A stretch of DNA of 64,000 bases from contig JANNXQ010000078.1 in the NCBI GenBank assembly GCA_031409655.1, forward strand, positions 32,001 through 96,000. Direction: 5' to 3'. The position numbers and the translations under genes are program-made. Positions 1-64,000 of the stretch are shown here, one piece after another. The DNA comes from Chthoniobacteraceae bacterium. Lineage in GTDB: Bacteria; Verrucomicrobiota; Verrucomicrobiia; Chthoniobacterales; Chthoniobacteraceae. The notes beneath the pieces were generated by a model. That model had not been told where the DNA came from and made no database searches. It saw only the letters and a program-made list of their open reading frames with translations. Each line of letters starts with the position of its first letter. The stretch's first letter is position 1.

Positions 1-1
1 A

Positions 2-475
2 GCGCGGACCAAGCGACCCCGCGTGTTGAACTGGAAGGATATTTTTCGGCGCGCCGAAGTGATCGCCAAGGCAATGAAGGCAAAGGCGCGGAAAGTGCCG
101 GCCATCGCAAAACGCCCGAAAGGATCCCGCGACAAACTTTTCCTCCAGAATCTCGCGCGTGCCGATGAGTGGACGGATTTCGAACTCGTCCTCCGCACCC
201 TCGACGAACTCGGCGCCCGCCCGCTGATCCTCAGCATGCCCGTCCACGCCAGCGATCTGGAGGCGCTCGGAGTCTCCAAGGAAGCGCGCAGCGCCTACGA
301 GGAGCGGCTGCGGGCGCTGACCGCGGAGCACGACGCGCCGCTCGTTTATTTCAAAGCGAACGAAGACGACCCGGATTTCTTCTTCGACAACCTCGACCAC
401 CTCGGTGCGAAAGGCTGGATCTACTACAACAAGATGCTCGACGATTTCTTCCACGGACGATTAACGAACCTGTAG
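2..475 (+). CDS. dltD: DltD, D-alanyl transfer protein (C-terminal part; 5' end outside window)
   Basis: Open frame from base 2 to TAG at 473-475; 'EWTDFELVLRTLDELGARPL..MP' and 'FFFDNLDHLGAKGWIYYNKMLDDFF' resemble the DltD C-terminus (DxxHLGxxGW); adjacent to dltC/X/A/B. Confidence 0.85.
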   Translation, partial: ARTKRPRVLNWKDIFRRAEVIAKAMKAKARKVPAIAKRPKGSRDKLFLQNLARADEWTDFELVLRTLDELGARPLILSMPVHASDLEALGVSKEARSAYEERLRALTAEHDAPLVYFKANEDDPDFFFDNLDHLGAKGWIYYNKMLDDFFHGRLTNL

Positions 476-482
476 CCCGCTT

Positions 483-526
483 CCTCTTCCTCCATTCCGC
501 GCATCCAGAGGAGAGAGAGGAAGAGG
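483..526. repeat. Purine/pyrimidine inverted repeat (CCTCTTCCTC / GAGGAAGAGG) between dltD and dltC
   Basis: 10-bp perfect inverted repeat 483-492 / 517-526 with further GAGGAAGA copies. Confidence 0.55.
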
Positions 527-551
527 TAGATTAAGAGGAAGACCCCCAACA

Positions 552-803
552 ATGACCCCCACCGACTCCACCGAAAAAATCCTCACCGTCCTCGCCGACA
601 TCGCCGAGACCGACGAAGTGCGCACCAATCAGGAACTCGCGCTCTACGAGCTGCAGATCCTCGATTCCATGAAGACCGTGCAACTCATCGTGGCCCTCGG
701 ACAGGAACTGGGCGTGGAGATTTCGCCCGCTGAGTTTGAGCGCGAAAGCTGGGCCACGCCGCGCAAGCTGGTCGAGGATGTCCTCCGCCGGATGGCCGCG
801 TGA
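552..803 (+). CDS. dltC: D-alanyl carrier protein DltC
   Basis: 83 aa acidic carrier protein with phosphopantetheine site 'ILDSMKTVQL' and the DltC-typical 'ERESWATPRK'. Confidence 0.92.
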   Translation: MTPTDSTEKILTVLADIAETDEVRTNQELALYELQILDSMKTVQLIVALGQELGVEISPAEFERESWATPRKLVEDVLRRMAA

Positions 804-949
804 AGGCGCTCGAAGCCTGGCTGGAAGTCCATCCGCGGGCGCGCGCGGCGGTGCTGGTGACCTACTATCTGGCGATCGTGGCGGGCCTGATCGCGCTCTA
901 TGGACGAGGTGATTTCTCCACGCCGCCGTTTGTGTACCAGGAGTTTTGA
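800..949 (+). CDS. dltX: DltX small membrane protein (absent from the ORF track)
   Basis: GTG at 800 overlaps the dltC stop (GTGA); 49 aa MKALEAWLEVHPRARAAVLVTYYLAIVAGLIALYGRGDFSTPPFVYQEF, with one TM helix and a DltX-type C-terminal F-x-Y-x-E-F. Confidence 0.88.
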   Translation: MKALEAWLEVHPRARAAVLVTYYLAIVAGLIALYGRGDFSTPPFVYQEF

Positions 950-963
950 GGCGGGGAGAGAAT

Positions 964-1070
964 GAACATCGAACATCGAACATCGAACCCTGAACGTCGA
1001 ACCAACGCCGTCATCAGGCCGGCTGCCTTCCTTCGTTCGATGTTCGACGTTCGACGTTCGACGTTCGACG
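964..1070. repeat. Palindromic heptamer-repeat element (GAACATC)n ... (GTTCGAC)n
   Basis: About 5 tandem GAACRTC-like units at 964-998 and 5 GTTCGAY units at 1035-1069 in inverted orientation; same type as 16447-16558. Confidence 0.85.
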
Positions 1071-1099
1071 CTGGTTCCCCACGCGGCTGCTCCTAGCCC

Positions 1100-2557
1100 A
1101 TGCATCTCCTCGAACAAATCGACCTCTGGGCCCACCTCTGCCCCGACCGCCCCGCCCACATCAGCGGCACCCAGACCCTCACTTACGCCGAACTTCGCAC
1201 CCGCTCCGACACCGTGGCCGCCTGGCTCGACACGGAGCTGGGCGAGTGCCGCGCCCCCGTCGCCGTCCACGGGCACAAAGAGCCCGAGATGCTCATCGCC
1301 TTTCTCGGCGCGGTGAAGTCCGGCCGACCTTACGTGCCGATCGATATTTCCATCCCCGCCCAGCGCGTCGAGCGCATCGTCGCAAATGCCGTCGCCGCCG
1401 TGACGCTCACCCCGGCGCGCGTCGCGGAGATCATCGCCGGACCGCGCACCGCGCCGCAGCGCCACGTCCAGCGCGAGGATCCGTATTATATCCTCTTCAC
1501 CTCCGGCAGCACCGGTGAGCCCAAGGGCGTCGTGGTCACGCTCGGCAATCTCGAGCATTTCCTCTCCTGGATGCTGGCCGAGCAGCACTTCGAGCCGCAG
1601 ACCGAGACCTTCCTCAATCAAGCCCCCTTCTCCTTCGATCTCTCGGTGATGGATCTCTACCTGAGCCTCGTTACTGGCGGCACGCTCTTCAGCGTCACGA
1701 AGGAGCACGTCGCGAATCTCAAACAGCTCTACGAAGCCTTCCACGTTTCGCAGCTCACGACTTGGGTGTCCACGCCGTCCTTCGCCCAGATGTGTCTCAT
1801 CGAGCGCACCTTTGCCGAGCCCATGATCCCCACGCTCCAGCGTTTCCTCTTCTGCGGAGAAACGCTCGCGCCGGAGACCGCCTCGCAATTACTCGAACGT
1901 TTTCCGCGCGCTGAAATCTGGAACACCTACGGTCCCACCGAAGCGACCGTTGCCACCACCTCGGTGCGCGTCGATCGCCCTTTGCTGGAAAAGTGGTCGC
2001 CGCTGCCAGTGGGCAGCGCGATGCCCGGCACCCAGGTCGTGATCCTCGACGAGCAGCGCCAGCGCGTGGCGGAGGGTGAGCGCGGCGAGATTGTCATCGC
2101 CGGCGCGAATGTCAGCCCCGGCTACCTCGGCCGCCCCGATCTCACCGAGCGCGCTTTCTTTCAATATCAGAGCGCCCCGGCCTACCGCACCGGCGACTGG
2201 GGCCGCGAACGCGAAGGCCAGATCTTCTTCGAGGGCCGCATGGACGGCCAGGTGAAGGTGAACGGCTACCGCATCGAACTCGGCGACCTCGAAGCCAACC
2301 TGCGCGCCCTTCCCGAGATCGCCGACGCGGTGGTCCTGCCGGTGATGAAGCAGGAGCGCATCGACGCCCTCGCCGCCATCGTCGTGCTCGCCGTGGAAAA
2401 GACCGGCTCGGACTTTGAGTTTACCGCCAAACTCAAGACCCGCCTCGCCGAGCGGCTCCCTGCCTACATGGTCCCGCGGAAATTCCTCTACGTGGACGCC
2501 TTCCCCATGACCGCCAACGGCAAGGCCGACCGCCGCAAGCTGGCCGAACTCCTGTGA
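1100..2557 (+). CDS. dltA: D-alanine--D-alanyl carrier protein ligase DltA
   Basis: Adenylation domain with YILFTSGSTGEPKGV, NQAPFSFDLSVMDLY, WVSTPSF, FLFCGE, NTYGPTEAT, YRTGD and TANGKADR. Confidence 0.95.
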   Translation: MHLLEQIDLWAHLCPDRPAHISGTQTLTYAELRTRSDTVAAWLDTELGECRAPVAVHGHKEPEMLIAFLGAVKSGRPYVPIDISIPAQRVERIVANAVAAVTLTPARVAEIIAGPRTAPQRHVQREDPYYILFTSGSTGEPKGVVVTLGNLEHFLSWMLAEQHFEPQTETFLNQAPFSFDLSVMDLYLSLVTGGTLFSVTKEHVANLKQLYEAFHVSQLTTWVSTPSFAQMCLIERTFAEPMIPTLQRFLFCGETLAPETASQLLERFPRAEIWNTYGPTEATVATTSVRVDRPLLEKWSPLPVGSAMPGTQVVILDEQRQRVAEGERGEIVIAGANVSPGYLGRPDLTERAFFQYQSAPAYRTGDWGREREGQIFFEGRMDGQVKVNGYRIELGDLEANLRALPEIADAVVLPVMKQERIDALAAIVVLAVEKTGSDFEFTAKLKTRLAERLPAYMVPRKFLYVDAFPMTANGKADRRKLAELL

Positions 2558-2643
2558 GGCAGCACCGCTGTGAAGTCTGATCCGTGAACGGTGAATCGTG
2601 CTCGCCATCGCGGGCGCTTGCCTTCATTCACGGGCTTCCCTGA

Positions 2644-4122
2644 ATGACCCCGTTCGGCGATTTCATCTACTTCGGCCTGCTGCTTTACGCCGTCCTGCCG
2701 ACTGTCGCGCTCGGTCTTTGCGGCCGCGCCGGGCGCTGGTGGCTGCTCCTCGTCACCGTGGCGCTACTGGCGGTGCAATATGGCGGCGACCTCGCGATCC
2801 GACCCGGCCTCGAGGTCCGCGAGCTTTGGATCGTGCTTGGTTACGCGGCCTTTGAAGGTGCGGTCGCGTGGTGCTTCCTGAAGCGAAAATCGCGAGTCAT
2901 TTTCTGGCTCACGCTCGGGCTCACGCTCCTGCCGCTCGCCACGGCGAAAGTGCTGCCGCTGCTTTCTCCCGAGAGCGCCTTCGGTTTCCTCGGCATCTCC
3001 TACGTTACTTTCCGCGCGATCGATGTGGTCCTGTGCATCCAGGACGGCCTCATCAAATCCCTCTCGCCTGCGCAATACTTCGCCTACCTGCTCTTCTTCC
3101 CCACCATCTCTTCGGGACCGATCGACCGCTATCGCAGGTTTTCCCAGGACTGGATGCGCGATCGCACCCGTGCGGAGTTTCTCGACGACCTCGACTTCGC
3201 CATCGCGCGCATCTTTCGCGGCTTCCTTTATAAGTTCATCATCGCCGCACTGCTCCACGCGCACTGGGTCGCGCCGCTCGGAAAACAGACCACACTCCTC
3301 GCCAAGCTCGGCTTGATGTATGCCGACACTTTCTATCTTTTCTTCGACTTCGCTGGCTACAGCGCCTTTGCCATCGGCCTTTCCCGGCTCTTTGGCATCA
3401 GGACACCCGAAAATTTCAACGCGCCCTTTCTCTCCCGGAATATTCGCGACTTCTGGACGCGCTGGCACATCACCCTGTCCTTCTGGTTTCGGGATCACGT
3501 CTATATGCGCTTTCTCCTCGCCGCGGCGAAGGGGAAGTGGTTCACCGGAAAACACACCGCCAACTATCTCGGCCTCTTCCTTACTTTCGGTCTCATGGGC
3601 GTGTGGCACGGGCTTGAATTACGGTACATCCTCTACGGTCTCTACCATGCCGCGCTGCTCTCCGGTTACGATTGGTTTGCGCGCTGGAATAAGGAGCGCA
3701 AAGTCTGGGGCGACGGCCCCTGGTGGCGCGCGAGTAATGTGATCCTCACCTTTCACGCGTTTGCCTTCGGCATCGTACTCTTCAATGCCCGTCTCACTCC
3801 GCATGCACCGCCGCCGAACGAGGAGGTGGTGGAAAATGTGGACTGCCGCGAAGTCGTCGGTGTGCTTTGGGATCGCACGCAACCTAGCGAACAGCGGGAG
3901 GTGGACATCTACATTGACTCCTCCTGGGTCGCGCGGATCCGCAGCGACGACTTCCGCGCAGACCTCCGCGACCGTGGCATGGGCGAAGGCCGCCACGGCT
4001 TCCGCTTCGCCCTCCCCTCTTACGTGCGCGATGGCCACTCGCACACCATCGAGGTGCGTCTCGCGAGCTCGAACAAAGAGCTCCGCGGGTCCCCTGAGGT
4101 CGTGACCTGCGATCGGGAGTAG
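2644..4122 (+). CDS. dltB: DltB MBOAT D-alanyl transferase with a fused C-terminal domain of about 105 aa
   Basis: FLGISYVTFR, FFPTISSGPIDRYRRF, LFFDFAGYSAFAIG, DFWTRWHITLSFWFRDHVY and MGVWHG (catalytic His). Confidence 0.93.
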   Translation: MTPFGDFIYFGLLLYAVLPTVALGLCGRAGRWWLLLVTVALLAVQYGGDLAIRPGLEVRELWIVLGYAAFEGAVAWCFLKRKSRVIFWLTLGLTLLPLATAKVLPLLSPESAFGFLGISYVTFRAIDVVLCIQDGLIKSLSPAQYFAYLLFFPTISSGPIDRYRRFSQDWMRDRTRAEFLDDLDFAIARIFRGFLYKFIIAALLHAHWVAPLGKQTTLLAKLGLMYADTFYLFFDFAGYSAFAIGLSRLFGIRTPENFNAPFLSRNIRDFWTRWHITLSFWFRDHVYMRFLLAAAKGKWFTGKHTANYLGLFLTFGLMGVWHGLELRYILYGLYHAALLSGYDWFARWNKERKVWGDGPWWRASNVILTFHAFAFGIVLFNARLTPHAPPPNEEVVENVDCREVVGVLWDRTQPSEQREVDIYIDSSWVARIRSDDFRADLRDRGMGEGRHGFRFALPSYVRDGHSHTIEVRLASSNKELRGSPEVVTCDRE

Positions 4123-4210
4123 AGAAGACTAGACCGTGGCCAGTGCTTGGTTTCATCTGACTCGATAGTGACTGACCACTGAATACCGACTAATAGCCAC
4201 TGACCAACCC

Positions 4211-5146
4211 ATGGGACTGGAACTCAACACCGCACTTTTCCTCAAGCAAGCGCACGAAGACGGCTGCTCCTTCGAGCAGACGGCGACGCTCGGTCACCAG
4301 ACCTTCTTTATGCGCTGGGATGCGATGCAAAAGCACTTTCCTGCGCTCAATCCCAATGCCGGCTGGCGTTACGCGGACCCCTTCCTTGAGGCCGCCTTTG
4401 GGAGCAAGGAGGTGACCTCCTTCGATGCCTCGGACTTTGAGGGCGCGAGTGTCGTCCATGACATGAATCTGTCTGTCCCTTTGGAATGGCAGGCCCGCTT
4501 CGATGCCGTGATCGAGATGGGTTCGCTGGAGCACATCTTCAATTTTCCCGTCGCCATCCACAGCCTCATGCAGATGACGAAAGTCGGCGGCAGCCTTTTC
4601 ATCGTGACGCCGAGTAACAACTATCTCGGACACGGATTCTACCAGTTTGGTCCTGATCTCTTCCACCGACTGCTCTCTGCCGCGAATGGCTACAAGATCG
4701 AGCGATTCTACGGCTTCGAGCATCGTTACTTTGGCCCCGAGATGGGCCAGTGCGGCCCGTGGTACGAGGTGCTCGATCCGGCCCAAGTCCGCGAGCGTCC
4801 GATCGTCATCAGCGAAAATCCGATGCTGCTCATGATCCGTGCGCGTCGCGTCGAGGCGAAAACTGGGCCGCTCGTGATCCCGCAGCAGAGTGACTACTCC
4901 GCGATGTGGCAGCAAGCGGCGAGTGGCCCGACTCCGGTCGCAACGTCGCCATCCGTCCCTGGCTCCGATGGACTGAAGGCGGCTGCGCGGCGCATTCTCC
5001 AGACGAAGTTTGAAGGTCTTTATGGAAAGATCATGCACGAGCGTTTCCGTCGGCACCGTGAGGAGCAGCGTCAGACCGAGCACTCGCTCGCTGGCTCACG
5101 TTGCTTTAAGCGCACCGAGCTGCGCGGCGATTCCCCCGCGATGTAG
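4211..5146 (+). CDS. Putative class I SAM-dependent methyltransferase (type found in surface-glycan loci)
   Basis: 'SFDASDFEGASVVHDMN', 'FDAVIEMGSLEHIFN', 'TPSNNYLGHGFYQF'; co-oriented with the dlt operon. Confidence 0.65.
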   Translation: MGLELNTALFLKQAHEDGCSFEQTATLGHQTFFMRWDAMQKHFPALNPNAGWRYADPFLEAAFGSKEVTSFDASDFEGASVVHDMNLSVPLEWQARFDAVIEMGSLEHIFNFPVAIHSLMQMTKVGGSLFIVTPSNNYLGHGFYQFGPDLFHRLLSAANGYKIERFYGFEHRYFGPEMGQCGPWYEVLDPAQVRERPIVISENPMLLMIRARRVEAKTGPLVIPQQSDYSAMWQQAASGPTPVATSPSVPGSDGLKAAARRILQTKFEGLYGKIMHERFRRHREEQRQTEHSLAGSRCFKRTELRGDSPAM

Positions 5147-5151
5147 GCACG

Positions 5152-6429
5152 CTATTTTTCCCCGATGCACCAGAGATGCTGGTGGGTGCGGATGAAAAGA
5201 TCGCCATCGCTCACCGCGAGCGACGCGTTTGTCAGGCCATCGCCGAGGGCGTTGACGGCGAGCATTTCAAACTGCGGAGAAGCGCGGATGACGACCGTGT
5301 CGCTGCCCTGATTCAGGACGTAGAGGCGATCCCCAGCGAGGACCATGGAAGACCACGACTCCGACTTCGCACCACTGCCCTGCAGCCGCTCCTGCCACAC
5401 CGGTTTTCCAGTCCGCAATTCGAGGCACTGGGCGATGCCGTTGGAGTTCAGGATGTAAATGTGGCCGTCCTTGATGACCCCGGAGCCGATGCGTCCCTTA
5501 TCCCGCGGCTCCTGCCACAGACGATGCGTGTCGGTCACGTCGCTCTGCCCGCCAGTCCGCACGGCGACAGTGCTACCGCCATATCCACCCATGCCGACGA
5601 CGACCCCTTCACCATGAATCGGCGAAGTGTAGATGAGTGGATTCAAGCCCCGACAGAACCAGAGCAACTGGCCGGTCTTCGGATCATAACTGCGGATCTC
5701 CTGCGGGTAGCTCATCACCAACTCGGTGCGTCCCCCGGCATTGATGACCAATGGTACGCTCCACGATCCGACCACCCCGTCGGACTTCGCGCCGAAACCA
5801 TCGTTGCGCGGCATGGTGATCTCGATTTTCGGGAAGTCCTCGCGCCAGGCGTCCCGTCCCGTGCGTTTGTCCACCGCGAGGAGGAAAGTTCGGGGGCCAG
5901 GCCCGAAGTTTAGAAAACAAAGATCACCCTCCAGCACCGGACTCGCCGAGTAACCCCATTCGTGCCGATGTTCGCCAAGATCACGATGCCAGATTTGCCG
6001 GCCATTACTATCGAAGCAGAAAAGTCCAGCCGAGCCGAACCACGCGACGACGCGTTCTCCATCGGTCACCGGCGATGCTGAGCAATAGGGATTCGTCGCG
6101 TGGCTTGGTTCCTTGGCGACACCTTTTGCGCCAGCCCGCCAGAGTTCCTTCCCGTCCGCACGCGAGTAACAGATGACCAGGCGATCGTCGCCCACGGCCT
6201 GCGTGAGGAAGACGCGGTCGCCCCAGACGATCGGCGTGGAGTTACCCCGTTCGGGCAGCGCGACTTTCCATTTCACATTTTCCGTGGCGCTCCATTTCAG
6301 TGGGATCTCGGTCTCCGTGCTGATCCCCCCTCCTCCCGCCCCTCGCCAGGCCGGCCAAGGTGCCGCGAGGGCTGTGCTGCAAGCTGCAACGAAAATAGAA
6401 ACTACAATCGCACGGAGGAAAAGGAACAT
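5152..6429 (-). CDS. Secreted PQQ-like (BamB family) beta-propeller protein
   Basis: Signal peptide, 'WPAWRG', 'NSTPIVWGDRVF', repeated 'SASPV' and G-W propeller motifs. Confidence 0.85.
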   Translation of the reverse strand: MFLFLRAIVVSIFVAACSTALAAPWPAWRGAGGGGISTETEIPLKWSATENVKWKVALPERGNSTPIVWGDRVFLTQAVGDDRLVICYSRADGKELWRAGAKGVAKEPSHATNPYCSASPVTDGERVVAWFGSAGLFCFDSNGRQIWHRDLGEHRHEWGYSASPVLEGDLCFLNFGPGPRTFLLAVDKRTGRDAWREDFPKIEITMPRNDGFGAKSDGVVGSWSVPLVINAGGRTELVMSYPQEIRSYDPKTGQLLWFCRGLNPLIYTSPIHGEGVVVGMGGYGGSTVAVRTGGQSDVTDTHRLWQEPRDKGRIGSGVIKDGHIYILNSNGIAQCLELRTGKPVWQERLQGSGAKSESWSSMVLAGDRLYVLNQGSDTVVIRASPQFEMLAVNALGDGLTNASLAVSDGDLFIRTHQHLWCIGEK

Positions 6430-6459
6430 AGGGAATAACTAACTATGCACTGACTTAAG

Positions 6460-6741
6460 CTAACTCGGAGTAACCTGCGGCCGGAAGAACACAGCGACAT
6501 GACCCACTTGCTGGACTAACTCACTTTCCGTGCGCGCCGCGATCTGTGCGGCCAGGGTCTTCCGCTCTTCCTTAAAGTCCGTGAACTTCATTTTGACCAA
6601 GCCATGCAGGGCAAGCGCCTCCGACATGGATCGGACAAAACTCTCGGTCATGCCCGCGTGCCCTAGTTTCACAGCCGGTTCAAGTTTCTGCGCGCGCGCT
6701 TTCAGATCACGCTTGGCGGCGTTGGTCAGCGGTAAGTTCAT
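6460..6741 (-). CDS. yhbY: YhbY/CRM-domain RNA-binding protein
   Basis: 'LTNAAKRDLKARAQKLEPAVKLGHAG...HGLVKMKF...QQVGHVAVFFR'; ATG at 6741 overlaps the msrA stop. Confidence 0.88.
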   Translation of the reverse strand: MNLPLTNAAKRDLKARAQKLEPAVKLGHAGMTESFVRSMSEALALHGLVKMKFTDFKEERKTLAAQIAARTESELVQQVGHVAVFFRPQVTPS

Positions 6742-7427
6742 TCGTCCTCCTTCAGTTTCCCTTTTTGAATCAGACTTCGCAGCTTCGGAGTAATAACCGC
6801 ACTGCAATAAGGATTCCGATCCTTGTTTAGGTTGTAGTAGTTCTGGTGGTAACCCTCACCGGCATAGAAAATTTTCAATGGCACGATCTCGGTTACGATT
6901 GGCTCGGGAAAATCTTTTTGCGCTGCGGCCTTGGATTGTTCCGCCGCGGCCTTCTGCGCCTCATTTTCGTAAAGGATGATCGAGCGATACTGTGGCCCCG
7001 CATCGTTCCCTTGGATGGCCGTTCCCTTGGGCAGCATCTTACCATGGGCGAAGGTGTCCTTTTTCAGCACGCTGGTGGGATCATGGGCTGCCCAAAAAAT
7101 CTCAAACAATTGGAGGAGCGGTAGTTTAGCGGGGTCAAATTCGATCTGCACGACCTCCGCATGTCCGGTCGTCATTTCGCACACTGCTTCATACGTCGGG
7201 TTTTCCACATGGCCGCCGGCATAGCCCGAGACGACCCTTTTCACTCCGTCCAGGCGCTGGAAGACGGCCTCCAGGCACCAAAAACAACCTCCACCAAAAG
7301 TGAGACGTTCGGTTCCGGCAGAGGAGGATGGTTTTTCGGGCATAGGTTTATTTTCAGCGGAGCCTGCTGAATGGGCGAGGGCTGAGAGAAAGAGGAAGGA
7401 GAGGATGGCGGATTTCACGAGGATCAT
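6738..7427 (-). CDS. msrA: Peptide methionine sulfoxide reductase A, probably exported
   Basis: GGCFWC active site, SGYAGG, TGHAEVVQ, QYRS, YHQNYY; signal-peptide-like N-terminus from ATG 7427. Confidence 0.92.
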   Translation of the reverse strand: MILVKSAILSFLFLSALAHSAGSAENKPMPEKPSSSAGTERLTFGGGCFWCLEAVFQRLDGVKRVVSGYAGGHVENPTYEAVCEMTTGHAEVVQIEFDPAKLPLLQLFEIFWAAHDPTSVLKKDTFAHGKMLPKGTAIQGNDAGPQYRSIILYENEAQKAAAEQSKAAAQKDFPEPIVTEIVPLKIFYAGEGYHQNYYNLNKDRNPYCSAVITPKLRSLIQKGKLKEDE

Positions 7428-7482
7428 TCTTGGCACAAGGATGGGAGGCAGCAATGGCCCACTCATTCCCAGATTGGAACGG

Positions 7483-8484
7483 CTACGCGCTGGCGCGGAT
7501 ATTAGCCCAGACGTGGACGTGCGGAGAACCGCGGAAGTACCAGACCATGTTCGGGCCTTCGAGTTGCCAGACGTCCCAGATGCCGTCGTTGCCGAGGTCG
7601 CCATTTTTGTAGAAGGCCATGTGCAGTTTATCGAAGCCTGCGGCGTCGATGTATTTCAGGGCTTCGTCGGCATCGGCTTTGCGGAACGGGGCGAGGAGAT
7701 CGCCCATGACTTTGCGCACCTGGGCTTTTTGGTCAGAGGAAAGATCGGCGATGGCGATGCCGGAGAGAGCGGCAGAGGCACCCTTCAGTTTGACAGTTTC
7801 GCTTCCTTGTTCCATGCGGCCTTTGTCGCGCAACGCGCGCTCGCGTTGTTTGCCGTCGAGCATTTGGAAGACTTCGTTCGCGCGCTTGGCTTGATACCAA
7901 TAGACATTCCCGGGGTGGTCGGGTTTTTCGTTAAAGCCTTCGGCAGCGTGGCCGTAGAAGATCGGGCCACCGAAGGCTGCTCCCTCCGTGGAGTCACCGT
8001 CACAGCGTCGCGTACAATGGCGACCTGTAAGCACGAACTCAAACTTGCCGGTGTCCGGTTCGCCGAAGAGGGCAATCGACGAGTCGCCAAAGCCCGCTTT
8101 TCCGCTGTCATGCTGCACCTGTTTATAGACGGTTTCGGCGTATTCGGGTGAGTGCAGCCCGAGGAAGATTTCCTTCACCATCTGGTTTTGATCGGCGGTG
8201 AGAAAGGCGCCGATGTGGGGCTCGGTCACGTGCCAGTTGTTATCCACTTCGGTGCGCAACGGATTGTCCCAGGCGAAGCAGAGGGCTTTCCGCTGAGCAT
8301 CGGTAAAGGACTTGTAGAGCGTCGCCACGAGGGTTTCGGATTTTGCACTGGTCGCCGCGCGAGCGGAGGACGGGAGGAGGAGGCCGGAGGCGGTGACCGC
8401 GGCAGCGGCGGCGAGGGACGTTTTTAGGAATTCGCGACGGGAGGGCGTGGCGCAGTCGGGGCAGAATGAATATGGGGAGTTCAT
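7483..8484 (-). CDS. Tat-exported DUF3500-like protein
   Basis: Tat motif SRREFLK; 'GRHCTRRCDGD..FGGPIFYG' and 'WQLEGPNMVWYFRGSPHVHVW'. Confidence 0.7.
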   Translation of the reverse strand: MNSPYSFCPDCATPSRREFLKTSLAAAAAVTASGLLLPSSARAATSAKSETLVATLYKSFTDAQRKALCFAWDNPLRTEVDNNWHVTEPHIGAFLTADQNQMVKEIFLGLHSPEYAETVYKQVQHDSGKAGFGDSSIALFGEPDTGKFEFVLTGRHCTRRCDGDSTEGAAFGGPIFYGHAAEGFNEKPDHPGNVYWYQAKRANEVFQMLDGKQRERALRDKGRMEQGSETVKLKGASAALSGIAIADLSSDQKAQVRKVMGDLLAPFRKADADEALKYIDAAGFDKLHMAFYKNGDLGNDGIWDVWQLEGPNMVWYFRGSPHVHVWANIRASA

Positions 8485-8572
8485 GGCGAAAATGATACGT
8501 CGCGATGGCCACCACGCCAGCTTTCATCGTGAGGCGACCAACGAACGCTCACTCGTTGCCTGCAACGCTCCG

Positions 8573-9280
8573 CTATTTGGCGTCGATGATCCCGAGCAGC
8601 GCGCCGATCTTCTTCCGGAGATCACGCTGAATGGTTTCGATCCGCTGGTTGGCGTTGATGACCTCGAAGCCGTATTCGTCCTTCATCCGCTGAAACTCAG
8701 CCTGGAGCATCCGCTGGTATTTTAGAAAGCTATCGAACATGTCGCGGGAGAGGCCGAGGTCCATGCCGCTTTCCCAATAGTCGAGGGTCGGGTTTTTTTG
8801 AAAATTGCGGTCCACGAGTTGGCGGCCGCCGACGCGGAAGTAGAAGACGGCGTCGGGGACGAGCGCGGGGCTGTAGAGATTGCGCAGCCATTCGCGGTCT
8901 GCGCCGCGCATCACATCACGAGCCATGAGGGTATAGACGTAGCGATCCGCGATGACGATGAGGCCCGCCCGGAGTGCCGGGATCATCTCATGGACCAGTT
9001 GATCGAAGAAATCGGTCGCGTAAAAAAGCGACATCGTGGTGTGCGTGAGGATGTTACCTTGTTTGGCGCTCTCCAGTTCCTCGGCCACGAGATTCGAGCG
9101 GCTGAGGCCCATGGTGCGCACCGCAAACCCATTCGCTTCAAGCCACGCGCTGAGCATCGCGATCTGGGTCGAGCGCCCGGAGCCGTCGGCACCCTCGATG
9201 GCTAGAAGCCGACCGGCGAAGCGCGCGTCGCGGAGTTCGGGAAGCTGCCGGCCGAAGGAGGCTTTCTCGGTCAGCGGCAT
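8573..9280 (-). CDS. Thymidylate kinase-like protein, second of a tandem pair (Walker A Lys replaced by Arg)
   Basis: 'IEGADGSGRSTQ', 'IADRYVYT', 'PDAVFY'. Confidence 0.8.
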   Translation of the reverse strand: MPLTEKASFGRQLPELRDARFAGRLLAIEGADGSGRSTQIAMLSAWLEANGFAVRTMGLSRSNLVAEELESAKQGNILTHTTMSLFYATDFFDQLVHEMIPALRAGLIVIADRYVYTLMARDVMRGADREWLRNLYSPALVPDAVFYFRVGGRQLVDRNFQKNPTLDYWESGMDLGLSRDMFDSFLKYQRMLQAEFQRMKDEYGFEVINANQRIETIQRDLRKKIGALLGIIDAK

Positions 9281-9954
9281 GGAGGCCTCCGGAAAACGGG
9301 TAAGTCGATCCGTTCGCGGATCAATTGGCGCACGCGGCTTTGCTGTTGGTGAATTTCTTCGCTGGCGTCGATGAGGGTGAACCCAAACTGCTCACGCATG
9401 GCCTCGTATTCTGCGAAGACCTTTCCCTGAAAGATTCGGAAACTCTCGTAGGGATCAGTACTCCAGCCCATGTCGAGTCCGGCTTCATGATACTTCAGCA
9501 TCGGCCGCCCCTCCAGGATTCGGTTAAGTGATGTCTCCAGAGGCACTTGGAAGTAAAATGTGATGTCCGGTTGGACCGCGAAACTGTAGAGTTTTTGGAC
9601 CCATTCGCGGTCCACCCCACGCACCGCATCTCGGGCAAAGGCGGTGAAGATGTAGCGATCGGCGAGAACGATGTATCCGGCGCGGAGCAGGGGAAGGATC
9701 TGCCGGTCGTATCGATCTGCGAAATCGGTGGCGTGGATCAGCGAGAAAGTGGTGGGTGTGAGGAGTTGCCGTTTCTTGCCTTTCGTGGTGGATTTTTTCA
9801 CCAGGACAGACGAATTCCACTCCGTGAAAAAGACCCGGTAGCCTTCGAGTTCGAGCCATCGCTTGACGAGGTAGATCTGGGTGGACTTTCCGGAGCCATC
9901 CAAACCCTCGACAGCGATCAGTTTCCCTGAATAATTCGGGTGCTTGAGAACCAC
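9271..9954 (-). CDS. tmk: Thymidylate kinase-like protein, first of a tandem pair
   Basis: 'VEGLDGSGKSTQ', 'LADRYIFT', 'PDITFY'; start uncertain (GTG 9954 chosen). Confidence 0.8.
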   Translation of the reverse strand: MVLKHPNYSGKLIAVEGLDGSGKSTQIYLVKRWLELEGYRVFFTEWNSSVLVKKSTTKGKKRQLLTPTTFSLIHATDFADRYDRQILPLLRAGYIVLADRYIFTAFARDAVRGVDREWVQKLYSFAVQPDITFYFQVPLETSLNRILEGRPMLKYHEAGLDMGWSTDPYESFRIFQGKVFAEYEAMREQFGFTLIDASEEIHQQQSRVRQLIRERIDLPVFRRPPCR

Positions 9955-10069
9955 ACGCTTAGGATGTTTACTTTGGTCTGAGAATGCAATCCCAAAGCCA
10001 GCACCCTCATGACATAAGACGCTGCTGAGCGCATCCGCCTGATCCAACCATCAAATTCGACCCCCCAAT

Positions 10070-10474
10070 ATGGACTTCGCCAATCTCATTACAGATGCGC
10101 TTTCAGCACGCGAGAAAGCGTATGCTCCTTATTCCAATTTTCGAGTGGGAGCAGCGTTGCTCGGTAAGAGCGGTCGCGTTTTTACGGGTGGCAACGTCGA
10201 GAATATTTCCTTTGGCCTGACGATTTGTGCTGAGCGGTCGGCAGTTTGTAGTGCGATTGCTGCCGGAGAGATCGAGTTTGTCGCAATCGCGGTTGCTGCG
10301 GATTCGCGGGAACCGGTGACCCCGTGTGGCGCTTGTCGGCAGGTATTGGCGGAATTTTGCGATGACTTGGAAACTTGCTCGGTGAATCTTCAGGGCCAAA
10401 CCTTCAAAACAACGCTTTCGGTGCTTTTGCCCCGCGCCAAGGCCGGCATATTGGATCACGACTGTTCCACGTAG
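10070..10474 (+). CDS. cdd: Cytidine deaminase
   Basis: AYAPYSNFRVGAAL, NVEN, CAER and PCGACRQ zinc motifs. Confidence 0.95.
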   Translation: MDFANLITDALSAREKAYAPYSNFRVGAALLGKSGRVFTGGNVENISFGLTICAERSAVCSAIAAGEIEFVAIAVAADSREPVTPCGACRQVLAEFCDDLETCSVNLQGQTFKTTLSVLLPRAKAGILDHDCST

Positions 10475-10478
10475 AACA
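10463..10478. promoter_or_regulatory. parS-like centromere site TGTTCCACGTAGAACA
   Basis: 16-bp near-palindrome, one mismatch to TGTTCCACGTGGAACA; overlaps the cdd stop and ends 3 bp before mnmG. Confidence 0.72.
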
Positions 10479-10481
10479 TAG

Positions 10482-12335
10482 ATGTTCACTTACCCGAAAA
10501 TATACGACGTGATCGTCGTCGGTGCGGGACACGCGGGGATTGAGGCGGCTTCGGCTGCTGCGCGGATGGGATGCGAGACACTCATCCTTACCCAAAACCT
10601 TGATTCGGTCGGGCAGATGTCCTGCAATCCCGCGATTGGCGGCCAGGCGAAAGGACAGATGGTTCGGGAAATTGATGCCCTCGGGGGAGTCATGGGGCTG
10701 AATACAGACGCCACGTCCATTCAGTTTCGGATGTTGAACGGAACGAAGGGGCCGAGTGTGCGGTCGCCGCGTGCGCAATGCGATAAGAAGGCTTACCAGT
10801 TTAGAGCGAAGGCGATCTTGGAGCGGACCCCGAATCTGGACCTAAAGCAGGGGAACGCCGTCAATATCGTTGTTGGCGACGAAGGGGCTTGCGGAGTTGA
10901 GACAAATCTAGGGCTTCGGTTTCGAGGGCGATCAGTGATCATCACCACCGGGACATTCATGCGAGGACTGCTCCATGTGGGATTGAATAGCCAGGCCGGG
11001 GGAAGGATGGGAGATTCGGTCTCTACGCTGAGTGACAATCTCAAGGACTTGGGATTTGAGATCGGGCGGTTTAAGACAGGTACTCCGTGCAGACTTCATG
11101 GGCGGACGATCAATTTCGAGAAGTGTACTCCGCAAGGCGGCGATACTCCGCCTCAACCCTTTACCTTTTTTCCTGAGGCGCTGGTGGCGAGCGACAACGA
11201 CATTTTTTCGCTCAATCGGTTTGAGTCTGGCGAGTTCCACGTGGAACAACTTCCTTGTTGGACGACCGGGACCACCCCGGCGACGCACGACTTGATCCGC
11301 GCCAATCTGGATAAATCGCCACTGTATTCAGGTTTGATCGAAGGAGTGGGCCCTCGGTATTGCCCGTCGATCGAAGACAAGGTCGTGAAATTCGCGGAGA
11401 AGGATTCGCACCAAATCTTCTTGGAGCCCGAAGGCCGACACACCGAAGAGTTCTACGTGAATGGCGTCTCCACGAGTTTGCCGATGGAGGTCCAGTACGC
11501 TTTCGTTCGCACTATTCCCGGTTTGGAAAACGCCGAAATCATGCGCCCGGGTTACGCCGTGGAATACGACTACTGCCCCCCCACGCAACTCAAACATACC
11601 CTCGAGACACAGAAGATCCCTCATCTCTATTTCGCTGGGCAAATCAACGGCACATCCGGCTACGAAGAGGCGGCGGCACAAGGGCTAGTGGCAGGGACGA
11701 ACGCTGCCCGCAAGATATTGTGTAGGAGTGAATTCGTGCTCTCGCGAAGCGAGGCTTATATCGGAGTGTTGGTGGACGATCTCGTGACCAAGGGCACCCT
11801 CGAACCCTACCGGATGTTCACCAGCCGAGCGGAGTTCCGACTGCTCCTGCGCCACGACAACGCCGACCTCAGGCTGACCCCAATTGCGCAGAAGCACGGG
11901 CTGGTCGAAGAAGCGAGAGCGAAGGCGACGGCCGCGAAACAGGAAACCTTGCGCACGCTCCGCACTTTCGCAGAGACGGCGAAATACGACGGCCTGAAGA
12001 TCATCCAGTGGCTGCGGAGACCCGACAACTTTTCGCACCAGCTCCCAAGCGAACTCCGCGCCGGCTTTTCCTCCGCTCAGTGGGATTCCGTGGAAATCGA
12101 CATCAAATACGAAGGCTACATCGCGCGCCAAAACTTCGAGGTGAACCGCCTCCGCAGCCAGGAGGGAATGCGGATTCCTCCATTCTTCGATTTCGACAGC
12201 GTCGGTAGCATTCGTGCCGAGAGCCGCCAGAAGCTGAACAAAGTGAAGCCGCAAACGATCGGACAGGCGGCCCGCATCAGCGGCATTACGCCGGCCGATG
12301 TCGCGTTGCTCAGTATTGCAGTCGCGCGCCCGTGA
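10482..12335 (+). CDS. mnmG: tRNA uridine-5-carboxymethylaminomethyl modification enzyme MnmG (GidA)
   Basis: [61 protein letters not shown]. Confidence 0.98.
11233..11248. promoter_or_regulatory. parS-like site AGTTCCACGTGGAACA inside mnmG
   Basis: Perfect 14-bp palindrome GTTCCACGTGGAAC; encodes (E)FHVEQ. Confidence 0.78.
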
Positions 12336-12380
12336 TCGACGCCATCACTTTAGAGTTTAGAGCCCCAGTCAAGAATGCGG

Positions 12381-12397
12381 TTCCGTAGATTACGGAA
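12381..12397. promoter_or_regulatory. Operator-like palindrome TTCCGTA-GAT-TACGGAA upstream of the PEP-CTERM gene
   Basis: Perfect 7-3-7 inverted repeat in an AT-rich intergenic region; TTGACT (-35-like) at 12465-12470. Confidence 0.35.
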
Positions 12398-12566
12398 ACT
12401 GAGGGTTGTAGCCAGCAGCGTTAGCGCCCTTTGCAGTGCTTCGAAAACAATGCGCGAAAATCTATTGACTCACAATGCGCCTTCGGTTTAAAACCATCGA
12501 ATCCTTCTACCGGATAATATAAAAACAGCGGATAATCCAAAACCTCCACAAAATAAATTCACAGCA

Positions 12567-13352
12567 ATGAAGACTTTAAACCCCACCATGCTTAAAGGAT
12601 GCTCAGCGCTCGTCGCTACGTTCCTTTCCGCCAGCGCAATCACGTCACAAGCGGTACTCGTTCTCCCAACGACTGCGGAAACTCCCGGTGCGCTCCTTGG
12701 AGCCGGCGTTGGCAATTCCGGCGGAACAGTTGTCGCAGGTGGTGACATCACTGTTCCCTTTTCCGATGTGAGTCTCCCATCGAACTTCAACGGAACTCTG
12801 CGCACCACGGTGGTTCGGAATGCCGGCGGAACTCTGGATTTCTACTACCAGTTGGCGAACACAACCACCGCCCCGAATATTCCGGACCCTGAGCTGTACC
12901 GGCTGACGCTGAATCCTTTCAGCGCTGCCTTTTCCACGTCTGGTGCAAGCTACGAAGCTTTTGTGATCAACAACGGCTTGGCCGGCATCGCCGGGGCTGC
13001 TTCGGTGCCCGGAACGGTTGCCGCGTTCAGCGCTGATCGCCAGGTTGGTGTTCAAGGTGTAGGCTTCGGATTTGATTTCGGTGACGCTCAATTCCTTGAC
13101 GACGTAACTCCACCTTTCACTAATCTGAATCCGGGTCAGACCTCGAACTTCCTCCTCATTCGGACCAGTGCGACCCAGTTCGCTCAGACGACCGCGTCTG
13201 CGATCGGCGCTGGAACGGCAACGCCGATTAGGAGTTTCGCTCCGATTCCAGAGCCAACTACGATTTTGGTCGGACTCGCGCTCACAACCTTCCTGGGCTG
13301 CTCCGAACTCGGTCGCTCCCGCCGCCGGAAGGCGACCGGTGCCAAGGTTTAA
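12567..13352 (+). CDS. PEP-CTERM surface protein
   Basis: Signal peptide; C-terminal IPEPTT, hydrophobic helix and RSRRRK basic tail. Confidence 0.88.
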   Translation: MKTLNPTMLKGCSALVATFLSASAITSQAVLVLPTTAETPGALLGAGVGNSGGTVVAGGDITVPFSDVSLPSNFNGTLRTTVVRNAGGTLDFYYQLANTTTAPNIPDPELYRLTLNPFSAAFSTSGASYEAFVINNGLAGIAGAASVPGTVAAFSADRQVGVQGVGFGFDFGDAQFLDDVTPPFTNLNPGQTSNFLLIRTSATQFAQTTASAIGAGTATPIRSFAPIPEPTTILVGLALTTFLGCSELGRSRRRKATGAKV

Positions 13353-13382
13353 GCCGACCGAAAGTAGTCACGTTTAGTCTTC

Positions 13383-13425
13383 AAACCCCCTCGTTCCGTT
13401 CTGGAGCGAGGGGGGTTTTCTTTTC
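13383..13425 (+). terminator. Intrinsic terminator after the PEP-CTERM gene
   Basis: AAACCCCCTCGTTCC-loop-GGAGCGAGGGGGGTTTT followed by CTTTT. Confidence 0.8.
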
Positions 13426-13597
13426 TGGCAGATGTTTCCAAAGGCCCCAGCGAAAGTTCGCTTTCAAATCCAGGGGTCCTTCCTTTGGAAAGAGGCCAGT
13501 GCGCGGGCTCGACACGGCCACCTCGGCTCGCGGGTGCCCCGGTGTCGCCGGCCCCCCGACAAAAAATGCGCTGCCTTGAATCCGCGGAGCGATCCAG

Positions 13598-13858
13598 CTA
13601 CGAGCCCAATTTCGCTTTCGCCAATTGGCGCTTTCCGCTCCAACGGACTGGGGCAAGCCAGGAGGCGCTGGACCACGGCATTCCGTCCTCGACCCACTTT
13701 GCGCGCCACTGCGCTGGGCTCATCCCTTCGTCGTCGTCGCTGACGCCGTGTTGAAAACCGCAACAGGGACAAATTTCGAACGACGCGCCGCCGCTGACGG
13801 ATCGCGGCGCCTCGGAAAGCTGCGGCCAGCCGCACACGGTGCAGGTGTGTTTCTTCAT
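13598..13858 (-). CDS. Cys-rich Zn-ribbon protein, putative immunity protein
   Basis: CTVCG...FEICPCCGFQHG..DD...WRAKW..G.PW; ATGA overlap with the upstream toxin-like gene. Confidence 0.7.
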   Translation of the reverse strand: MKKHTCTVCGWPQLSEAPRSVSGGASFEICPCCGFQHGVSDDDEGMSPAQWRAKWVEDGMPWSSASWLAPVRWSGKRQLAKAKLGS

Positions 13859-14613
13859 CGAGAGGGAATGTCGCTCGGCTTCACGGGACGGCCAGGCTGG
13901 CGCGCGAAGTAGTCGCGGCTGCCGGGCTTGAAGTAGGTCTTCGTGGTGCCGTCGCGGTTGTAGGCAGCGAAGGCGCCGGTCATTGCATCAAAGACGCGCA
14001 AGGTGCCGTCTACATCAAGTTTCATCGGCAGGCTGGTCGCCATGGCCCGCTGCCGGAAACTCCAGGCTTGGCGCGCATAGTCGTCGGGATCTCGCGCCTG
14101 GAAGTCCTGCCCGTGTCGCGCAAAGTGATCGGCAAGCGCGGGCATGTTGCCCCAAGTCGCGCGCGTCGGCGGCGCTTGCTGGGTGGATGCTGGCGGTGGT
14201 TTGGAAGCGGGAGAAGTGCGCGGCGGGCTTGTGACCTTTGTGGGCGGGGCGTCGGGCGTGGTCTTCGGCGAGGTCGCAGAACTCCCCGAGACAGTAAAAT
14301 TACCAGTCGCGAGCTTCTTCCGCGCTGTGCCGACGGCGTAGAAATATATTTTGCCGGGCGCAAGGCCAGTGACGGTGACGATGTGGTCCGTAGTGATGCC
14401 ACCCTCCGCGCGCTGGGTGAGCGCTTCCGCCGTGGCACCGTAGCTCACCCGCCCACCGGATTCCACGTCGGTGCGCCATTTCACAGTGACGGAACCGCTG
14501 CCCGCTGGCTCGACTTTCACAGCCCCGACGACTCCCGCCGCGCGCCCGAAGGCACCCAGCCAAGTGAGTAACAGAATCGCCAGTCCCAGCGGTCGCAGCT
14601 TGGGAAAATGCAT
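13855..14613 (-). CDS. Secreted protein: FN3-like domain, Pro/Thr linker and putative polymorphic-toxin RNase domain
   Basis: Signal peptide; 'VTVKWRTD...HIVTVTGLAPGKIYFYAV'; C-terminal 'DHFARHGQDF...YARQA..F...GTTKTYFKP'. Confidence 0.65.
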   Translation of the reverse strand: MHFPKLRPLGLAILLLTWLGAFGRAAGVVGAVKVEPAGSGSVTVKWRTDVESGGRVSYGATAEALTQRAEGGITTDHIVTVTGLAPGKIYFYAVGTARKKLATGNFTVSGSSATSPKTTPDAPPTKVTSPPRTSPASKPPPASTQQAPPTRATWGNMPALADHFARHGQDFQARDPDDYARQAWSFRQRAMATSLPMKLDVDGTLRVFDAMTGAFAAYNRDGTTKTYFKPGSRDYFARQPGRPVKPSDIPSR

Positions 14614-14620
14614 CGGTTGA

Positions 14621-15583
14621 CTACGTCAGGCAGGCCATGCGATCGGCGTGCGGTGCTTGGGGCACGAGATCGAGTTCGGCGAGGAGCTGCTGGTCTTCGT
14701 CCACGCCTGGGTTTGCGGCGGTGAGCAGCTTGTCCCCGTAGAAGATCGAGTTTGCTCCGGCAAAAAAGCAGAGCGCCTGCGCCTCGCGGGAAAGTCGGGT
14801 GCGGCCCGCGCTGAGTCGCACTTTCGAGCGCGGCAAGGCAATGCGCGTCGTGGCGATGAGACGCACCAGCTCGAAGACATCGACGGGTGGCTGATCTTCG
14901 AGCGGCGTGCCGGGCATGGCCATGAGGCAATTGATCGGCACGCTTTCCGGCGCGGGATCGAAACCAGTGAGCACCTCCAGCATCTTCAATCGGTCCACGA
15001 TCGTCTCACCGAGTCCGATGATCCCACCGCAGCACACATCCATGCCGGACTGTTGCACGGCGGCGATGGTATCGAGGCGGTTTTGAAAAGTGTGCGTCGT
15101 CACGATCTCCGGGTAGAATTCCGGTGAGGTGTCGATGTTGTGGTTGTAGGCGGTCACGCCGGCTTCCTTTAGCTTCTGCGCCTCGGGGAGCGAGAGCTGA
15201 CCGAGCGTGACGCACACTTCCATGCCGAGCTTGGAGACTTCGCGGATGGCCCCGAGCACCTGCTCGAAACGCGGATCGCCAGAGCGCACGCCTTTCCACG
15301 CTGCGCCCATGCAAAAGCGCGTGGAGCCATTCTCTTTCGCCCGTTGCGCGACCGCGAGGATTTCATCCGTCTGCATCAGCCGTTCCGCTTCCACGCCGGT
15401 CTTGTAGCGGGCGCTCTGCGCGCAGTAGCCGCAGTCCTCAGAGCAGCCACCCGTCTTGATCGAGAGCAAAGTGCAGAGCTGCACTTCATTGCCAGTCCAG
15501 TGCTCGAGGAAAGCGGCGCGTGCGCGGCTGAGCAGGTCGAAAAACGGGGTGTCGTAGAGGGCTTGGAGCTCGGGAAACTTCAC
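14621..15583 (-). CDS. bioB: Biotin synthase
   Basis: SIKTGGCSEDCGYCAQS radical-SAM motif, RFCMGAAW, YNHNIDT, RLSAGR, GANSIFYG. Confidence 0.97.
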   Translation of the reverse strand: MKFPELQALYDTPFFDLLSRARAAFLEHWTGNEVQLCTLLSIKTGGCSEDCGYCAQSARYKTGVEAERLMQTDEILAVAQRAKENGSTRFCMGAAWKGVRSGDPRFEQVLGAIREVSKLGMEVCVTLGQLSLPEAQKLKEAGVTAYNHNIDTSPEFYPEIVTTHTFQNRLDTIAAVQQSGMDVCCGGIIGLGETIVDRLKMLEVLTGFDPAPESVPINCLMAMPGTPLEDQPPVDVFELVRLIATTRIALPRSKVRLSAGRTRLSREAQALCFFAGANSIFYGDKLLTAANPGVDEDQQLLAELDLVPQAPHADRMACLT

Positions 15584-15650
15584 GGTCGATGAGTGTCGGA
15601 GGGTGGTCGGCGAGTGTCGAGTGTGGAGTCCTTGGAAAAGCGCCCGGCGG

Positions 15651-16430
15651 CTACTCGCCGAGATGGGCGTAGAGCCGCGCTAGGCGGCGGGCATGCTCAT
15701 CGTAGGCGGACTCGAAGAGCGCCGTTGCCATTTCCGCGCCGACGATCGCAGCGGCCGTGAGCACGCGCGGGGGCTGGCCGGCTGCCGTGAGCCGCGCGGC
15801 GACTTCCGCCTTGATCGCATTCACGAGCAGACAACCGCCAATGGTCGAGCCTGGCGCGACGGGTGTCTCGAGGCCAGGCACATGGACCATCGCGTCACCG
15901 ACGGGCGCGCCGGTATCGAGCGTCAGCTCGGCGAAGTCCGAGAGCTTGCGCCCATCCGTCCGCCGGCTCGTGCTCGCGGCACTGTGCGCTTTGGAAACGA
16001 TCGCCACTACGCGCACCCGCCGGCGTTGGAATTCCTCCGCCATCTCGATCGGTACCAAATTGCAACCACTGGAGGAAATGACGAGGGCGGTGTCTGCGGG
16101 CGCGAGGTCAAAGTTGCGCAAGATCCGCTCCGCGAGACCGCTGACATTTTCGAGGAACATCGCCTGCCGCTGCCCATTCGCGCCGACGACGAGATTGTGA
16201 AAGCTCACGGAGAGTTCGACGATCGGATTGAACCCTGGGAAGGAGCCGTAGCGCGGCCACATCTCCTCCACCATGATGCGCGAGTGTCCGGAGCCAAAGA
16301 CATGGACCATGCGACCGGCGAGGATCGTCTGCGCGAACCAATCGGCGGCCTGCTGAATGGCAGCAGACTGCTCTTCCACGGTGTCAACGAGGACGCGGCA
16401 GTGGGTGAGGTATTCGGCGGAAGGGCTCAT
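15651..16430 (-). CDS. SIS-domain sugar isomerase-like protein
   Basis: 'VHVFGSGHS', 'VISSSG.N.VPIEMA', 'LDTGAPVGDA', 'PGST'. Confidence 0.8.
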   Translation of the reverse strand: MSPSAEYLTHCRVLVDTVEEQSAAIQQAADWFAQTILAGRMVHVFGSGHSRIMVEEMWPRYGSFPGFNPIVELSVSFHNLVVGANGQRQAMFLENVSGLAERILRNFDLAPADTALVISSSGCNLVPIEMAEEFQRRRVRVVAIVSKAHSAASTSRRTDGRKLSDFAELTLDTGAPVGDAMVHVPGLETPVAPGSTIGGCLLVNAIKAEVAARLTAAGQPPRVLTAAAIVGAEMATALFESAYDEHARRLARLYAHLGE

Positions 16431-16446
16431 TGGGAGAGGCAAAAGG

Positions 16447-16558
16447 CGAACATCGAACATCGAACGTCGAACATCCAACATCAAACGCGGAATGAGTGCG
16501 CTGGCGGGCGGCGCTCGGAAGTTCGACGTTCGATGTTCAAAGTTCGACGTTCGATGTT
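16447..16558. repeat. Palindromic heptamer-repeat element (CGAACAT)n ... (GTTCGAY)n
   Basis: Same architecture as 964-1070; contains the stop codon of the ROK kinase gene. Confidence 0.85.
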
Positions 16559-17430
16559 AGCCCCAGCGCGAGCCGTCCGGCCCCGATCGCGCCGGCCCAT
16601 TCACCGAGCGCGGCGGGCATCACCTTCACGGCGCTGCCGCACGGTCGCCACTCCACTTTCGCGAGTTCCTCGCTGAGCGGAGTGAAGAGGGCGTCGCCGG
16701 CCTGCGCGATGCCGCCGCCGAGGATCACGGCTTCGGGGTCGAGAATATTGATGAACGAACCGATCGCGCAGGCCAGAGCGCTGATCGAGCGCAGCCACAC
16801 CTCCCGCGCAAAGCCGTCGCCATCGCGATAAGCCGCCACCAGCGCGTGGGTGGAATCGAAGCGGCCGGCGGTCCGCTCGCGGATGTTGAAATTGCCGATC
16901 GCACACTCGAGCGCGCCGGGCATGCCGGCGATGCTCCGTGGACCTTCAGGATCGAGACAGGTGTGGGCAAAGTGCCCGGCGCGCCCGAGGTGTCCGTGCA
17001 GAATTCGTCCGTCGCTCAAGATCCCTCCGCCGACGCCGGTACCCAGCGTGAGCAGGATCGCGTCGCGCAGCCCGCGCGCGGCGCCGATCCACGCCTCGCC
17101 CCCGAGGGCCGCCTGTCCGTCATTTGTCACTGGGATGGTGCTGGAGCGCTGGAGAAAATCGCCCCACACCAGATGCTCCAGGCCCTGCAATCGACCCGGC
17201 ATGGAAACGATGGACCGTCCATCCCTGGCTGCGAGTCCTGGGGCGGAAAGGCCCACGGGCAGTTCGGTTCCAAGTTCATCCGCGAGCGTCCGCACGACGC
17301 TGGCAAAGCGTTTCGCGTCGGCTCCGTCATCGTCGGTCTGGCGCATCTCCCGCCGCAAAACCTCCCCAGCCGCCGTGACGACCACGCCCTTGATCTGCGT
17401 TCCGCCGATATCGATCCCGACGGCCCTCAT
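16537..17430 (-). CDS. ROK family sugar kinase (glucokinase-like)
   Basis: GIDIGGT, NDGQAA.GEAWIGA, LTLGTGVGGG, ILGGGI. Confidence 0.9.
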   Translation of the reverse strand: MRAVGIDIGGTQIKGVVVTAAGEVLRREMRQTDDDGADAKRFASVVRTLADELGTELPVGLSAPGLAARDGRSIVSMPGRLQGLEHLVWGDFLQRSSTIPVTNDGQAALGGEAWIGAARGLRDAILLTLGTGVGGGILSDGRILHGHLGRAGHFAHTCLDPEGPRSIAGMPGALECAIGNFNIRERTAGRFDSTHALVAAYRDGDGFAREVWLRSISALACAIGSFINILDPEAVILGGGIAQAGDALFTPLSEELAKVEWRPCGSAVKVMPAALGEWAGAIGAGRLALGLTSNVEL

Positions 17431-17435
17431 CCGCG

Positions 17436-18227
17436 CTACTCGTGCTGACCTTCGCTCACGGACCACCCGCCATCCACGCTCAAGACCTGCCCGGTGCAAA
17501 ACTTTGAGGCATCGCTCAGGAAATAGATCGCAGCCGCGTCAAGGTCTTCCGGCTGGGCGATGCGACCGCCGTCGAGCGGCTGCTTGGTGCGGATGAAGCG
17601 TTGCATCTTCTCATCCTGCGCCGCGCGCTGCGACATCGGCGTCTCGACCAGCGCCGGTGCGAGCACATTCACGCGAATGCTGGCATCGGCGTAGTAAGCG
17701 GCAAGACTCGTACTCAGGCCGATGATACCCGCCTTGGCCGTCGCATAGGCGTGGGTGGCGAAGTAGCGCGGGGAAGGATGCGCAGCCAGCACGCTGCTGA
17801 CATTGAGAATGCTGCCGGGTGTATTCCGGGCGAGAAATTGCCGCACGGCCGCACGATTCGAGAGCATCACCGAAGTAAGGTTTAGCTCAAGCGTGGCGGC
17901 CCAGCCTTCGTCGGTGAGTTCGTGCAGCGGGCCATCGCCGTCTTTGCGTCCGCTCCCGCCGGCCACGTGGTAGAGACCGTGGAAGCCGCCAAACGCCGAG
18001 ATGGCTTCACCGATCGCCCGCTCCGCCGTTTCGGGTTTCGTCGCGTCGCCGGCAAACGCGAGCGCCTTCGACCCGAGCACCATTTCCGCGGCGGCAACGC
18101 TCTCCGGTTTTCGTCCTACGACGACGACGTGCGCGCCGGCTGCGATGAAGGCGCGAGCCGCGGACAGACCGATCCCGGTCGTGCCACCGATGATGACGAG
18201 AGATTTACCAGCGAGCGCGTTGGGCAT
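17436..18227 (-). CDS. SDR family oxidoreductase
   Basis: IIGGTTGIG, YATAK (YxxxK), VDGGW. Confidence 0.92.
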   Translation of the reverse strand: MPNALAGKSLVIIGGTTGIGLSAARAFIAAGAHVVVVGRKPESVAAAEMVLGSKALAFAGDATKPETAERAIGEAISAFGGFHGLYHVAGGSGRKDGDGPLHELTDEGWAATLELNLTSVMLSNRAAVRQFLARNTPGSILNVSSVLAAHPSPRYFATHAYATAKAGIIGLSTSLAAYYADASIRVNVLAPALVETPMSQRAAQDEKMQRFIRTKQPLDGGRIAQPEDLDAAAIYFLSDASKFCTGQVLSVDGGWSVSEGQHE

Positions 18228-18299
18228 GACGCGGAGCATAGGGCCTCGAGGTTTGCCGCGGCAATGCCCGCGACGAGCGGCGTCGGCGCGCCAGTTTCG

Positions 18300-19640
18300 T
18301 CACACTTTCCACGCCCCGCGATACTCGCGCGTGAGCCACTTCGCGTCGCCCGTGCCGCCAGCGAATTCGTTCTTCGCGGGGTCCCACTGAATCTTCTGCC
18401 CGTGCCAGTAGGCGAGGCTCGTGAGGTGGCAGGCGGTCACGGTGCGAGCGCCCACTTCCACGTCGCAGATCGGCGGCTTGCGGCTGGCGATGGAAGTGAG
18501 GAAGTCGGCCTTGTGATCGGTGCTCGCGTAGAGCTTCACCTTCGCGTCGGTCAGGAATTCCTTCTCCACCGCGTCGAGTTGCGCGGCCAGCTTGGGCTTC
18601 GCGTCCTTCTCCACCGCGTTTGCTTTCTCCGCGCCCATCAAGGTCATCTTGAACTTCCCGCGGTTCACGTAGATCACGCCGCCGGTGCCGTGGAAGGTCA
18701 CGCCGTTTTCCTTGATGTGCTCGATCTCGATGCCGCCGGCGTAACGCAGCTTCACGCCAGCGTCCGCGGTCTGCCAATCGCTCGGCGGGAGGATTTCGAT
18801 CGGCCCGCTGGCGTCCATGCCGAGGCCCCAGTGCGCGATGTCGAGATGATGCGCGCCCCGGTCGGTGACGCCGCCGCCGCCGTATTCGCGATAGGAGCGC
18901 CATTGCGGAAAATGATTATGCACACCGCGCGGGCTCAGGATTTCATTGAACTCCCGCTGCGGCGCGGGCCCGAGCCACAGATCCCAGTCGAGCCCCTTCT
19001 CCATCTCCTGCCCGGGCAGATCGCACGGTTTCGCCGGCCCACCGAAGCCCGCGGTCACGCGCGACACTTTGCCGATCACGCCGTTCCGCACGAGTTCGCA
19101 CGCAACGCGAAATTCTCGCGAAGACCGCTGCATCGATCCGGTCTGAAAGACGCGATTGTTTTTCCGCACTGCATCGACCAGAGCACGTGCTTCGTGAATC
19201 GTCTGTGTGAGCGGCTTCTCGCAGTAGATGTCCTTGCCCGCCTCCGCCGCGGCGATGGCGATGAGCGCGTGCCAGTGATCCGGCGTCGCGATGACGACGG
19301 CGTCGATATCCGTCCGTGCGAGCAGTTCGCGGTAGTCGTTGTACGCCGCGCAGCCTTTGTAAGTCGCGTCCGTCTTCTTCGCGTAGAAAGCCTCGGCGGC
19401 CTTCTTCCCATCCTCGCGGCGCGTGGCGTCCACATCGCACACCGCCACGGCCTGCGCTTCCGGCTTCGTCATGAGGCCGCTCATGAGTCCGCGCGCCTGC
19501 TTGCCGTAGCCGATCACGGCGAAATTGATCCGCGAGTTTGGCTTCGTCTCCGCGGACCAAATGCGCGACGGCAGGAAGAGCGGCGCGACGCCGGCGGCGA
19601 GGGTGGTCTTGAGGAAAGTGCGGCGAGTCGGGGTGTGCAT
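18300..19640 (-). CDS. Tat-exported Gfo/Idh/MocA oxidoreductase
   Basis: TRRTFLK Tat motif, IATPDHWHA, YCEKP, QTGSMQRS, WDLWLGPAP. Confidence 0.92.
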   Translation of the reverse strand: MHTPTRRTFLKTTLAAGVAPLFLPSRIWSAETKPNSRINFAVIGYGKQARGLMSGLMTKPEAQAVAVCDVDATRREDGKKAAEAFYAKKTDATYKGCAAYNDYRELLARTDIDAVVIATPDHWHALIAIAAAEAGKDIYCEKPLTQTIHEARALVDAVRKNNRVFQTGSMQRSSREFRVACELVRNGVIGKVSRVTAGFGGPAKPCDLPGQEMEKGLDWDLWLGPAPQREFNEILSPRGVHNHFPQWRSYREYGGGGVTDRGAHHLDIAHWGLGMDASGPIEILPPSDWQTADAGVKLRYAGGIEIEHIKENGVTFHGTGGVIYVNRGKFKMTLMGAEKANAVEKDAKPKLAAQLDAVEKEFLTDAKVKLYASTDHKADFLTSIASRKPPICDVEVGARTVTACHLTSLAYWHGQKIQWDPAKNEFAGGTGDAKWLTREYRGAWKV

Positions 19641-19709
19641 GGAGGGGAAGGTTTTGAGGTAAGTGATGGAAATCGAGCGCGTCCGAGCACGCAATGAATT
19701 AGCGCGCCG

Positions 19710-20372
19710 CTACTTCACGGTCTGTTCGAGCCCGAGTTTTTCGAGCACCTCTTTGGGCGGCCCATCAAAGGTCGCAAGCGGGATATTGCCGACGTAGCCG
19801 ATGGCCTTCCAGCCATCGACCGTGCTGAAGTATCCGCCGGCCGTGAGGCTGCGCATCTTGAGGAAAAAATGCGCGGGCCTTTTGAACTCAGCGGCGGTCG
19901 TGGAGCGATTGCAGATGTCGTCACAGATCGCGCGGTGTTGCGCGGCGTCGAGCGCGGCAAAGCCTTTCTGGAAGCGCTTCTGCGCCTCGGTGTCGAGCCA
20001 GGCGAGACCCTCCAGGATCATCGGACGATCCGCAGTTTGGATCGGATACGGAGCGCTCACCCATTCGTCAATGAACTCGGGCACACCCACCGCGCTCGCC
20101 GCAGGGCCGAGATCGTCGGCGGGGATGAGAATGTCGCAGAGCGTCTTCACGGTGAGGCGCTGTTTGGCGTCGAGGATCAGCGGCCAGGCGTCGCTGGGCT
20201 TGTACTCCTTCATCAGATTCGGGTCGGTGCCGTAGCCCTTCCTCGCGAGGGCGGCAGTCGTGCCGCTCTGGGCGAAGAGTTCCAGTTCACTCACGGACAT
20301 GGCCGCGCTGGCGGCGGCGAACCACTTGAGCACTTCGCGGCGGGAAAGGCGGGGACGGGGTTCGTTGTTCAT
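19710..20372 (-). CDS. Gluconate 2-dehydrogenase subunit 3 family protein (Tat)
   Basis: SRREVLK; 'LCDILIPAD..PAASAVGVPEFID', 'GGYFST..G..AIGYVGN'. Confidence 0.85.
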   Translation of the reverse strand: MNNEPRPRLSRREVLKWFAAASAAMSVSELELFAQSGTTAALARKGYGTDPNLMKEYKPSDAWPLILDAKQRLTVKTLCDILIPADDLGPAASAVGVPEFIDEWVSAPYPIQTADRPMILEGLAWLDTEAQKRFQKGFAALDAAQHRAICDDICNRSTTAAEFKRPAHFFLKMRSLTAGGYFSTVDGWKAIGYVGNIPLATFDGPPKEVLEKLGLEQTVK

Positions 20373-20384
20373 GCGGGTGCCTGG

Positions 20385-22175
20385 TTACAGCGCTCCTTTG
20401 CGGGCTTGTTCGATGAGGTAGTCGCCGGTGCGCCAGGCGAGCGCCATGATGGTGAGCGTCGGGTTCTTATCGGCGTTGGAAGGGAAAGGAGAGCCATCGC
20501 AGAGGAAGAGATTCCTCACGTCCCACGTCTGGTTCCATTGGTTGCACACCGATTTCTTCGCGTCGTCACCCATGATCGCGCCGCCGACTTCGTGGATGAT
20601 CTTCCCGCCAGTCTCAATATAGGAGAGCGGATCGTCGGACTTCGGAGTGCGCACCGTGCCACCCATGGCTTGGATGAGTTCCGAAAAAGTCCGGCGCGCG
20701 TGAGCCGCCTGCTTTAGCTCGTGCTCGCTCCATTTCCAGTGCCAGCGCAGCACCGGCACGCCCCACTTGTCTTTCACCGTCGGATCGAGCTCACAGAAAG
20801 AGCCTTCATTTGGGATCATCTCGCCGCGACACGCGTAACCGACAAACGAGCCGTAGTAACGGCGCGCCTCTTCCTTAAACTTCGACCCATAACTCCCGAG
20901 CGTCAGATCATCCGGCACCGGATTGCCACCCATCGGCATATTCCGCGAGCCACCCATCTCGATGTGATACCCACGCGGGAAATCCGTCTTACCCGCGGCC
21001 TGCTCCTGGTAAAGCCACCACGGCGAGTAGAAGTGCGATCCGCCAGCGCCGTCCTCGTTGTGCGGCGGACAATTTTCCAGCATCGGGATATGCCCGTTCA
21101 CGCCGGTGCCGACCGTGTCCATGATGTACTTGCCGACGAGCCCACTCGAATTCGCGACCCCTTTGCCGCCATTCGAGTTCAGCAGGATACGCACGGTCTA
21201 GCCGCTGCTCGCCGCCACTACCACCGCCTTCGCTTTGACGCGCTGCTCACTGCCATTGGTCTTGTCGATGAAGAGCACCCCGGTCGCCTTGCCGTCCGCA
21301 CCCATCAGGATTTCGCGGGCGTGGGCATTGGGGATGATGTCGAGATTCTCCGTCGCCAATGCAGGCGGAAGGTGCACCGTCGTCGATTGGTAGTTCGCGC
21401 GAATCGAGCACCCGCGCCCACAATCCGTGGCCCAGAAACACGCCGCCCGCGCGCGCATGGCTTCCGCGACGATCTTTTGAGCCCGTTCATTTCCGGGATG
21501 CAGCTTCTGCGGGATGTTCTCCCAATCGAGCGCCTTGGTCAGCACGGCGCGATGGATCGGCATGAAAGGAATGCCAAGCTTCTTGCCATACTTTTGCGAG
21601 AGCAACTCGGCGACGCGACCCTTCGGCGGCGGGAGTAACACACCGTCTGGCGAGTCGGGCGTGTTTTCCATCCCGGAGTTCGTGCCATAGACACCGATGA
21701 GCATCTCGACCTTCGTGTAGTAAGGATCGACGTCCTCGTAACTCACTGGCCAATCGAAACCCAGCCCATCGCGAGTGCGCGGTTTGAAGTCGTAAGGTCC
21801 ATTGCGTAGCGAGATGCGGCCCCAGTGATTCGTGCGCCCGCCGAGCATGCGCGTCCGCCGCCACATGAACTGCTCCTCCTCTTTCTCCGAAGCCTGCGTG
21901 TAAGGCTCGCCCGGCACCTCCCACCCGCCATCGATCGTCGCATCGTAGAAGCCAAAATTTTTCTCCGGCGTCTTCTCGCCGCGCAGCGGTGCCTGATCCC
22001 CGCGCTGAAACATCGGCGTCTCCGTCAGCGGATCGTAGTTCCGCCCCGCCTCCAGCATCACGCACTTCAGTCCCGCGAGCGTGAGCGTGTAAGCCATCTG
22101 CCCGCCGCCCGCACCGGAACCGATGATGGCAACGTCGTATTCAGTTTTTGCCTGGGAAGCGGAGATGATGGGCAT
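20385..22175 (-). pseudogene. GMC family FAD oxidoreductase interrupted by an in-frame TAG at 21198-21200
   Basis: N-half has IIGSGAGG and LGGRTNHWGR; the frame reads VVVAASSG*TVRILLNS into a C-half with HEVGG and KNPTLTIMALAWR. Confidence 0.8.
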
Positions 22176-22214
22176 TGTTGGAATGCGGGTGCTGTGGTGG
22201 GAACGGACGCTGGC

Positions 22215-23594
22215 TCAACGGCGCGCCGCCAATTGTTTCTGCAAGCCGGCCAGGGTGGAAGCATTCGCGGGAAGCGCAGCGACGTTGTGCCATTCCCCGG
22301 GGTCCGCCTGATGATCGTACAGTTCGAGTTTCCCGTCGCTCCACTCCGTGAGCCGCCAGCGCTCCGTGCGCAGGGAAAAACCACTCATGCCGCCACCCCG
22401 CACGAGATGCGTGAGCGCGCTGTCGCGGATGGCTTGCGCCGGATCGTCGAGCAATGGCGCGAGGCTCTGCCCTTTCACCGTGGCCGGCACAGTGAGCCCG
22501 CAGAGCCCAACGACGGTCGGGTAAATATCGAGAAACTCGACGAGGCTGCGGCACACCGCGGGCTTCACTTCAGGCGCGACGATGAGCAGCGGCGCACGGC
22601 AGGAGCGGTCGAAGAGCGTGTTCTTATTCCACCAACCGCGCTCGCCGAGATGGTAGCCGTGATCGCCCACAAAGATGACCACCGTCTTCTCCCAAAGCTT
22701 CAGCCGGTCCATCGCGTCCATGAGCCGCCCGACCTGCGCATCCGTCTGCGACGTACCGGCATAGTAGTGCGTGAGAAAGTCCTTCCGGTCCGCATCCGTG
22801 AACTGCGCGAAGGCCGCCTCGAAGGCTCCACCGCCGAGCGTCTGCTTGAACATTGGTGTCGCATCCGCCGGATCGCGATGCAGCTTCAGCGACCCCGCGG
22901 GAAACTGCGCGACGTAACGCTTGCCCACCACAAAGGGATCGTGCGGTCGGTGAAATCCCGCGCCGATAAACCACGGCTTGCCCGCGAGCCGCTCCATCGC
23001 CGCGATCGCCTGCTGCGCCGTCTGCCCGTCGGATTGATCGTCGTCGGTTCCTTCGAGATCCGCCACCTCGCACCACTTCAAAGTGCCCCCCGTGAGATTC
23101 CGCCGCGGCCCGGTGTTCCCGAGCTTCGTCGCCTTGAACATCTTCGCCTCATCCCACGATTTCGCGCCGTCGAGAAAACGATTCTCCGCCTGCCCCTCGG
23201 TCCCTCCCGCGTGGTAGATCTTCCCATAAGAAACCGCGGTCGCCCCATGCTGCCGGAAGAGCTCCGGCAGCGTCACGATGTCCGGCATGGTCTCGCGGAA
23301 GAAAGTGCCGTTGCCCGTCACGCCATTCACCTCCGGCCGTGTGCTCGTGAGCATCGAAGTGCGGCTCGGATTGCACACCGGATACTGCACGTAAGCCCGA
23401 TCAAACCGCACCCCGCGCGCGGCGAGCCGATCGAGATTCGGCGTCTTCGCCTGCGCATCGCCGTAGCAGCCCAGCGCCGGCCGAAGATCATCCGCCATGA
23501 TGAGCAAGACATTGTAACGCGGCGCATCCGCAGCGCGCAGCGCGGCCAGTGAGCCGAGCAGGATGGCGGCGAGGGTTGCGATGATTTGTTTCAT
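22215..23594 (-). CDS. Sulfatase (iduronate-2-sulfatase-like)
   Basis: Signal peptide; NVLLIMADDL, CNPSRTS (CxPxR), GKIYH, RPHDP, GDHGYHLGE. Confidence 0.93.
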   Translation of the reverse strand: MKQIIATLAAILLGSLAALRAADAPRYNVLLIMADDLRPALGCYGDAQAKTPNLDRLAARGVRFDRAYVQYPVCNPSRTSMLTSTRPEVNGVTGNGTFFRETMPDIVTLPELFRQHGATAVSYGKIYHAGGTEGQAENRFLDGAKSWDEAKMFKATKLGNTGPRRNLTGGTLKWCEVADLEGTDDDQSDGQTAQQAIAAMERLAGKPWFIGAGFHRPHDPFVVGKRYVAQFPAGSLKLHRDPADATPMFKQTLGGGAFEAAFAQFTDADRKDFLTHYYAGTSQTDAQVGRLMDAMDRLKLWEKTVVIFVGDHGYHLGERGWWNKNTLFDRSCRAPLLIVAPEVKPAVCRSLVEFLDIYPTVVGLCGLTVPATVKGQSLAPLLDDPAQAIRDSALTHLVRGGGMSGFSLRTERWRLTEWSDGKLELYDHQADPGEWHNVAALPANASTLAGLQKQLAARR

Positions 23595-23885
23595 GGTGTG
23601 ATGCCGATCGTGTCCGCGACGTTCGCGATCGGGAGCGGGGCGACCTTTGGCGGCGCCTGCGCGACGAAAGTGCCGGGGGGACGAAGTGCGGATCGGTGAA
23701 CGGAGGCGAACAAGCGGGAATGTTCGCCCGTAAATCTCACCGTCGGCAATCCGTAAGAGCGATTTTGCGTCGCCGATGAAGTCGCCGCGGATGCTGTCTT
23801 CGGCTCCCGGTCGCGCGGGCGCCGGCAGAAAGTCTCATCACCTTTCGCGTGGCGACGGGGGCGAGAAGGAGACTACATTCACCGC

Positions 23886-24833
23886 ATGGCGACGACCAAA
23901 CAACTCGCAGAACTTTTCCGCGCCGTCGCAGGGCACGACATGCCTCGTGCCGTGGAATCTGCGCGGCGCATCGCCCAGATCGAAGCGGACAAGGGCAATC
24001 ACAGCGCTGCGCGCGACCTGCTCGGCTCGCTCAACGGCTACGCCACGCCGGGGCATGCCGGTCATTCACATCCCATCGCGCAGAGCCTGACCGCGCAGCA
24101 GTGCGTGTCCTTTCTCCCCCACTCCGCGACGCTCGACGCGCTTGAACTCCCCGCCGCACTCCGCGCGGAAATCTTGGAGCTTTCCGCCGAGTGGAGGCAC
24201 CGCGCCGAGCTACGGGCGCAGGGCATCCCACGCCGCTGGCGGCTGCTTTTCCACGGCCCGCCTGGCTGCGGGAAAAGCGCCACCGCCGCCGCGCTCGGCC
24301 AGCTCGTTGGCCTCCCCGTGTATCTTGTGCGCTTCGATGCACTCATCGGCGCGTATCTCGGCCAGACTGCACTGCGCCTCCGGGAAGTCTTCCGCTTCGC
24401 CACCGAAAATCCGTGCGTGCTGCTCTTCGATGAAGTGGATGCGCTGGCGAAACGTCGCGGCACACCAATGGAAGTCGGCGAGATCGACCGCGTGGTCATC
24501 GCCTTCATGCAGGAACTCGAACACGCCTCGCCCGAAGGCTTCATCATCGCCACCTGCAACCTCCCGCACTCGCTCGACGACGCCCTCTGGCGCCGCTTCG
24601 ACCTCCCCGTAATTTTCCCCAAACCCACCGCCAAACAGCTCACCACCTTCGCCCGCAAACGCTGCAAGCAACTCGGTTTCGCGCCATCGAAAAAACTCCC
24701 GCTGCTCGCCGCCAAAGCGGGCAACTACGCCCGCGCCGAACAACTCATCGCCGACGAAGCGAGGCGGCGCGCGCTGGCGAAACTAACAGGACGCAGCGCC
24801 AGAACTCACCTTTTGCAAAGTCACAATGCCTGA
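23886..24833 (+). CDS. AAA+ ATPase resembling the ATPase partner of S8 proteases (IetA-like)
   Basis: Walker A GPPGCGKS, Walker B LLFDEVD, 'IIATCN...LDDALWRRFD'; N-terminal 'ARRIAQIEADKGNHSAARDL'. Confidence 0.85.
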   Translation: MATTKQLAELFRAVAGHDMPRAVESARRIAQIEADKGNHSAARDLLGSLNGYATPGHAGHSHPIAQSLTAQQCVSFLPHSATLDALELPAALRAEILELSAEWRHRAELRAQGIPRRWRLLFHGPPGCGKSATAAALGQLVGLPVYLVRFDALIGAYLGQTALRLREVFRFATENPCVLLFDEVDALAKRRGTPMEVGEIDRVVIAFMQELEHASPEGFIIATCNLPHSLDDALWRRFDLPVIFPKPTAKQLTTFARKRCKQLGFAPSKKLPLLAAKAGNYARAEQLIADEARRRALAKLTGRSARTHLLQSHNA

Positions 24834-25731
24834 AATTCCGAAACCAACTGCGAGCGAAATTGCTTCCGCCATTCCAGAAGTCACTGATGCGACCGTGGTC
24901 AAGTCGGGTGGCTTCAAGGTCGTGTATCGCGCGACCATCAATGGCCGGACGGAAGCTTTGAAGCTGGTGCATATTCCATCGTTTGCGGGAATTGATGACC
25001 CGAAGCCGTTTCAAGACGAGTGTTTGGCGCGAGTGCGGCGCGAAGTGCAGACGCTCGCCGACTGCCAAGATCCGAATGTCGTGAAGCTCGGCTCCATCGC
25101 TCCGCGACAAGTGGCAATGCTCGGTGAATCGCTCATCGCGTACTCGGAGGAATTCCTGCCGGGTAAAGACCTCCGCGCACACATCAAGGATGGATGGCGG
25201 CCCGGTGAGCCCGAACTCCGCACCCTTTTCCTCACGCTGATCACCGCCATTAAATCACTCTGGGAATTACCCAATCGCGTCGTCCACCGCGACATCAAGC
25301 CGGACAACATCATCCGGCTGGACGACGACGCCCGCCCGTTCGTGCTTCTCGACCTTGGCATCGCCTACGCCGTATTCGATACCGCGCTGACGGTGAATCC
25401 AGAGCAGCGGTTGCCAGTCGGGACGTTCCCGTATCTGGCGCCGGAAATGTTCCAGCCAAACTTTCGCGACACGATTGATTACCGCAGTGACCTCTACGCC
25501 GCGGCGCTCACGGTCTATGAGTGCGCGACCGGGCGGCATCCGCTCGCGAGGGAAGGCGAATACCTCGTGAAAACGCTGACGCGCATCCTGCAAGACACGC
25601 CGCCTCCGCTCCGCAGCGCGCGGGCCGACTTGTCGCCGGTGCTCTGCGAGATGGTGGATGGGATGTTGAAAAAACGCCCGGCACTGCGCCCGGCGAACCT
25701 TCCATCGCTCATCAACAAGCTCCAATCCTGA
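24826..25731 (+). CDS. Stand-alone Hanks-type Ser/Thr protein kinase
   Basis: SGGFKVVY, ALK, RREV, HRDIKPDN, DLGIA, GTFPYLAPE, SDLY; no TM or sensor domain; overlaps the ATPase stop. Confidence 0.92.
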   Translation: MPEIPKPTASEIASAIPEVTDATVVKSGGFKVVYRATINGRTEALKLVHIPSFAGIDDPKPFQDECLARVRREVQTLADCQDPNVVKLGSIAPRQVAMLGESLIAYSEEFLPGKDLRAHIKDGWRPGEPELRTLFLTLITAIKSLWELPNRVVHRDIKPDNIIRLDDDARPFVLLDLGIAYAVFDTALTVNPEQRLPVGTFPYLAPEMFQPNFRDTIDYRSDLYAAALTVYECATGRHPLAREGEYLVKTLTRILQDTPPPLRSARADLSPVLCEMVDGMLKKRPALRPANLPSLINKLQS

Positions 25732-25733
25732 CC

Positions 25734-26924
25734 ATGAAACTCTACGCACAGCACGGATTTGGCGATGGGGACAAGGTCGCTACGGGATTGGAGAGGGGCT
25801 TGATTGACGGGGCCATCCTCGGTGCCAAAGACCTGCCGGCGGAAAAACTATCCGCCAAGCTCGGCGACCTGCGCGCGGCATCGGCGGGTGCGACGCTGGT
25901 TTTCGACCCGCAGTTTTACGTGAGCCTTCTCCGCAACAACGGTGCGCTCCGCCTCGGCGCACTGGAAAGCTACGATTACTTCCGCAGTTGGCGGCGCAGT
26001 CAGCTTGAGTCGTCCGAACGGGTCGCCGAAGTGCTGGACAGTGCGCTCGAATTTCAAGCGGCAGTTCCACAACTGGACGCGCTTATCGCACCGAACATTC
26101 TCATCTCCCGTTCATTCGATTCCGCCGAGGCGGTGATTGCGAAGAACTTCATCCGGGCGACAGCGAACCGGCACCGACAGACGGGAGACGCGCGGCCTGT
26201 TTTCGCGACGCTGGCTGTGTCGCGCGAGGCGCTGCTTCACACGGATGAATTCGAGAGTTTCCTTGCCGACATCACGCTGCTTGATGAGCCGCCAAACGGT
26301 TTTTACCTCCTCATTGGCGCATCCAGCAGCGAAGCGCGCGGCGAGATTCTCCACGCTGATGTCATCGCCGCGTGGATGCTGCTCAACCGCTCGTTGAAGC
26401 TGAACGGCTTTGAAGTCATCAATGGCTACTCGGATTTGCTGACACCCTTCCTTGCCGCTGTCGGGGCCGATGCCGGTGCTACGGGATGGTTCAACACACT
26501 CCGCGTATTTTCGCTGGAGCGTTTCGGCCCCGCCGCCGGGATGGCGCGGCAGCCGCTGCCGCGCTACCTGTCCGCGCGACTCCTAAATCGCCTGACTTTC
26601 GTCGAACTCAACGCGATGCGGGCGATGTTCCCAAAGATGCTGAATCGCCTGCCCACCGACGCTAGCTTTCCCAGCGACGATGAACCGGAACGAATTGCCG
26701 AGGCGTTTCAGGCATGGGAGGCATTACGAACGATGAGCGCAGCAATGTCCGGCGGCGACATCTCCGCCAATCTGGCGGCGTGCGAACTAGCCGTGGCGGA
26801 GGCGCGAAATGCCTACGGCACTATTGCCGCCGCTGGCTTCCGACTCGGGCCGAAATCCGGAGGCGACCACATCGCCGAAATCCACGAGGGACTTACCGCC
26901 TTCCGCGAGTCCGCAGAACTTTGA
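25734..26924 (+). CDS. Uncharacterised 396-aa alpha/beta protein, third gene of the kinase cassette
   Basis: ATG 2 bp after the kinase stop; globular composition with motifs MKLYAQHG, FDPQFY, GYSD, TGWFNTLRVFS, RYLS. Confidence 0.75.
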   Translation: MKLYAQHGFGDGDKVATGLERGLIDGAILGAKDLPAEKLSAKLGDLRAASAGATLVFDPQFYVSLLRNNGALRLGALESYDYFRSWRRSQLESSERVAEVLDSALEFQAAVPQLDALIAPNILISRSFDSAEAVIAKNFIRATANRHRQTGDARPVFATLAVSREALLHTDEFESFLADITLLDEPPNGFYLLIGASSSEARGEILHADVIAAWMLLNRSLKLNGFEVINGYSDLLTPFLAAVGADAGATGWFNTLRVFSLERFGPAAGMARQPLPRYLSARLLNRLTFVELNAMRAMFPKMLNRLPTDASFPSDDEPERIAEAFQAWEALRTMSAAMSGGDISANLAACELAVAEARNAYGTIAAAGFRLGPKSGGDHIAEIHEGLTAFRESAEL

Positions 26925-27543
26925 CACTCCGCATCAGCGTCTCCACCGCCCGCGCACGGGCACGCGGGCTGAGTGGCTTGGCGGGGCGCGGTGAGTAGTG
27001 GCGGACGATGCGGGCGGTGTCGGCGTCGAATGACCAGAGGCCGACTTTCAGATGGCGAAAGAGGTCGAGCTTTTCCATCGCGAGTCTCGCGGCCGACTTC
27101 GGCAGAACGACGTAGGCAGCGTTTGCGAACCAGCGGTAGCGGCACGCCTGGCTGAGCGCCTTGCGCCAGTCGGTGAGCTTCATCTCGAAGGCGAGCAGCG
27201 ACTCGTCGCGGATGAATGTCTCGTTGCGAAGCTCGACTGCGCGGCCTTCATCGCGGCTGCCCGCATTCGTCCAGACGAACCACACAAAATCCGCGACACC
27301 GAAACCGGCGACCGCCAGCTCGCGCGCGGGCATGGACGAGCGCGGGCGGCCCGCTTGCATCCGCTCCGCGAGATAGGCGCGGCTAAACGCGAGGACGAAC
27401 CCCGATTCGCCCCGCTTGCGGCTCACATTGGCCGGTAAATTTTTGCGGGTGTTTGTCGCGATGGAAATCGGCGGATGGTCGGTGGCGCAACGCACGCTGC
27501 GTCTGTAACCGCCAGGATTCGCGACCGCAAGTGGCGCACTCAT
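26893..27543 (-). CDS. PD-(D/E)xK nuclease-like protein (MmcB/sce7726-like motif set)
   Basis: 'GFGVADFV' ... 'AFEMKLTDWRKALSQACRYRWFA' (D...ExK...QxxxY); convergent, 32-nt overlap with the previous gene. Confidence 0.65.
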   Translation of the reverse strand: MSAPLAVANPGGYRRSVRCATDHPPISIATNTRKNLPANVSRKRGESGFVLAFSRAYLAERMQAGRPRSSMPARELAVAGFGVADFVWFVWTNAGSRDEGRAVELRNETFIRDESLLAFEMKLTDWRKALSQACRYRWFANAAYVVLPKSAARLAMEKLDLFRHLKVGLWSFDADTARIVRHYSPRPAKPLSPRARARAVETLMRSVKVLRTRGRR

Positions 27544-27553
27544 TTTCCGCCGC

Positions 27554-28813
27554 TCACGCGCCCTTCGGCTTGATGAACATGACCTCCGCGCGGTCGATCC
27601 AGCCTTTGCGCAGATCGAGGCGGAACCAGCCGTCGCTGTTTTTCCGGTGGATGCGGCAGCCGGAGCGCGGGCCGAATTCCTTCAGGTCGTACTGCGCCCA
27701 CGTCTTGCCCATGTCGGGCGAGTAGATGATGCCGTTCGCGTAGGTCGAGGCCGGGGCACAATGCGTCGCGAGCATCACGCCGTCCTGGATGATCATGTTC
27801 GCGGATTCGAACTTCGGGTTGAAGAGCAGCGTGTGCTTGGTCGTGTCCGTGATGTCCGCCGGCGCGCAGGTGAAGATGCCGCGATCATGCTCGGGGCCGA
27901 CCTTCGGGCCGTTCGCGTCGGCGATCCAATAGACGCGCCCGTCCACGAAGTTGATCCCGCCGCATTTGAAACGGGAGTCGGAGTTCACGCTGATGATCAC
28001 TTTCCAGCTCCACGCATCCGCCTTCGCGTCGTAGGTGCCGCGCAGCCAGTGGCACTCGTTGCCGTGGCCGCGGTCGATGTCGCCGGTGCACGCGTAGAAG
28101 GCGTTCTCGGTCGGGCTGTAGGTCACGTTGTGGATGTGGCGGCAGATGACCGGGTTCGTCGCGTCGCCGAGCAACGGCGCATCCGGCGCGGCGCCCTTTT
28201 GCTGGAACTTCGGATTCTGCCCGAACGAATACGCGAGCTTCACCGTCTGCCCGTTGTCGGTGGAGTAGAAGATATTCACCGGCACCGCGCCGCCGACCAC
28301 GTTGCAGTAGTTGCCCCACACGAGCATCTCCTTGCCATCCACCTCGAAGCAGTGCTCGCCATCGAGCGGATGAAAATACCAGCCGGGCAGTTCCGGATTC
28401 ACCGGCTTGTGCGGGAGGTAGTCACTGCCGTCGCGATTCTTCACGATGATCTCGCGGTGCGTCTTCAGATTGTCCGTGCTCAGGAAAAGATGCGTGGTCG
28501 TGGCGAAGAGGATGTTCCCATTTTTCAAAATGACGCTGAACGTGACCGCGTCCGCATAGGGAAATTCCGCGCTGTGCGCCCACGTCTTTGCATTGTCCTC
28601 CGAGAGGAAAATCTTCCCGTCGCCGAAGCCGAATGCCTTGTTGTCACGCTGCGAATCGATGTATGGCCCCTCCGGCGCGCCGCGGTAGAAGAAGTGCTCC
28701 GTCTCCCGGATGTCCGAGCGCGCGGCGCTGAGTCTGTGTGGCAGCAGGAAGCTGCCCGCGGTGGCCGCCGTGGCCCCGAGCCACTGGCGGCGTGTGAGTA
28801 ATGGGCTTTTCAT
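27554..28813 (-). CDS. Tat-exported BNR/Asp-box beta-propeller protein
   Basis: TRRQWLG Tat motif; Asp-box-like SEDNAKTW, STDNGQT, SPDMGKTW; ATGA overlap with the upstream gene. Confidence 0.7.
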   Translation of the reverse strand: MKSPLLTRRQWLGATAATAGSFLLPHRLSAARSDIRETEHFFYRGAPEGPYIDSQRDNKAFGFGDGKIFLSEDNAKTWAHSAEFPYADAVTFSVILKNGNILFATTTHLFLSTDNLKTHREIIVKNRDGSDYLPHKPVNPELPGWYFHPLDGEHCFEVDGKEMLVWGNYCNVVGGAVPVNIFYSTDNGQTVKLAYSFGQNPKFQQKGAAPDAPLLGDATNPVICRHIHNVTYSPTENAFYACTGDIDRGHGNECHWLRGTYDAKADAWSWKVIISVNSDSRFKCGGINFVDGRVYWIADANGPKVGPEHDRGIFTCAPADITDTTKHTLLFNPKFESANMIIQDGVMLATHCAPASTYANGIIYSPDMGKTWAQYDLKEFGPRSGCRIHRKNSDGWFRLDLRKGWIDRAEVMFIKPKGA

Positions 28814-29997
28814 ATTTGCTTCGCCGCGGTCGGGCGTACCTTGAAATGGGCGAGGTAGATGTTCGCGGGATTGAAGGCCGCGCCCTTGGCCGTCGGAAAT
28901 TCGTGCGATGAGTAATAGCAGAGCAGCACCTCCCCGCCCTTCGGTCCGTCGGCGAAGCTTTGATACGCGTTGTCGCCGCCGCTGGGGATGATCCACGGGT
29001 TCTCGAGTCCGTTCTCGGTGACCGTCCACACTTTGCAGACCGCAGGATAACCATCAGGCCGAGGCTCGCGCACGTCGCGCGCGGAAAGCAGCAAGCCGCC
29101 GTCCTTCAACGCGTGCAGCGCGGGCCCGCCGAAATTGTTCACGCCGGTGGCGTAGGCCCGCCAGGGACCGTTGGGCTTCGCGCCGAAGACGATCACGCCG
29201 TCCTTCGAGGTGCGAATGGCCGAGACGAGCGTGCCGTCGGGCGTCCACGCCACATCGGCCTCGTGGCCCCAGCCGGTGCCGGGGCCGCCTTTGTGCATCG
29301 CGGCGGTCGGGCCTTCGCCGTAGGTGTGCAGCGCCTTGAATTTCACGCCATCCTCGGAGCGGTAGAGGATCAGGCCGAACAACCCGGGCGAGCCCTCCGC
29401 CTTGTTCCCGCAGCGCGCAAGGCTGTAAAACGCGCCGTCCGGGCCTTTGCGAATGCGGAAAAGCCAGCGGCGACGGTTGGGAGTGAGCACGAGTCCGCTG
29501 CCCGGCTTCGGCTCGACGAACTCCGACTCCAGCTCGCGCGGCTCGCTCCATGTCACGCCGTCGGCGGATTGCGAATAGAAATCTTCCTTCGAGTGAAAGA
29601 CGACCTGGACCTTGCCGTGATTGTCGAACACGAGCGGATCGCGGCAGTCGTGGTCGCGCGTGAACTCGGCGACCTTGTCCCACTTTTTCAAATCCTCGGC
29701 TTTCGCGCGGATGACGGTGATCTTCGACTCCGGTGCCTGATGCGAGTCCGACGTGCGGAATGAGACGTAGTAGAAGTCGCCGACGCGCGCGATGCCGGGG
29801 AATCCGTTGTGCCGCCCGTCGGTCCAGATGGTCTGCGAGTAATAAAATGAAACCATCGGGCGTGGCAGCGGCTTCACATCGAGCGAAAGATCCGGTGCGC
29901 TCGCAGCGCGGGCTGGAAGCGCACGACCGCCCGCGGCGAGGACGGAGGCTTGAAGCGTCGTGTGGAGGAAGCCGCGTCGAGTGAGATGGGTGTTCAT
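28810..29997 (-). CDS. Tat-exported sialidase-like beta-propeller protein
   Basis: TRRGFLH Tat motif; 'HNGFP', 'DCRDP', SADGVTWS, SEDGVKF, 'GGDNAY', 'YYSSHE'. Confidence 0.7.
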   Translation of the reverse strand: MNTHLTRRGFLHTTLQASVLAAGGRALPARAASAPDLSLDVKPLPRPMVSFYYSQTIWTDGRHNGFPGIARVGDFYYVSFRTSDSHQAPESKITVIRAKAEDLKKWDKVAEFTRDHDCRDPLVFDNHGKVQVVFHSKEDFYSQSADGVTWSEPRELESEFVEPKPGSGLVLTPNRRRWLFRIRKGPDGAFYSLARCGNKAEGSPGLFGLILYRSEDGVKFKALHTYGEGPTAAMHKGGPGTGWGHEADVAWTPDGTLVSAIRTSKDGVIVFGAKPNGPWRAYATGVNNFGGPALHALKDGGLLLSARDVREPRPDGYPAVCKVWTVTENGLENPWIIPSGGDNAYQSFADGPKGGEVLLCYYSSHEFPTAKGAAFNPANIYLAHFKVRPTAAKQI

Positions 29998-30043
29998 GTG
30001 AGAGAGTCTCGTAACGTCGAAGCCACAGCGTCGTTCCATGTAT

Positions 30044-31147
30044 TCATTTTCCCAACTCGCCGCAAAGCGCCAGCGCCCGCAGCGCCTGCGCGGTGCTGAT
30101 GTAGGTGATGTAGTGATACGTGTCGCGGTAGAGCGACTTCATCCACCAGCGCCCGCTCTCGCGCTGATTCGCCTTCAGCCACGCGACACCCTTTTGAATC
30201 CGCGCATCGTCCGCCGGCACGCCGCTCTCGCGCAGCAGCACGATGGCCCACGCCGTCAGGTAAGGATCGCTCGCCGGGCTGGCCGCGTCGGGCTCGCCCT
30301 GGATCATCGTCACGACCTTGGGGTCCATCGTTTCGTGCCACTTCATGAGGTCCGACATGCGCCGCGTGGACCACCCGCCATCCGGCTGCTGCCGACGCCA
30401 GAGCATCGCCGTCGCCGGCGCGCGCACCGGTGGCGGCACGAGGTCCGGCATGAGCGCGGAAAGCTGGAGCTTCAGCGCGAGTTCGTAGTCATTCACCGGC
30501 TCGTGTTCGCGCAGGAAATTCTTCATCCGCTCGACGCGTGCGAGCGTGTCGGCGTCCTTGAGATTCGCCAGCCAGCCCGGCGCGGTGGTGATGGCGCGCG
30601 CCGCCTGCACGGTCAGCTCGAAGTCCGTGGTGATGTAGGGAATCTCCACCTGCTTGATCGTGCGGAAAAATCCTTCGTCCGTGAGCAGCGTGAGCGTGTG
30701 CCGCAGCGAACGGTCGGTGTGCTCGCTGAGCTTGCCTGCGACGTGCTTGTCCCACGAAGCGAGACCGGAACTGCGCCACACGGATTTGATCGGGCTGGCG
30801 TCCTTGCCGCCATCCTTCGGCACCTCGTCGATGAAGTCCGCGAGCACCTCGTCGCTCGGCTGGCCGAGCCACGGCGTCAAAGCCGAGCGCTCGACCATGT
30901 AAACGCCCGTGCTGTGACACGCGATGCACGACTTTTCCCGAACCCAATGATGCGCGCCATCGTCGAGATATTTTGCCGCCGCCTGGATCGTCTCAGGTCC
31001 GAACGCCTTCACCCGCGGCTCGTCCGCCGTCGCTGCCGGGACTTCGATGCCCGCAGACTTGTATTGAAACTCCGGCTTCGGCTTCGTCTCGACCGCGTGC
31101 GCCGTGACGGCAACTGCTGCGAGGATGGCGATGAGGGAGGATTTCAT
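30044..31147 (-). CDS. Secreted prenyltransferase/squalene-hopene-cyclase-repeat protein with CxxCH
   Basis: Signal peptide; CIACH; QW-type repeats QQPDGGWS and NQRESGRW. Confidence 0.7.
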   Translation of the reverse strand: MKSSLIAILAAVAVTAHAVETKPKPEFQYKSAGIEVPAATADEPRVKAFGPETIQAAAKYLDDGAHHWVREKSCIACHSTGVYMVERSALTPWLGQPSDEVLADFIDEVPKDGGKDASPIKSVWRSSGLASWDKHVAGKLSEHTDRSLRHTLTLLTDEGFFRTIKQVEIPYITTDFELTVQAARAITTAPGWLANLKDADTLARVERMKNFLREHEPVNDYELALKLQLSALMPDLVPPPVRAPATAMLWRRQQPDGGWSTRRMSDLMKWHETMDPKVVTMIQGEPDAASPASDPYLTAWAIVLLRESGVPADDARIQKGVAWLKANQRESGRWWMKSLYRDTYHYITYISTAQALRALALCGELGK

Positions 31148-31235
31148 GGCGCAGAGATGCTGCACGATTCGAGCAATCTGGGCAGCATTCCTTTGGCCTG
31201 CGCCTCGCGGGCCCAGGCGCACGGCGGCGCTGATC

Positions 31236-33191
31236 CTACTTCGCCGCGGCATCGCGGGGCGGGCTCGGCAGAGGTGCTTCGGGGGTGAGCGAGAAATTGC
31301 GGAAGCCGGCCTTGCCGCCGATGAGCACGAAATCCACGCCGCCTTTCTCGCGCTCGAAAATCTGGTCCGTCGCGCTGAACTTCGTGCCGCCGATTTCGCC
31401 GTCGAGATTGATGCCGTCGAACTTGAGGGTGAGCGCGTGCCATGTGCCGGGCGTAAGGGCGACCGGGACTTTCTTGAGGATCACGTTCTTCTCGCCGGTC
31501 ACGTCGGCAAACGTAATGCGGTCGGCGGCGATGTCCGTGCGGATGATCACGTCGCCCGCCGGGTCGCGGAAGCGCAGCGTGAACTGGCTGTCGGGCGCGA
31601 GGTTGAACTCGTAGCCCAGCATGCCGTTGCGGAACTCCGCCGGGCCGCGCAGCAGCGCGTCCTTGTTCTCGGCATTCAGCGATGCCCAGAGCGCGCCGTC
31701 CTTCGCCTCCCAAGTTCCGCGCTGGGCCTTCCACGGCTTGCCGGGGAGCTTCGCAAAGGACTCGCGAATGGTGCCATCCTTCTCGATGTTCGCGGCTGCG
31801 TCGGGCGATTTGGGAAGCGGGACACCTTTGGTTTTCTTGCGCTCGCTCTTGGGCTTCTTCGTCTTTGCGCCCTCGGGCAGCGGCATCCCGAAACGCTTTG
31901 CACCGGCTTTGATGGGGTTCGCCATTTCGGCCAACCAGGCGTCGTGGAGCTTCGTGAGTTCGGCGACTTTCTCCGGCATCTGCTGCGCGAGATCATTTTT
32001 CTCCGCCACGTCCTTGCCCAAATCAAAGAGGCCCGTGCGCGCCTTCTCACCGACGAGTTTCCAATCGCCAGAACGCACCGCCCACCAGCCCTCCTCGCTG
32101 CCTGCGGACCAGAAAAGATTGCGCAGCGGCAGCGTCTCGTTGCCTTGCAGGATCGGCAGGATGTTTTTCCCATCGAAAGGCTTCGCGTCCACTGGCGCGA
32201 CGCCCGCCGCCGCGAGCGCGGTCGGGAGAATATCGAGCGCGATGACGGGCGCCTGACTCTCGCCGGGCTGCAATTTCGCCGGCCAACAGACGAGAAATGG
32301 TACCCGGATGCCGCCCTCGTAGTCCTGATGTTTGCCGCCGCGCAACGGCGTGTTCACCGCCGACTGCGCGAGCGGGCCGCCGTTGTCGCTGATGAAAAAC
32401 AGCAGCGTGTTTTCCCACACGCCTTCCGCTTTCAGCGTCGCGACGACTTTGCCGATCGCGTCATCCATCCGCTTTCCCATCGCGAGGAGTGTGTTGCGGT
32501 CGGCGTTGCCGGTGTTGAATTTTGCGATCTCATCCGCGGGCGCCTGGAGCGGCGCGTGGACGGCATTGAACGCGAGATACACGAGGAACGGCTGCGCTTT
32601 CTTTCGCGTGATGAATGCCGCGGCCTCCTCGCCGAGCCGGTCCGTGAGATAGCCCGTCTCCTGCACCGGCGTCGTGCCTCGGTAGATCGGATCGTCCGGA
32701 TCGTTGAGTTTGAAATAATCGTGCGCGCCGCGGCCGAGGAAGCCGAACACTTCATCGAACCCGCGCAACGCCGGGCTCCACGCCACATCCGGCCCGAGGT
32801 GCCATTTCCCAAACTGCGCCGTCGCGTAGCCCGCCGGTTTGAAATGCTGCGGGAAAATCTTCTCGCTCATCGGCAACCCGCTCCCCGCCTCGCCGCCCGT
32901 GTAGAGCCCGAGCCGCTGCTGATACCGCCCCGTCATCAGGCCGGCGCGCGTCGGCGAACACACATGCCCGCTCACATAGCCCTGCCGGCAGATCACGCTC
33001 GCCCTCGCGAGCGCGTCGAGATGCGGCGTGGTGATTTCCTTCGGATGCGCGGGATTGAAGCGCACATCCGCGTAACCGAGATCATCCGCGACGATGACGA
33101 CGATGTTCGGTTTCGGTTCGGCAGCGCTGAGCAGGGCAGACGCGGCGAGGAGCACGGCAAGAAGTTTGGAGGTAAAGACGGTCGTTTGCAT
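31236..33191 (-). CDS. Sulfatase with a C-terminal beta-sandwich domain
   Basis: KPNIVVIVADDLG, CSPTRAGLMTGR, GKWHLG, SDNGG, YEGGIRVP; Lys-rich linker then an extra domain. Confidence 0.93.
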   Translation of the reverse strand: MQTTVFTSKLLAVLLAASALLSAAEPKPNIVVIVADDLGYADVRFNPAHPKEITTPHLDALARASVICRQGYVSGHVCSPTRAGLMTGRYQQRLGLYTGGEAGSGLPMSEKIFPQHFKPAGYATAQFGKWHLGPDVAWSPALRGFDEVFGFLGRGAHDYFKLNDPDDPIYRGTTPVQETGYLTDRLGEEAAAFITRKKAQPFLVYLAFNAVHAPLQAPADEIAKFNTGNADRNTLLAMGKRMDDAIGKVVATLKAEGVWENTLLFFISDNGGPLAQSAVNTPLRGGKHQDYEGGIRVPFLVCWPAKLQPGESQAPVIALDILPTALAAAGVAPVDAKPFDGKNILPILQGNETLPLRNLFWSAGSEEGWWAVRSGDWKLVGEKARTGLFDLGKDVAEKNDLAQQMPEKVAELTKLHDAWLAEMANPIKAGAKRFGMPLPEGAKTKKPKSERKKTKGVPLPKSPDAAANIEKDGTIRESFAKLPGKPWKAQRGTWEAKDGALWASLNAENKDALLRGPAEFRNGMLGYEFNLAPDSQFTLRFRDPAGDVIIRTDIAADRITFADVTGEKNVILKKVPVALTPGTWHALTLKFDGINLDGEIGGTKFSATDQIFEREKGGVDFVLIGGKAGFRNFSLTPEAPLPSPPRDAAAK

Positions 33192-33202
33192 AGTTTCGGT
33201 GA

Positions 33203-35161
33203 CTAGGGGTGAACTTCGGAGGCCGGCATTGCCCGCACCGTGACGTTGGTGAACGTTTCGCTATCGGCCGGCTTTTTGAAGCGGGTGTCTTTGTCGTTCA
33301 CCCAGATCGGCGTGGTGCGACCGTCGGCGTGGCGGAGGCGGAGGTTGTCGAGGTAGATGGTGTAAGTGCCAGCAGTGCCGCCGGTGAAGACGACACCGTG
33401 TTTGCCGAGCGGGCCCGGAGCAGTGCTAGCGAGGCCGATGATGCGGTGCTCCCAAGTGCTCTTGCCATCGGCGATGCCGGGGCCGCTGACTTGATCGCGG
33501 CCATACTGATCGACTGCGGTACCGATCTTGAAGAGCGGGCCGAAAGGTTTACTGTTGTTGCCTTCGAGGGTGGAGAAATACGGCTGCTTCTTCGCGGTGT
33601 TCGGCGAAAAGGCGATGTCGTACTCGATCCAGTCGGTGGCGTATTGCGTGCCACTCCAGTTCGCTAGCGAGATGGCGAGTCGATCTTTTGGTTTGGCCTT
33701 GTCCGTGATGGTGACGGTGACGGCGAGCACCTCGCCTTCGGGTGCGGCAGGCTGGTGATACTTCGCTGGAGCAGGCTGGTGGCTGAGTGCGGCCCCGAGC
33801 GAATCGGCCCACGCATTCATCTTCGCGGCGAGGGATTTCACCACGGCGGGATTGGAGTCGGCGACGTTGTTCGTTTCGAGTTCATCCTTAGTGATGTCAT
33901 GGAGTTCGGTGCGGTTGAAGAAGCGGTGCAGCTTCCACTGCGCGGTGCGGATGGCGTCTTCGTCGTGCCAGATCCAGTAATAGCTTTCCACCGGACTGGC
34001 GGTGTTATCGCGGAGAGCGGGCCAAATGTTTTTTCCATCCAGCGGTCGCGTCTCAGGCATCTTCGATTCCGTCATCGCCATCAGCGTCGGAAACATGTCG
34101 AGCGCACCGCAGAGGCCCGTCCATTTCTTGCCGCCGACGAGTCCTCCTTTCGGCCAATGCATGACGGTGGGCAGACGCACGCCGCCGTCATAGACGGTGT
34201 GCTTGTGGCCGCGCAAAGGCAGGCTGCTGCCGGCTTCCATCGCGCCATTGTCGCTGGTGAAAACGAAGATGGTGTTATCGAGCAGACCCAGCTTCGTCAG
34301 CTCGGCCTCAATGGTGGCGACGTCGTTGTCGAGCGCATGAAGCATCGCGGCGTGGATGTGTTTGTTCTCGTCGGTCGTCTTGCCGCTGGCGGTGGGTAGC
34401 TTGGCGGCCATTTGCGGATCAATTCTCGCCAAATCACTTGCCTTAGCCTGCATGGGTGAGTGCGCGATTTGGAATGGGATGTAGCAGAAGAACGGTTGCT
34501 CCTTGCTGGCTCGAATAAACTCCACGGCATGCTGGGTGAGCAGGTCATCCGTGTAGCCTTCATCTTGCGGACGAAACTCGCGGTTATGCCACCACGACAC
34601 CGGTCCCCCACCTTTGACCGTGCGGCGCGTGAAGTGATCTGGTCCGCCGCCGTAATAGACCCACGCCTCATCAAAGCCGTGCGCGTTCACTCCGTGGCCG
34701 AAGTCAGGCATTTTGTTCGGCATGTGTTTGAAGGCCTCGGCAAAGTGGGCGCTGAACTCCGGCGTCTCGGGATCATTGCCATTGTGCCATTTGCCAAAGA
34801 CACCGGTGCGATAGCCATTGGCCTTGAAGCCTTCGGCGATGGTCGTCTCGGCAGGTTCGAGCTCGCCGCCGGTCTCTGGCCCAGTGCCCACGCGGATCGG
34901 ATGACGTCCCGTGAGCAGCATGGCGCGGGTGGGCGAGCACACGCACCAGCCCATGAACTTCGTTAGCTCCACGCCTTTGGAAAAAAGCCGGTCGATGTTC
35001 GGCGTGGGCACGCCGCCACCGTGCGCGCTGAGGTCTCCCCAGCCGATGTCGTCGGCCATGATATAGACGACATTGGGTTTTGAGAAAGGTGCGGCGGCGT
35101 GGAGCGCACCCAGCGAAGCCAGGAGAGCGCTGGCGAGAAGCAGGCGAGAAAGGGATTTCAT
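33203..35161 (-). CDS. Arylsulfatase with a C-terminal extension
   Basis: KPNVVYIMADDIG, CSPTRAMLLTGR, GKWHNG, SDNG. Confidence 0.93.
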   Translation of the reverse strand: MKSLSRLLLASALLASLGALHAAAPFSKPNVVYIMADDIGWGDLSAHGGGVPTPNIDRLFSKGVELTKFMGWCVCSPTRAMLLTGRHPIRVGTGPETGGELEPAETTIAEGFKANGYRTGVFGKWHNGNDPETPEFSAHFAEAFKHMPNKMPDFGHGVNAHGFDEAWVYYGGGPDHFTRRTVKGGGPVSWWHNREFRPQDEGYTDDLLTQHAVEFIRASKEQPFFCYIPFQIAHSPMQAKASDLARIDPQMAAKLPTASGKTTDENKHIHAAMLHALDNDVATIEAELTKLGLLDNTIFVFTSDNGAMEAGSSLPLRGHKHTVYDGGVRLPTVMHWPKGGLVGGKKWTGLCGALDMFPTLMAMTESKMPETRPLDGKNIWPALRDNTASPVESYYWIWHDEDAIRTAQWKLHRFFNRTELHDITKDELETNNVADSNPAVVKSLAAKMNAWADSLGAALSHQPAPAKYHQPAAPEGEVLAVTVTITDKAKPKDRLAISLANWSGTQYATDWIEYDIAFSPNTAKKQPYFSTLEGNNSKPFGPLFKIGTAVDQYGRDQVSGPGIADGKSTWEHRIIGLASTAPGPLGKHGVVFTGGTAGTYTIYLDNLRLRHADGRTTPIWVNDKDTRFKKPADSETFTNVTVRAMPASEVHP

Positions 35162-35181
35162 AGGAGTGAGTGATGAGTCGT

Positions 35182-36465
35182 TCAGGGGGTGCGCTGCGGC
35201 GGCGTGTTTTGCAGAGGCAACTGGCCGCGCAGCAGGCGGGCCCCCTGGCCAGTCAGCCAGAGGTAGTGATCGCTGGGCAAACCTTCGTAGTCGAGGAATC
35301 GCGTGGGGCCGACGGGCAGTTCATTCGTGCATTTGAAGATGGCCGTGCCCTCATCCACCTCGTCAAACATCGCCACATAGATCATCTGCGCGCCGGCGGT
35401 CTTCGCGGCGACGAACTGCGACCAGAGGAACTCACCTTTCAATCGCGGAATGTGGCCGAGCGGTGAGTCTGGATTCATATTGTGCCAACTGAATCCCGGA
35501 AAGACGACCGGCAGATAGTCGAGCGAATGCTCGCTGCACCAGGCGAGGTCAGGTTTCGCGACCTTCTCGGCATGGCGCGCGACTTCCTGCGGATTGCGAT
35601 AGCGGCCTGGCGTCCATGGACTGAGCACGTCGGCCAGTTTCAGCACCGCGTACAGCGCGGGATCGGACGCGGCATCGCGATGGAGTTCACGCCAGCCGGT
35701 GGGGACGCCGAGCATCACCGAACAGCCATCGTCTTTGAGAAACTCGATCAACGCGCGGCATTCGGTGAGCGAGTATTTGCGATCGTCGGCAAAACCCACA
35801 CCCCAGACGGCCACGAGTGGTTTACCCCGGTGCCGCAGATACGCGGCATCCTCACCGATCTTCATTTGCGCCCGCAGCATGCGCCAGTCGTCCATCACCT
35901 GGGCAACACCGCCGGCGGGCAGGCCGCTGAGGTCATACATCACCGCATAGGCGCGGCCCTCCCGGTTCGCGCCTTCACGGCAGTTCGCGAGCACGACGTC
36001 TTTGTGACGCCGTCCCACCGCGCTCTTCAAGCCGTTGGCAAAGCGTTGCACGAAGACGCCGTCGATGCCGTATTCGCGCATCCAGCGAAAATGCCGCAAC
36101 ACCGTCTCGCGCCGGAAGGAACTGAACACTTCGGCGGCGCGACCATCGGCGAGCTTGAAGCCGGTGGGGAATCGCTCCTCCGGCGTGAGTTCCGCCATGT
36201 CGGGCCAGAGGTCCACGTTGACGTTACCCGGAGCGAAAGGCTTTTGCTTCTTAGCCGCCCAATGCGTCCAGCCAAGGCCCGCGCCATCGCCCTCGCAATT
36301 GAACCAGCCTTGATAACCCGCCATTACCTTGCCGGTCAGCGTGCTCGTGTCCACACCCCGCACACTGGCGCCAGAGTAAGGCGCGAGCGGACTCGATGGG
36401 TCGGCGGCCAGGACGGAAACTGTCGTCAGCAGAAGGAGGGTGAGAATTGAGAAGATGGCATTCAT
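35182..36465 (-). CDS. Secreted glycoside hydrolase, GH71/GH99-like
   Basis: 'GKVMAGYQGWF', 'HFRWMREYGIDGVFVQRF', 'FPGFSWHN', 'YVAMFDEVDEGT'. Confidence 0.75.
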   Translation of the reverse strand: MNAIFSILTLLLLTTVSVLAADPSSPLAPYSGASVRGVDTSTLTGKVMAGYQGWFNCEGDGAGLGWTHWAAKKQKPFAPGNVNVDLWPDMAELTPEERFPTGFKLADGRAAEVFSSFRRETVLRHFRWMREYGIDGVFVQRFANGLKSAVGRRHKDVVLANCREGANREGRAYAVMYDLSGLPAGGVAQVMDDWRMLRAQMKIGEDAAYLRHRGKPLVAVWGVGFADDRKYSLTECRALIEFLKDDGCSVMLGVPTGWRELHRDAASDPALYAVLKLADVLSPWTPGRYRNPQEVARHAEKVAKPDLAWCSEHSLDYLPVVFPGFSWHNMNPDSPLGHIPRLKGEFLWSQFVAAKTAGAQMIYVAMFDEVDEGTAIFKCTNELPVGPTRFLDYEGLPSDHYLWLTGQGARLLRGQLPLQNTPPQRTP

Positions 36466-36600
36466 CCGGGTGCCGATACCAAGTCTTGGGGTCTGGTGTC
36501 AGGGAATTCTCCGGTCAGCCAAGAGGCGCATGCCGTGATCGCCGAGCACCTCGTGGTGATCACTGGTGAAGCCGACAAACGGGTTCTCGCCACACGCGCT

Positions 36601-39600
36601 CTACGGGTTCGTCACCTTCAGCCGCATGAAGAGCTTATTCTTCGTGCCGATGGGCATGTCGAAGGTGTGCTGGCCATCGGTGCCGGTGTCGGGGATCTCC
36701 GTCCAGCTCCCAGGGAGCAGCGTCTCACTCCACTCGGCACCGTAGGTAATGCCGCTCACGCCGATGGGCTGTTGGAAGGTGACCACGAAGCTGTCGGCGA
36801 TGACTTGTCCCGCAGGCAGTTGAACGGAACTTGCCGCTGTGGGGTCCAAGCCGAAGGCAAACTCCAATAGGTTCACCAGCCCATCGTTGTCGAAGTCAAA
36901 GGTATCTGCGCTGTTGCCGCTGCCGGCGGCGGAGCCGAAGTAAGTTTCCCGCCAGGCGCCGACGGCACCCGGCGTGACGGTAAGCAGGCTGCTCAGTCCG
37001 GATTCATTGCCGTTCGTGTCCATCGCCGTCACCCGGTATTGGTAAGTGGTGCCGCTCACTACCGTGTTGTCCACATAGCTGCTGGAGGCGAGTCCGGTTG
37101 AGAAAGGAAGACCAAAGCTTCCGCCAAGGATCCTGCGATAGACGGTGTAGCTGGCGAAGTCGGACGCAGTGCTGTTCGCCCAGTCCAGGCTCACCGATCC
37201 GCTGCCTGCGGTGGCCGTAAACCCGGTCGGAGCTGACGGAGCCGCGAAGTCGGCGTCGCCGCCACCGTCTATCTGACCCAAATAGGCGTAGAGCTGGGTT
37301 TTCTCCGCTGAGTTCAGATTGTAGCCCGTTGCGGAAAGGTTGTGGGCTGAGCCATCTGTTCCGCGGGCCGCGCCCGCGACGAACTGATCGAACACCGCCG
37401 CCAGACTGGTGGCGCTGCCATCGTGCAGATAAGGTGCCGCCGCATGCACGCCCAGCAGCGTAGGCGTATCAATGCCAGACAGCGAGTTCGTGCCGCCGCC
37501 CAGTCTTTGTCCCGAGGAAGACTTGATCGTGCCCACATTGTGCAACGTGATGGCACCCGCGCTGTTATTTCCGATGGTGCTGTCCGTCAACCCGGTCGCG
37601 GGCTTGTGGCAACTGAGACAGTTGAGCGGATTTCCTGCTGCAGGAGTCTTCGTTCCGGCGAAGAGTCTTTTCCCCTGCACCGCATCGTAGGTCAGCGTTC
37701 CATTCGTATTCCTATTCGGACTCTTCTCAACGGTCGCCGCGCCGAGTGAGGCCACAAAGGCGGCGAGTGCGTCCAAATCAGCACTGCGACCGGCGTTGGC
37801 CGCGCCCAAAGAGGCATTGGCCCCACCGTTGGTGGACAGGAATCCGGTGCCGCCAAAGGCGTTCACGATGTCCAGTTCGAAGTCCTGGATTTCGTCGAAG
37901 TTGGCGCTCCAATGCACATTGCCGTGTGCAGCGCCGGCCCGACCGCGCAGGTTGGTCGTGTTGCGCAGACCTTCACCCCGGTTAGTGAAATCCCAGGTGC
38001 GTCCGTCATGGTCCCCATCCTGATGGCAGATGGCACAATTCAGATAACCTTCCCGGCTCATTCGTGGATCGGCAGCATTGTAGAAGACTTGCTTGCCCCG
38101 AAGCACATTGGCCGGGAAGGTCTCGGTGGCCACGGTGCTGATGGTGGCGATCGGGGTTTGTGGGAAGCCGCCCCTTTTCAGGCTCGCATCCAGATCGTAG
38201 ACGGTGACTTTGCGATCCGTCAGGCTGTTGATGAACAACCGGTTGCTCACGGCATCGAAGCATAATCCTTGCGGTGCCAGCCCCGTTGGCAAGGTGGAGA
38301 CCAGCTGACCGGTGAAGGTATCCATTACCCTGACCTGATTGTTGCCCTGGAGGGCAATGAACAGATAATCGCCAAGCGGTGAGAAGACCATGGCCGAGGG
38401 CTGCGATGCGTCGTCAATGTCGAGCCGGCTCACTTCCGTGTTGCTCGTCAGATTGATCTTGGAAACGATCGCGCGCACGGTCGTTTCATGAGTCAGCGGC
38501 TGCCCATCCCTGAAGCCGCCGCGCAGGATGTTGTCCTGCTTGGCGGTGACATAGGCGAATTGGTTGAACGGATCAATCGCCACGTCGGCAAGGTAGTTGG
38601 GCAGGCCGCGGGCCGATGTGCCCTGCTCGAGCGCGTTGGTATTCACACCCAGCGCAATGGTCTGCGCGAGACTCATGCTGCCTCCGGCATTGTTGAACAG
38701 CCGCACCTCACCCTGGGCATTCGGCGAGATAAAGCGGTTCACCAGCAGCTTGTCGGTGGCCGCGTTCACCGCGATGGCCGCTGCCGTACCCCCGGCCGCC
38801 AACTCGACATCCACCCGCAACGGAGTCGCCGACGGATTGATCCGCGCAACCCTGCCACTACCCATAAGCGTGACATACGCGTAGGTCTTGGCAGCGTTGA
38901 AGACCACATCGTGCGGACGCGATCCGTGGCGGAAGTTGATCGAACCCACCAGTGCGCCGGTGGTACTGCGGACCTCCAGGCGGTCGGCATCCAGACAGGT
39001 TATCCACAGGTTGCCGCTCGCGTCCCGGGCCAGGCTGCGCGGATCGTTGCCGACCGCAAATTCGCTGACCTTGGCCAAGGTGTCGGCATTGATCGAAGTT
39101 ACCGTGTTGTTGTCCGGGTTGACGGTCCACATGCGGCGGTTGGTGCCATCCAACACCATCTGGCTGCCGTTTGTGGAAGCCGCACCCGATGGCACCGGGG
39201 TGACCGTCACCACCGTGGACCGGGTCACGGTTTGCGGTGAAGGGCTGCTGTCGCGAACTCGTAACAGCACGGAGTAATGACCCGGGTTGGTGTAGGTATG
39301 ACTGATGGTGGCAGCCGAGGCACTGTAGGCGGTCTGCGTTGAGCCATCGCCAAAGGTCCAACTGTATTGCAGCGGAGCGGTTCCTCCGCTGGCAGTCACG
39401 GACAGGTTGGCCGTGCCATTGACCGGGGCAGGATACGGGGCAGAGGTAAAATTGGTGACCGAGATTGGCGGGCCGCCCCCCGCGCCGGCGGTCGTGAAGT
39501 CGAACGAATACCCCGTGATTCCATTTCCGGAAACGTCCTTGATGCCGCCCGCCACCAACTGGACCCGGTACGTGGTGCCGGGGGCGAGATTGGCATTGGG

Positions 39601-41715
39601 TGTGAACGTGAGAACGTCCTTGTCGTGCCAATTCAATGTGCCCGCCACATCCGAACCGCCGGCCACCGGAAAGACCCGGAAAGTATTGCTGTGGATGGTC
39701 AAGTAATCGAGCGTTTCATGAATGATCACGCCAATGCGCGACTTGACATGCATGTTGACCGCGCCACTTGCCGGGTTGTGATAGGCAACCGTCGGCCCAA
39801 CGGTGTCCGGTGCCGCCTGGTGGGCAAAGATTCGCATGGAAAAGCCGTTTGTGGGACTGTCCTGACCGAATACGTCGATCGCACCGCGGATCCCACCCTG
39901 TTCCATATTTGCAGCGCTGACAAACAGGTTGCCCAGCGGGAGCATATACTCACCGTCATGTGGATGCACACCCAGCAGGATGGGCGCCTGGTTGTTGTCC
40001 AACGGCCTCATGTCGTAGATACCAAAGCCTAGGAACATCTTGTGATCTTGGAACTGGGCATACCGCGTCCGTCCCGGCAACCCCCTGCTGTAGGGCTGCC
40101 CATTCATGCCCCTGCGAAAAAGATAACGCAAGTCCGACGGGTTCGAAAAGTCAATGAAAGCACAGCTATCCGTTGTCGTGAAGGAATTGGGCATCACCAG
40201 ATAGTGTTTCCACATGAAATACTCGTAGGAGGGTTCGGGGTGCTGCCACAATGGATCGTTGGGACCGATGAGATCGAGCAATAGCGGGTTGGACGGGTCG
40301 CTGATGTCGTAGGTGGCAAGCCCTGAATCCTGGCCGCGGATGCTCGCGACGATCAGAAGATTCCCGATGGGAGTCGAGGTGCCTTCAAACCCATGATTAA
40401 TCGTGGAAAGCAATGTCCCAGTTTTTGTATCATAGATTTGAACCGAGGATCCTCCGGAGTATTGATACGGGAAAACGGTCAAGCCTCGGGCGCCGTTGTT
40501 TATGGGAGTGTAGCCACTAGGCGTCTGCCGGATGATGTTCAGCGGATCCCGGACATTGTTGACCTCGTCACCATCCGCAGAGATCCGGTGATGGGGAAGC
40601 AACATCGAGTAGGTATGCATGGGGTTTTGAATGCCCGTGCGTGCGGCGACAATCTCAGTCGGATTGGTGGGATTGGATATATTCCAAACCTGAATCGACG
40701 AGCCACTGCCGTCCGTTGCAACACCGCGGGAATCCAAGACCAGGTAGCCGTTAATGAAGTCTAGCCCGATGGTTCGTGGATTGTTTCCCACCGCCGCATT
40801 GGGGTGGATTTGACTCAGCATGGCCCCGCTGGTTTGGGTCACTTTCGGGAAACCCGGACCGGGCGGAACCGGCGGGTCAACCGGCGGCCCCCCGATCCAT
40901 TGCACAGCCATCGCATCCCGCTGAATTTGAAAATCCGCCAAACTCAGCGCGCGGTCATAAATCTTCACCTCGCTGACCATCCCGTTGATATACCGGTTGG
41001 CACTCGTGGTGGAACCCAACGTGACGGCGCTGGTGGTGGAAAAATCCGCCGCTGCCTTGGTCCCCGTCTGGGGGTTCCCGCTCTTGGAATCCCAAAAGGT
41101 CCATACGCCCGTGCCGGCGTTATAGTTGAGCGCCATGACGATCGTATCATTGACCGCCAACGTGCCACCCACCCCGATCAAGCCGTTCAAATAGACCTGA
41201 TAGTTTCCACCGCCGTAACGCATGCCGAAGCCGCTGTTCACCCCCGTTGAGTTGCCGATGAGATCATTCAAGTCAGGGTTAATCCCGTCACACTTGAAGG
41301 CCACGAGGACACAAAAACCGTTGGTGCTGCCGGCCTGGTTCAACCAACTGTCAGACTCCGCTGCGGTGAACAGTTCCAGACTGTTTCGTGTGGCTCCGAA
41401 GTTGAGACCCGTTTTGCCAGATGCCGACAGACTGGTGCTGGGATAAAGAACACTGCCCACCGCTGGTAGGGCGTGATTCGCCGCTCCGGATTGATCCGCC
41501 CATTGAGACACCACCCCGGATCCGTTCTTAGTCACGCTGGCCACCACCGTCGCGTCCAGGTGCTGGATCAGCGCCGCTTGCCCAGGCCGGGCGCACCACA
41601 ACAGAAGCGCGGGCATGATCAGCAAGGCCAGCCACCGGCGGATTCCGGCATTGAGGAGAACACCGGGGAGGGAGGAAACACTGAATATCGTGCGGAGGGG
41701 ATGGTTATGATTCAT
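36601..41715 (-). CDS. Giant secreted multidomain protein (about 1700 aa): LamG-like, propeller, Ig/PKD, YncE-like beta-propeller, di-heme cytochrome c peroxidase-like, FN3, C-terminal DxDxDG domain
   Basis: PKD motif YSWTFGDG...HTYTNPG; two CxxCH (CAICH, CLSCH); 'HWSANFDEIQDFE', 'DTPTLLG...APYLHDGSA'; C-terminal 'DFDNDGLVNLLEFAFGLDP...FMRLKV'. Confidence 0.8.
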   Translation of the reverse strand: MNHNHPLRTIFSVSSLPGVLLNAGIRRWLALLIMPALLLWCARPGQAALIQHLDATVVASVTKNGSGVVSQWADQSGAANHALPAVGSVLYPSTSLSASGKTGLNFGATRNSLELFTAAESDSWLNQAGSTNGFCVLVAFKCDGINPDLNDLIGNSTGVNSGFGMRYGGGNYQVYLNGLIGVGGTLAVNDTIVMALNYNAGTGVWTFWDSKSGNPQTGTKAAADFSTTSAVTLGSTTSANRYINGMVSEVKIYDRALSLADFQIQRDAMAVQWIGGPPVDPPVPPGPGFPKVTQTSGAMLSQIHPNAAVGNNPRTIGLDFINGYLVLDSRGVATDGSGSSIQVWNISNPTNPTEIVAARTGIQNPMHTYSMLLPHHRISADGDEVNNVRDPLNIIRQTPSGYTPINNGARGLTVFPYQYSGGSSVQIYDTKTGTLLSTINHGFEGTSTPIGNLLIVASIRGQDSGLATYDISDPSNPLLLDLIGPNDPLWQHPEPSYEYFMWKHYLVMPNSFTTTDSCAFIDFSNPSDLRYLFRRGMNGQPYSRGLPGRTRYAQFQDHKMFLGFGIYDMRPLDNNQAPILLGVHPHDGEYMLPLGNLFVSAANMEQGGIRGAIDVFGQDSPTNGFSMRIFAHQAAPDTVGPTVAYHNPASGAVNMHVKSRIGVIIHETLDYLTIHSNTFRVFPVAGGSDVAGTLNWHDKDVLTFTPNANLAPGTTYRVQLVAGGIKDVSGNGITGYSFDFTTAGAGGGPPISVTNFTSAPYPAPVNGTANLSVTASGGTAPLQYSWTFGDGSTQTAYSASAATISHTYTNPGHYSVLLRVRDSSPSPQTVTRSTVVTVTPVPSGAASTNGSQMVLDGTNRRMWTVNPDNNTVTSINADTLAKVSEFAVGNDPRSLARDASGNLWITCLDADRLEVRSTTGALVGSINFRHGSRPHDVVFNAAKTYAYVTLMGSGRVARINPSATPLRVDVELAAGGTAAAIAVNAATDKLLVNRFISPNAQGEVRLFNNAGGSMSLAQTIALGVNTNALEQGTSARGLPNYLADVAIDPFNQFAYVTAKQDNILRGGFRDGQPLTHETTVRAIVSKINLTSNTEVSRLDIDDASQPSAMVFSPLGDYLFIALQGNNQVRVMDTFTGQLVSTLPTGLAPQGLCFDAVSNRLFINSLTDRKVTVYDLDASLKRGGFPQTPIATISTVATETFPANVLRGKQVFYNAADPRMSREGYLNCAICHQDGDHDGRTWDFTNRGEGLRNTTNLRGRAGAAHGNVHWSANFDEIQDFELDIVNAFGGTGFLSTNGGANASLGAANAGRSADLDALAAFVASLGAATVEKSPNRNTNGTLTYDAVQGKRLFAGTKTPAAGNPLNCLSCHKPATGLTDSTIGNNSAGAITLHNVGTIKSSSGQRLGGGTNSLSGIDTPTLLGVHAAAPYLHDGSATSLAAVFDQFVAGAARGTDGSAHNLSATGYNLNSAEKTQLYAYLGQIDGGGDADFAAPSAPTGFTATAGSGSVSLDWANSTASDFASYTVYRRILGGSFGLPFSTGLASSSYVDNTVVSGTTYQYRVTAMDTNGNESGLSSLLTVTPGAVGAWRETYFGSAAGSGNSADTFDFDNDGLVNLLEFAFGLDPTAASSVQLPAGQVIADSFVVTFQQPIGVSGITYGAEWSETLLPGSWTEIPDTGTDGQHTFDMPIGTKNKLFMRLKVTNP

Positions 41716-41868
41716 GGGGGGATTTTGGCTGGTTACTGGGTTACATTCGCAACGCTCATTGAAACGTGAGCGTGCGGATCGGGGAAATTGAGGCCGAGGC
41801 ACCGCCCCAAAGGTCAGGAGCGGAAATTTTCTGAGCTCGCGCCGATTCAGGCATGGATCGGCAGTCGT

Positions 41869-43431
41869 TCATAGTGTTCCGGGCGACAGCGCGGCAGCGG
41901 TCTCGTAGAGCTTGCGAATTTGTGCGGGAGTAAGCGCGCGATGGAAGATGGCCAGCTCATCAATGCGGCCATCCCAGAACCCAGCCGTGTTGGTTTCCGG
42001 TTGCCGTTCGGTTGCGTCGAGTTTTACACCGATGCCGAGCGCCGACGGACCCACCGTGCTCAAGCCATCACAGGGCGCGGCAGCGACCTCCACGCCGTTC
42101 CGATACAAACGCAGGGTGGCCCCATCAAGCGTGAACGCGACGAATTGCCACTCCGCCAGCGGCAAAGGTTGCTGCTCGCGCACGCCGACTTCATTGCCGC
42201 TGCGGTCATGAACATGCACCTCCAGGCTGCCTTCATAGTCCCACAGGCCGAAATGAAACTGGCCGCCGAGATTGTTCCCGCCGCTCTTTGCCCAGTTTTT
42301 CGCAATGCTCGCCCAGTGTGGCCGGCTCTCGGCAAGCACCCACGCGCAAACGGAGAGCGAGGCCTCGGTCGCCTTCGAAAAATCCGCCAGCGCATAAGTG
42401 CCAGCATCGACGCCATTGAGATGCAGGGCGGAGCCGACTTTCCCTGCCGCCCACGGATGGCCCACGCGGCCCCGGATGACTTGGCCGTCGTGATGACCGG
42501 AGGCCACGTCTTTGAGCGTCGTGCCGTCGGGCATCATCCGCATGCGGTAGTAGGCGACCGGCTGGAAGGCGCGGATCTGGCGGGCGTATCGGTTCGCCGT
42601 CTCCTGCAAGGTGCGGACGAAATCCTCGGGCGCAACGTCAATGCCTGCGGACGTGTGGGTCGCGGTATCGATCCGCGCCGCCTGACGCTCGATTAGCCGC
42701 TGAGGTTCGGCGGTGCTCCCGGTTTTCAGGAGCACCTCGCCTTTGAAGACATGCACCTCGCTGCTCCCGGCACCGGCATTGACGCCAAACTCGGTGCCGA
42801 GGTCGACCACGTTGGCCGACGGTGTTTCCACCGTGAATCCAACTGCCGCCTCCGGAACGCGCGCGCTGAGCTTGCCCGTGTGCAGGCCGATCGCCGAGGT
42901 GCCCCGCAATTCAAACTGCGCCGGTGATTCGATGATCACCACGGCACCGCTGGCATAGGTAAATTCGACCAGCCCGGCGCGCAGTTCATAGCCACCCGTG
43001 CGCAGCGTCGCTCCTGCCTGAACGGTCATATCCCTCCCGCCGGCCGACAGCTCAGCGCCGCTGCTCCCAGACACGGACGCGACCACATCACCCATCGGCA
43101 TCGTGCGCGGCAGGAACGCCCACGTTAGTACCGCCAGCAAGACCACGGTCGCGGCCAGCGCGAGCCACGGAGTTGCGCGGCTCCCCATCGGACGAACGAT
43201 CTGCGGACTCGCAGACGGCACGTCGGAGGCCGGTGCCCAGGCCTGCTCCAGCGCTGGATCGCGCTCGGCGCGCTGGCGCAGTTCCGCATCGAGGTGGAGG
43301 TAGCTGCGGAAATGGGCGCGCGCTTCGGCGGAAGAACGGAGTTGCTGCTCCAGCGCCGCAAAGTCCTCGGCGCTGATCACGCCATTGCAGTAGTCGGCCT
43401 GCCACTGCGCGAGTTGGGCATCGTCCTTCAC
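41869..43431 (-). CDS. FecR-family anti-sigma factor with a C-terminal LamG domain
   Basis: N-terminal anti-sigma helices, TM helix, 'GFTVETPSANVVDLGTEFGV', LamG 'WDGRIDELAIFHRAL'; GTGA overlap with the sigma gene. Confidence 0.88.
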   Translation of the reverse strand: MKDDAQLAQWQADYCNGVISAEDFAALEQQLRSSAEARAHFRSYLHLDAELRQRAERDPALEQAWAPASDVPSASPQIVRPMGSRATPWLALAATVVLLAVLTWAFLPRTMPMGDVVASVSGSSGAELSAGGRDMTVQAGATLRTGGYELRAGLVEFTYASGAVVIIESPAQFELRGTSAIGLHTGKLSARVPEAAVGFTVETPSANVVDLGTEFGVNAGAGSSEVHVFKGEVLLKTGSTAEPQRLIERQAARIDTATHTSAGIDVAPEDFVRTLQETANRYARQIRAFQPVAYYRMRMMPDGTTLKDVASGHHDGQVIRGRVGHPWAAGKVGSALHLNGVDAGTYALADFSKATEASLSVCAWVLAESRPHWASIAKNWAKSGGNNLGGQFHFGLWDYEGSLEVHVHDRSGNEVGVREQQPLPLAEWQFVAFTLDGATLRLYRNGVEVAAAPCDGLSTVGPSALGIGVKLDATERQPETNTAGFWDGRIDELAIFHRALTPAQIRKLYETAAALSPGTL

Positions 43432-43961
43432 GCGCACTCCTCCCGACGCAAAGTGTCTTCGACGCACGCGAGCAGTTCAGCGCGCAGACGATTGAGCAGC
43501 GTGTAAAGCGCTCCCGGTTGTTTGCCCAAGCGCTCCGCGAGATCCTTCGTCTTCACGCCCGCCGTGCAACTTTGCAGCAGCAACTCGCGGCGGGCGGGCG
43601 GCAGCTTTTCAAGGCAACCTTCCAACGCCCGCGATTGTGCCACGCGCACGTCGAGCTCCGCCACGCCTTCCTCCGCAAGCTGCTGGATCAATTCCTCACC
43701 AAAAACCAACCGCTCCCGCGCCATGCTGCGGCGGTAATGCAGCGCCTCAAAGCGCGCGATGACACAGGCCCACGGGAGAAATTCCGTGGCGGGATCGAAC
43801 TGCGCGAACTTCCGCCAGATCACCAGTCCGACCTGCTGCATCACCTCATCCACATCCGACCAGCCCGGCAGCATCGACCGCACGAAACTTCGCAGCCGCG
43901 CCTCGTGGCGCGTGAAAAGCGTCACGAACGAAGTGTAGGCGGTATTGTCACTGGGTGGCAT
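43428..43961 (-). CDS. ECF RNA polymerase sigma-70 factor (Rhodopirellula/Verrucomicrobium type)
   Basis: 'DEVMQQVGLVIWRKF..FD....FLPWACVIAR', 'ALEGCLEKL', 'LNRLRAELLAC'. Confidence 0.9.
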   Translation of the reverse strand: MPPSDNTAYTSFVTLFTRHEARLRSFVRSMLPGWSDVDEVMQQVGLVIWRKFAQFDPATEFLPWACVIARFEALHYRRSMARERLVFGEELIQQLAEEGVAELDVRVAQSRALEGCLEKLPPARRELLLQSCTAGVKTKDLAERLGKQPGALYTLLNRLRAELLACVEDTLRREECA

Positions 43962-44057
43962 TCACTCTCTATACTCCCGCTGCCCGCAAAACCTTACACG
44001 CTTGCAGCGCACACGCTGGAGCTTCGCCACATTCGGTGTCGCTTTCTTCTTCTTTGG

Positions 44058-44312
44058 TCACATCGGCACCATGCCGAGACCTGGCTGGAGAAAATGGGCG
44101 CCTACGAGACCTGCGACCTCATCGACCGTGGCCTCCAGCGTTGCAGCCCGAAAGGCTTCGCGAGCGGTATGAAAGGGACTCACGCACGACGTGATGTTCG
44201 TCATACCGCTACTCTGGAGCGCGCGGAAAGGCGCCTTCGCCCGCTCCTCATCGGCGACGAGCGGCGCACTGGCCGCCGCAGCGATGCCTTGGAGGAAACG
44301 GTGCCGGTTCAT
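44058..44312 (-). pseudogene. Probable truncated remnant of a Tat-exported protein gene
   Basis: Degenerate Tat signal 'MNRHRFLQGIAAA'; enzyme-like segment 'TNITSCVSPFH...LEATVDEVAG..AHFLQPGLGMVPM' ends after 84 codons. Confidence 0.45.
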
Positions 44313-44326
44313 CACGTTTCGATGGC

Positions 44327-45790
44327 TCAAGGCAATGCAGCTTTCCATCCCGCCTTCAACTGCTCGGCCAGCTCTTGCACCGTCTCCGCGTGCGCGGCCT
44401 CTCCAGCGAGGTTCAGGTTTTCCTGCGGGTCGTTGGTTTCATCATACAGCTCGGTGCCCGCGAGTTGTTGCTTCGGATCCCGCCACTCGGTGTAGCGCCA
44501 GCGATCCGTGCGGATGCTGCGGCCCAGGTAGGGCGGTTTGCCAGGACGCAGGTATTGGCTGAAGGCAGCCTTCTTCCACGGCTGATTCGGATTCGCGAGC
44601 AAGGGTGCAAAGCTCGTGCCTTCCAAATGGGTGGGCGGCTGCAGGCCAGCGAGTTCGACAAGAGTCGGATAGATGTCCACAAACTCCACGAGCGCGCGCG
44701 TGCTTTGCCCGGCAGTCTTCATCCCGGGTGCGCTGACAAGGAGCGGCGCGTGCGTGCCGAGTTCAAAGTTCGTCATCTTCGTAAAGATGCCGTTCTCACC
44801 GAGGTGATAGCCGTGGTCGCCCAAGAGCACGACGACGGTGCTCTCACGCAGACCGAGCCGGTCGAGTTCAGCGAGCACGCGACCCACTTGCACATCCATG
44901 AAGCTGATGCACGCGCGATAGCCACGGATGAGATCCAGCGCTGTCTCGTCGGGGATGCCACCTTTCGCCGGAATGCCGCCGTAAGTGCGCAGTTCATACC
45001 AATCGTGCAAAGCGGGCGCGGGCACATTCTTCGGTGGGTAGTAGTTATCCGGGAGCTTGATGGTATCTGCCGGATAGAGATCCCAATACTTCTGCGGACA
45101 AGTGAATGGCAGGTGTGGCTTCACAAAGCCTACGGCGAGGAAGAAGGGCTTCTCGGCGTTCTTGAGTCGTTGCAGTGTCTCGATGGCCTTCAGTGCGGTC
45201 TGGCCATCTGGATAGACGTCATCCGGTTCATTCGCCGCTTCAAAGGGTGGGCCGCGGACGATTTTTGGCCGCTCCTTTTCCGGCAGCGCCTTCAAGCGTT
45301 TGATCAACCCATCCGACTCCTCCGTGAACCAACTCCGATACCGCTCGCCGTGATACCACGCCGGCTCGCTCCACGATAGCGGGTCGTCGCCCGGCTCCTT
45401 CTCGCTGTGATGAAACACCTTGCCGAGCGAGACACTGTGCCAGCCGTTGTTCTTGAAGTGCTGGGGCAGCGTGACCACCTCCGGCATCATCGGGCGGAGG
45501 AAGGTGTTATTCGCCGCGACCCGCGTCGTGTCTGGCCGGCAGCCGCTGAGCAAGCTGGCGCGTGAAGGATTGCAGACCGCCTGCTGACAGTTAGCCCGCT
45601 CAAAAAGCATCCCGCGCTCAGCGAGCTGGTCGATGTGCGGCGTCTTCATGTGCGCCGCGCTGTAGCAACCCAGCTCAGGGCGCAGGTCATCGGCCACGAT
45701 GAAAAGGACATTCAGTGGCTTCGCCGCGAACGACGATTGCCGAAGCACGAATAACAAAAGGGCGAGCAGGAGCCGGTGCAGGGGAGTCAT
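44327..45790 (-). CDS. Sulfatase (iduronate-2-sulfatase-like)
   Basis: NVLFIVADDLRP, CNPSRASLLSG, GKVFH, KPHLPF, GDHGYHLGE. Confidence 0.93.
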   Translation of the reverse strand: MTPLHRLLLALLLFVLRQSSFAAKPLNVLFIVADDLRPELGCYSAAHMKTPHIDQLAERGMLFERANCQQAVCNPSRASLLSGCRPDTTRVAANNTFLRPMMPEVVTLPQHFKNNGWHSVSLGKVFHHSEKEPGDDPLSWSEPAWYHGERYRSWFTEESDGLIKRLKALPEKERPKIVRGPPFEAANEPDDVYPDGQTALKAIETLQRLKNAEKPFFLAVGFVKPHLPFTCPQKYWDLYPADTIKLPDNYYPPKNVPAPALHDWYELRTYGGIPAKGGIPDETALDLIRGYRACISFMDVQVGRVLAELDRLGLRESTVVVLLGDHGYHLGENGIFTKMTNFELGTHAPLLVSAPGMKTAGQSTRALVEFVDIYPTLVELAGLQPPTHLEGTSFAPLLANPNQPWKKAAFSQYLRPGKPPYLGRSIRTDRWRYTEWRDPKQQLAGTELYDETNDPQENLNLAGEAAHAETVQELAEQLKAGWKAALP

Positions 45791-47283
45791 TGGTTATTCT
45801 TTTTGGCCTCGGCCTCACGCAGACGCTGGACTTTCGGTTTTTGGCCGGCGGCGAGATTCACCTGAGTGGAACGCAAGTGCGTGAGCAGCTTTCCACGCAT
45901 CTCGCTGAGCGTCTCCCGATGCTCGGGCTTCCCAGCGAGGTCGTTCATTTCCAGCGGATCGTTATCGAGGTCGAACAGGAATTCGCGCCTCTCGTCGGCC
46001 CAGTATTTGAAGCGATCATCGCGGGCCATGACGCGCAGCGGTGCCTCGTCGCCGATTTCGCTGATGGCGATGGGCCGGATGCGGTCCTTTGCACCGGTGG
46101 CGATGGGAAGCAGCGATTTTGCAAAGCGCCCCGCCGTAAGTTCGCCGTCCACGGCTTCGACGATGGTGGGATACACATCCATCATCTGCACGGGCGCCTT
46201 GCTGCGACCGGCTTTGACATGCCCGGGCCAGCGGACGAAGAGCGGCACGCGCACGGATTCCTCATAGAAGCGGCCTTTGCTCAGGTAGCTGTGCGCGCCC
46301 ATCATTTCGCCGTGGTCGGAGGTAAAAATGACCAGCGTGTTGTCCCACGTGCCACGCACTTTCATCGCCTCCGCCAGCCGACCGACGCAGTCATCCACCA
46401 GGGCCATCTTGCCCAGATAACTGGCCAGTATGCGCCGCGTCCCGGCGCGATCGAGCGGCTGGTCCTCACGGGAGTATTTCTCCGGGACATTCGCAGGCAG
46501 CGTGAGTTTCCCGGGATCGAACATCGTCGCATAATCGCCCGGGGCATCCAGCGGCGGATGCGGCGAGTGCAGACTTACGACGAGGCACAGCGGCTTGTCC
46601 TTCCGCTGGGCGCGGATGAAATCAACCGCGAGGCCGGTGGTGAAAACATCGTGATACGCCTCCGGTTTCACCACGCTCGCGCGCGGCTCATACTGGTCCC
46701 GCAAATAGCGTCCGCGCAGATCATCGGCCACGGCTTGCAGCAGGCCGAGCTTTTGCAGGTGCTGCGAGTAGGCATCGCGGCCTTTCGTGGAATCCGGCGG
46801 TCCGGCAATGTCCTCCACATGATCGAGACCGAGCGCCTTGAAATACGCGCCACTGTTCTTGAAGTGCTCATGCCGCCCCGGCCCGCTGGTCCAGTGAGTC
46901 TTGCCGATCTGCGCCGTGGTCAGCCCGGCCCGCTGGATGTCGCGAAACATCGGCGCATTCTCCGGCGCGGGAAAATAGGCGGCCCCATTGCCCCAGAGAG
47001 CGTGCCCACCATTGTGCGGATACAAGCCCGTGAGCAATGACACCCGCGCTGGCATGCACACCGGCGAGGTGGTGTAGCACGCGTCGAAAATCATCCCTTC
47101 ATGGGCGAGGCGGTCGAGATGCGGCGTGCGCACCTCCTTGTTATCCCAGCTTACGTAGCGAGGGCTCCACTGGTCGGCGATGATGACGAGCACGTCCGGC
47201 TGCTTCGCAGGCGCATCGGCGGCGCGCAGCGTGGACAGCGGACTCAGGATCAGGGCGGAGAGGAGAAGGAGCGTGCGCAGCAT
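45787..47283 (-). CDS. Sulfatase (choline-sulfatase-like)
   Basis: IIADQW, CMPARVSLLTG, GKTH, PHPP, SDHGEMMG. Confidence 0.92.
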   Translation of the reverse strand: MLRTLLLLSALILSPLSTLRAADAPAKQPDVLVIIADQWSPRYVSWDNKEVRTPHLDRLAHEGMIFDACYTTSPVCMPARVSLLTGLYPHNGGHALWGNGAAYFPAPENAPMFRDIQRAGLTTAQIGKTHWTSGPGRHEHFKNSGAYFKALGLDHVEDIAGPPDSTKGRDAYSQHLQKLGLLQAVADDLRGRYLRDQYEPRASVVKPEAYHDVFTTGLAVDFIRAQRKDKPLCLVVSLHSPHPPLDAPGDYATMFDPGKLTLPANVPEKYSREDQPLDRAGTRRILASYLGKMALVDDCVGRLAEAMKVRGTWDNTLVIFTSDHGEMMGAHSYLSKGRFYEESVRVPLFVRWPGHVKAGRSKAPVQMMDVYPTIVEAVDGELTAGRFAKSLLPIATGAKDRIRPIAISEIGDEAPLRVMARDDRFKYWADERREFLFDLDNDPLEMNDLAGKPEHRETLSEMRGKLLTHLRSTQVNLAAGQKPKVQRLREAEAKKNNQ

Positions 47284-47358
47284 GGTGAATTATTTGTGAG
47301 TTCCGTTTTCTGATTCGTGCGCTCGACTTTCACACGGCGGCATCACCTCGCAGCGCTG

Positions 47359-48276
47359 TTACTTCCAGGCAGGCGATGCTTTCGCCTTCTTCGGCCACGC
47401 TTGCGGCTCAATGGAGAGAGGAGCGAAGGTGCTCAGGTCCGGCGTTGCAGTCTTCACGCCTTCCGCGGGCACCTCGAGTTTTGCGGTCCAGACGATGCCA
47501 TTGAGGATGGAGCGGCGGAGGTCTTCGAGCACCCAGTTCTTGTAAAAGTGCGGCATCACCACGGCGAAGCCGCGGCCGGAGTCGGCGCGCTCCACGCACC
47601 ACGAGACCGCCTCCGGCTTCGGCGCGCCGGGCGGCAGCATGGAGGTGGCGAGCACGGTGACATTGGCCGCCGGCTTGTTCCCGTCCGGGCCGAAGTAGTT
47701 ATTCGTGTAGGGCTCGTCGTTCAGCGTGAACTCCCGGCAGCCGCGCCACACCGGGTGCTGCGGCGCGGCGGGCGTGATGGTGGCCTCGGGGAAAATCTTC
47801 GCGAAGGACTCGTGATGGTTACACGAGCGGTTGGCAAAGTAACCACCCATCCAGCGCAACAGCGGATGATCGCCATCGGGCTGCACATCTTCCCCCAACA
47901 AACCCGTGGCGTAATGCACGCAGACGATGCCGCAGCCGCGCTGCATCATGGCGTCGAGATCGGCGAGGTTTTGCGCGGCATTGGGCAGCCGACTGGCGGG
48001 AAAGGTGTCGCCGATGAAGACGATGCTCGCGGCCGCATCGCGCAACTCTTTCGCTGGCCATTCATAGACCACGTCCGCCTTCACGTCGGGCAAGTTGGTC
48101 ATGTGCTCGAGGCAGTGTTTCATCAACCGCCCACCCGCCGCCACCTCGTGCGTGCCGGGCGGATGATTGGTCGGGCCGACGACGATGAGGATGCGCGCCG
48201 GCTCGGCGGCCCGTGACGAACCGCCGATGAGGGACAGCGAGAGCAGTAGTACAGTAAGATTGCGAAGTCGTTTCAT
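47359..48276 (-). CDS. Secreted ThuA-like domain protein
   Basis: 'VGPTNHPPGTHE', 'GIVCVHYA', 'DEPY', 'NGIVWTAKLEVP..GV'. Confidence 0.75.
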   Translation of the reverse strand: MKRLRNLTVLLLSLSLIGGSSRAAEPARILIVVGPTNHPPGTHEVAAGGRLMKHCLEHMTNLPDVKADVVYEWPAKELRDAAASIVFIGDTFPASRLPNAAQNLADLDAMMQRGCGIVCVHYATGLLGEDVQPDGDHPLLRWMGGYFANRSCNHHESFAKIFPEATITPAAPQHPVWRGCREFTLNDEPYTNNYFGPDGNKPAANVTVLATSMLPPGAPKPEAVSWCVERADSGRGFAVVMPHFYKNWVLEDLRRSILNGIVWTAKLEVPAEGVKTATPDLSTFAPLSIEPQAWPKKAKASPAWK

Positions 48277-48490
48277 GGCTCGGTCGGGCAAGATGTTCGG
48301 TGGGGCTCGGGGGAAGCGGATGATGACGGATTTTTCCTGAGTGAACAGGTCGCGGAACGAAGTCCTTACTGCGAGAGATACTGCCGCGCATCAAGTTTGG
48401 TGAAATGAGGCTGCGTCCTTTGGCGTTTGGCGGTTAACCCCGCGCAGGGGCCTCGCGATTCTCCAAACTTAATCCGGCGATGGGCTTTAA

Positions 48491-48632
48491 AACGCAGAGA
48501 CGCAGAGATCGCAGAGATCGCAGAGGAAGGGAACAAAGGCGCTTCCCAAGACGCTCACCCATCGGTTGAACCCATCCGCCGCCTCGACTCCGCTCTCACT
48601 CTGCGTCCTCTGCGTCTTTGCGTCTCTGCGTT
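48491..48632. repeat. Palindromic element made of CGCAGAG(A) tandem units
   Basis: Four CGCAGAG units at 48493-48525 and four inverted CTCTGCG-like units at about 48599-48630; 14-bp terminal inverted repeat AACGCAGAGACGCA / TGCGTCTCTGCGTT. Confidence 0.85.
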
Positions 48633-48739
48633 AAAAATCCCAATCCCGCTTTCAGGCTTATTGCACACCAAGACCTTACCAGAACCAGCGCCGCTCTTCC
48701 ATTTTGGGCTGTGAGATAGGCGGCGCGGGCCAAAGCTGC

Positions 48740-50503
48740 CTACCGCCGCTTCGCCGCCAGGACGGCCTCGATTTTCCCGAGGGGCAGCGTGTTCACCACG
48801 TCATGGCGCGTGAGCCAGCCTTTGCGGGCGGAGCCGATGCCGTTCCACAGATGCTGCAAGCCGCCAGTGCTGTGCGCGTCCGGATTGATCGCACACTTCA
48901 CTCCCTTCTCCTTGGCCAGTGGCCACCAGCGCCATTCCAGATCGAGGCGCCAGGGGCTGGCGTTCAGCTCGATGATCGTGCCGGTCTCGGCCGCCGCCTC
49001 GAGCACGGCGGGCACGTCCACGGCGTAGGCGTCACGCTCCAGGAGCAGGCGCCCGGTGAGGTGACCGAGCATGGTCACGTGGGGGTTCGAGATCGCCTTG
49101 ATGATCCGTTTCGTCATATCGGCTTCAGACAGATTGAAGACGCTGTGTACGGACGCCACCACGTAGTCGAGTTGCGCCAGCACCTCGTCGGCAAAGTCGA
49201 GCGTGCCGTCTTTGTGAATGTCGCACTCGGTCCCGCTGAAGAGGCGGAAGTGTCCGTTGTACGTTTCATTCAGCGCGCGAATCTCGGCGACCTGGGCGAG
49301 GAGCCGCGCTTCGTCCAGTCCGTGCGCCTGGAAGGAGGCCTTCGAGTGATCCGCGATCCCGAGATATTCGAGACCCAACTCCCGCGCCGCGTCGGCCATC
49401 TCCGTGAGCGAGCTGCGTCCATCGCTCGCCGTGGTGTGATTGTGAAAAGTGCCGCGCAAGTTTTCCAAGACGATGAGGTCGGGCAGCGTGTGCTCCTCCG
49501 CGGCTTTGAATTCCCCGCGATCCTCCCGCAACTCCGGCTCCACGTAATCCAGCCCCAGCGCGCGATACAGCTCCGCCTCCTCGCGGATCGTGGGCGGCTC
49601 TTCAGGCGAGCTTCGGATTTCGGATTTCGGATTTTCGAGCGGAGCGAGGCGGTATTCATTCAGCGTCCAGCCGCGCGCCAGCGCCCGCTGCCGCATGATG
49701 ATGTTGTGCTCCTTCGAGCCCGTGAAGTAGTTCAGCGCAAAGGGGAACTCCGCGTCCTTCACCACCCGGAGATCAGCCTGGATGCCTGTTTTCCAGCGCA
49801 CGCTCGATTTGGTGGCGCCGTGCACCAGCACGCTTTCGACCATCTCGTGCTGCACAAAATACTCCGAGACCGCCGCCGGTTCGCGCGTCGAGACGAGGAA
49901 GTCGAGATCGCCCACGGTCTCCTTCCGCCGCCGGTAGCTGCCGCACACATTGACCCGCGTGACGTCGGGCAGGGAGCGGAGATCGTCGATCATCTTCTCC
50001 GCCGCCGCCGCCACATCGCCGAGCCGGAAACGCCCCGCGTATTTCGCCTTCGCTTCGATGGCCGCAAGAATGTTCGCCGCCGTCTTTTTGCCGAAGCCCG
50101 GAAGCTCGGAGATGCGCCCGTCGTCGCACGCCGCCTTGAGTTCCGCGACGGACGTCACGCCGAGTTTGTCCCAGACCGCTTTGATCTTTTTCGGCCCGAG
50201 TCCCTGCACGTCGAAGAGCTCGAAAATCCCCGGTGGAAACTCGCTCTTCAGCTCATCGAAATACGGCAGACGCCCCGTGGTCGCGAGGATCGCCACCTTC
50301 CCCGCGATGCTCGACCCGATGCCCGGCACCGCATCCAGCCGATCCTCCGCCGCCGCGGCCGCGAGGTCGCCCTCGTAAGTTTCCACCGCTCGCGCGGCGT
50401 TCTGGTAGGCGCGGACTTTGAAGGGATTTTCGCCCTTCAGTTCGAGCATCTGCGCGATGCTTTCCAGCGTGTCGGCGATGGCGTCCTTGGTGATCTGCGG
50501 CAT
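48740..50503 (-). CDS. polX: DNA polymerase/3'-5' exonuclease PolX (PolX-PHP)
   Basis: GENPFKVRAY, HhH motifs, GSYRRRKETVGDLD, YFTGSKEHN, PHP motifs HNHTTASDG, DHS, NPDAH. Confidence 0.95.
   Translation of the reverse strand: MPQITKDAIADTLESIAQMLELKGENPFKVRAYQNAARAVETYEGDLAAAAAEDRLDAVPGIGSSIAGKVAILATTGRLPYFDELKSEFPPGIFELFDVQGLGPKKIKAVWDKLGVTSVAELKAACDDGRISELPGFGKKTAANILAAIEAKAKYAGRFRLGDVAAAAEKMIDDLRSLPDVTRVNVCGSYRRRKETVGDLDFLVSTREPAAVSEYFVQHEMVESVLVHGATKSSVRWKTGIQADLRVVKDAEFPFALNYFTGSKEHNIIMRQRALARGWTLNEYRLAPLENPKSEIRSSPEEPPTIREEAELYRALGLDYVEPELREDRGEFKAAEEHTLPDLIVLENLRGTFHNHTTASDGRSSLTEMADAARELGLEYLGIADHSKASFQAHGLDEARLLAQVAEIRALNETYNGHFRLFSGTECDIHKDGTLDFADEVLAQLDYVVASVHSVFNLSEADMTKRIIKAISNPHVTMLGHLTGRLLLERDAYAVDVPAVLEAAAETGTIIELNASPWRLDLEWRWWPLAKEKGVKCAINPDAHSTGGLQHLWNGIGSARKGWLTRHDVVNTLPLGKIEAVLAAKRR
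49612..49632. repeat. In-frame (TTCGGAT)x3 heptamer array inside polX
   Basis: Three perfect copies, 21 bp, encoding NPKSEIR on the minus strand. Confidence 0.8.
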
Positions 50504-50615
50504 GGCTGGAGAAGGTGCCAAGAGAAGGCGCGAGTGCCAAGAGGGGCTTTTCCCCACGAGCCAAAGGCGTCACGGAAAATCTCCGCCGGCTTGCGACGCA
50601 AGTTCTAAGAATTCT

Positions 50616-50634
50616 ATTGCGACAGAATCTCAAT
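50616..50634. promoter_or_regulatory. Putative Fur-type iron box ATTGCGA-CAGAA-TCTCAAT
   Basis: 19-bp 7-5-7 inverted repeat (one mismatch) 27 bp upstream of feoA. Confidence 0.6.
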
Positions 50635-50661
50635 TCCTGATACCTTCACCCCGTTTCCAAG

Positions 50662-50910
50662 ATGTCTAACTCCCGGACCAAGAAGCCTCTGACTCTCGCC
50701 CGCGCCAAATGCGGGGAGCGGCTCCGCGTGGTCCACATCTGCCCGGATTGCAAAGAGTGCCTCCGTCTGCGCGAACTCGGCTTTTATGACTCCGCCGAGG
50801 TGCGCAAGATCTCCGATGGCGCGGCGATCATCTGCTCCCTGATGGGGCTGCGCGTGGCCATCGGGCGCGATCTCGGCGAGCACGTTCACGTCGAGCAGAT
50901 CGCGGCATGA
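50662..50910 (+). CDS. feoA: FeoA-family protein (Cys-rich)
   Basis: 'LRLRELGF....EVR', 'RVAIGRDLGEHVHV'; first gene of the feo operon. Confidence 0.8.
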   Translation: MSNSRTKKPLTLARAKCGERLRVVHICPDCKECLRLRELGFYDSAEVRKISDGAAIICSLMGLRVAIGRDLGEHVHVEQIAA

Positions 50911-51149
50911 CGCCCGAGCCCGCCGAGACCCTCGGCACGCTCGCCATCGGAGGGCGGGGGCGCGTCACCGGTTTTGCGCTGCCGCCCGAGCATCGGCAGC
51001 GGCTGCTCGAGATGGGCCTCACCGTAGGCGCCGAGTTTGAGGTCATCCGTTTTGCCCCGCTCGGCGATCCCATGGAAATCAAGGTGCGCGGCTACCACCT
51101 TTCACTCCGCAAAAACGAGGCGGCCGGCATCCTCATCGCGCGGCTCTAG
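50907..51149 (+). CDS. feoA: Ferrous iron transport protein A
   Basis: 'RLLEMGLTVG.EFEVIRFAPLGDPMEIKVRGYHLSLRKNEA'. Confidence 0.93.
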   Translation: MTPEPAETLGTLAIGGRGRVTGFALPPEHRQRLLEMGLTVGAEFEVIRFAPLGDPMEIKVRGYHLSLRKNEAAGILIARL

Positions 51150-51152
51150 GCC

Positions 51153-53252
51153 ATGAATGCTCCCGCGCCTGCGCCAGTCGGCGAAGTCGTTCGCCACGTT
51201 GCCATCGCCGGCAATCCGAACTGCGGCAAGAGCACCATCTTCAATGGGCTGACCGGCCTGCGGCAAAAGGTGGGCAACTATCCCGGCGTGACCGTGGAGA
51301 AGAAGACGGGGCGCTTTTTCGGCAGCCACGGCGAAGCCATGGAGCTGCTCGACCTGCCGGGCAGCTACAGCCTGCAAGTGCGCTCGCCGGATGAAGCCGT
51401 CGCGCGCGACGTCCTGCTCGGCCGTCTCCCCGGAACGCCACGCCCCGACGCGGTCATCTGCGTGGTCGATGCCTCCAATCTCGAGCGCAATCTCTACCTC
51501 GTGGCGCAGATGCTGGAATTGCAGATCCCCGTCGTCGTCGCCCTGAACATGGTCGATGTAGCGGAGAAAAACGGCCTCGTCATCGACCTCATGGCGTTGC
51601 GGGAAAAGCTCGGGGTGCCGGTCATCCCGACGGTCGCGACCAAAGGCGTCGGCTTCATCGAACTGCGCCAGGCCGTCTCCCGCACGCCGCTGCCGAATCC
51701 CCCGCACTGCGCGCAGATGCCGATCGTCCTCGAACTCGAAACCGTCGCCCTCGCGAAGCAGCTCCCGGTGGCCCAGGAAGTCGCCCGCGGCGAAGCCCTG
51801 CTCCTGCTCACGCTGCACGAGCAGGCCATCGACGAACTCGTGCATCACGACCGCGCCATCATTGCCGCGACCAAGGCTGCCCAGGAACGCCTCCGCGCCG
51901 CCGGGATCGATCCGACCTCCGCGCCCGTCGAAGCCCGCTACCAATGGATCGGTCAGATCTGCTCCGCGGCGCTGCATCGCAGCGGACTGCTCAATGCCGT
52001 CCATCCCTCCGACCGGCTCGACGCCTGGCTCACCCACCGCGTCTGGGGCTGGGTCGCCTTCCTCGCGATGATGACGCTGATGTTCTTCTGCATCTTCACC
52101 GTCGCCGCGTATCCCATGGACTGGATCGACGCTGGCATCGGGGCTCTGGGAAAATGGGTCGGCGACCTGCTGCCGGAGAGCGATCTGCGCTCGCTGATCA
52201 CCGACGGCGTGATTGCCGGCGTGGGCGGCGTCGTCATTTTTCTCCCGCAAATTCTCATCCTCTTTTTCTTCCTCGGGATCCTCGAAGACACCGGCTACAT
52301 GGCCCGCGCCGCCTTCATCATGGACCGGCTGATGTCCCGGGTCGGCCTGCACGGCAAGTCCTTCATCCCGATGCTCAGTTCCTTTGCCTGCGCCATCCCC
52401 GGCATCATGGCCACGCGGACCATCGAGAACCGCAAGGACCGCCTCGTCACCATCCTCGTCGCACCGCTCATGAGCTGCTCGGCACGGCTGCCAGTCTATG
52501 CGCTGATGATCGCCGTATTCATCCCCATGGCGTCGGCCCTGGGAAAAGCGGGCATCATGCTCGCGATGTACCTCCTCGGGATTTTCGCCGCCTTCGCGAT
52601 GGCCTGGCTTTTCAAAAAGACCCTGCTCCGCGGAGAGACCCCGATGCTCCTGCTCGAGATGCCGCCCTACCGGATGCCCGCCTGGCGCACCGTGCTCCTG
52701 CGGATGTGGGAACGCGGCCTCCTCTTCCTGCGCCGCGCAGGCACCGTGATTCTCGCGCTCTCCATCCTGCTCTGGGCGCTGGCCACGTATCCGAAGCCGA
52801 GCAATCCCGACACGCCCGCCTCCGAAGCCATCGCCCACAGCTTTGCCGGAAAGATGGGGCACGCCATCGAGCCGCTCATCGCGCCACTCGGCTACGATTG
52901 GAAGATCGGGATCGGTCTCATCGCCAGCTTCGCCGCCCGCGAAGTTTTCGTCGGCACCATGTCTATCGTCTATGCCGTCGAGAGTGGTGACGACGAGGAT
53001 ATCACCCCGCTCCGCGACGTGATGATTGGCGAGATCCACGAGAACGGCGCACCCGTCTTCACGCCGCTCGTTTGCATCGGCCTCATGGTCTTCTACGTTC
53101 TCGCCATGCAATGCATCAGCACCGTGGCCATCGTCCGCCGGGAAACGAACACCTGGCGCTGGCCGCTCTTTCAAATCGCCTACATGACCGCCCTCGCATG
53201 GCTCGGCGCCTTCGTCGTGTATCGAGGTGGTCAACTCTTCGGCTGGCAATGA
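51153..53252 (+). CDS. feoB: Ferrous iron transporter B
   Basis: GNPNCGKS, VGNYPGVTVE, DLPGSYSL, NMVD, LEDTGYMARAA, CSARLPVY, FAAREV. Confidence 0.97.
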   Translation: MNAPAPAPVGEVVRHVAIAGNPNCGKSTIFNGLTGLRQKVGNYPGVTVEKKTGRFFGSHGEAMELLDLPGSYSLQVRSPDEAVARDVLLGRLPGTPRPDAVICVVDASNLERNLYLVAQMLELQIPVVVALNMVDVAEKNGLVIDLMALREKLGVPVIPTVATKGVGFIELRQAVSRTPLPNPPHCAQMPIVLELETVALAKQLPVAQEVARGEALLLLTLHEQAIDELVHHDRAIIAATKAAQERLRAAGIDPTSAPVEARYQWIGQICSAALHRSGLLNAVHPSDRLDAWLTHRVWGWVAFLAMMTLMFFCIFTVAAYPMDWIDAGIGALGKWVGDLLPESDLRSLITDGVIAGVGGVVIFLPQILILFFFLGILEDTGYMARAAFIMDRLMSRVGLHGKSFIPMLSSFACAIPGIMATRTIENRKDRLVTILVAPLMSCSARLPVYALMIAVFIPMASALGKAGIMLAMYLLGIFAAFAMAWLFKKTLLRGETPMLLLEMPPYRMPAWRTVLLRMWERGLLFLRRAGTVILALSILLWALATYPKPSNPDTPASEAIAHSFAGKMGHAIEPLIAPLGYDWKIGIGLIASFAAREVFVGTMSIVYAVESGDDEDITPLRDVMIGEIHENGAPVFTPLVCIGLMVFYVLAMQCISTVAIVRRETNTWRWPLFQIAYMTALAWLGAFVVYRGGQLFGWQ

Positions 53253-53404
53253 ACCCCGCGCTCGACCAACTCCTCGTGGCCGCGCTGATCCTCGGCGCGC
53301 TCGGCTTTTTCCTCACACGATTCCTGCGGAAGCGCTCCTCCGGCAAAGCGTGCGGCAGCGACTGCGGCGGGACGACGAAATCGACGCCCAAGATCCGCCC
53401 GTAA
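53249..53404 (+). CDS. FeoB-associated Cys-rich membrane protein
   Basis: 51 aa, TM helix followed by 'KACGSDCGG'; ATGA overlap with feoB. Confidence 0.75.
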   Translation: MNPALDQLLVAALILGALGFFLTRFLRKRSSGKACGSDCGGTTKSTPKIRP

Positions 53405-53621
53405 GCATCGGGAGCGGCAGTAGCGTCTTACTTTTTCTCCTCCTTGTGGGAGATTATTTGCGCGACCCGCCGCCCCAACACGCGTCCGTTTCCTGGTCGT
53501 GCGTTTTCATAGATCAGGGTCGTGTGGCTCCGCCGCTCTCATCGAGCGCGACGGTGGTATCCCTCCGGACTCTGGCGGATGCCGATGATCGGCTTCTCGG
53601 ACACCCCCAGCGCTAATATTG

Positions 53622-53640
53622 TCGCAATTAAATTGCATTA
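53622..53640. promoter_or_regulatory. Putative Fur-family (Zur-like) box centred on GCAAT-TAA-ATTGC
   Basis: AT-rich palindrome about 30 bp upstream of a His-rich barrel gene. Confidence 0.45.
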
Positions 53641-53669
53641 GCGGGCCGACTTCGGATAACCCTGCCCAC

Positions 53670-54530
53670 ATGAATGCACGTAGCTTCTTTACACCCCTGT
53701 TCCTTGCCTGCGGCACCTGCTGCTTCGCCCACGAATTTCCCGGACATCCTGAGCACGACCACGGAGCTTCCACGATCGTAGGATCGGAGCTTTACGTCGG
53801 GCAGCGCGGCTACTGGCACGCTGGCTTGGGCGTGAGCATGCCGCTCGGGAAAAATCTCTCGCTGGAGATTGGCGCTCATCTCGTTCGCGAAGAAACCGAC
53901 GCCACCGAAGTGCCGTCGTTTGAGGCGGAGTTGATTCGCGAGTTCGCAGATGGGTGGGAACTTGAGGTCTTCGGCTTTGGCTACTCCAAAGTGGAGCAGA
54001 AGGAAGCCTGGGGGGTGGGGCTGCGCGCCACGAAGTGCTTCGCGCTCCAGGACGGCATCTTCGTGTCGCCATTTTTCGGACCGGCGTACGCCCGAGTGCG
54101 GGCCGGTGACGAGGGCGCGGCGAAGGTTGTGACGGTGCAGCACCTGCTCGCGCTCGGAGGCGTCACTTTCGAGGCCGGCCCCGTCTCCGCGACCTTCGTC
54201 GGAAGCTATTCCTTCTACGACCGAGACCCTGCGGGCCTCGAGACTCCAGTCGATTTCGAGAGCATGAGTCACTTCGCTGCCTATGAAAACAACGACGGCT
54301 TTCCCCAGGGCACCTTCGCTGTCGAGATCGCTTACGAAGTGGCGGATTGGCTGACCCTGCATGCCCGCTACGCGACGCTGCTCTTCGCCGACGAAACGCG
54401 GCACGCTGTGGCTTTCACTCCAGCGGTGAAAATCGGCGAGCGCGTCGAGTTCACGGGCGGCTTCCAATGGCTGCGCGGTGGCGAGGCGGAGAACGACCTC
54501 GCGTTCGCCGGACTGTCCGTTTCGTTTTGA
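53670..54530 (+). CDS. Putative outer-membrane beta-barrel with a His-rich N-terminus
   Basis: Signal peptide, HEFPGHPEHDHG, alternating amphipathic strands, C-terminal Phe (LSVSF). Confidence 0.65.
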   Translation: MNARSFFTPLFLACGTCCFAHEFPGHPEHDHGASTIVGSELYVGQRGYWHAGLGVSMPLGKNLSLEIGAHLVREETDATEVPSFEAELIREFADGWELEVFGFGYSKVEQKEAWGVGLRATKCFALQDGIFVSPFFGPAYARVRAGDEGAAKVVTVQHLLALGGVTFEAGPVSATFVGSYSFYDRDPAGLETPVDFESMSHFAAYENNDGFPQGTFAVEIAYEVADWLTLHARYATLLFADETRHAVAFTPAVKIGERVEFTGGFQWLRGGEAENDLAFAGLSVSF

Positions 54531-54590
54531 TCGGTCGAATTTTTCTCGGAAGACGAACCAAGCCCGCAACTCAGTGGGCACGAGGGGTGG

Positions 54591-55064
54591 TTACTTTTTC
54601 TTGTCGTCGTGCGCGTGGTCGCAGATGCAGGCGTATTCCTGATATTTGCACGTCGGACACTTCTCTAGGTTCAGGTTGAACTTCTCGTAGGTGGCCTTGG
54701 CGCTCGCGTTCGCCTTGATGCTCACGGAGACGGGGTAGTCATTGCCCGCGGGGAGCGTGTTGCTGGAGACGAGTTTGCCGCCGTCTTCCTTGAACTCGAG
54801 CTTCGTCGGCTTGCTGCGATCGCCGGCGGTCACGGCGATGACCTGGCCGCTCAGCTTCGCGGCTTTGAGGTCGTCGGTCAGCGCGGTGATTTCGACTTTG
54901 CGATCCTTGGTGACGAAGAACTCAAGGTGCGGTTCGACGGCGGTGATGACGCGGCCGCCACTGGGGCCGGCTTCCTTCTTTTCGTGTTTGTGCTCTTTCT
55001 CCGCGGCGAAGGCCGGGACGGCAAGCGCGAGGATGGTGAGGAGTTTCAGGGCGATGGATTTCAT
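54591..55064 (-). CDS. Secreted His/Cys-rich metal-binding protein at the end of the RND operon
   Basis: Signal peptide, EHKHE, 'GPSGGR...PHLEF', C-terminal CPTCKYQEYACICDHAH. Confidence 0.7.
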   Translation of the reverse strand: MKSIALKLLTILALAVPAFAAEKEHKHEKKEAGPSGGRVITAVEPHLEFFVTKDRKVEITALTDDLKAAKLSGQVIAVTAGDRSKPTKLEFKEDGGKLVSSNTLPAGNDYPVSVSIKANASAKATYEKFNLNLEKCPTCKYQEYACICDHAHDDKKK

Positions 55065-55149
55065 GTGGTTTGTGTTTCGGGTTTTGCTTTTTGGTTTGGA
55101 AAAGGTGGGCCGCCGTGGTGTCCAAACCGGCACCGCGGCGGAGAGGGTT

Positions 55150-58100
55150 TTAGTGCGCGGCGCCGGCTTCGCGCTCGACGGCGGCGAGCGCGGCTTTGCG
55201 GCCGAAGGTGTAGAAGACGGTCGGTGTGACGCCGAGGCCGAGCAGGGTGCTGGTGATGAGTCCGCCGACGATGACAACGGCGACCGGGTGGAGGATTTCC
55301 TTGCCCGGCTGATCGGCGGCGAGGACGAGCGGGATGAGGCCGATGCCCGCGGCGAGCGCGGTCATGAGCACGGGCACGAGCCGTTCCTTGGTCCCGCGGA
55401 TGACCATCTCGCGGGTGAAGCTTTCCCCTTCCACCGCCATCAGATGCAGGAAGTGGCTGATCAACATGATCGAATTGCGCGCCGCAACTCCGGCCACCGC
55501 GATGAATCCGACCAACGTGGCGATGCTGATATTGCCCAGTTTCAGGTAGGTGAAGACGAGGCCGCCGACGAGCGCGAGCGGGATGTCGAGGAGCACTTGC
55601 GCCGCGAAGAAAGGCGTCTTGAAATAGCCATAGAGCAGAAAGGCGATGACCACGAGCACCAGCGCGGAGAAGAGGACGATGCGCTGCGTGGCTTCCTGCT
55701 GCGCCTGGAATTCGCCCTCGTAGGTAATGAAGTATCCCTCTGGCAGCTTCACCTTTTCGGTGACTTCCTTTTGCAGCCGCTGCACGAGCACGCCGACATC
55801 GCGCACCGTCGGTTTGATCGCGATGGTGAAACGCCGCTGGCTGTTTTCGCGGAAGATGACGTTCGGCCCTTTGGCCTCGCGAACATCCGCGACGAGTGAA
55901 AGCGGGATGCGCTGGCCGGTAGTAGTCTCGACGGGAAGCTGCGCAATCTTGTCTGGCGAATCGCGCCAGTCGATCGGCAGGCGCAGAACGAGATTCACGG
56001 CGCGCTGGCCTTCGCGCAGTTCGGCGACTTCCTTGCCGCCGATCAGCGCGGAGAGCTGTTCGTTGAGGTGTCCGGGGGCGATGCCATAGGCGGCGGCGCG
56101 GTCGCGGTCGGCCTCGATGCGGAGCTGCGGGATGCTCGATTGCTGGTCGAGTTTCGCATCTTCAAAACCGGGGATGGTCTTCGCGATGGTCTGGACTTCG
56201 ATCCCGAGCTGGCGGAGCTTGTCGAGGTCCGGGCCGAAGATCTTCAGCGCCACCGGTGCGCTCACGCCGGAGAGCATGTGGCCGATGCGATCGGCAAGCG
56301 GGCCGCCGATCGCGGCGAAGATGCCGGGCACGGAACGGACGCGCTGGCTCACCTCTTCGATAATCTCCTTCCGGCCGCGTGCCTGGCCACCGAGGTGTCC
56401 CTCGGCTTCGCGAAAGTCCACGTCGAACTCCGCGGTGGAAACGGGGACGACGTGATCGCCGCGTTCCGCGCGGCCGAGGCGGCGTCCGACTTTGCGCACT
56501 TCCGGCACGGAGAGGATCTGTTGTTCGATGACATCGGAGATCTTGTTCATCTCCTCCAGGGAAGTACCGGGCGCGGACGTCGCGGCGATGAGCAGCGTCT
56601 CTTCCTTGAAGGCGGGGAGGAAATCCTTGCTCATCTGCGGATAGAGCGAGAATGCGCCGATGACGATCAGCAGCACCATGGCAAGGAGCAGATACGGCTG
56701 GCTCAGGCCAAAGCGCAGGAGGGTGTTTTCGAGCAGCCACTTCATCCGTCGCACGAGCGAGCCGTCCTGGTGTTCGCCGTCGTGCCTGGGATTGAGCAGG
56801 AAGGAGCAGAGCACCGGGATGGCCGTGAGCGAGACGACGAACGACGCGATCATCGAAATGATCGTCGCGATGGCGATGGGTGCGAAGAGCTTGCCCTCGA
56901 CGCCGGTCAGCCCGAGCAGCGGCAGGAAGACGAGGATGATGAGGATGGTTGCGTAGAGGATCGAATTTCGCACTTCCCCCGAAGCCGCGGCGATGACGTG
57001 CAGCTTCGGACGCGGATGCGGCGACGCGGCATTCTCGCGCAGCCGGCGGAAGACATTTTCCACATCGACGATGGCGTCATCGACGACCATGCCGATGGCG
57101 ACCGCGAGACCACCGAGGGTCATCGAATTCACCGAGATGCCGAACCACTTGAACGTCAGCATGGTGATCGCAAACGAGAGCGGCATCGCCATGAGCGTGA
57201 TGAAGGTCGTGCGGAAATTCAGCAGGAAGAGAAAGATGACGATGGTCACCATGATCGCGCCGTCGCGGATGGCTTCCGTGAGATTGCCGATGGCGTGGTC
57301 GATGAAGTCCTTTTGCTGAAAGAGCAGCGTGGTCTCGACGCCTTTGGGAAACGTGGACTTCAGCTCTTCGAGCGCGGTCTTGATCTGCCCGGTGAGCGCG
57401 CGGGTGTCGAAGCCCGGCGCTTTCGTGATCGACATGATGACGCCGTAGGTCGGCGACTTCTCCGGGTGCTGACTCACCGTCGCGTCGCCGCGCATCGGCT
57501 CGATGCCCCACACGACTTTCGCCACGTCCGAGATGAGGATGGGCCGGTCGTTGATCTTCTTGATGACGGTGCGCCCGATGTCGTCGAGCTGCGTGGTCAT
57601 GGCCAGATTGCGCACCATGATCTCCGTCGGGCCGGTATTGATGAAACCGCCGGTGCTGGTGCTCGCGGCCTCGCCCGCGGCGTGCGCCAATTCATCGAAG
57701 CCCACGTCATTCGCCTGCATCCGAAACGGATCGGGCTGAATCTCGATCTGTTTCACCCCGCCACCCATGTTCAGAATTTCCGCGATGCCGGAGACGCTTT
57801 GCAGCCGGCGCTTGATCGACCAGTCGGCCAGCGCGCGCACCTCGCGCGGCGCAAGGTAACCGGGCTCGCCTTCCTTGATCGTCGAGCGCACGCCGACGAG
57901 CAGGATCTCGCCCATGAGCGAAGCGACCGGTGTCATGAACGGCTGCACGCCCTCGGGCAGTTGTTCGCGCACGCCTTGCATCCGCTCCTGCACGAGCATC
58001 CGCGCCTGGTAGATGTCGGTGTCCCAGCCGAACTCCGCATAGACGAGCGAGAGCGACACGTCGGAATTCGAGCGCAACCGCGTCAGCCCCGCGACACCCA

Positions 58101-58320
58101 TCAGCGCGCTCTCAATGGGTTGCGTCACCCGCGTTTCCACCTCTTCCGGCGCGAGCCCTGGCGCTTCGGTCAGGATGATGACAGTAGGCTTCGTGAGATC
58201 GGGCAGCACCTCCACCGGCAACTGCAGGGTCGTCTGCAAGCCCGTGACCATGAGGATGAGCGCAAGCCCGATGACGATCGCCCGGTTCGCGAGCGACCAA
58301 TGGATCATCTTGTTGAGCAC
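55150..58320 (-). CDS. CusA/CzcA heavy-metal efflux RND permease
   Basis: 'PVEVLPDL', 'GLAPEEVE', 'GGLAVAIGMVVDDAIVDVEN', 'ERLVPVLMTA'. Confidence 0.93.
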   Translation of the reverse strand: MLNKMIHWSLANRAIVIGLALILMVTGLQTTLQLPVEVLPDLTKPTVIILTEAPGLAPEEVETRVTQPIESALMGVAGLTRLRSNSDVSLSLVYAEFGWDTDIYQARMLVQERMQGVREQLPEGVQPFMTPVASLMGEILLVGVRSTIKEGEPGYLAPREVRALADWSIKRRLQSVSGIAEILNMGGGVKQIEIQPDPFRMQANDVGFDELAHAAGEAASTSTGGFINTGPTEIMVRNLAMTTQLDDIGRTVIKKINDRPILISDVAKVVWGIEPMRGDATVSQHPEKSPTYGVIMSITKAPGFDTRALTGQIKTALEELKSTFPKGVETTLLFQQKDFIDHAIGNLTEAIRDGAIMVTIVIFLFLLNFRTTFITLMAMPLSFAITMLTFKWFGISVNSMTLGGLAVAIGMVVDDAIVDVENVFRRLRENAASPHPRPKLHVIAAASGEVRNSILYATILIILVFLPLLGLTGVEGKLFAPIAIATIISMIASFVVSLTAIPVLCSFLLNPRHDGEHQDGSLVRRMKWLLENTLLRFGLSQPYLLLAMVLLIVIGAFSLYPQMSKDFLPAFKEETLLIAATSAPGTSLEEMNKISDVIEQQILSVPEVRKVGRRLGRAERGDHVVPVSTAEFDVDFREAEGHLGGQARGRKEIIEEVSQRVRSVPGIFAAIGGPLADRIGHMLSGVSAPVALKIFGPDLDKLRQLGIEVQTIAKTIPGFEDAKLDQQSSIPQLRIEADRDRAAAYGIAPGHLNEQLSALIGGKEVAELREGQRAVNLVLRLPIDWRDSPDKIAQLPVETTTGQRIPLSLVADVREAKGPNVIFRENSQRRFTIAIKPTVRDVGVLVQRLQKEVTEKVKLPEGYFITYEGEFQAQQEATQRIVLFSALVLVVIAFLLYGYFKTPFFAAQVLLDIPLALVGGLVFTYLKLGNISIATLVGFIAVAGVAARNSIMLISHFLHLMAVEGESFTREMVIRGTKERLVPVLMTALAAGIGLIPLVLAADQPGKEILHPVAVVIVGGLITSTLLGLGVTPTVFYTFGRKAALAAVEREAGAAH

Positions 58321-59474
58321 TAAGGAGCCTCCCCGGTTTTGGCCGCAGGCGGTTCAGCGCGCGACGAACCGCGGCGCTTGGTGAGCGTCGCGACGAGGAG
58401 CAGGCCGAAAAGCACGGCGCTCACGATCTTCCAGAGCGGGCTGGCGTGCTCGTGCTCGTGCTCGTGGCCCTCGTCGCCCGCGGCCTTCTTCGCCTGATCT
58501 TCTGGCTTCAGCTCGGAGCCGTCGGCGGCGTGCTCGTGGCCGTGCGCGGCGTCGAGCGCTTCCTTGAGCGAGACGCTGCCGCCCCCGGCGAAGGCCAGTG
58601 AGTACGCGCCGCGCGTCACCACCTTGTCGCCCGGCAGCAGGCCGCTCGCGACCTCGACGAAGCGATCATTCATCTGCCCGACGACCACCGGGCTCTTCAC
58701 GAAGGCGTGCGGCAGGTCGAAGTCCTCGACATAGACGAAGCGGTTCGCCGTGTCGCCCTGCAGGGCTGCGCGCGGCACACTCATCACCCCGGAGCGTTTG
58801 CTGAGCACGATGGAAAATTCCGCACGCATCCCGGGGCGCAGCAGCAGCTCGGGATTCTCGACGTGAAACGCGGCTTCGAGCGTGCCGCTGTCGGTGTCCG
58901 CTTCCGCGCCGAGGTGGGCGAGCTCCGCCTCGAAGGTCCGATCCGGCGCCGCCGCCACGCGCAGATGCGCCGTTTGTCCGACGCGCAATTTTCCCGCGAG
59001 ATGCTCGGGCACCGCGGCGACGGCGTGGACTTCCCGCAAGTCGATGATCTCGATGAGTGAATCCTCCGGCGTGACCGGCTGCCCTGGCACCACTTTCACC
59101 GCGGAGATCAAGCCCGTGAGCGGTGCGGTGAGCGTGACGCGCGGCGGCGGATCGCCCGGCTGGCGGCTCTCGAGCACCACGGCCTCCGCACCCTTTTCGA
59201 TGGTCGTGTCCACATGTGCATGGACCTCGAGCGCGCGACCGGGGATGCGGCTGCTGATGACGGCGCGATGCCCCGGCGCCACGCGGATGCGACCGAGTGC
59301 AAAGACGATTTCCTCAAAGTCCGTCTCCTCCACTTCCACGGTTTCGATGCGGAGATTTTTAACGCCGGTCTCGTCGAGCACGACCGTGTTGGTCGAGCGC
59401 TTGGAGTCCACTTTTTCCTCGGCAAAACTGAGGACGCCGAGAACTGCGAGGACGATGAGAGTGCGTGGGATCAT
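58320..59474 (-). CDS. RND periplasmic adaptor (CzcB/CusB-like) with a His-rich C-terminus and TM helix
   Basis: 'LTAPLTG', 'LRPGM', 'GLLPGDKVVTRGA', 'HGHEH...GHEHEHEH'. Confidence 0.88.
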   Translation of the reverse strand: MIPRTLIVLAVLGVLSFAEEKVDSKRSTNTVVLDETGVKNLRIETVEVEETDFEEIVFALGRIRVAPGHRAVISSRIPGRALEVHAHVDTTIEKGAEAVVLESRQPGDPPPRVTLTAPLTGLISAVKVVPGQPVTPEDSLIEIIDLREVHAVAAVPEHLAGKLRVGQTAHLRVAAAPDRTFEAELAHLGAEADTDSGTLEAAFHVENPELLLRPGMRAEFSIVLSKRSGVMSVPRAALQGDTANRFVYVEDFDLPHAFVKSPVVVGQMNDRFVEVASGLLPGDKVVTRGAYSLAFAGGGSVSLKEALDAAHGHEHAADGSELKPEDQAKKAAGDEGHEHEHEHASPLWKIVSAVLFGLLLVATLTKRRGSSRAEPPAAKTGEAP

Positions 59475-59482
59475 GGGAGCGA

Positions 59483-59836
59483 TCAGAAGGTGACGCCCGC
59501 GGCTTTCAGCAGGCGCATAGTGAGGAAGTAGAGGCCGACGGTGAGCAGCGCGCTCGCGCCGAGGGCGGGCCAGAAGTGCCATCCGCTGCGCAGCAGCCAC
59601 GGCACGGCGAGGAACATCGGGAGCGTCGGCAGGACGAACCAGAAGGTGCCCGTCATGTGCCGGGCGATGAGCGCGGAATCGCGCGTCTCGGTGAAGAGCC
59701 AGATGACCGCGAGCAGCGAGACGAGCGGGAGCGAATGGACGATCGCGGCGGTGAAGTTGTTGCGCTTGGCGAGTTCGCCGATGAGGACGACGAGCGCGCC
59801 GCTGAGCAGCGCGCGGAGGATGAGTTGGGTGTTCAT
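59483..59836 (-). CDS. DUF3147-like small membrane protein
   Basis: 'SLPLVSLLAVIWL', 'TFWFVLPTLPMF'; four TM helices. Confidence 0.75.
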   Translation of the reverse strand: MNTQLILRALLSGALVVLIGELAKRNNFTAAIVHSLPLVSLLAVIWLFTETRDSALIARHMTGTFWFVLPTLPMFLAVPWLLRSGWHFWPALGASALLTVGLYFLTMRLLKAAGVTF

Positions 59837-59998
59837 GGCTTGGCTCCGAGAGCGGCGACGAGAGGGACGATGAAAATGAAAGGTCGAGACATGAGAGGAT
59901 TGAAAGGGAGAGGGCGAAGAGCGGGTGGGCCAACCCCAGACGGCAGCGCCGCGCCGTGGGATCACGAAAAAACCGGCGAGCCCGAAGGGACCCGCAAA

Positions 59999-60412
59999 TT
60001 ACACGTCGAGAGAGGGTCCGCGTACGGGCCGAGCCGTGCGACAAACCAGCAGCCACCCCGCGGCTCTGCCGTCCGGCGGCGAGCCCCAGGAGCCATCCAT
60101 ACCGGGCATTTCCTCCGCCTCGCGCAGCAAGGCCACTAACCGCACCATGAGCGAATTCGGCACCGGCTCGACCAGCGGGAAGAGCGGCTTTCCGTCCAGC
60201 GCCTGGCCAGTCTGCGCCAGCCAGGTGCCGAAGTGGTGATGCTGTTCGCCATCCCCGTGCGACGCCCCGTCATCATGCCCTTCCTCGTCAGGCGCGCAGG
60301 CGATCGCACAGCCGCCATTCATCGCCGCGCAATGCTCCAGGGCCACGTGCCCGAGCGCGATCGACCACAGGGTCAGGACAAACGCGGCAAGGCATCGACG
60401 GGCAAACTTCAC
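59999..60412 (-). CDS. His/Cys-rich leader-type protein ending in PVRGPS, upstream of the RND operon
   Basis: GTG 60412; signal/TM segment, 'HVALEHC..GCAIAC..GHDDGASHGDGEQHHH', C-terminal 'RTARPVRGPSLDV'. Confidence 0.65.
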   Translation of the reverse strand: MKFARRCLAAFVLTLWSIALGHVALEHCAAMNGGCAIACAPDEEGHDDGASHGDGEQHHHFGTWLAQTGQALDGKPLFPLVEPVPNSLMVRLVALLREAEEMPGMDGSWGSPPDGRAAGWLLVCRTARPVRGPSLDV

Positions 60413-60523
60413 GCGCGGTGAGTGCCACAGACCTCGGGCCCGCGCAAACGGTTTCTCCCTCTGGCGTGGGCGGATGCTGGATTTAGGCTGGCACCCTGCG
60501 CGGGTGCCGCCTTTCCTCCGCGG

Positions 60524-61228
60524 ATGACGCCCGTCGTCGCCCTCATCGTCCTCGCCGCCTATCTGCTCGGCTCGATCCCTTTCGGACTCATCGTCTCGAA
60601 AGCGCAGGGGCTCGATATCCGCGAGCACGGGAGCAAGAATATCGGCGCGACCAATGTCTGGCGGGTGCTGGGCAAAAAGTGGGGGCTCATGACCTTCGCC
60701 TGCGATGTGGGCAAGGGCCTTGCGGCGGTGCTCTTCGGAAAATGGCTCGCGGTGCACTGGGCGATCCCGGTGCCGCTCCCGCATGGGCACGAGCGCATCG
60801 ACCATCTTGCCGCCGACTTCGCCGGGATCGCGGCGGCGATGGGCTGCATCCTTGGGCACAACTTCCCCGTGTGGCTCCGCTTCAAAGGCGGCAAGGGTGT
60901 GGCCACGACGCTCGGGGTGATCTTCGGCATGATGCCGCTCGCTGCGCTGATCACCTTTGCGATCTGGGGCGTGATTTTCAAAGTCTCCCGCTACGTCTCG
61001 CTCGCGTCGCTCCTCGCCGCGGTCGCCCTGCCGATCGTGGTCGTCGGCCTGCTCTTTCTCGGCGGATTACATGGGTGGGGAAATTTCTACTTTGCCGTCG
61101 CGGCGGCGCTGCTCGTGATCCGGCGGCATCGGGAGAATATCAAGCGGCTGCTGGCGGGGACGGAGAGTCGCTTTGGGGCGCCGAAGCCAGAGACCACCGC
61201 ACCAGAGCCGCAGCCCCCAACGCTATGA
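60524..61228 (+). CDS. plsY: Glycerol-3-phosphate acyltransferase PlsY
   Basis: YLLGSIPFG, DIREHGSKNIGATNVWR, GHNFPVWLRFKGGKGVAT, RHRENIKRL. Confidence 0.96.
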   Translation: MTPVVALIVLAAYLLGSIPFGLIVSKAQGLDIREHGSKNIGATNVWRVLGKKWGLMTFACDVGKGLAAVLFGKWLAVHWAIPVPLPHGHERIDHLAADFAGIAAAMGCILGHNFPVWLRFKGGKGVATTLGVIFGMMPLAALITFAIWGVIFKVSRYVSLASLLAAVALPIVVVGLLFLGGLHGWGNFYFAVAAALLVIRRHRENIKRLLAGTESRFGAPKPETTAPEPQPPTL

Positions 61229-62220
61229 CCTTCCAGCACATCGGCATCATCGGCGCAGGCGGCTGGGGCACGGCGCTCGCCTTGCTGCTTCAGGAAAATA
61301 GAATCCCCGTTTCGCTCTGGGGCCATGATCCGGCGCAGATCGAGCAGCTCGCGCAACGGCGCGAGAACATCGCCTACCTGCCAGGCATCGCCCTGCCGGA
61401 GGCGCTTCGCTTGACCAGCGATCTCGACACGCTGACTGACTGCGACCTGCTCGTGATGGTGACGCCGTCCAAAGCCATCCGCGAAGTCGCCGCGCGGCTC
61501 TCCACCGTCGCGGTGCGCGCCGACGCCGTGATCCTTTCCTGCACCAAAGGCGTCGAACGCGGCAGCGGCAAACGCATGAGCGAGATCGTCGCCGAGTTTT
61601 TCCCCACGCACCGCATCGGCGCGCTCTCTGGGCCGAGCCATGCGGAGGAAGTCGCCCGCCAAGCTCCGACCGCAGTGACCATCGGGGCCACGGATCCCAC
61701 CGCCGCGCTGCGCTTGCAGAAGGCTTTCACCACCCGCTTTTTCCGCTCCTACACGAGCGCCGACATCACCGGCGTCGAGTTCGGCGGCGCGCTGAAAAAC
61801 ATCTTCGCTCTCGCCGCCGGCGTCTGCGATGGACTGGGCCTCGGCGACAACACCAAGGCCGCGCTCGTCACCCGCGCCCTGGCCGAAATGATCCGCCTCG
61901 GCACCGCGCTCGGCGGTCAGCCCGAGACCTTCCGCGGGCTCAGCGGCATCGGCGATCTCATGGTCACATGCTTTTCGCAACACAGCCGCAACCGCCGCGT
62001 CGGCGAACGCCTCGGCCGCGGTGAATCGCTCGGCGTGATCGGCGCTTCCATGCAAATGGTGGCCGAGGGCGTCCCCACTACTTACAGCGCCCAGGAGTGC
62101 GCCCGCCGGTTGGGCATCGAGACCCCGATCATCGATCAAATGCGCGCCCTCCTCGACGGCGCCATCTCCCCACGCGAAGCCCTCACGGCGCTGCTCAGCC
62201 GCGAGCCCCGGCCGGAGTAA
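61225..62220 (+). CDS. gpsA: NAD(P)H-dependent glycerol-3-phosphate dehydrogenase
   Basis: IIGAGGWGTALA, SCTKG, SGPSHAEEV, GGALKN, GIGDLMVTC.SQHSRN, VAEG. Confidence 0.96.
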   Translation: MTFQHIGIIGAGGWGTALALLLQENRIPVSLWGHDPAQIEQLAQRRENIAYLPGIALPEALRLTSDLDTLTDCDLLVMVTPSKAIREVAARLSTVAVRADAVILSCTKGVERGSGKRMSEIVAEFFPTHRIGALSGPSHAEEVARQAPTAVTIGATDPTAALRLQKAFTTRFFRSYTSADITGVEFGGALKNIFALAAGVCDGLGLGDNTKAALVTRALAEMIRLGTALGGQPETFRGLSGIGDLMVTCFSQHSRNRRVGERLGRGESLGVIGASMQMVAEGVPTTYSAQECARRLGIETPIIDQMRALLDGAISPREALTALLSREPRPE

Positions 62221-62229
62221 AGGGTCCGC

Positions 62230-62949
62230 CTATTTATCCCCGAGGCGCTTCATCATCGCGCCTTCCATGCGGTCGATCCGGTCTTTGATGCCGGGTTCGA
62301 TCTTCCGCATTTTGCTGAAGAGCGCGCGGTTGTAGGCGCGCTGGGTTTTACTGGCTTCGTCGTCGCTGACGGCGTTGTCGGCTTTTGCTTTCAGCGCCTG
62401 GACTTCCGGGTCCTGGAGCGCCTTGGCCCTGGCTGCGTCGTACTTTTCTTTGTCCACCACCTCGGGGTCGGGGCCATCGGGCGCGGCGGCCGTCGGCTTC
62501 GTGGGCGCGGGTTTGCTGGCGGTCTTCTTGGTCTGCGTTTTGGTGACGGCGGGCGCGGGCTTTTCTGAGGGTGCCTCAATGGGAGTGGCGGGCTTCTCCG
62601 TGGTGGTCACTTTCGGCGCGGAAGAATCCCCCGTGGTCTTGGGCTTTGGGGCCGTGGTGCGCGTCGAGGTGGTTCTGGAAGGTGCGGACTTGGCGGTGGT
62701 CGTCCGGCTTTTCCGGGACTTCGGAGCCGGCGTCGGGGTCGGCGCGGGCGTGGCCTTGGGCGGAGGCGTGGACCGACGTCCGAAGAGGCGCTGGAAAAAG
62801 GAGCGGCGCTCGGGCACCGGTGTCGCCACGGGGATGGGGGTGGCCTTCGCGGCGGCGCTGGTCGCGGAGCGGGAAGACGCCGCTGGGGCCAACGCCGGGG
62901 ACAAAATCAGACCGGAGATGACGAGCAGGACGGGAAGGATTCTGGGCAT
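62230..62949 (-). CDS. Secreted Pro/Thr/Lys-rich hypothetical protein
   Basis: Signal peptide, low-complexity PTPA/KT region, helical C-terminus. Confidence 0.65.
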   Translation of the reverse strand: MPRILPVLLVISGLILSPALAPAASSRSATSAAAKATPIPVATPVPERRSFFQRLFGRRSTPPPKATPAPTPTPAPKSRKSRTTTAKSAPSRTTSTRTTAPKPKTTGDSSAPKVTTTEKPATPIEAPSEKPAPAVTKTQTKKTASKPAPTKPTAAAPDGPDPEVVDKEKYDAARAKALQDPEVQALKAKADNAVSDDEASKTQRAYNRALFSKMRKIEPGIKDRIDRMEGAMMKRLGDK

Positions 62950-63103
62950 AGTCAGAGTTCGTTGAGGGGTCGTAGGGTGAGAGTTCGCAGTAAATCTGTC
63001 GAGTGCAACCGGCAGGGCCCCCACCGGCCCCCGGTCTTTCGCCCCGCGTCATTTCCGTTGCAGGCGTCCCGGTTTGATGGATTCTCCAGCAGCGCTCTCT
63101 CCG

Positions 63104-64000
63104 ATGGGAACTGAACCCAATCCAATCCGCCGCTGCTGGGCGGAGATCGACCTCTCCGCAATCCGGCACAATATCGCCACCATCCGCGCCCAGTTGCGGG
63201 CGGACGTCCGGGTCATGGCCATCGTCAAGGCGAATGCCTACGGCCACGGCGTTTCAGGGGTGGTGCCCGCGCTGGCGGGGAATGTGGAGATGTTCGGCGT
63301 GGCGAACGTCACCGAAGCGCACGCGGTCCGCCGCTTGGCCCCCGCGGAGCCCATCCTCATCCTCGGTCCGGCGCTCCCGGAAGAGCGCCAGGAGATTGCC
63401 ACCGCGGGATTTCTCCCCTCGATCTCGAATGTCGCGGAGGCCCGGGCCTTCAGTACCCTCGGAGATGGGAAGCCCGTGCCGATCCATGTGATCGTCGATA
63501 CCGGCATGGGGCGCATGGGCGTCTGGGAAGAGGAAGCCCTGGCCGTGGTGCGCGAGATCATGGCCATCCCCGGGATCGAGGTCACCGGCCTCGCCTCGCA
63601 TTTTCCCGTCGCGGATGAAAATGTGGATTTCACCGAGGATCAGATCGCGCGCTTCCAGCACCTCGCCGCTGTGCTGCGCGAAATCGGCGCGCCGCCTTTC
63701 ATCACCCATCTGGAGAATAGCGCCGGGATCATCGGCCACTCCGCCACCGCGGGCGACATGGTGCGGCCCGGTCTCATGCTCTACGGCAGTTCCCCGGTTC
63801 CGGAGTTTCAGGGCTATCTTCGGCCAGTGCTCACTTGGAAAACGCGGGTCACGCTGGTCCGATCCGTCGGGGCCGGTCGCGGGATCAGCTATGGCCGCAC
63901 TTTCATCACGCCCTGCCCCATGCGGCTCGCCACGCTGGCCGTCGGCTACGCGGATGGCTACCAGCGCCACCTTTCCAATCGTGGCGCCGACGTCCTCATC
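63104..64000 (+). CDS. alr: Alanine racemase (3' end outside window; absent from the ORF track)
   Basis: ATG 63104: RCWAEIDLSAIRHN...MAIVKANAYGHG (PLP lysine), DTGMGRMG, VRPGLMLYG, ISYGR, VGYADGY. Confidence 0.96.
   Translation, partial: MGTEPNPIRRCWAEIDLSAIRHNIATIRAQLRADVRVMAIVKANAYGHGVSGVVPALAGNVEMFGVANVTEAHAVRRLAPAEPILILGPALPEERQEIATAGFLPSISNVAEARAFSTLGDGKPVPIHVIVDTGMGRMGVWEEEALAVVREIMAIPGIEVTGLASHFPVADENVDFTEDQIARFQHLAAVLREIGAPPFITHLENSAGIIGHSATAGDMVRPGLMLYGSSPVPEFQGYLRPVLTWKTRVTLVRSVGAGRGISYGRTFITPCPMRLATLAVGYADGYQRHLSNRGADVLI

Follow-up and report, generated by a model that had tools for sequence, protein, structure and literature searches.

For the locus considered here, four open reading frames lie between two flanking minus-strand ORFs (15651-23594 and 27554-35161) of the window, that is, the whole stretch of 64,000 nucleotides from a Chthoniobacteraceae bacterium that was analysed (Table 1). 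The sugar/sulfatase character of the flanking ORFs was assigned by eye. The four ORFs and their spacing were confirmed as originally read, with an 8-nt overlap between the first two genes, a 2-nt gap before the third and a 32-nt convergent overlap between the last two, and the maximal 19-residue hydropathy across all four proteins is 1.75, located in the D-L-G region of the kinase. A promoter scan of the locus returned 0 sites, and the 7 terminators detected (3.9 +/- 2.0 in shuffled sequences) are not informative. No RNA run appeared among the listed public-run holders of the locus, and among the public-run joints listed (26 more exist) none cleanly skips the cassette. The flanks are common to same-genus genomes, the assemblies of which are too fragmented for an empty-site comparison.

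Table 1. Features of the locus, in window coordinates
Feature	Position	Strand	Size or remark
AAA ATPase gene	23886-24833	+	315 aa
Junction DNA	24785-24825	+	ATPase frame reads on through the upstream DNA of the kinase gene
Ser/Thr kinase gene	24826-25731	+	301 aa
TGT-fold barrel gene	25734-26924	+	396 aa
PD-(D/E)xK nuclease gene	27543-26893	-	216 aa as first called
Convergent 3' overlap of barrel and nuclease genes	26893-26924		32 nt

The AAA ATPase gene is, judging from its homology, a leftover ietA antitoxin gene that has lost its ietS partner. Its product matches the PADLOC IetA model over the full length (residues 2-298, E 1.8e-58) and the NCBIfam IteA model at 171 bits, which is under the equivalog cut-off of 510. 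In the ietAS pair, IetA serves as antitoxin to the toxin IetS, according to the available text of PMC5006074. ATPase relatives with 53-92% identity were identified in 5/120 genomes of the family, and in all five an IetS-like protease follows, whereas in the window no IetS S8 peptidase is located downstream and the kinase gene stands there instead. Since tblastn with a relative's IetS also found no match in the own genome (94.9% complete), the ietAS pair is broken here. The ietA homology stops at 24784, two codons before the stop codon of the relatives, and the blastn matches to L199 (91%) and L200 (84%) both end at this position; the last ~14 ATPase codons are non-homologous read-through. The 8-nt overlap with the kinase gene is therefore a by-product of the junction. 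One public-run contig covers 23364-25311 with 0 differences, and this run may be the source sample.

The original prediction had included the ATPase as a component of a four-gene defence system, and this part was not upheld. The ATPase adjoins the kinase and barrel genes in only 1 of the 64 genome loci that extend 1.7 kb or more upstream and is present in 0/80 metagenome loci, while its relatives belong to ietAS pairs, and it was accordingly rejected as a system component. It is true that the ATPase ORF is unbroken and runs into the start of the kinase gene, and that a gene for an IetA-like ATPase also lies close upstream at one further locus (L031). However, as scanned, none of the five genomes with ATPase relatives is among the carriers of the other three genes, and a joint function of the ATPase with them is highly improbable.

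The conserved unit is the trio of kinase, barrel and nuclease genes, and it is patchily distributed and mobile. In genomes, the surroundings of 79 homologues of the 396-aa gene were compared, and among the loci with room the kinase gene adjoins the barrel gene in 76/77 and the nuclease gene lies beside it in 78/78, so that the predicted co-occurrence of these three genes was borne out. Barrel and nuclease genes overlap at their 3' ends by 6-84 nt in all 78 genome loci with both genes. Metagenome loci of the barrel gene gave similar results (kinase in 65/66, nuclease in 64/66), and a distant clade, the gene context of which was taken from nine loci, has the trio in 9/9, in two gene orders; copies of this clade include those of Natribaculum (L081) and of a viral contig (L084). 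The only near-universal neighbour genes are those of the trio itself, and their pairwise identities are correlated (Spearman 0.58-0.65 over 68 loci; at most 0.19 in the best of 200 permutations). The bacterial carriers of the trio span 15 or more named phyla, and it was also identified in a haloarchaeon, on plasmids, including those of Bacillus, and on viral contigs; no phage record with the trio was found in INPHARED. Within lineages it is rare, being present in 3/120 genomes of the family, 0/3 genomes of the same genus and 5/351 genomes of another phylum. A tree of 42 barrel proteins, built by a quick method, places the co-directional forms apart from the convergent clade of the window; because long branches meet in this tree and its root is a midpoint root, no order of events is claimed.

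Stk2 is a known stand-alone defence kinase, and the kinase of the trio is likewise, by its sequence, a soluble stand-alone Hanks-type Ser/Thr kinase that lacks a sensor or membrane domain (Pfam Pkinase, E 5e-23). The Hanks motifs that had been noted are all present (VAIK Lys, alphaC Glu, HRD, DFG and APE), with K46, E73, HRD154-156, K158, N161, D176, G178, P206, E207 and D222 invariant in 64/64 homologues, although the glycine loop is a variant, GGFK. Thr189 in the activation loop is also invariant. The best PADLOC model is PD-T4-6 (E 3e-36), a generic match of ~120 bits as obtained for many kinases; the string 'PD-T4-6' is absent from the text of PMC9519451. In contrast to stand-alone defence kinases, this one has a gene that is always coupled to those of the barrel and the nuclease.

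For the nuclease, the predicted PD-(D/E)xK motifs were corroborated both by conservation and by the predicted fold. E46, D85, E120, K122, Q132 and Y136 are invariant in 69/69 homologues, and the AF2 model (pLDDT 85.3) has a restriction-endonuclease fold with the E...D...ExK and QxxxY elements, matching 3dnx (Z 12.0, rmsd 3.7, 136 aligned) and PaqCI (Z 10.2). The 3dnx structure is SPO1766, which we take to belong to an MmcB-like DNA-repair family. The ORF exists as called, but homologue consensus indicates that translation probably starts at GTG 27495 (~200 aa) rather than at 27543. The protein is basic (pI 11.3), has no family match in Pfam, NCBIfam or PADLOC, and in its distant homologues carries a winged-helix insert between the D and the ExK. 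An S/T184-P185 pair is conserved in it as well.

The 396-aa protein had been described as unknown, which holds in so far as its family (531 unannotated clusters at 50% identity) has no match in Pfam, NCBIfam or PADLOC, but its fold is recognisable as a TGT-type (beta/alpha)8 barrel that the first reading had missed. The AF2 model (pLDDT 93.5) contains this TIM barrel with its C-terminal helical subdomain over the whole chain, and residues 1-396 match arcTGT (1iq8, 34-357) with Z 20.3, rmsd 3.3 and 296 aligned positions, followed by bTGT (19.2), DpdA (15.7) and QTRT2 (15.6); the next unrelated barrel scores 14.7. As hhalign against a shallow six-sequence TGT alignment was not significant (P 0.2-0.3%), the link to TGT is structural, at the level of the fold. 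Sequence searches of the PDB with the barrel and nuclease profiles gave nothing significant, the ESM Atlas returned unnamed clusters only, and a viral structure library returned only weak generic barrels.

Active-site positions were mapped by motif spacing rather than by residue-level superposition. Asp58, which closes strand 54-58 and is invariant in 111/111 barrel sequences, maps to D84 of alignment A7 and appears to be the counterpart of the DSGG Asp (beta3; D95 in DpdA). The nucleophile position (beta8, G-x-D-x-F-D; D256 in DpdA) falls by spacing, five residues after G244, on A249, which is A in 89 sequences, G in 10, C in 5, S in 5 and T in 2; no D or E is found at positions 248-250 in any of the 111. 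By the same mapping, the base-reading beta4 Asp is replaced by T, N or S (N121), the beta5 Gln/His by A, V or L (A161), and the GG-loop (beta6) positions 193-194 are hydrophobic. The Zn motif CxCxxC occurs in 0/111 sequences, with a His at position 326 in 47/111. As the nucleophile, most base readers and the Zn site are missing, the barrel is probably a pseudoenzyme with one retained active-site Asp, and would be incapable of base exchange. On its C-terminal face a conserved pocket is formed by Asp58, Trp252 (110 of 111), Tyr191 (109) and Arg277/Tyr278. The TGT superfamily would gain a large unannotated family, apparently of pseudoenzymes. The window barrel is acidic (pI 5.2), and median pI values are 5.2-5.6 for its family, 9.4-10.2 for the nuclease and 6.4 for true TGTs.

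Among known systems, the TGTs and the DpdA of Dpd (arcTGT, bTGT, QTRT1/2) share with the barrel the whole-chain fold and the beta3 Asp. However, TGT and DpdA conserve all three active-site Asp residues together with the Zn site, according to the available text of PMC10164549, whereas the barrel retains one Asp and no Zn site and showed no profile-level similarity to TGT against the shallow alignment. A precedent, in which a TGT has been recruited as the binding protein of another defence component, is Cap10 of type IV CBASS, which is encoded in a defence operon and likewise has a TGT-like TIM barrel (9ntn: Z 13.8, rmsd 4.0, 270 aligned). As far as the available text of 10.1101/2025.04.06.647259 describes it, Cap10 also lacks the TGT Zn site and binds its basic partner through an acidic surface, an arrangement proposed here for the barrel; in contrast, it retains its nucleophile (D248), where the window barrel has Ala, as well as two base-reading residues (D73 and D122), and it needs a QueC-like Cap9 and a CD-NTase, where the trio has a kinase and a nuclease. 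Membership in type IV CBASS was rejected, as the nucleophile is absent, no CBASS model matched among 239 of the 277 neighbour representatives (PADLOC), and a crude SGG[LMI]DS scan found no QueC-like motif among the neighbours. The sce7726-sce7725-RES trio (NCBIfam NF033831 and its partner) has a comparable layout, with a basic PD-(D/E)xK-like gene, an acidic 300-aa partner and then, in 3/5 loci, RES, in the place of which the kinase is found here. The nucleases of the two trios show a weak relationship (hhalign P 53.6%, E 1.3e-4), but the barrel has no detectable relation to sce7725/Beta, presumably also a TIM barrel, and was not assigned to it (hmmscan with NF033831 0/111; hhalign P 0.4%). 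NF033831 was found in 0/151 genomes of the own phylum, where the control was also found nowhere.

The predicted proximity of the trio to restriction and defence genes was supported. RM-, BREX- or DISARM-like genes are located within 10 kb in 37/79 loci (28/79 without self-hits), and the trio often lies inside type I/IIG/III RM clusters. The baseline is 5/222 20-kb tiles of the own genome; as it comes from a single genome, and the RM seeds from the very loci that were scored, the enrichment is inflated. No RM-like neighbour is present at 42/79 loci, and the window's own copy lies among sugar/sulfatase genes and not in a defence island. The original prediction recognised no named system, and none was matched in PADLOC 2.0, NCBIfam 20, Pfam or PHROGs. 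The literature searched held no description of the trio, which the candidate tables of large computational screens could list. Taken by its gene content and surroundings, the trio is probably a candidate defence system uncatalogued in PADLOC 2.0, NCBIfam 20 and Pfam, and as a compact, nearly invariant and clonable three-gene unit it has been missed by these resources.

The reading we favour, though at somewhat less than an even chance, is that the three genes form a mobile conflict module, most likely directed against phages through abortive infection or in the manner of a toxin-antitoxin pair, that was inserted at the end of the ietA gene and took the place of the toxin partner ietS. The basic nuclease would be the effector, and the acidic pseudo-TGT would bind and restrain it, as Cap10 holds CdnD; the charge match of the two proteins is weak evidence, because most nucleases are basic. 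The barrel may carry a remodelled ligand pocket (Q6-H7-G8, D58-P59-Q60, Y191, G231-Y232-S233-D234, G251-W252, R257 and R277-Y278), and the kinase, auto-activated through Thr189, could serve as a switch, such that the nuclease is held, or freed to cut DNA, depending on whether the barrel or the nuclease itself is phosphorylated or, on infection, loses this mark. It is possible, if rather doubtful, that the trio represents an undescribed form of bacterial and archaeal immunity, in which a non-catalytic receptor on the TGT scaffold responds to a phage-specific nucleotide, to a modified base or to a phospho-mark and connects a eukaryotic-like kinase with nuclease release. If so, a TGT pseudoenzyme would underlie a nuclease immune pathway that is gated by phosphorylation, and the fold would be used in another way than in Dpd and type IV CBASS. 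A defence role of the pseudo-TGT would mean that immunity has drawn once more on the queuosine-pathway scaffold, now linked to a kinase, and would bear on kinase signalling in bacterial immunity, which is poorly understood.

An unlikely alternative is modification-dependent restriction, in which a modified base of phage DNA, such as a 7-deazaguanine, would be flipped out and read in the TGT-derived pocket; the barrel would then recruit the nuclease, with the kinase as a back-up or regulator. The closest folds (arcTGT, bTGT, DpdA and Cap10) handle deazaguanine, the DSGG Asp equivalent is invariant, the trio frequently lies in RM clusters, and other defences, GrwAB (PMC12137116) and Dag1/2 (10.1101/2025.10.29.685425), target deazaguanine phages, as the available parts of these sources describe; yet the other base-reading positions, as mapped, are not kept, and an acidic barrel fits DNA binding poorly. 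The strong conservation of the pocket could instead reflect an active enzyme of new chemistry, either an Asp58 glycosylase/hydrolase or one with a nucleotide or phospho-ligand as substrate, the product or abasic site of which activates the nuclease. Gly231 and Gly251 are indeed located where TIM barrels often bind phosphate, but no second conserved acid is present near strand beta8 in the 111 sequences, Asp234 stands at a helix start in the model, and the QueC-like motif is missing among the neighbours, so that this possibility is also considered improbable.

A similarly low probability is given to a module with no antiviral role, selfish and addictive or for stress (DNA damage), that would keep mobile DNA stable or act on damaged DNA. 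Carriage on plasmids and viral contigs, the many loci without defence neighbours and the presumed repair family of the best nuclease fold match would agree with it, whereas the enrichment beside RM and other defence genes and the patchy presence in ~1-3% of genomes, unlike that of a housekeeping repair gene, would not. In the favoured reading of a conflict module at the ietA end, one defence module would have replaced the toxin of another at a single site. Two observations count against this favoured reading: the nuclease gene in the window clade is transcribed opposite to the other two, which is unusual for a toxin-antitoxin operon, and one locus (L043) retains the nuclease beside a 5'-truncated barrel gene with no kinase.

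The kinase, the 396-aa barrel protein and the nuclease are a real, nearly invariant and uncatalogued three-gene candidate defence module, which lies beside an orphan ietA and is probably built on a TGT pseudoenzyme. The four open reading frames read in the window, with their 8-nt overlap, 2-nt gap and 32-nt convergent overlap, are as given in the original prediction, which had combined them into a four-gene defence system; the trio part of that proposal stood, but the ATPase falls outside it, adjoining the trio in one of the 64 genome loci whose upstream sequence reaches 1.7 kb or more, with presence in two of 79 overall and in 0 of 80 metagenome trio loci. Relatives of the 396-aa protein numbered 447 in one search and 531 representative clusters in another, and a GTDB scan found 106 and returned 79 loci, spanning 15 named phyla plus 8 unassigned. 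In 76 of the 77 genome loci that leave 300 nt or more for it, the kinase lies directly upstream of the barrel gene, the exception (L043) having lost both the kinase and the barrel gene start. The nuclease gene follows the barrel gene immediately, in convergent orientation, in 78 of 78, with the 3' ends of the two genes overlapping in every case. Of the 80 metagenome loci sampled, some lie on contigs that also supplied GTDB loci; 65/66 of those with room contained the kinase and 64/66 the nuclease, and the barrel match is partial in each of the three loci missing a partner. All three genes also occur at nine of nine distant loci (two Bacillus plasmids, a Natribaculum plasmid, three viral contigs and three genomes), with one weak nuclease match (L104, E 0.0014); their order is nuclease, kinase, barrel on one strand in six and convergent in three, and a winged-helix insert of ~60 residues is present in most of the distant nucleases. 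Pairwise identities across the three genes correlate at 68 loci (rho 0.58-0.65 versus a permutation maximum of 0.19), the pattern expected of genes passed on as one unit. Decayed copies have lost the kinase (L043) or have a frameshifted kinase and barrel (L054, L072) or a split barrel (L083).

For the ATPase, IetA models match along its length, and its relatives, identified in 5 of 120 family genomes at 53-92% identity, each have an IetS-like protein encoded no more than a few bases downstream (5/5; PADLOC E 1e-14 to 5e-26, partial sequences). The 91% DNA identity to the closest relative ends two codons short of that relative's stop, and beyond this point the frame continues via unrelated DNA into the kinase start. 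Since ietA homology breaks here and the relatives carry ietS, the ATPase is a leftover orphan ietA with the trio in place of ietS, the 8-nt overlap being accidental; ietS was not found in the own genome (94.9% complete). In the ietAS pair the toxin is IetS and its antitoxin IetA (PMC5006074), so a stranded ietA is harmless. The homology break, the ietAS relatives, the single adjacency and the metagenome loci together led us to reject the ATPase as a component, and a four-gene system including it is highly improbable. The trio at L031 likewise has an IetA-like ATPase 130 nt upstream, a second and distant one (34%) that may mark a separate insertion at an ietAS locus.

Coordinates of the trio, the adjoining ATPase and related features
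Feature	Sequence	Positions	Strand
IetA-like AAA+ ATPase	window	23886..24833	+
End of ietA homology	window	24784	
Kinase	window	24826..25731	+
Barrel protein, 396 aa	window	25734..26924	+
Nuclease, 216 aa	window	26893..27543	-
Favoured putative nuclease start (GTG), from homologue lengths	window	27495	-
Lower-GC stretches	window	3001-13000; 40001-42000	
Trio region, viral contig	L084	3309-12060	
Metallophosphoesterase, Natribaculum plasmid	L081	7162-7851	
Second canonical TGT, own genome (G000:C89)	L110	1378-3462	
Second IetA-like ATPase	L031	711-1706	

The distribution of the trio is patchy (3/120 family genomes, one a weak fragment; 0/3 same-genus genomes; 5/351 in another phylum). Within 4 kb of it are 351 neighbours of 150 aa or longer, which gave 277 cluster representatives, and a PADLOC scan of 239 of these (first 700 aa each) matched type I, II, IIG and III RM, BREX, DISARM-like, Hma, AbiEii, Uzume, PD-T7-4, PD-Lambda-2, HEC and PDC proteins, most representatives having no match. 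The predicted proximity to defence genes held as an indication only, because the seeds (these matched proteins) come from the trio loci themselves and a single genome serves as the baseline: 37/79 loci (19/37 near-full-length), or 28/79 (15/37) without self-hits, have an RM/BREX/DISARM-like gene no more than 10 kb away, versus 5/222 20-kb tiles of the own genome. The window's own copy is outside any defence island; the lower-GC stretches there (0.55-0.61 versus ~0.64 elsewhere) may be other acquired DNA. On the viral contig L084 the trio sits, by eye, between an integrase and immunity-type HTH/metallopeptidase genes, which is where cargo genes typically lie. At L015, L028, L037 and L039 it is part of a recurring cassette, preceded by an RtcR/CARF-like sigma-54 activator together with a type I RM (R, M, S) and followed by an ATPase (AAA_15/DUF3696) that has a partner gene. 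The Natribaculum plasmid copy has a large DNA-methyltransferase-like ORF upstream, and the calcineurin-like metallophosphoesterase directly after the barrel gene is possibly a counter to the kinase.

The kinase has all Hanks motifs, as predicted, invariant in 64/64 aligned homologues, and the nuclease motifs were likewise confirmed (E46, D85, E120, K122, Q132 and Y136 invariant in 69/69). The AlphaFold model of the nuclease (pLDDT 85.3) has a restriction-endonuclease fold, its best structural matches being SPO1766/3dnx, of an MmcB-like DNA-repair family (Z 12.0, rmsd 3.7, 136 aligned), and then PaqCI (Z 10.2). Neither the 396-aa nor the 216-aa protein has a significant match in Pfam, NCBIfam, PADLOC or PHROGs, and nor do their relatives, apart from generic helix-turn-helix and a stray Cmr1_C in 2/69 nucleases.

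The barrel model is confident (pLDDT 93.5), and among 48,161 chains its four best matches belong to the TGT family (arcTGT over the whole chain with Z 20.3, rmsd 3.3 and 296 aligned; bTGT 19.2; DpdA 15.7; QTRT2 15.6), versus up to 14.7 for unrelated barrels and 13.8 for Cap10, a result that was confirmed; the link is structural, as a profile comparison with six TGT sequences was not significant. TGT and DpdA depend on a Zn site together with three invariant Asp residues (PMC10164549). Placed on the TGT alignment according to motif spacing and the position of the strands, the beta3 Asp corresponds to D58 (invariant, 111/111), the beta4 Asp position is N/T/S, and the nucleophile position is A249, five residues past G244; none of the 111 sequences has Asp/Glu at positions 248-250 or CxCxxC. 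Median pI is 5.2-5.6 for the barrel family, 6.4 for true TGTs and 9.4-10.2 for the nuclease partners. Another set of pocket residues is strongly conserved instead, and the protein is thus probably a pseudoenzyme binding a ligand or partner and not a transglycosylase. The second canonical TGT of the own genome is a 695-aa frame with a ~300-aa C-terminal extension, methyltransferase-like by eye.

Composition, folds, motifs and context of the trio are observed, whereas its anti-phage activity, its trigger, what binds what and what the kinase phosphorylates are inferred; in working it would resemble a nuclease-effector defence or toxin-antitoxin module. Our leading but tentative reading is a module that acts by abortive infection or in a toxin-antitoxin-like way: the nuclease would be the effector, the acidic pseudo-TGT would restrain it and sense a ligand, and the kinase would act as the switch; the precedent is Cap10, a TGT remodelled to keep its defence partner inactive (10.1101/2025.04.06.647259). 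Modification-dependent restriction, the module reading a deazaguanine-like base, is rather unlikely, and an enzyme with new chemistry and an addiction or stress module without a defence role are each slightly less likely still. Some anti-phage or anti-plasmid role is quite likely.

Membership of the trio in TGT/DpdA, type IV CBASS, ietAS or sce7725/sce7726 failed for each. Cap10 (type IV CBASS) retains the nucleophile that is A249 here. Stk2 is a stand-alone defence kinase that serves for comparison. The sce7725/sce7726 layout is analogous and its nuclease is weakly related (P 53.6%), but sce7725, a P4 Beta-like protein, shows no detectable relation to the barrel (P 0.4%). BRC systems with TGT differ in architecture (PMC12839542), and PMC13434031, 10.1101/2025.10.29.685425, PMC12137116 and PMC9519451 were also considered; the literature searches turned up no description of the trio, and supplementary tables may list it as a candidate. 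Five sce7726-sce7725 pairs (L113-L117), with RES next in 3/5, have the same basic-nuclease/acidic-partner pattern, and their C-terminal His helix aligns weakly with that of the barrel.
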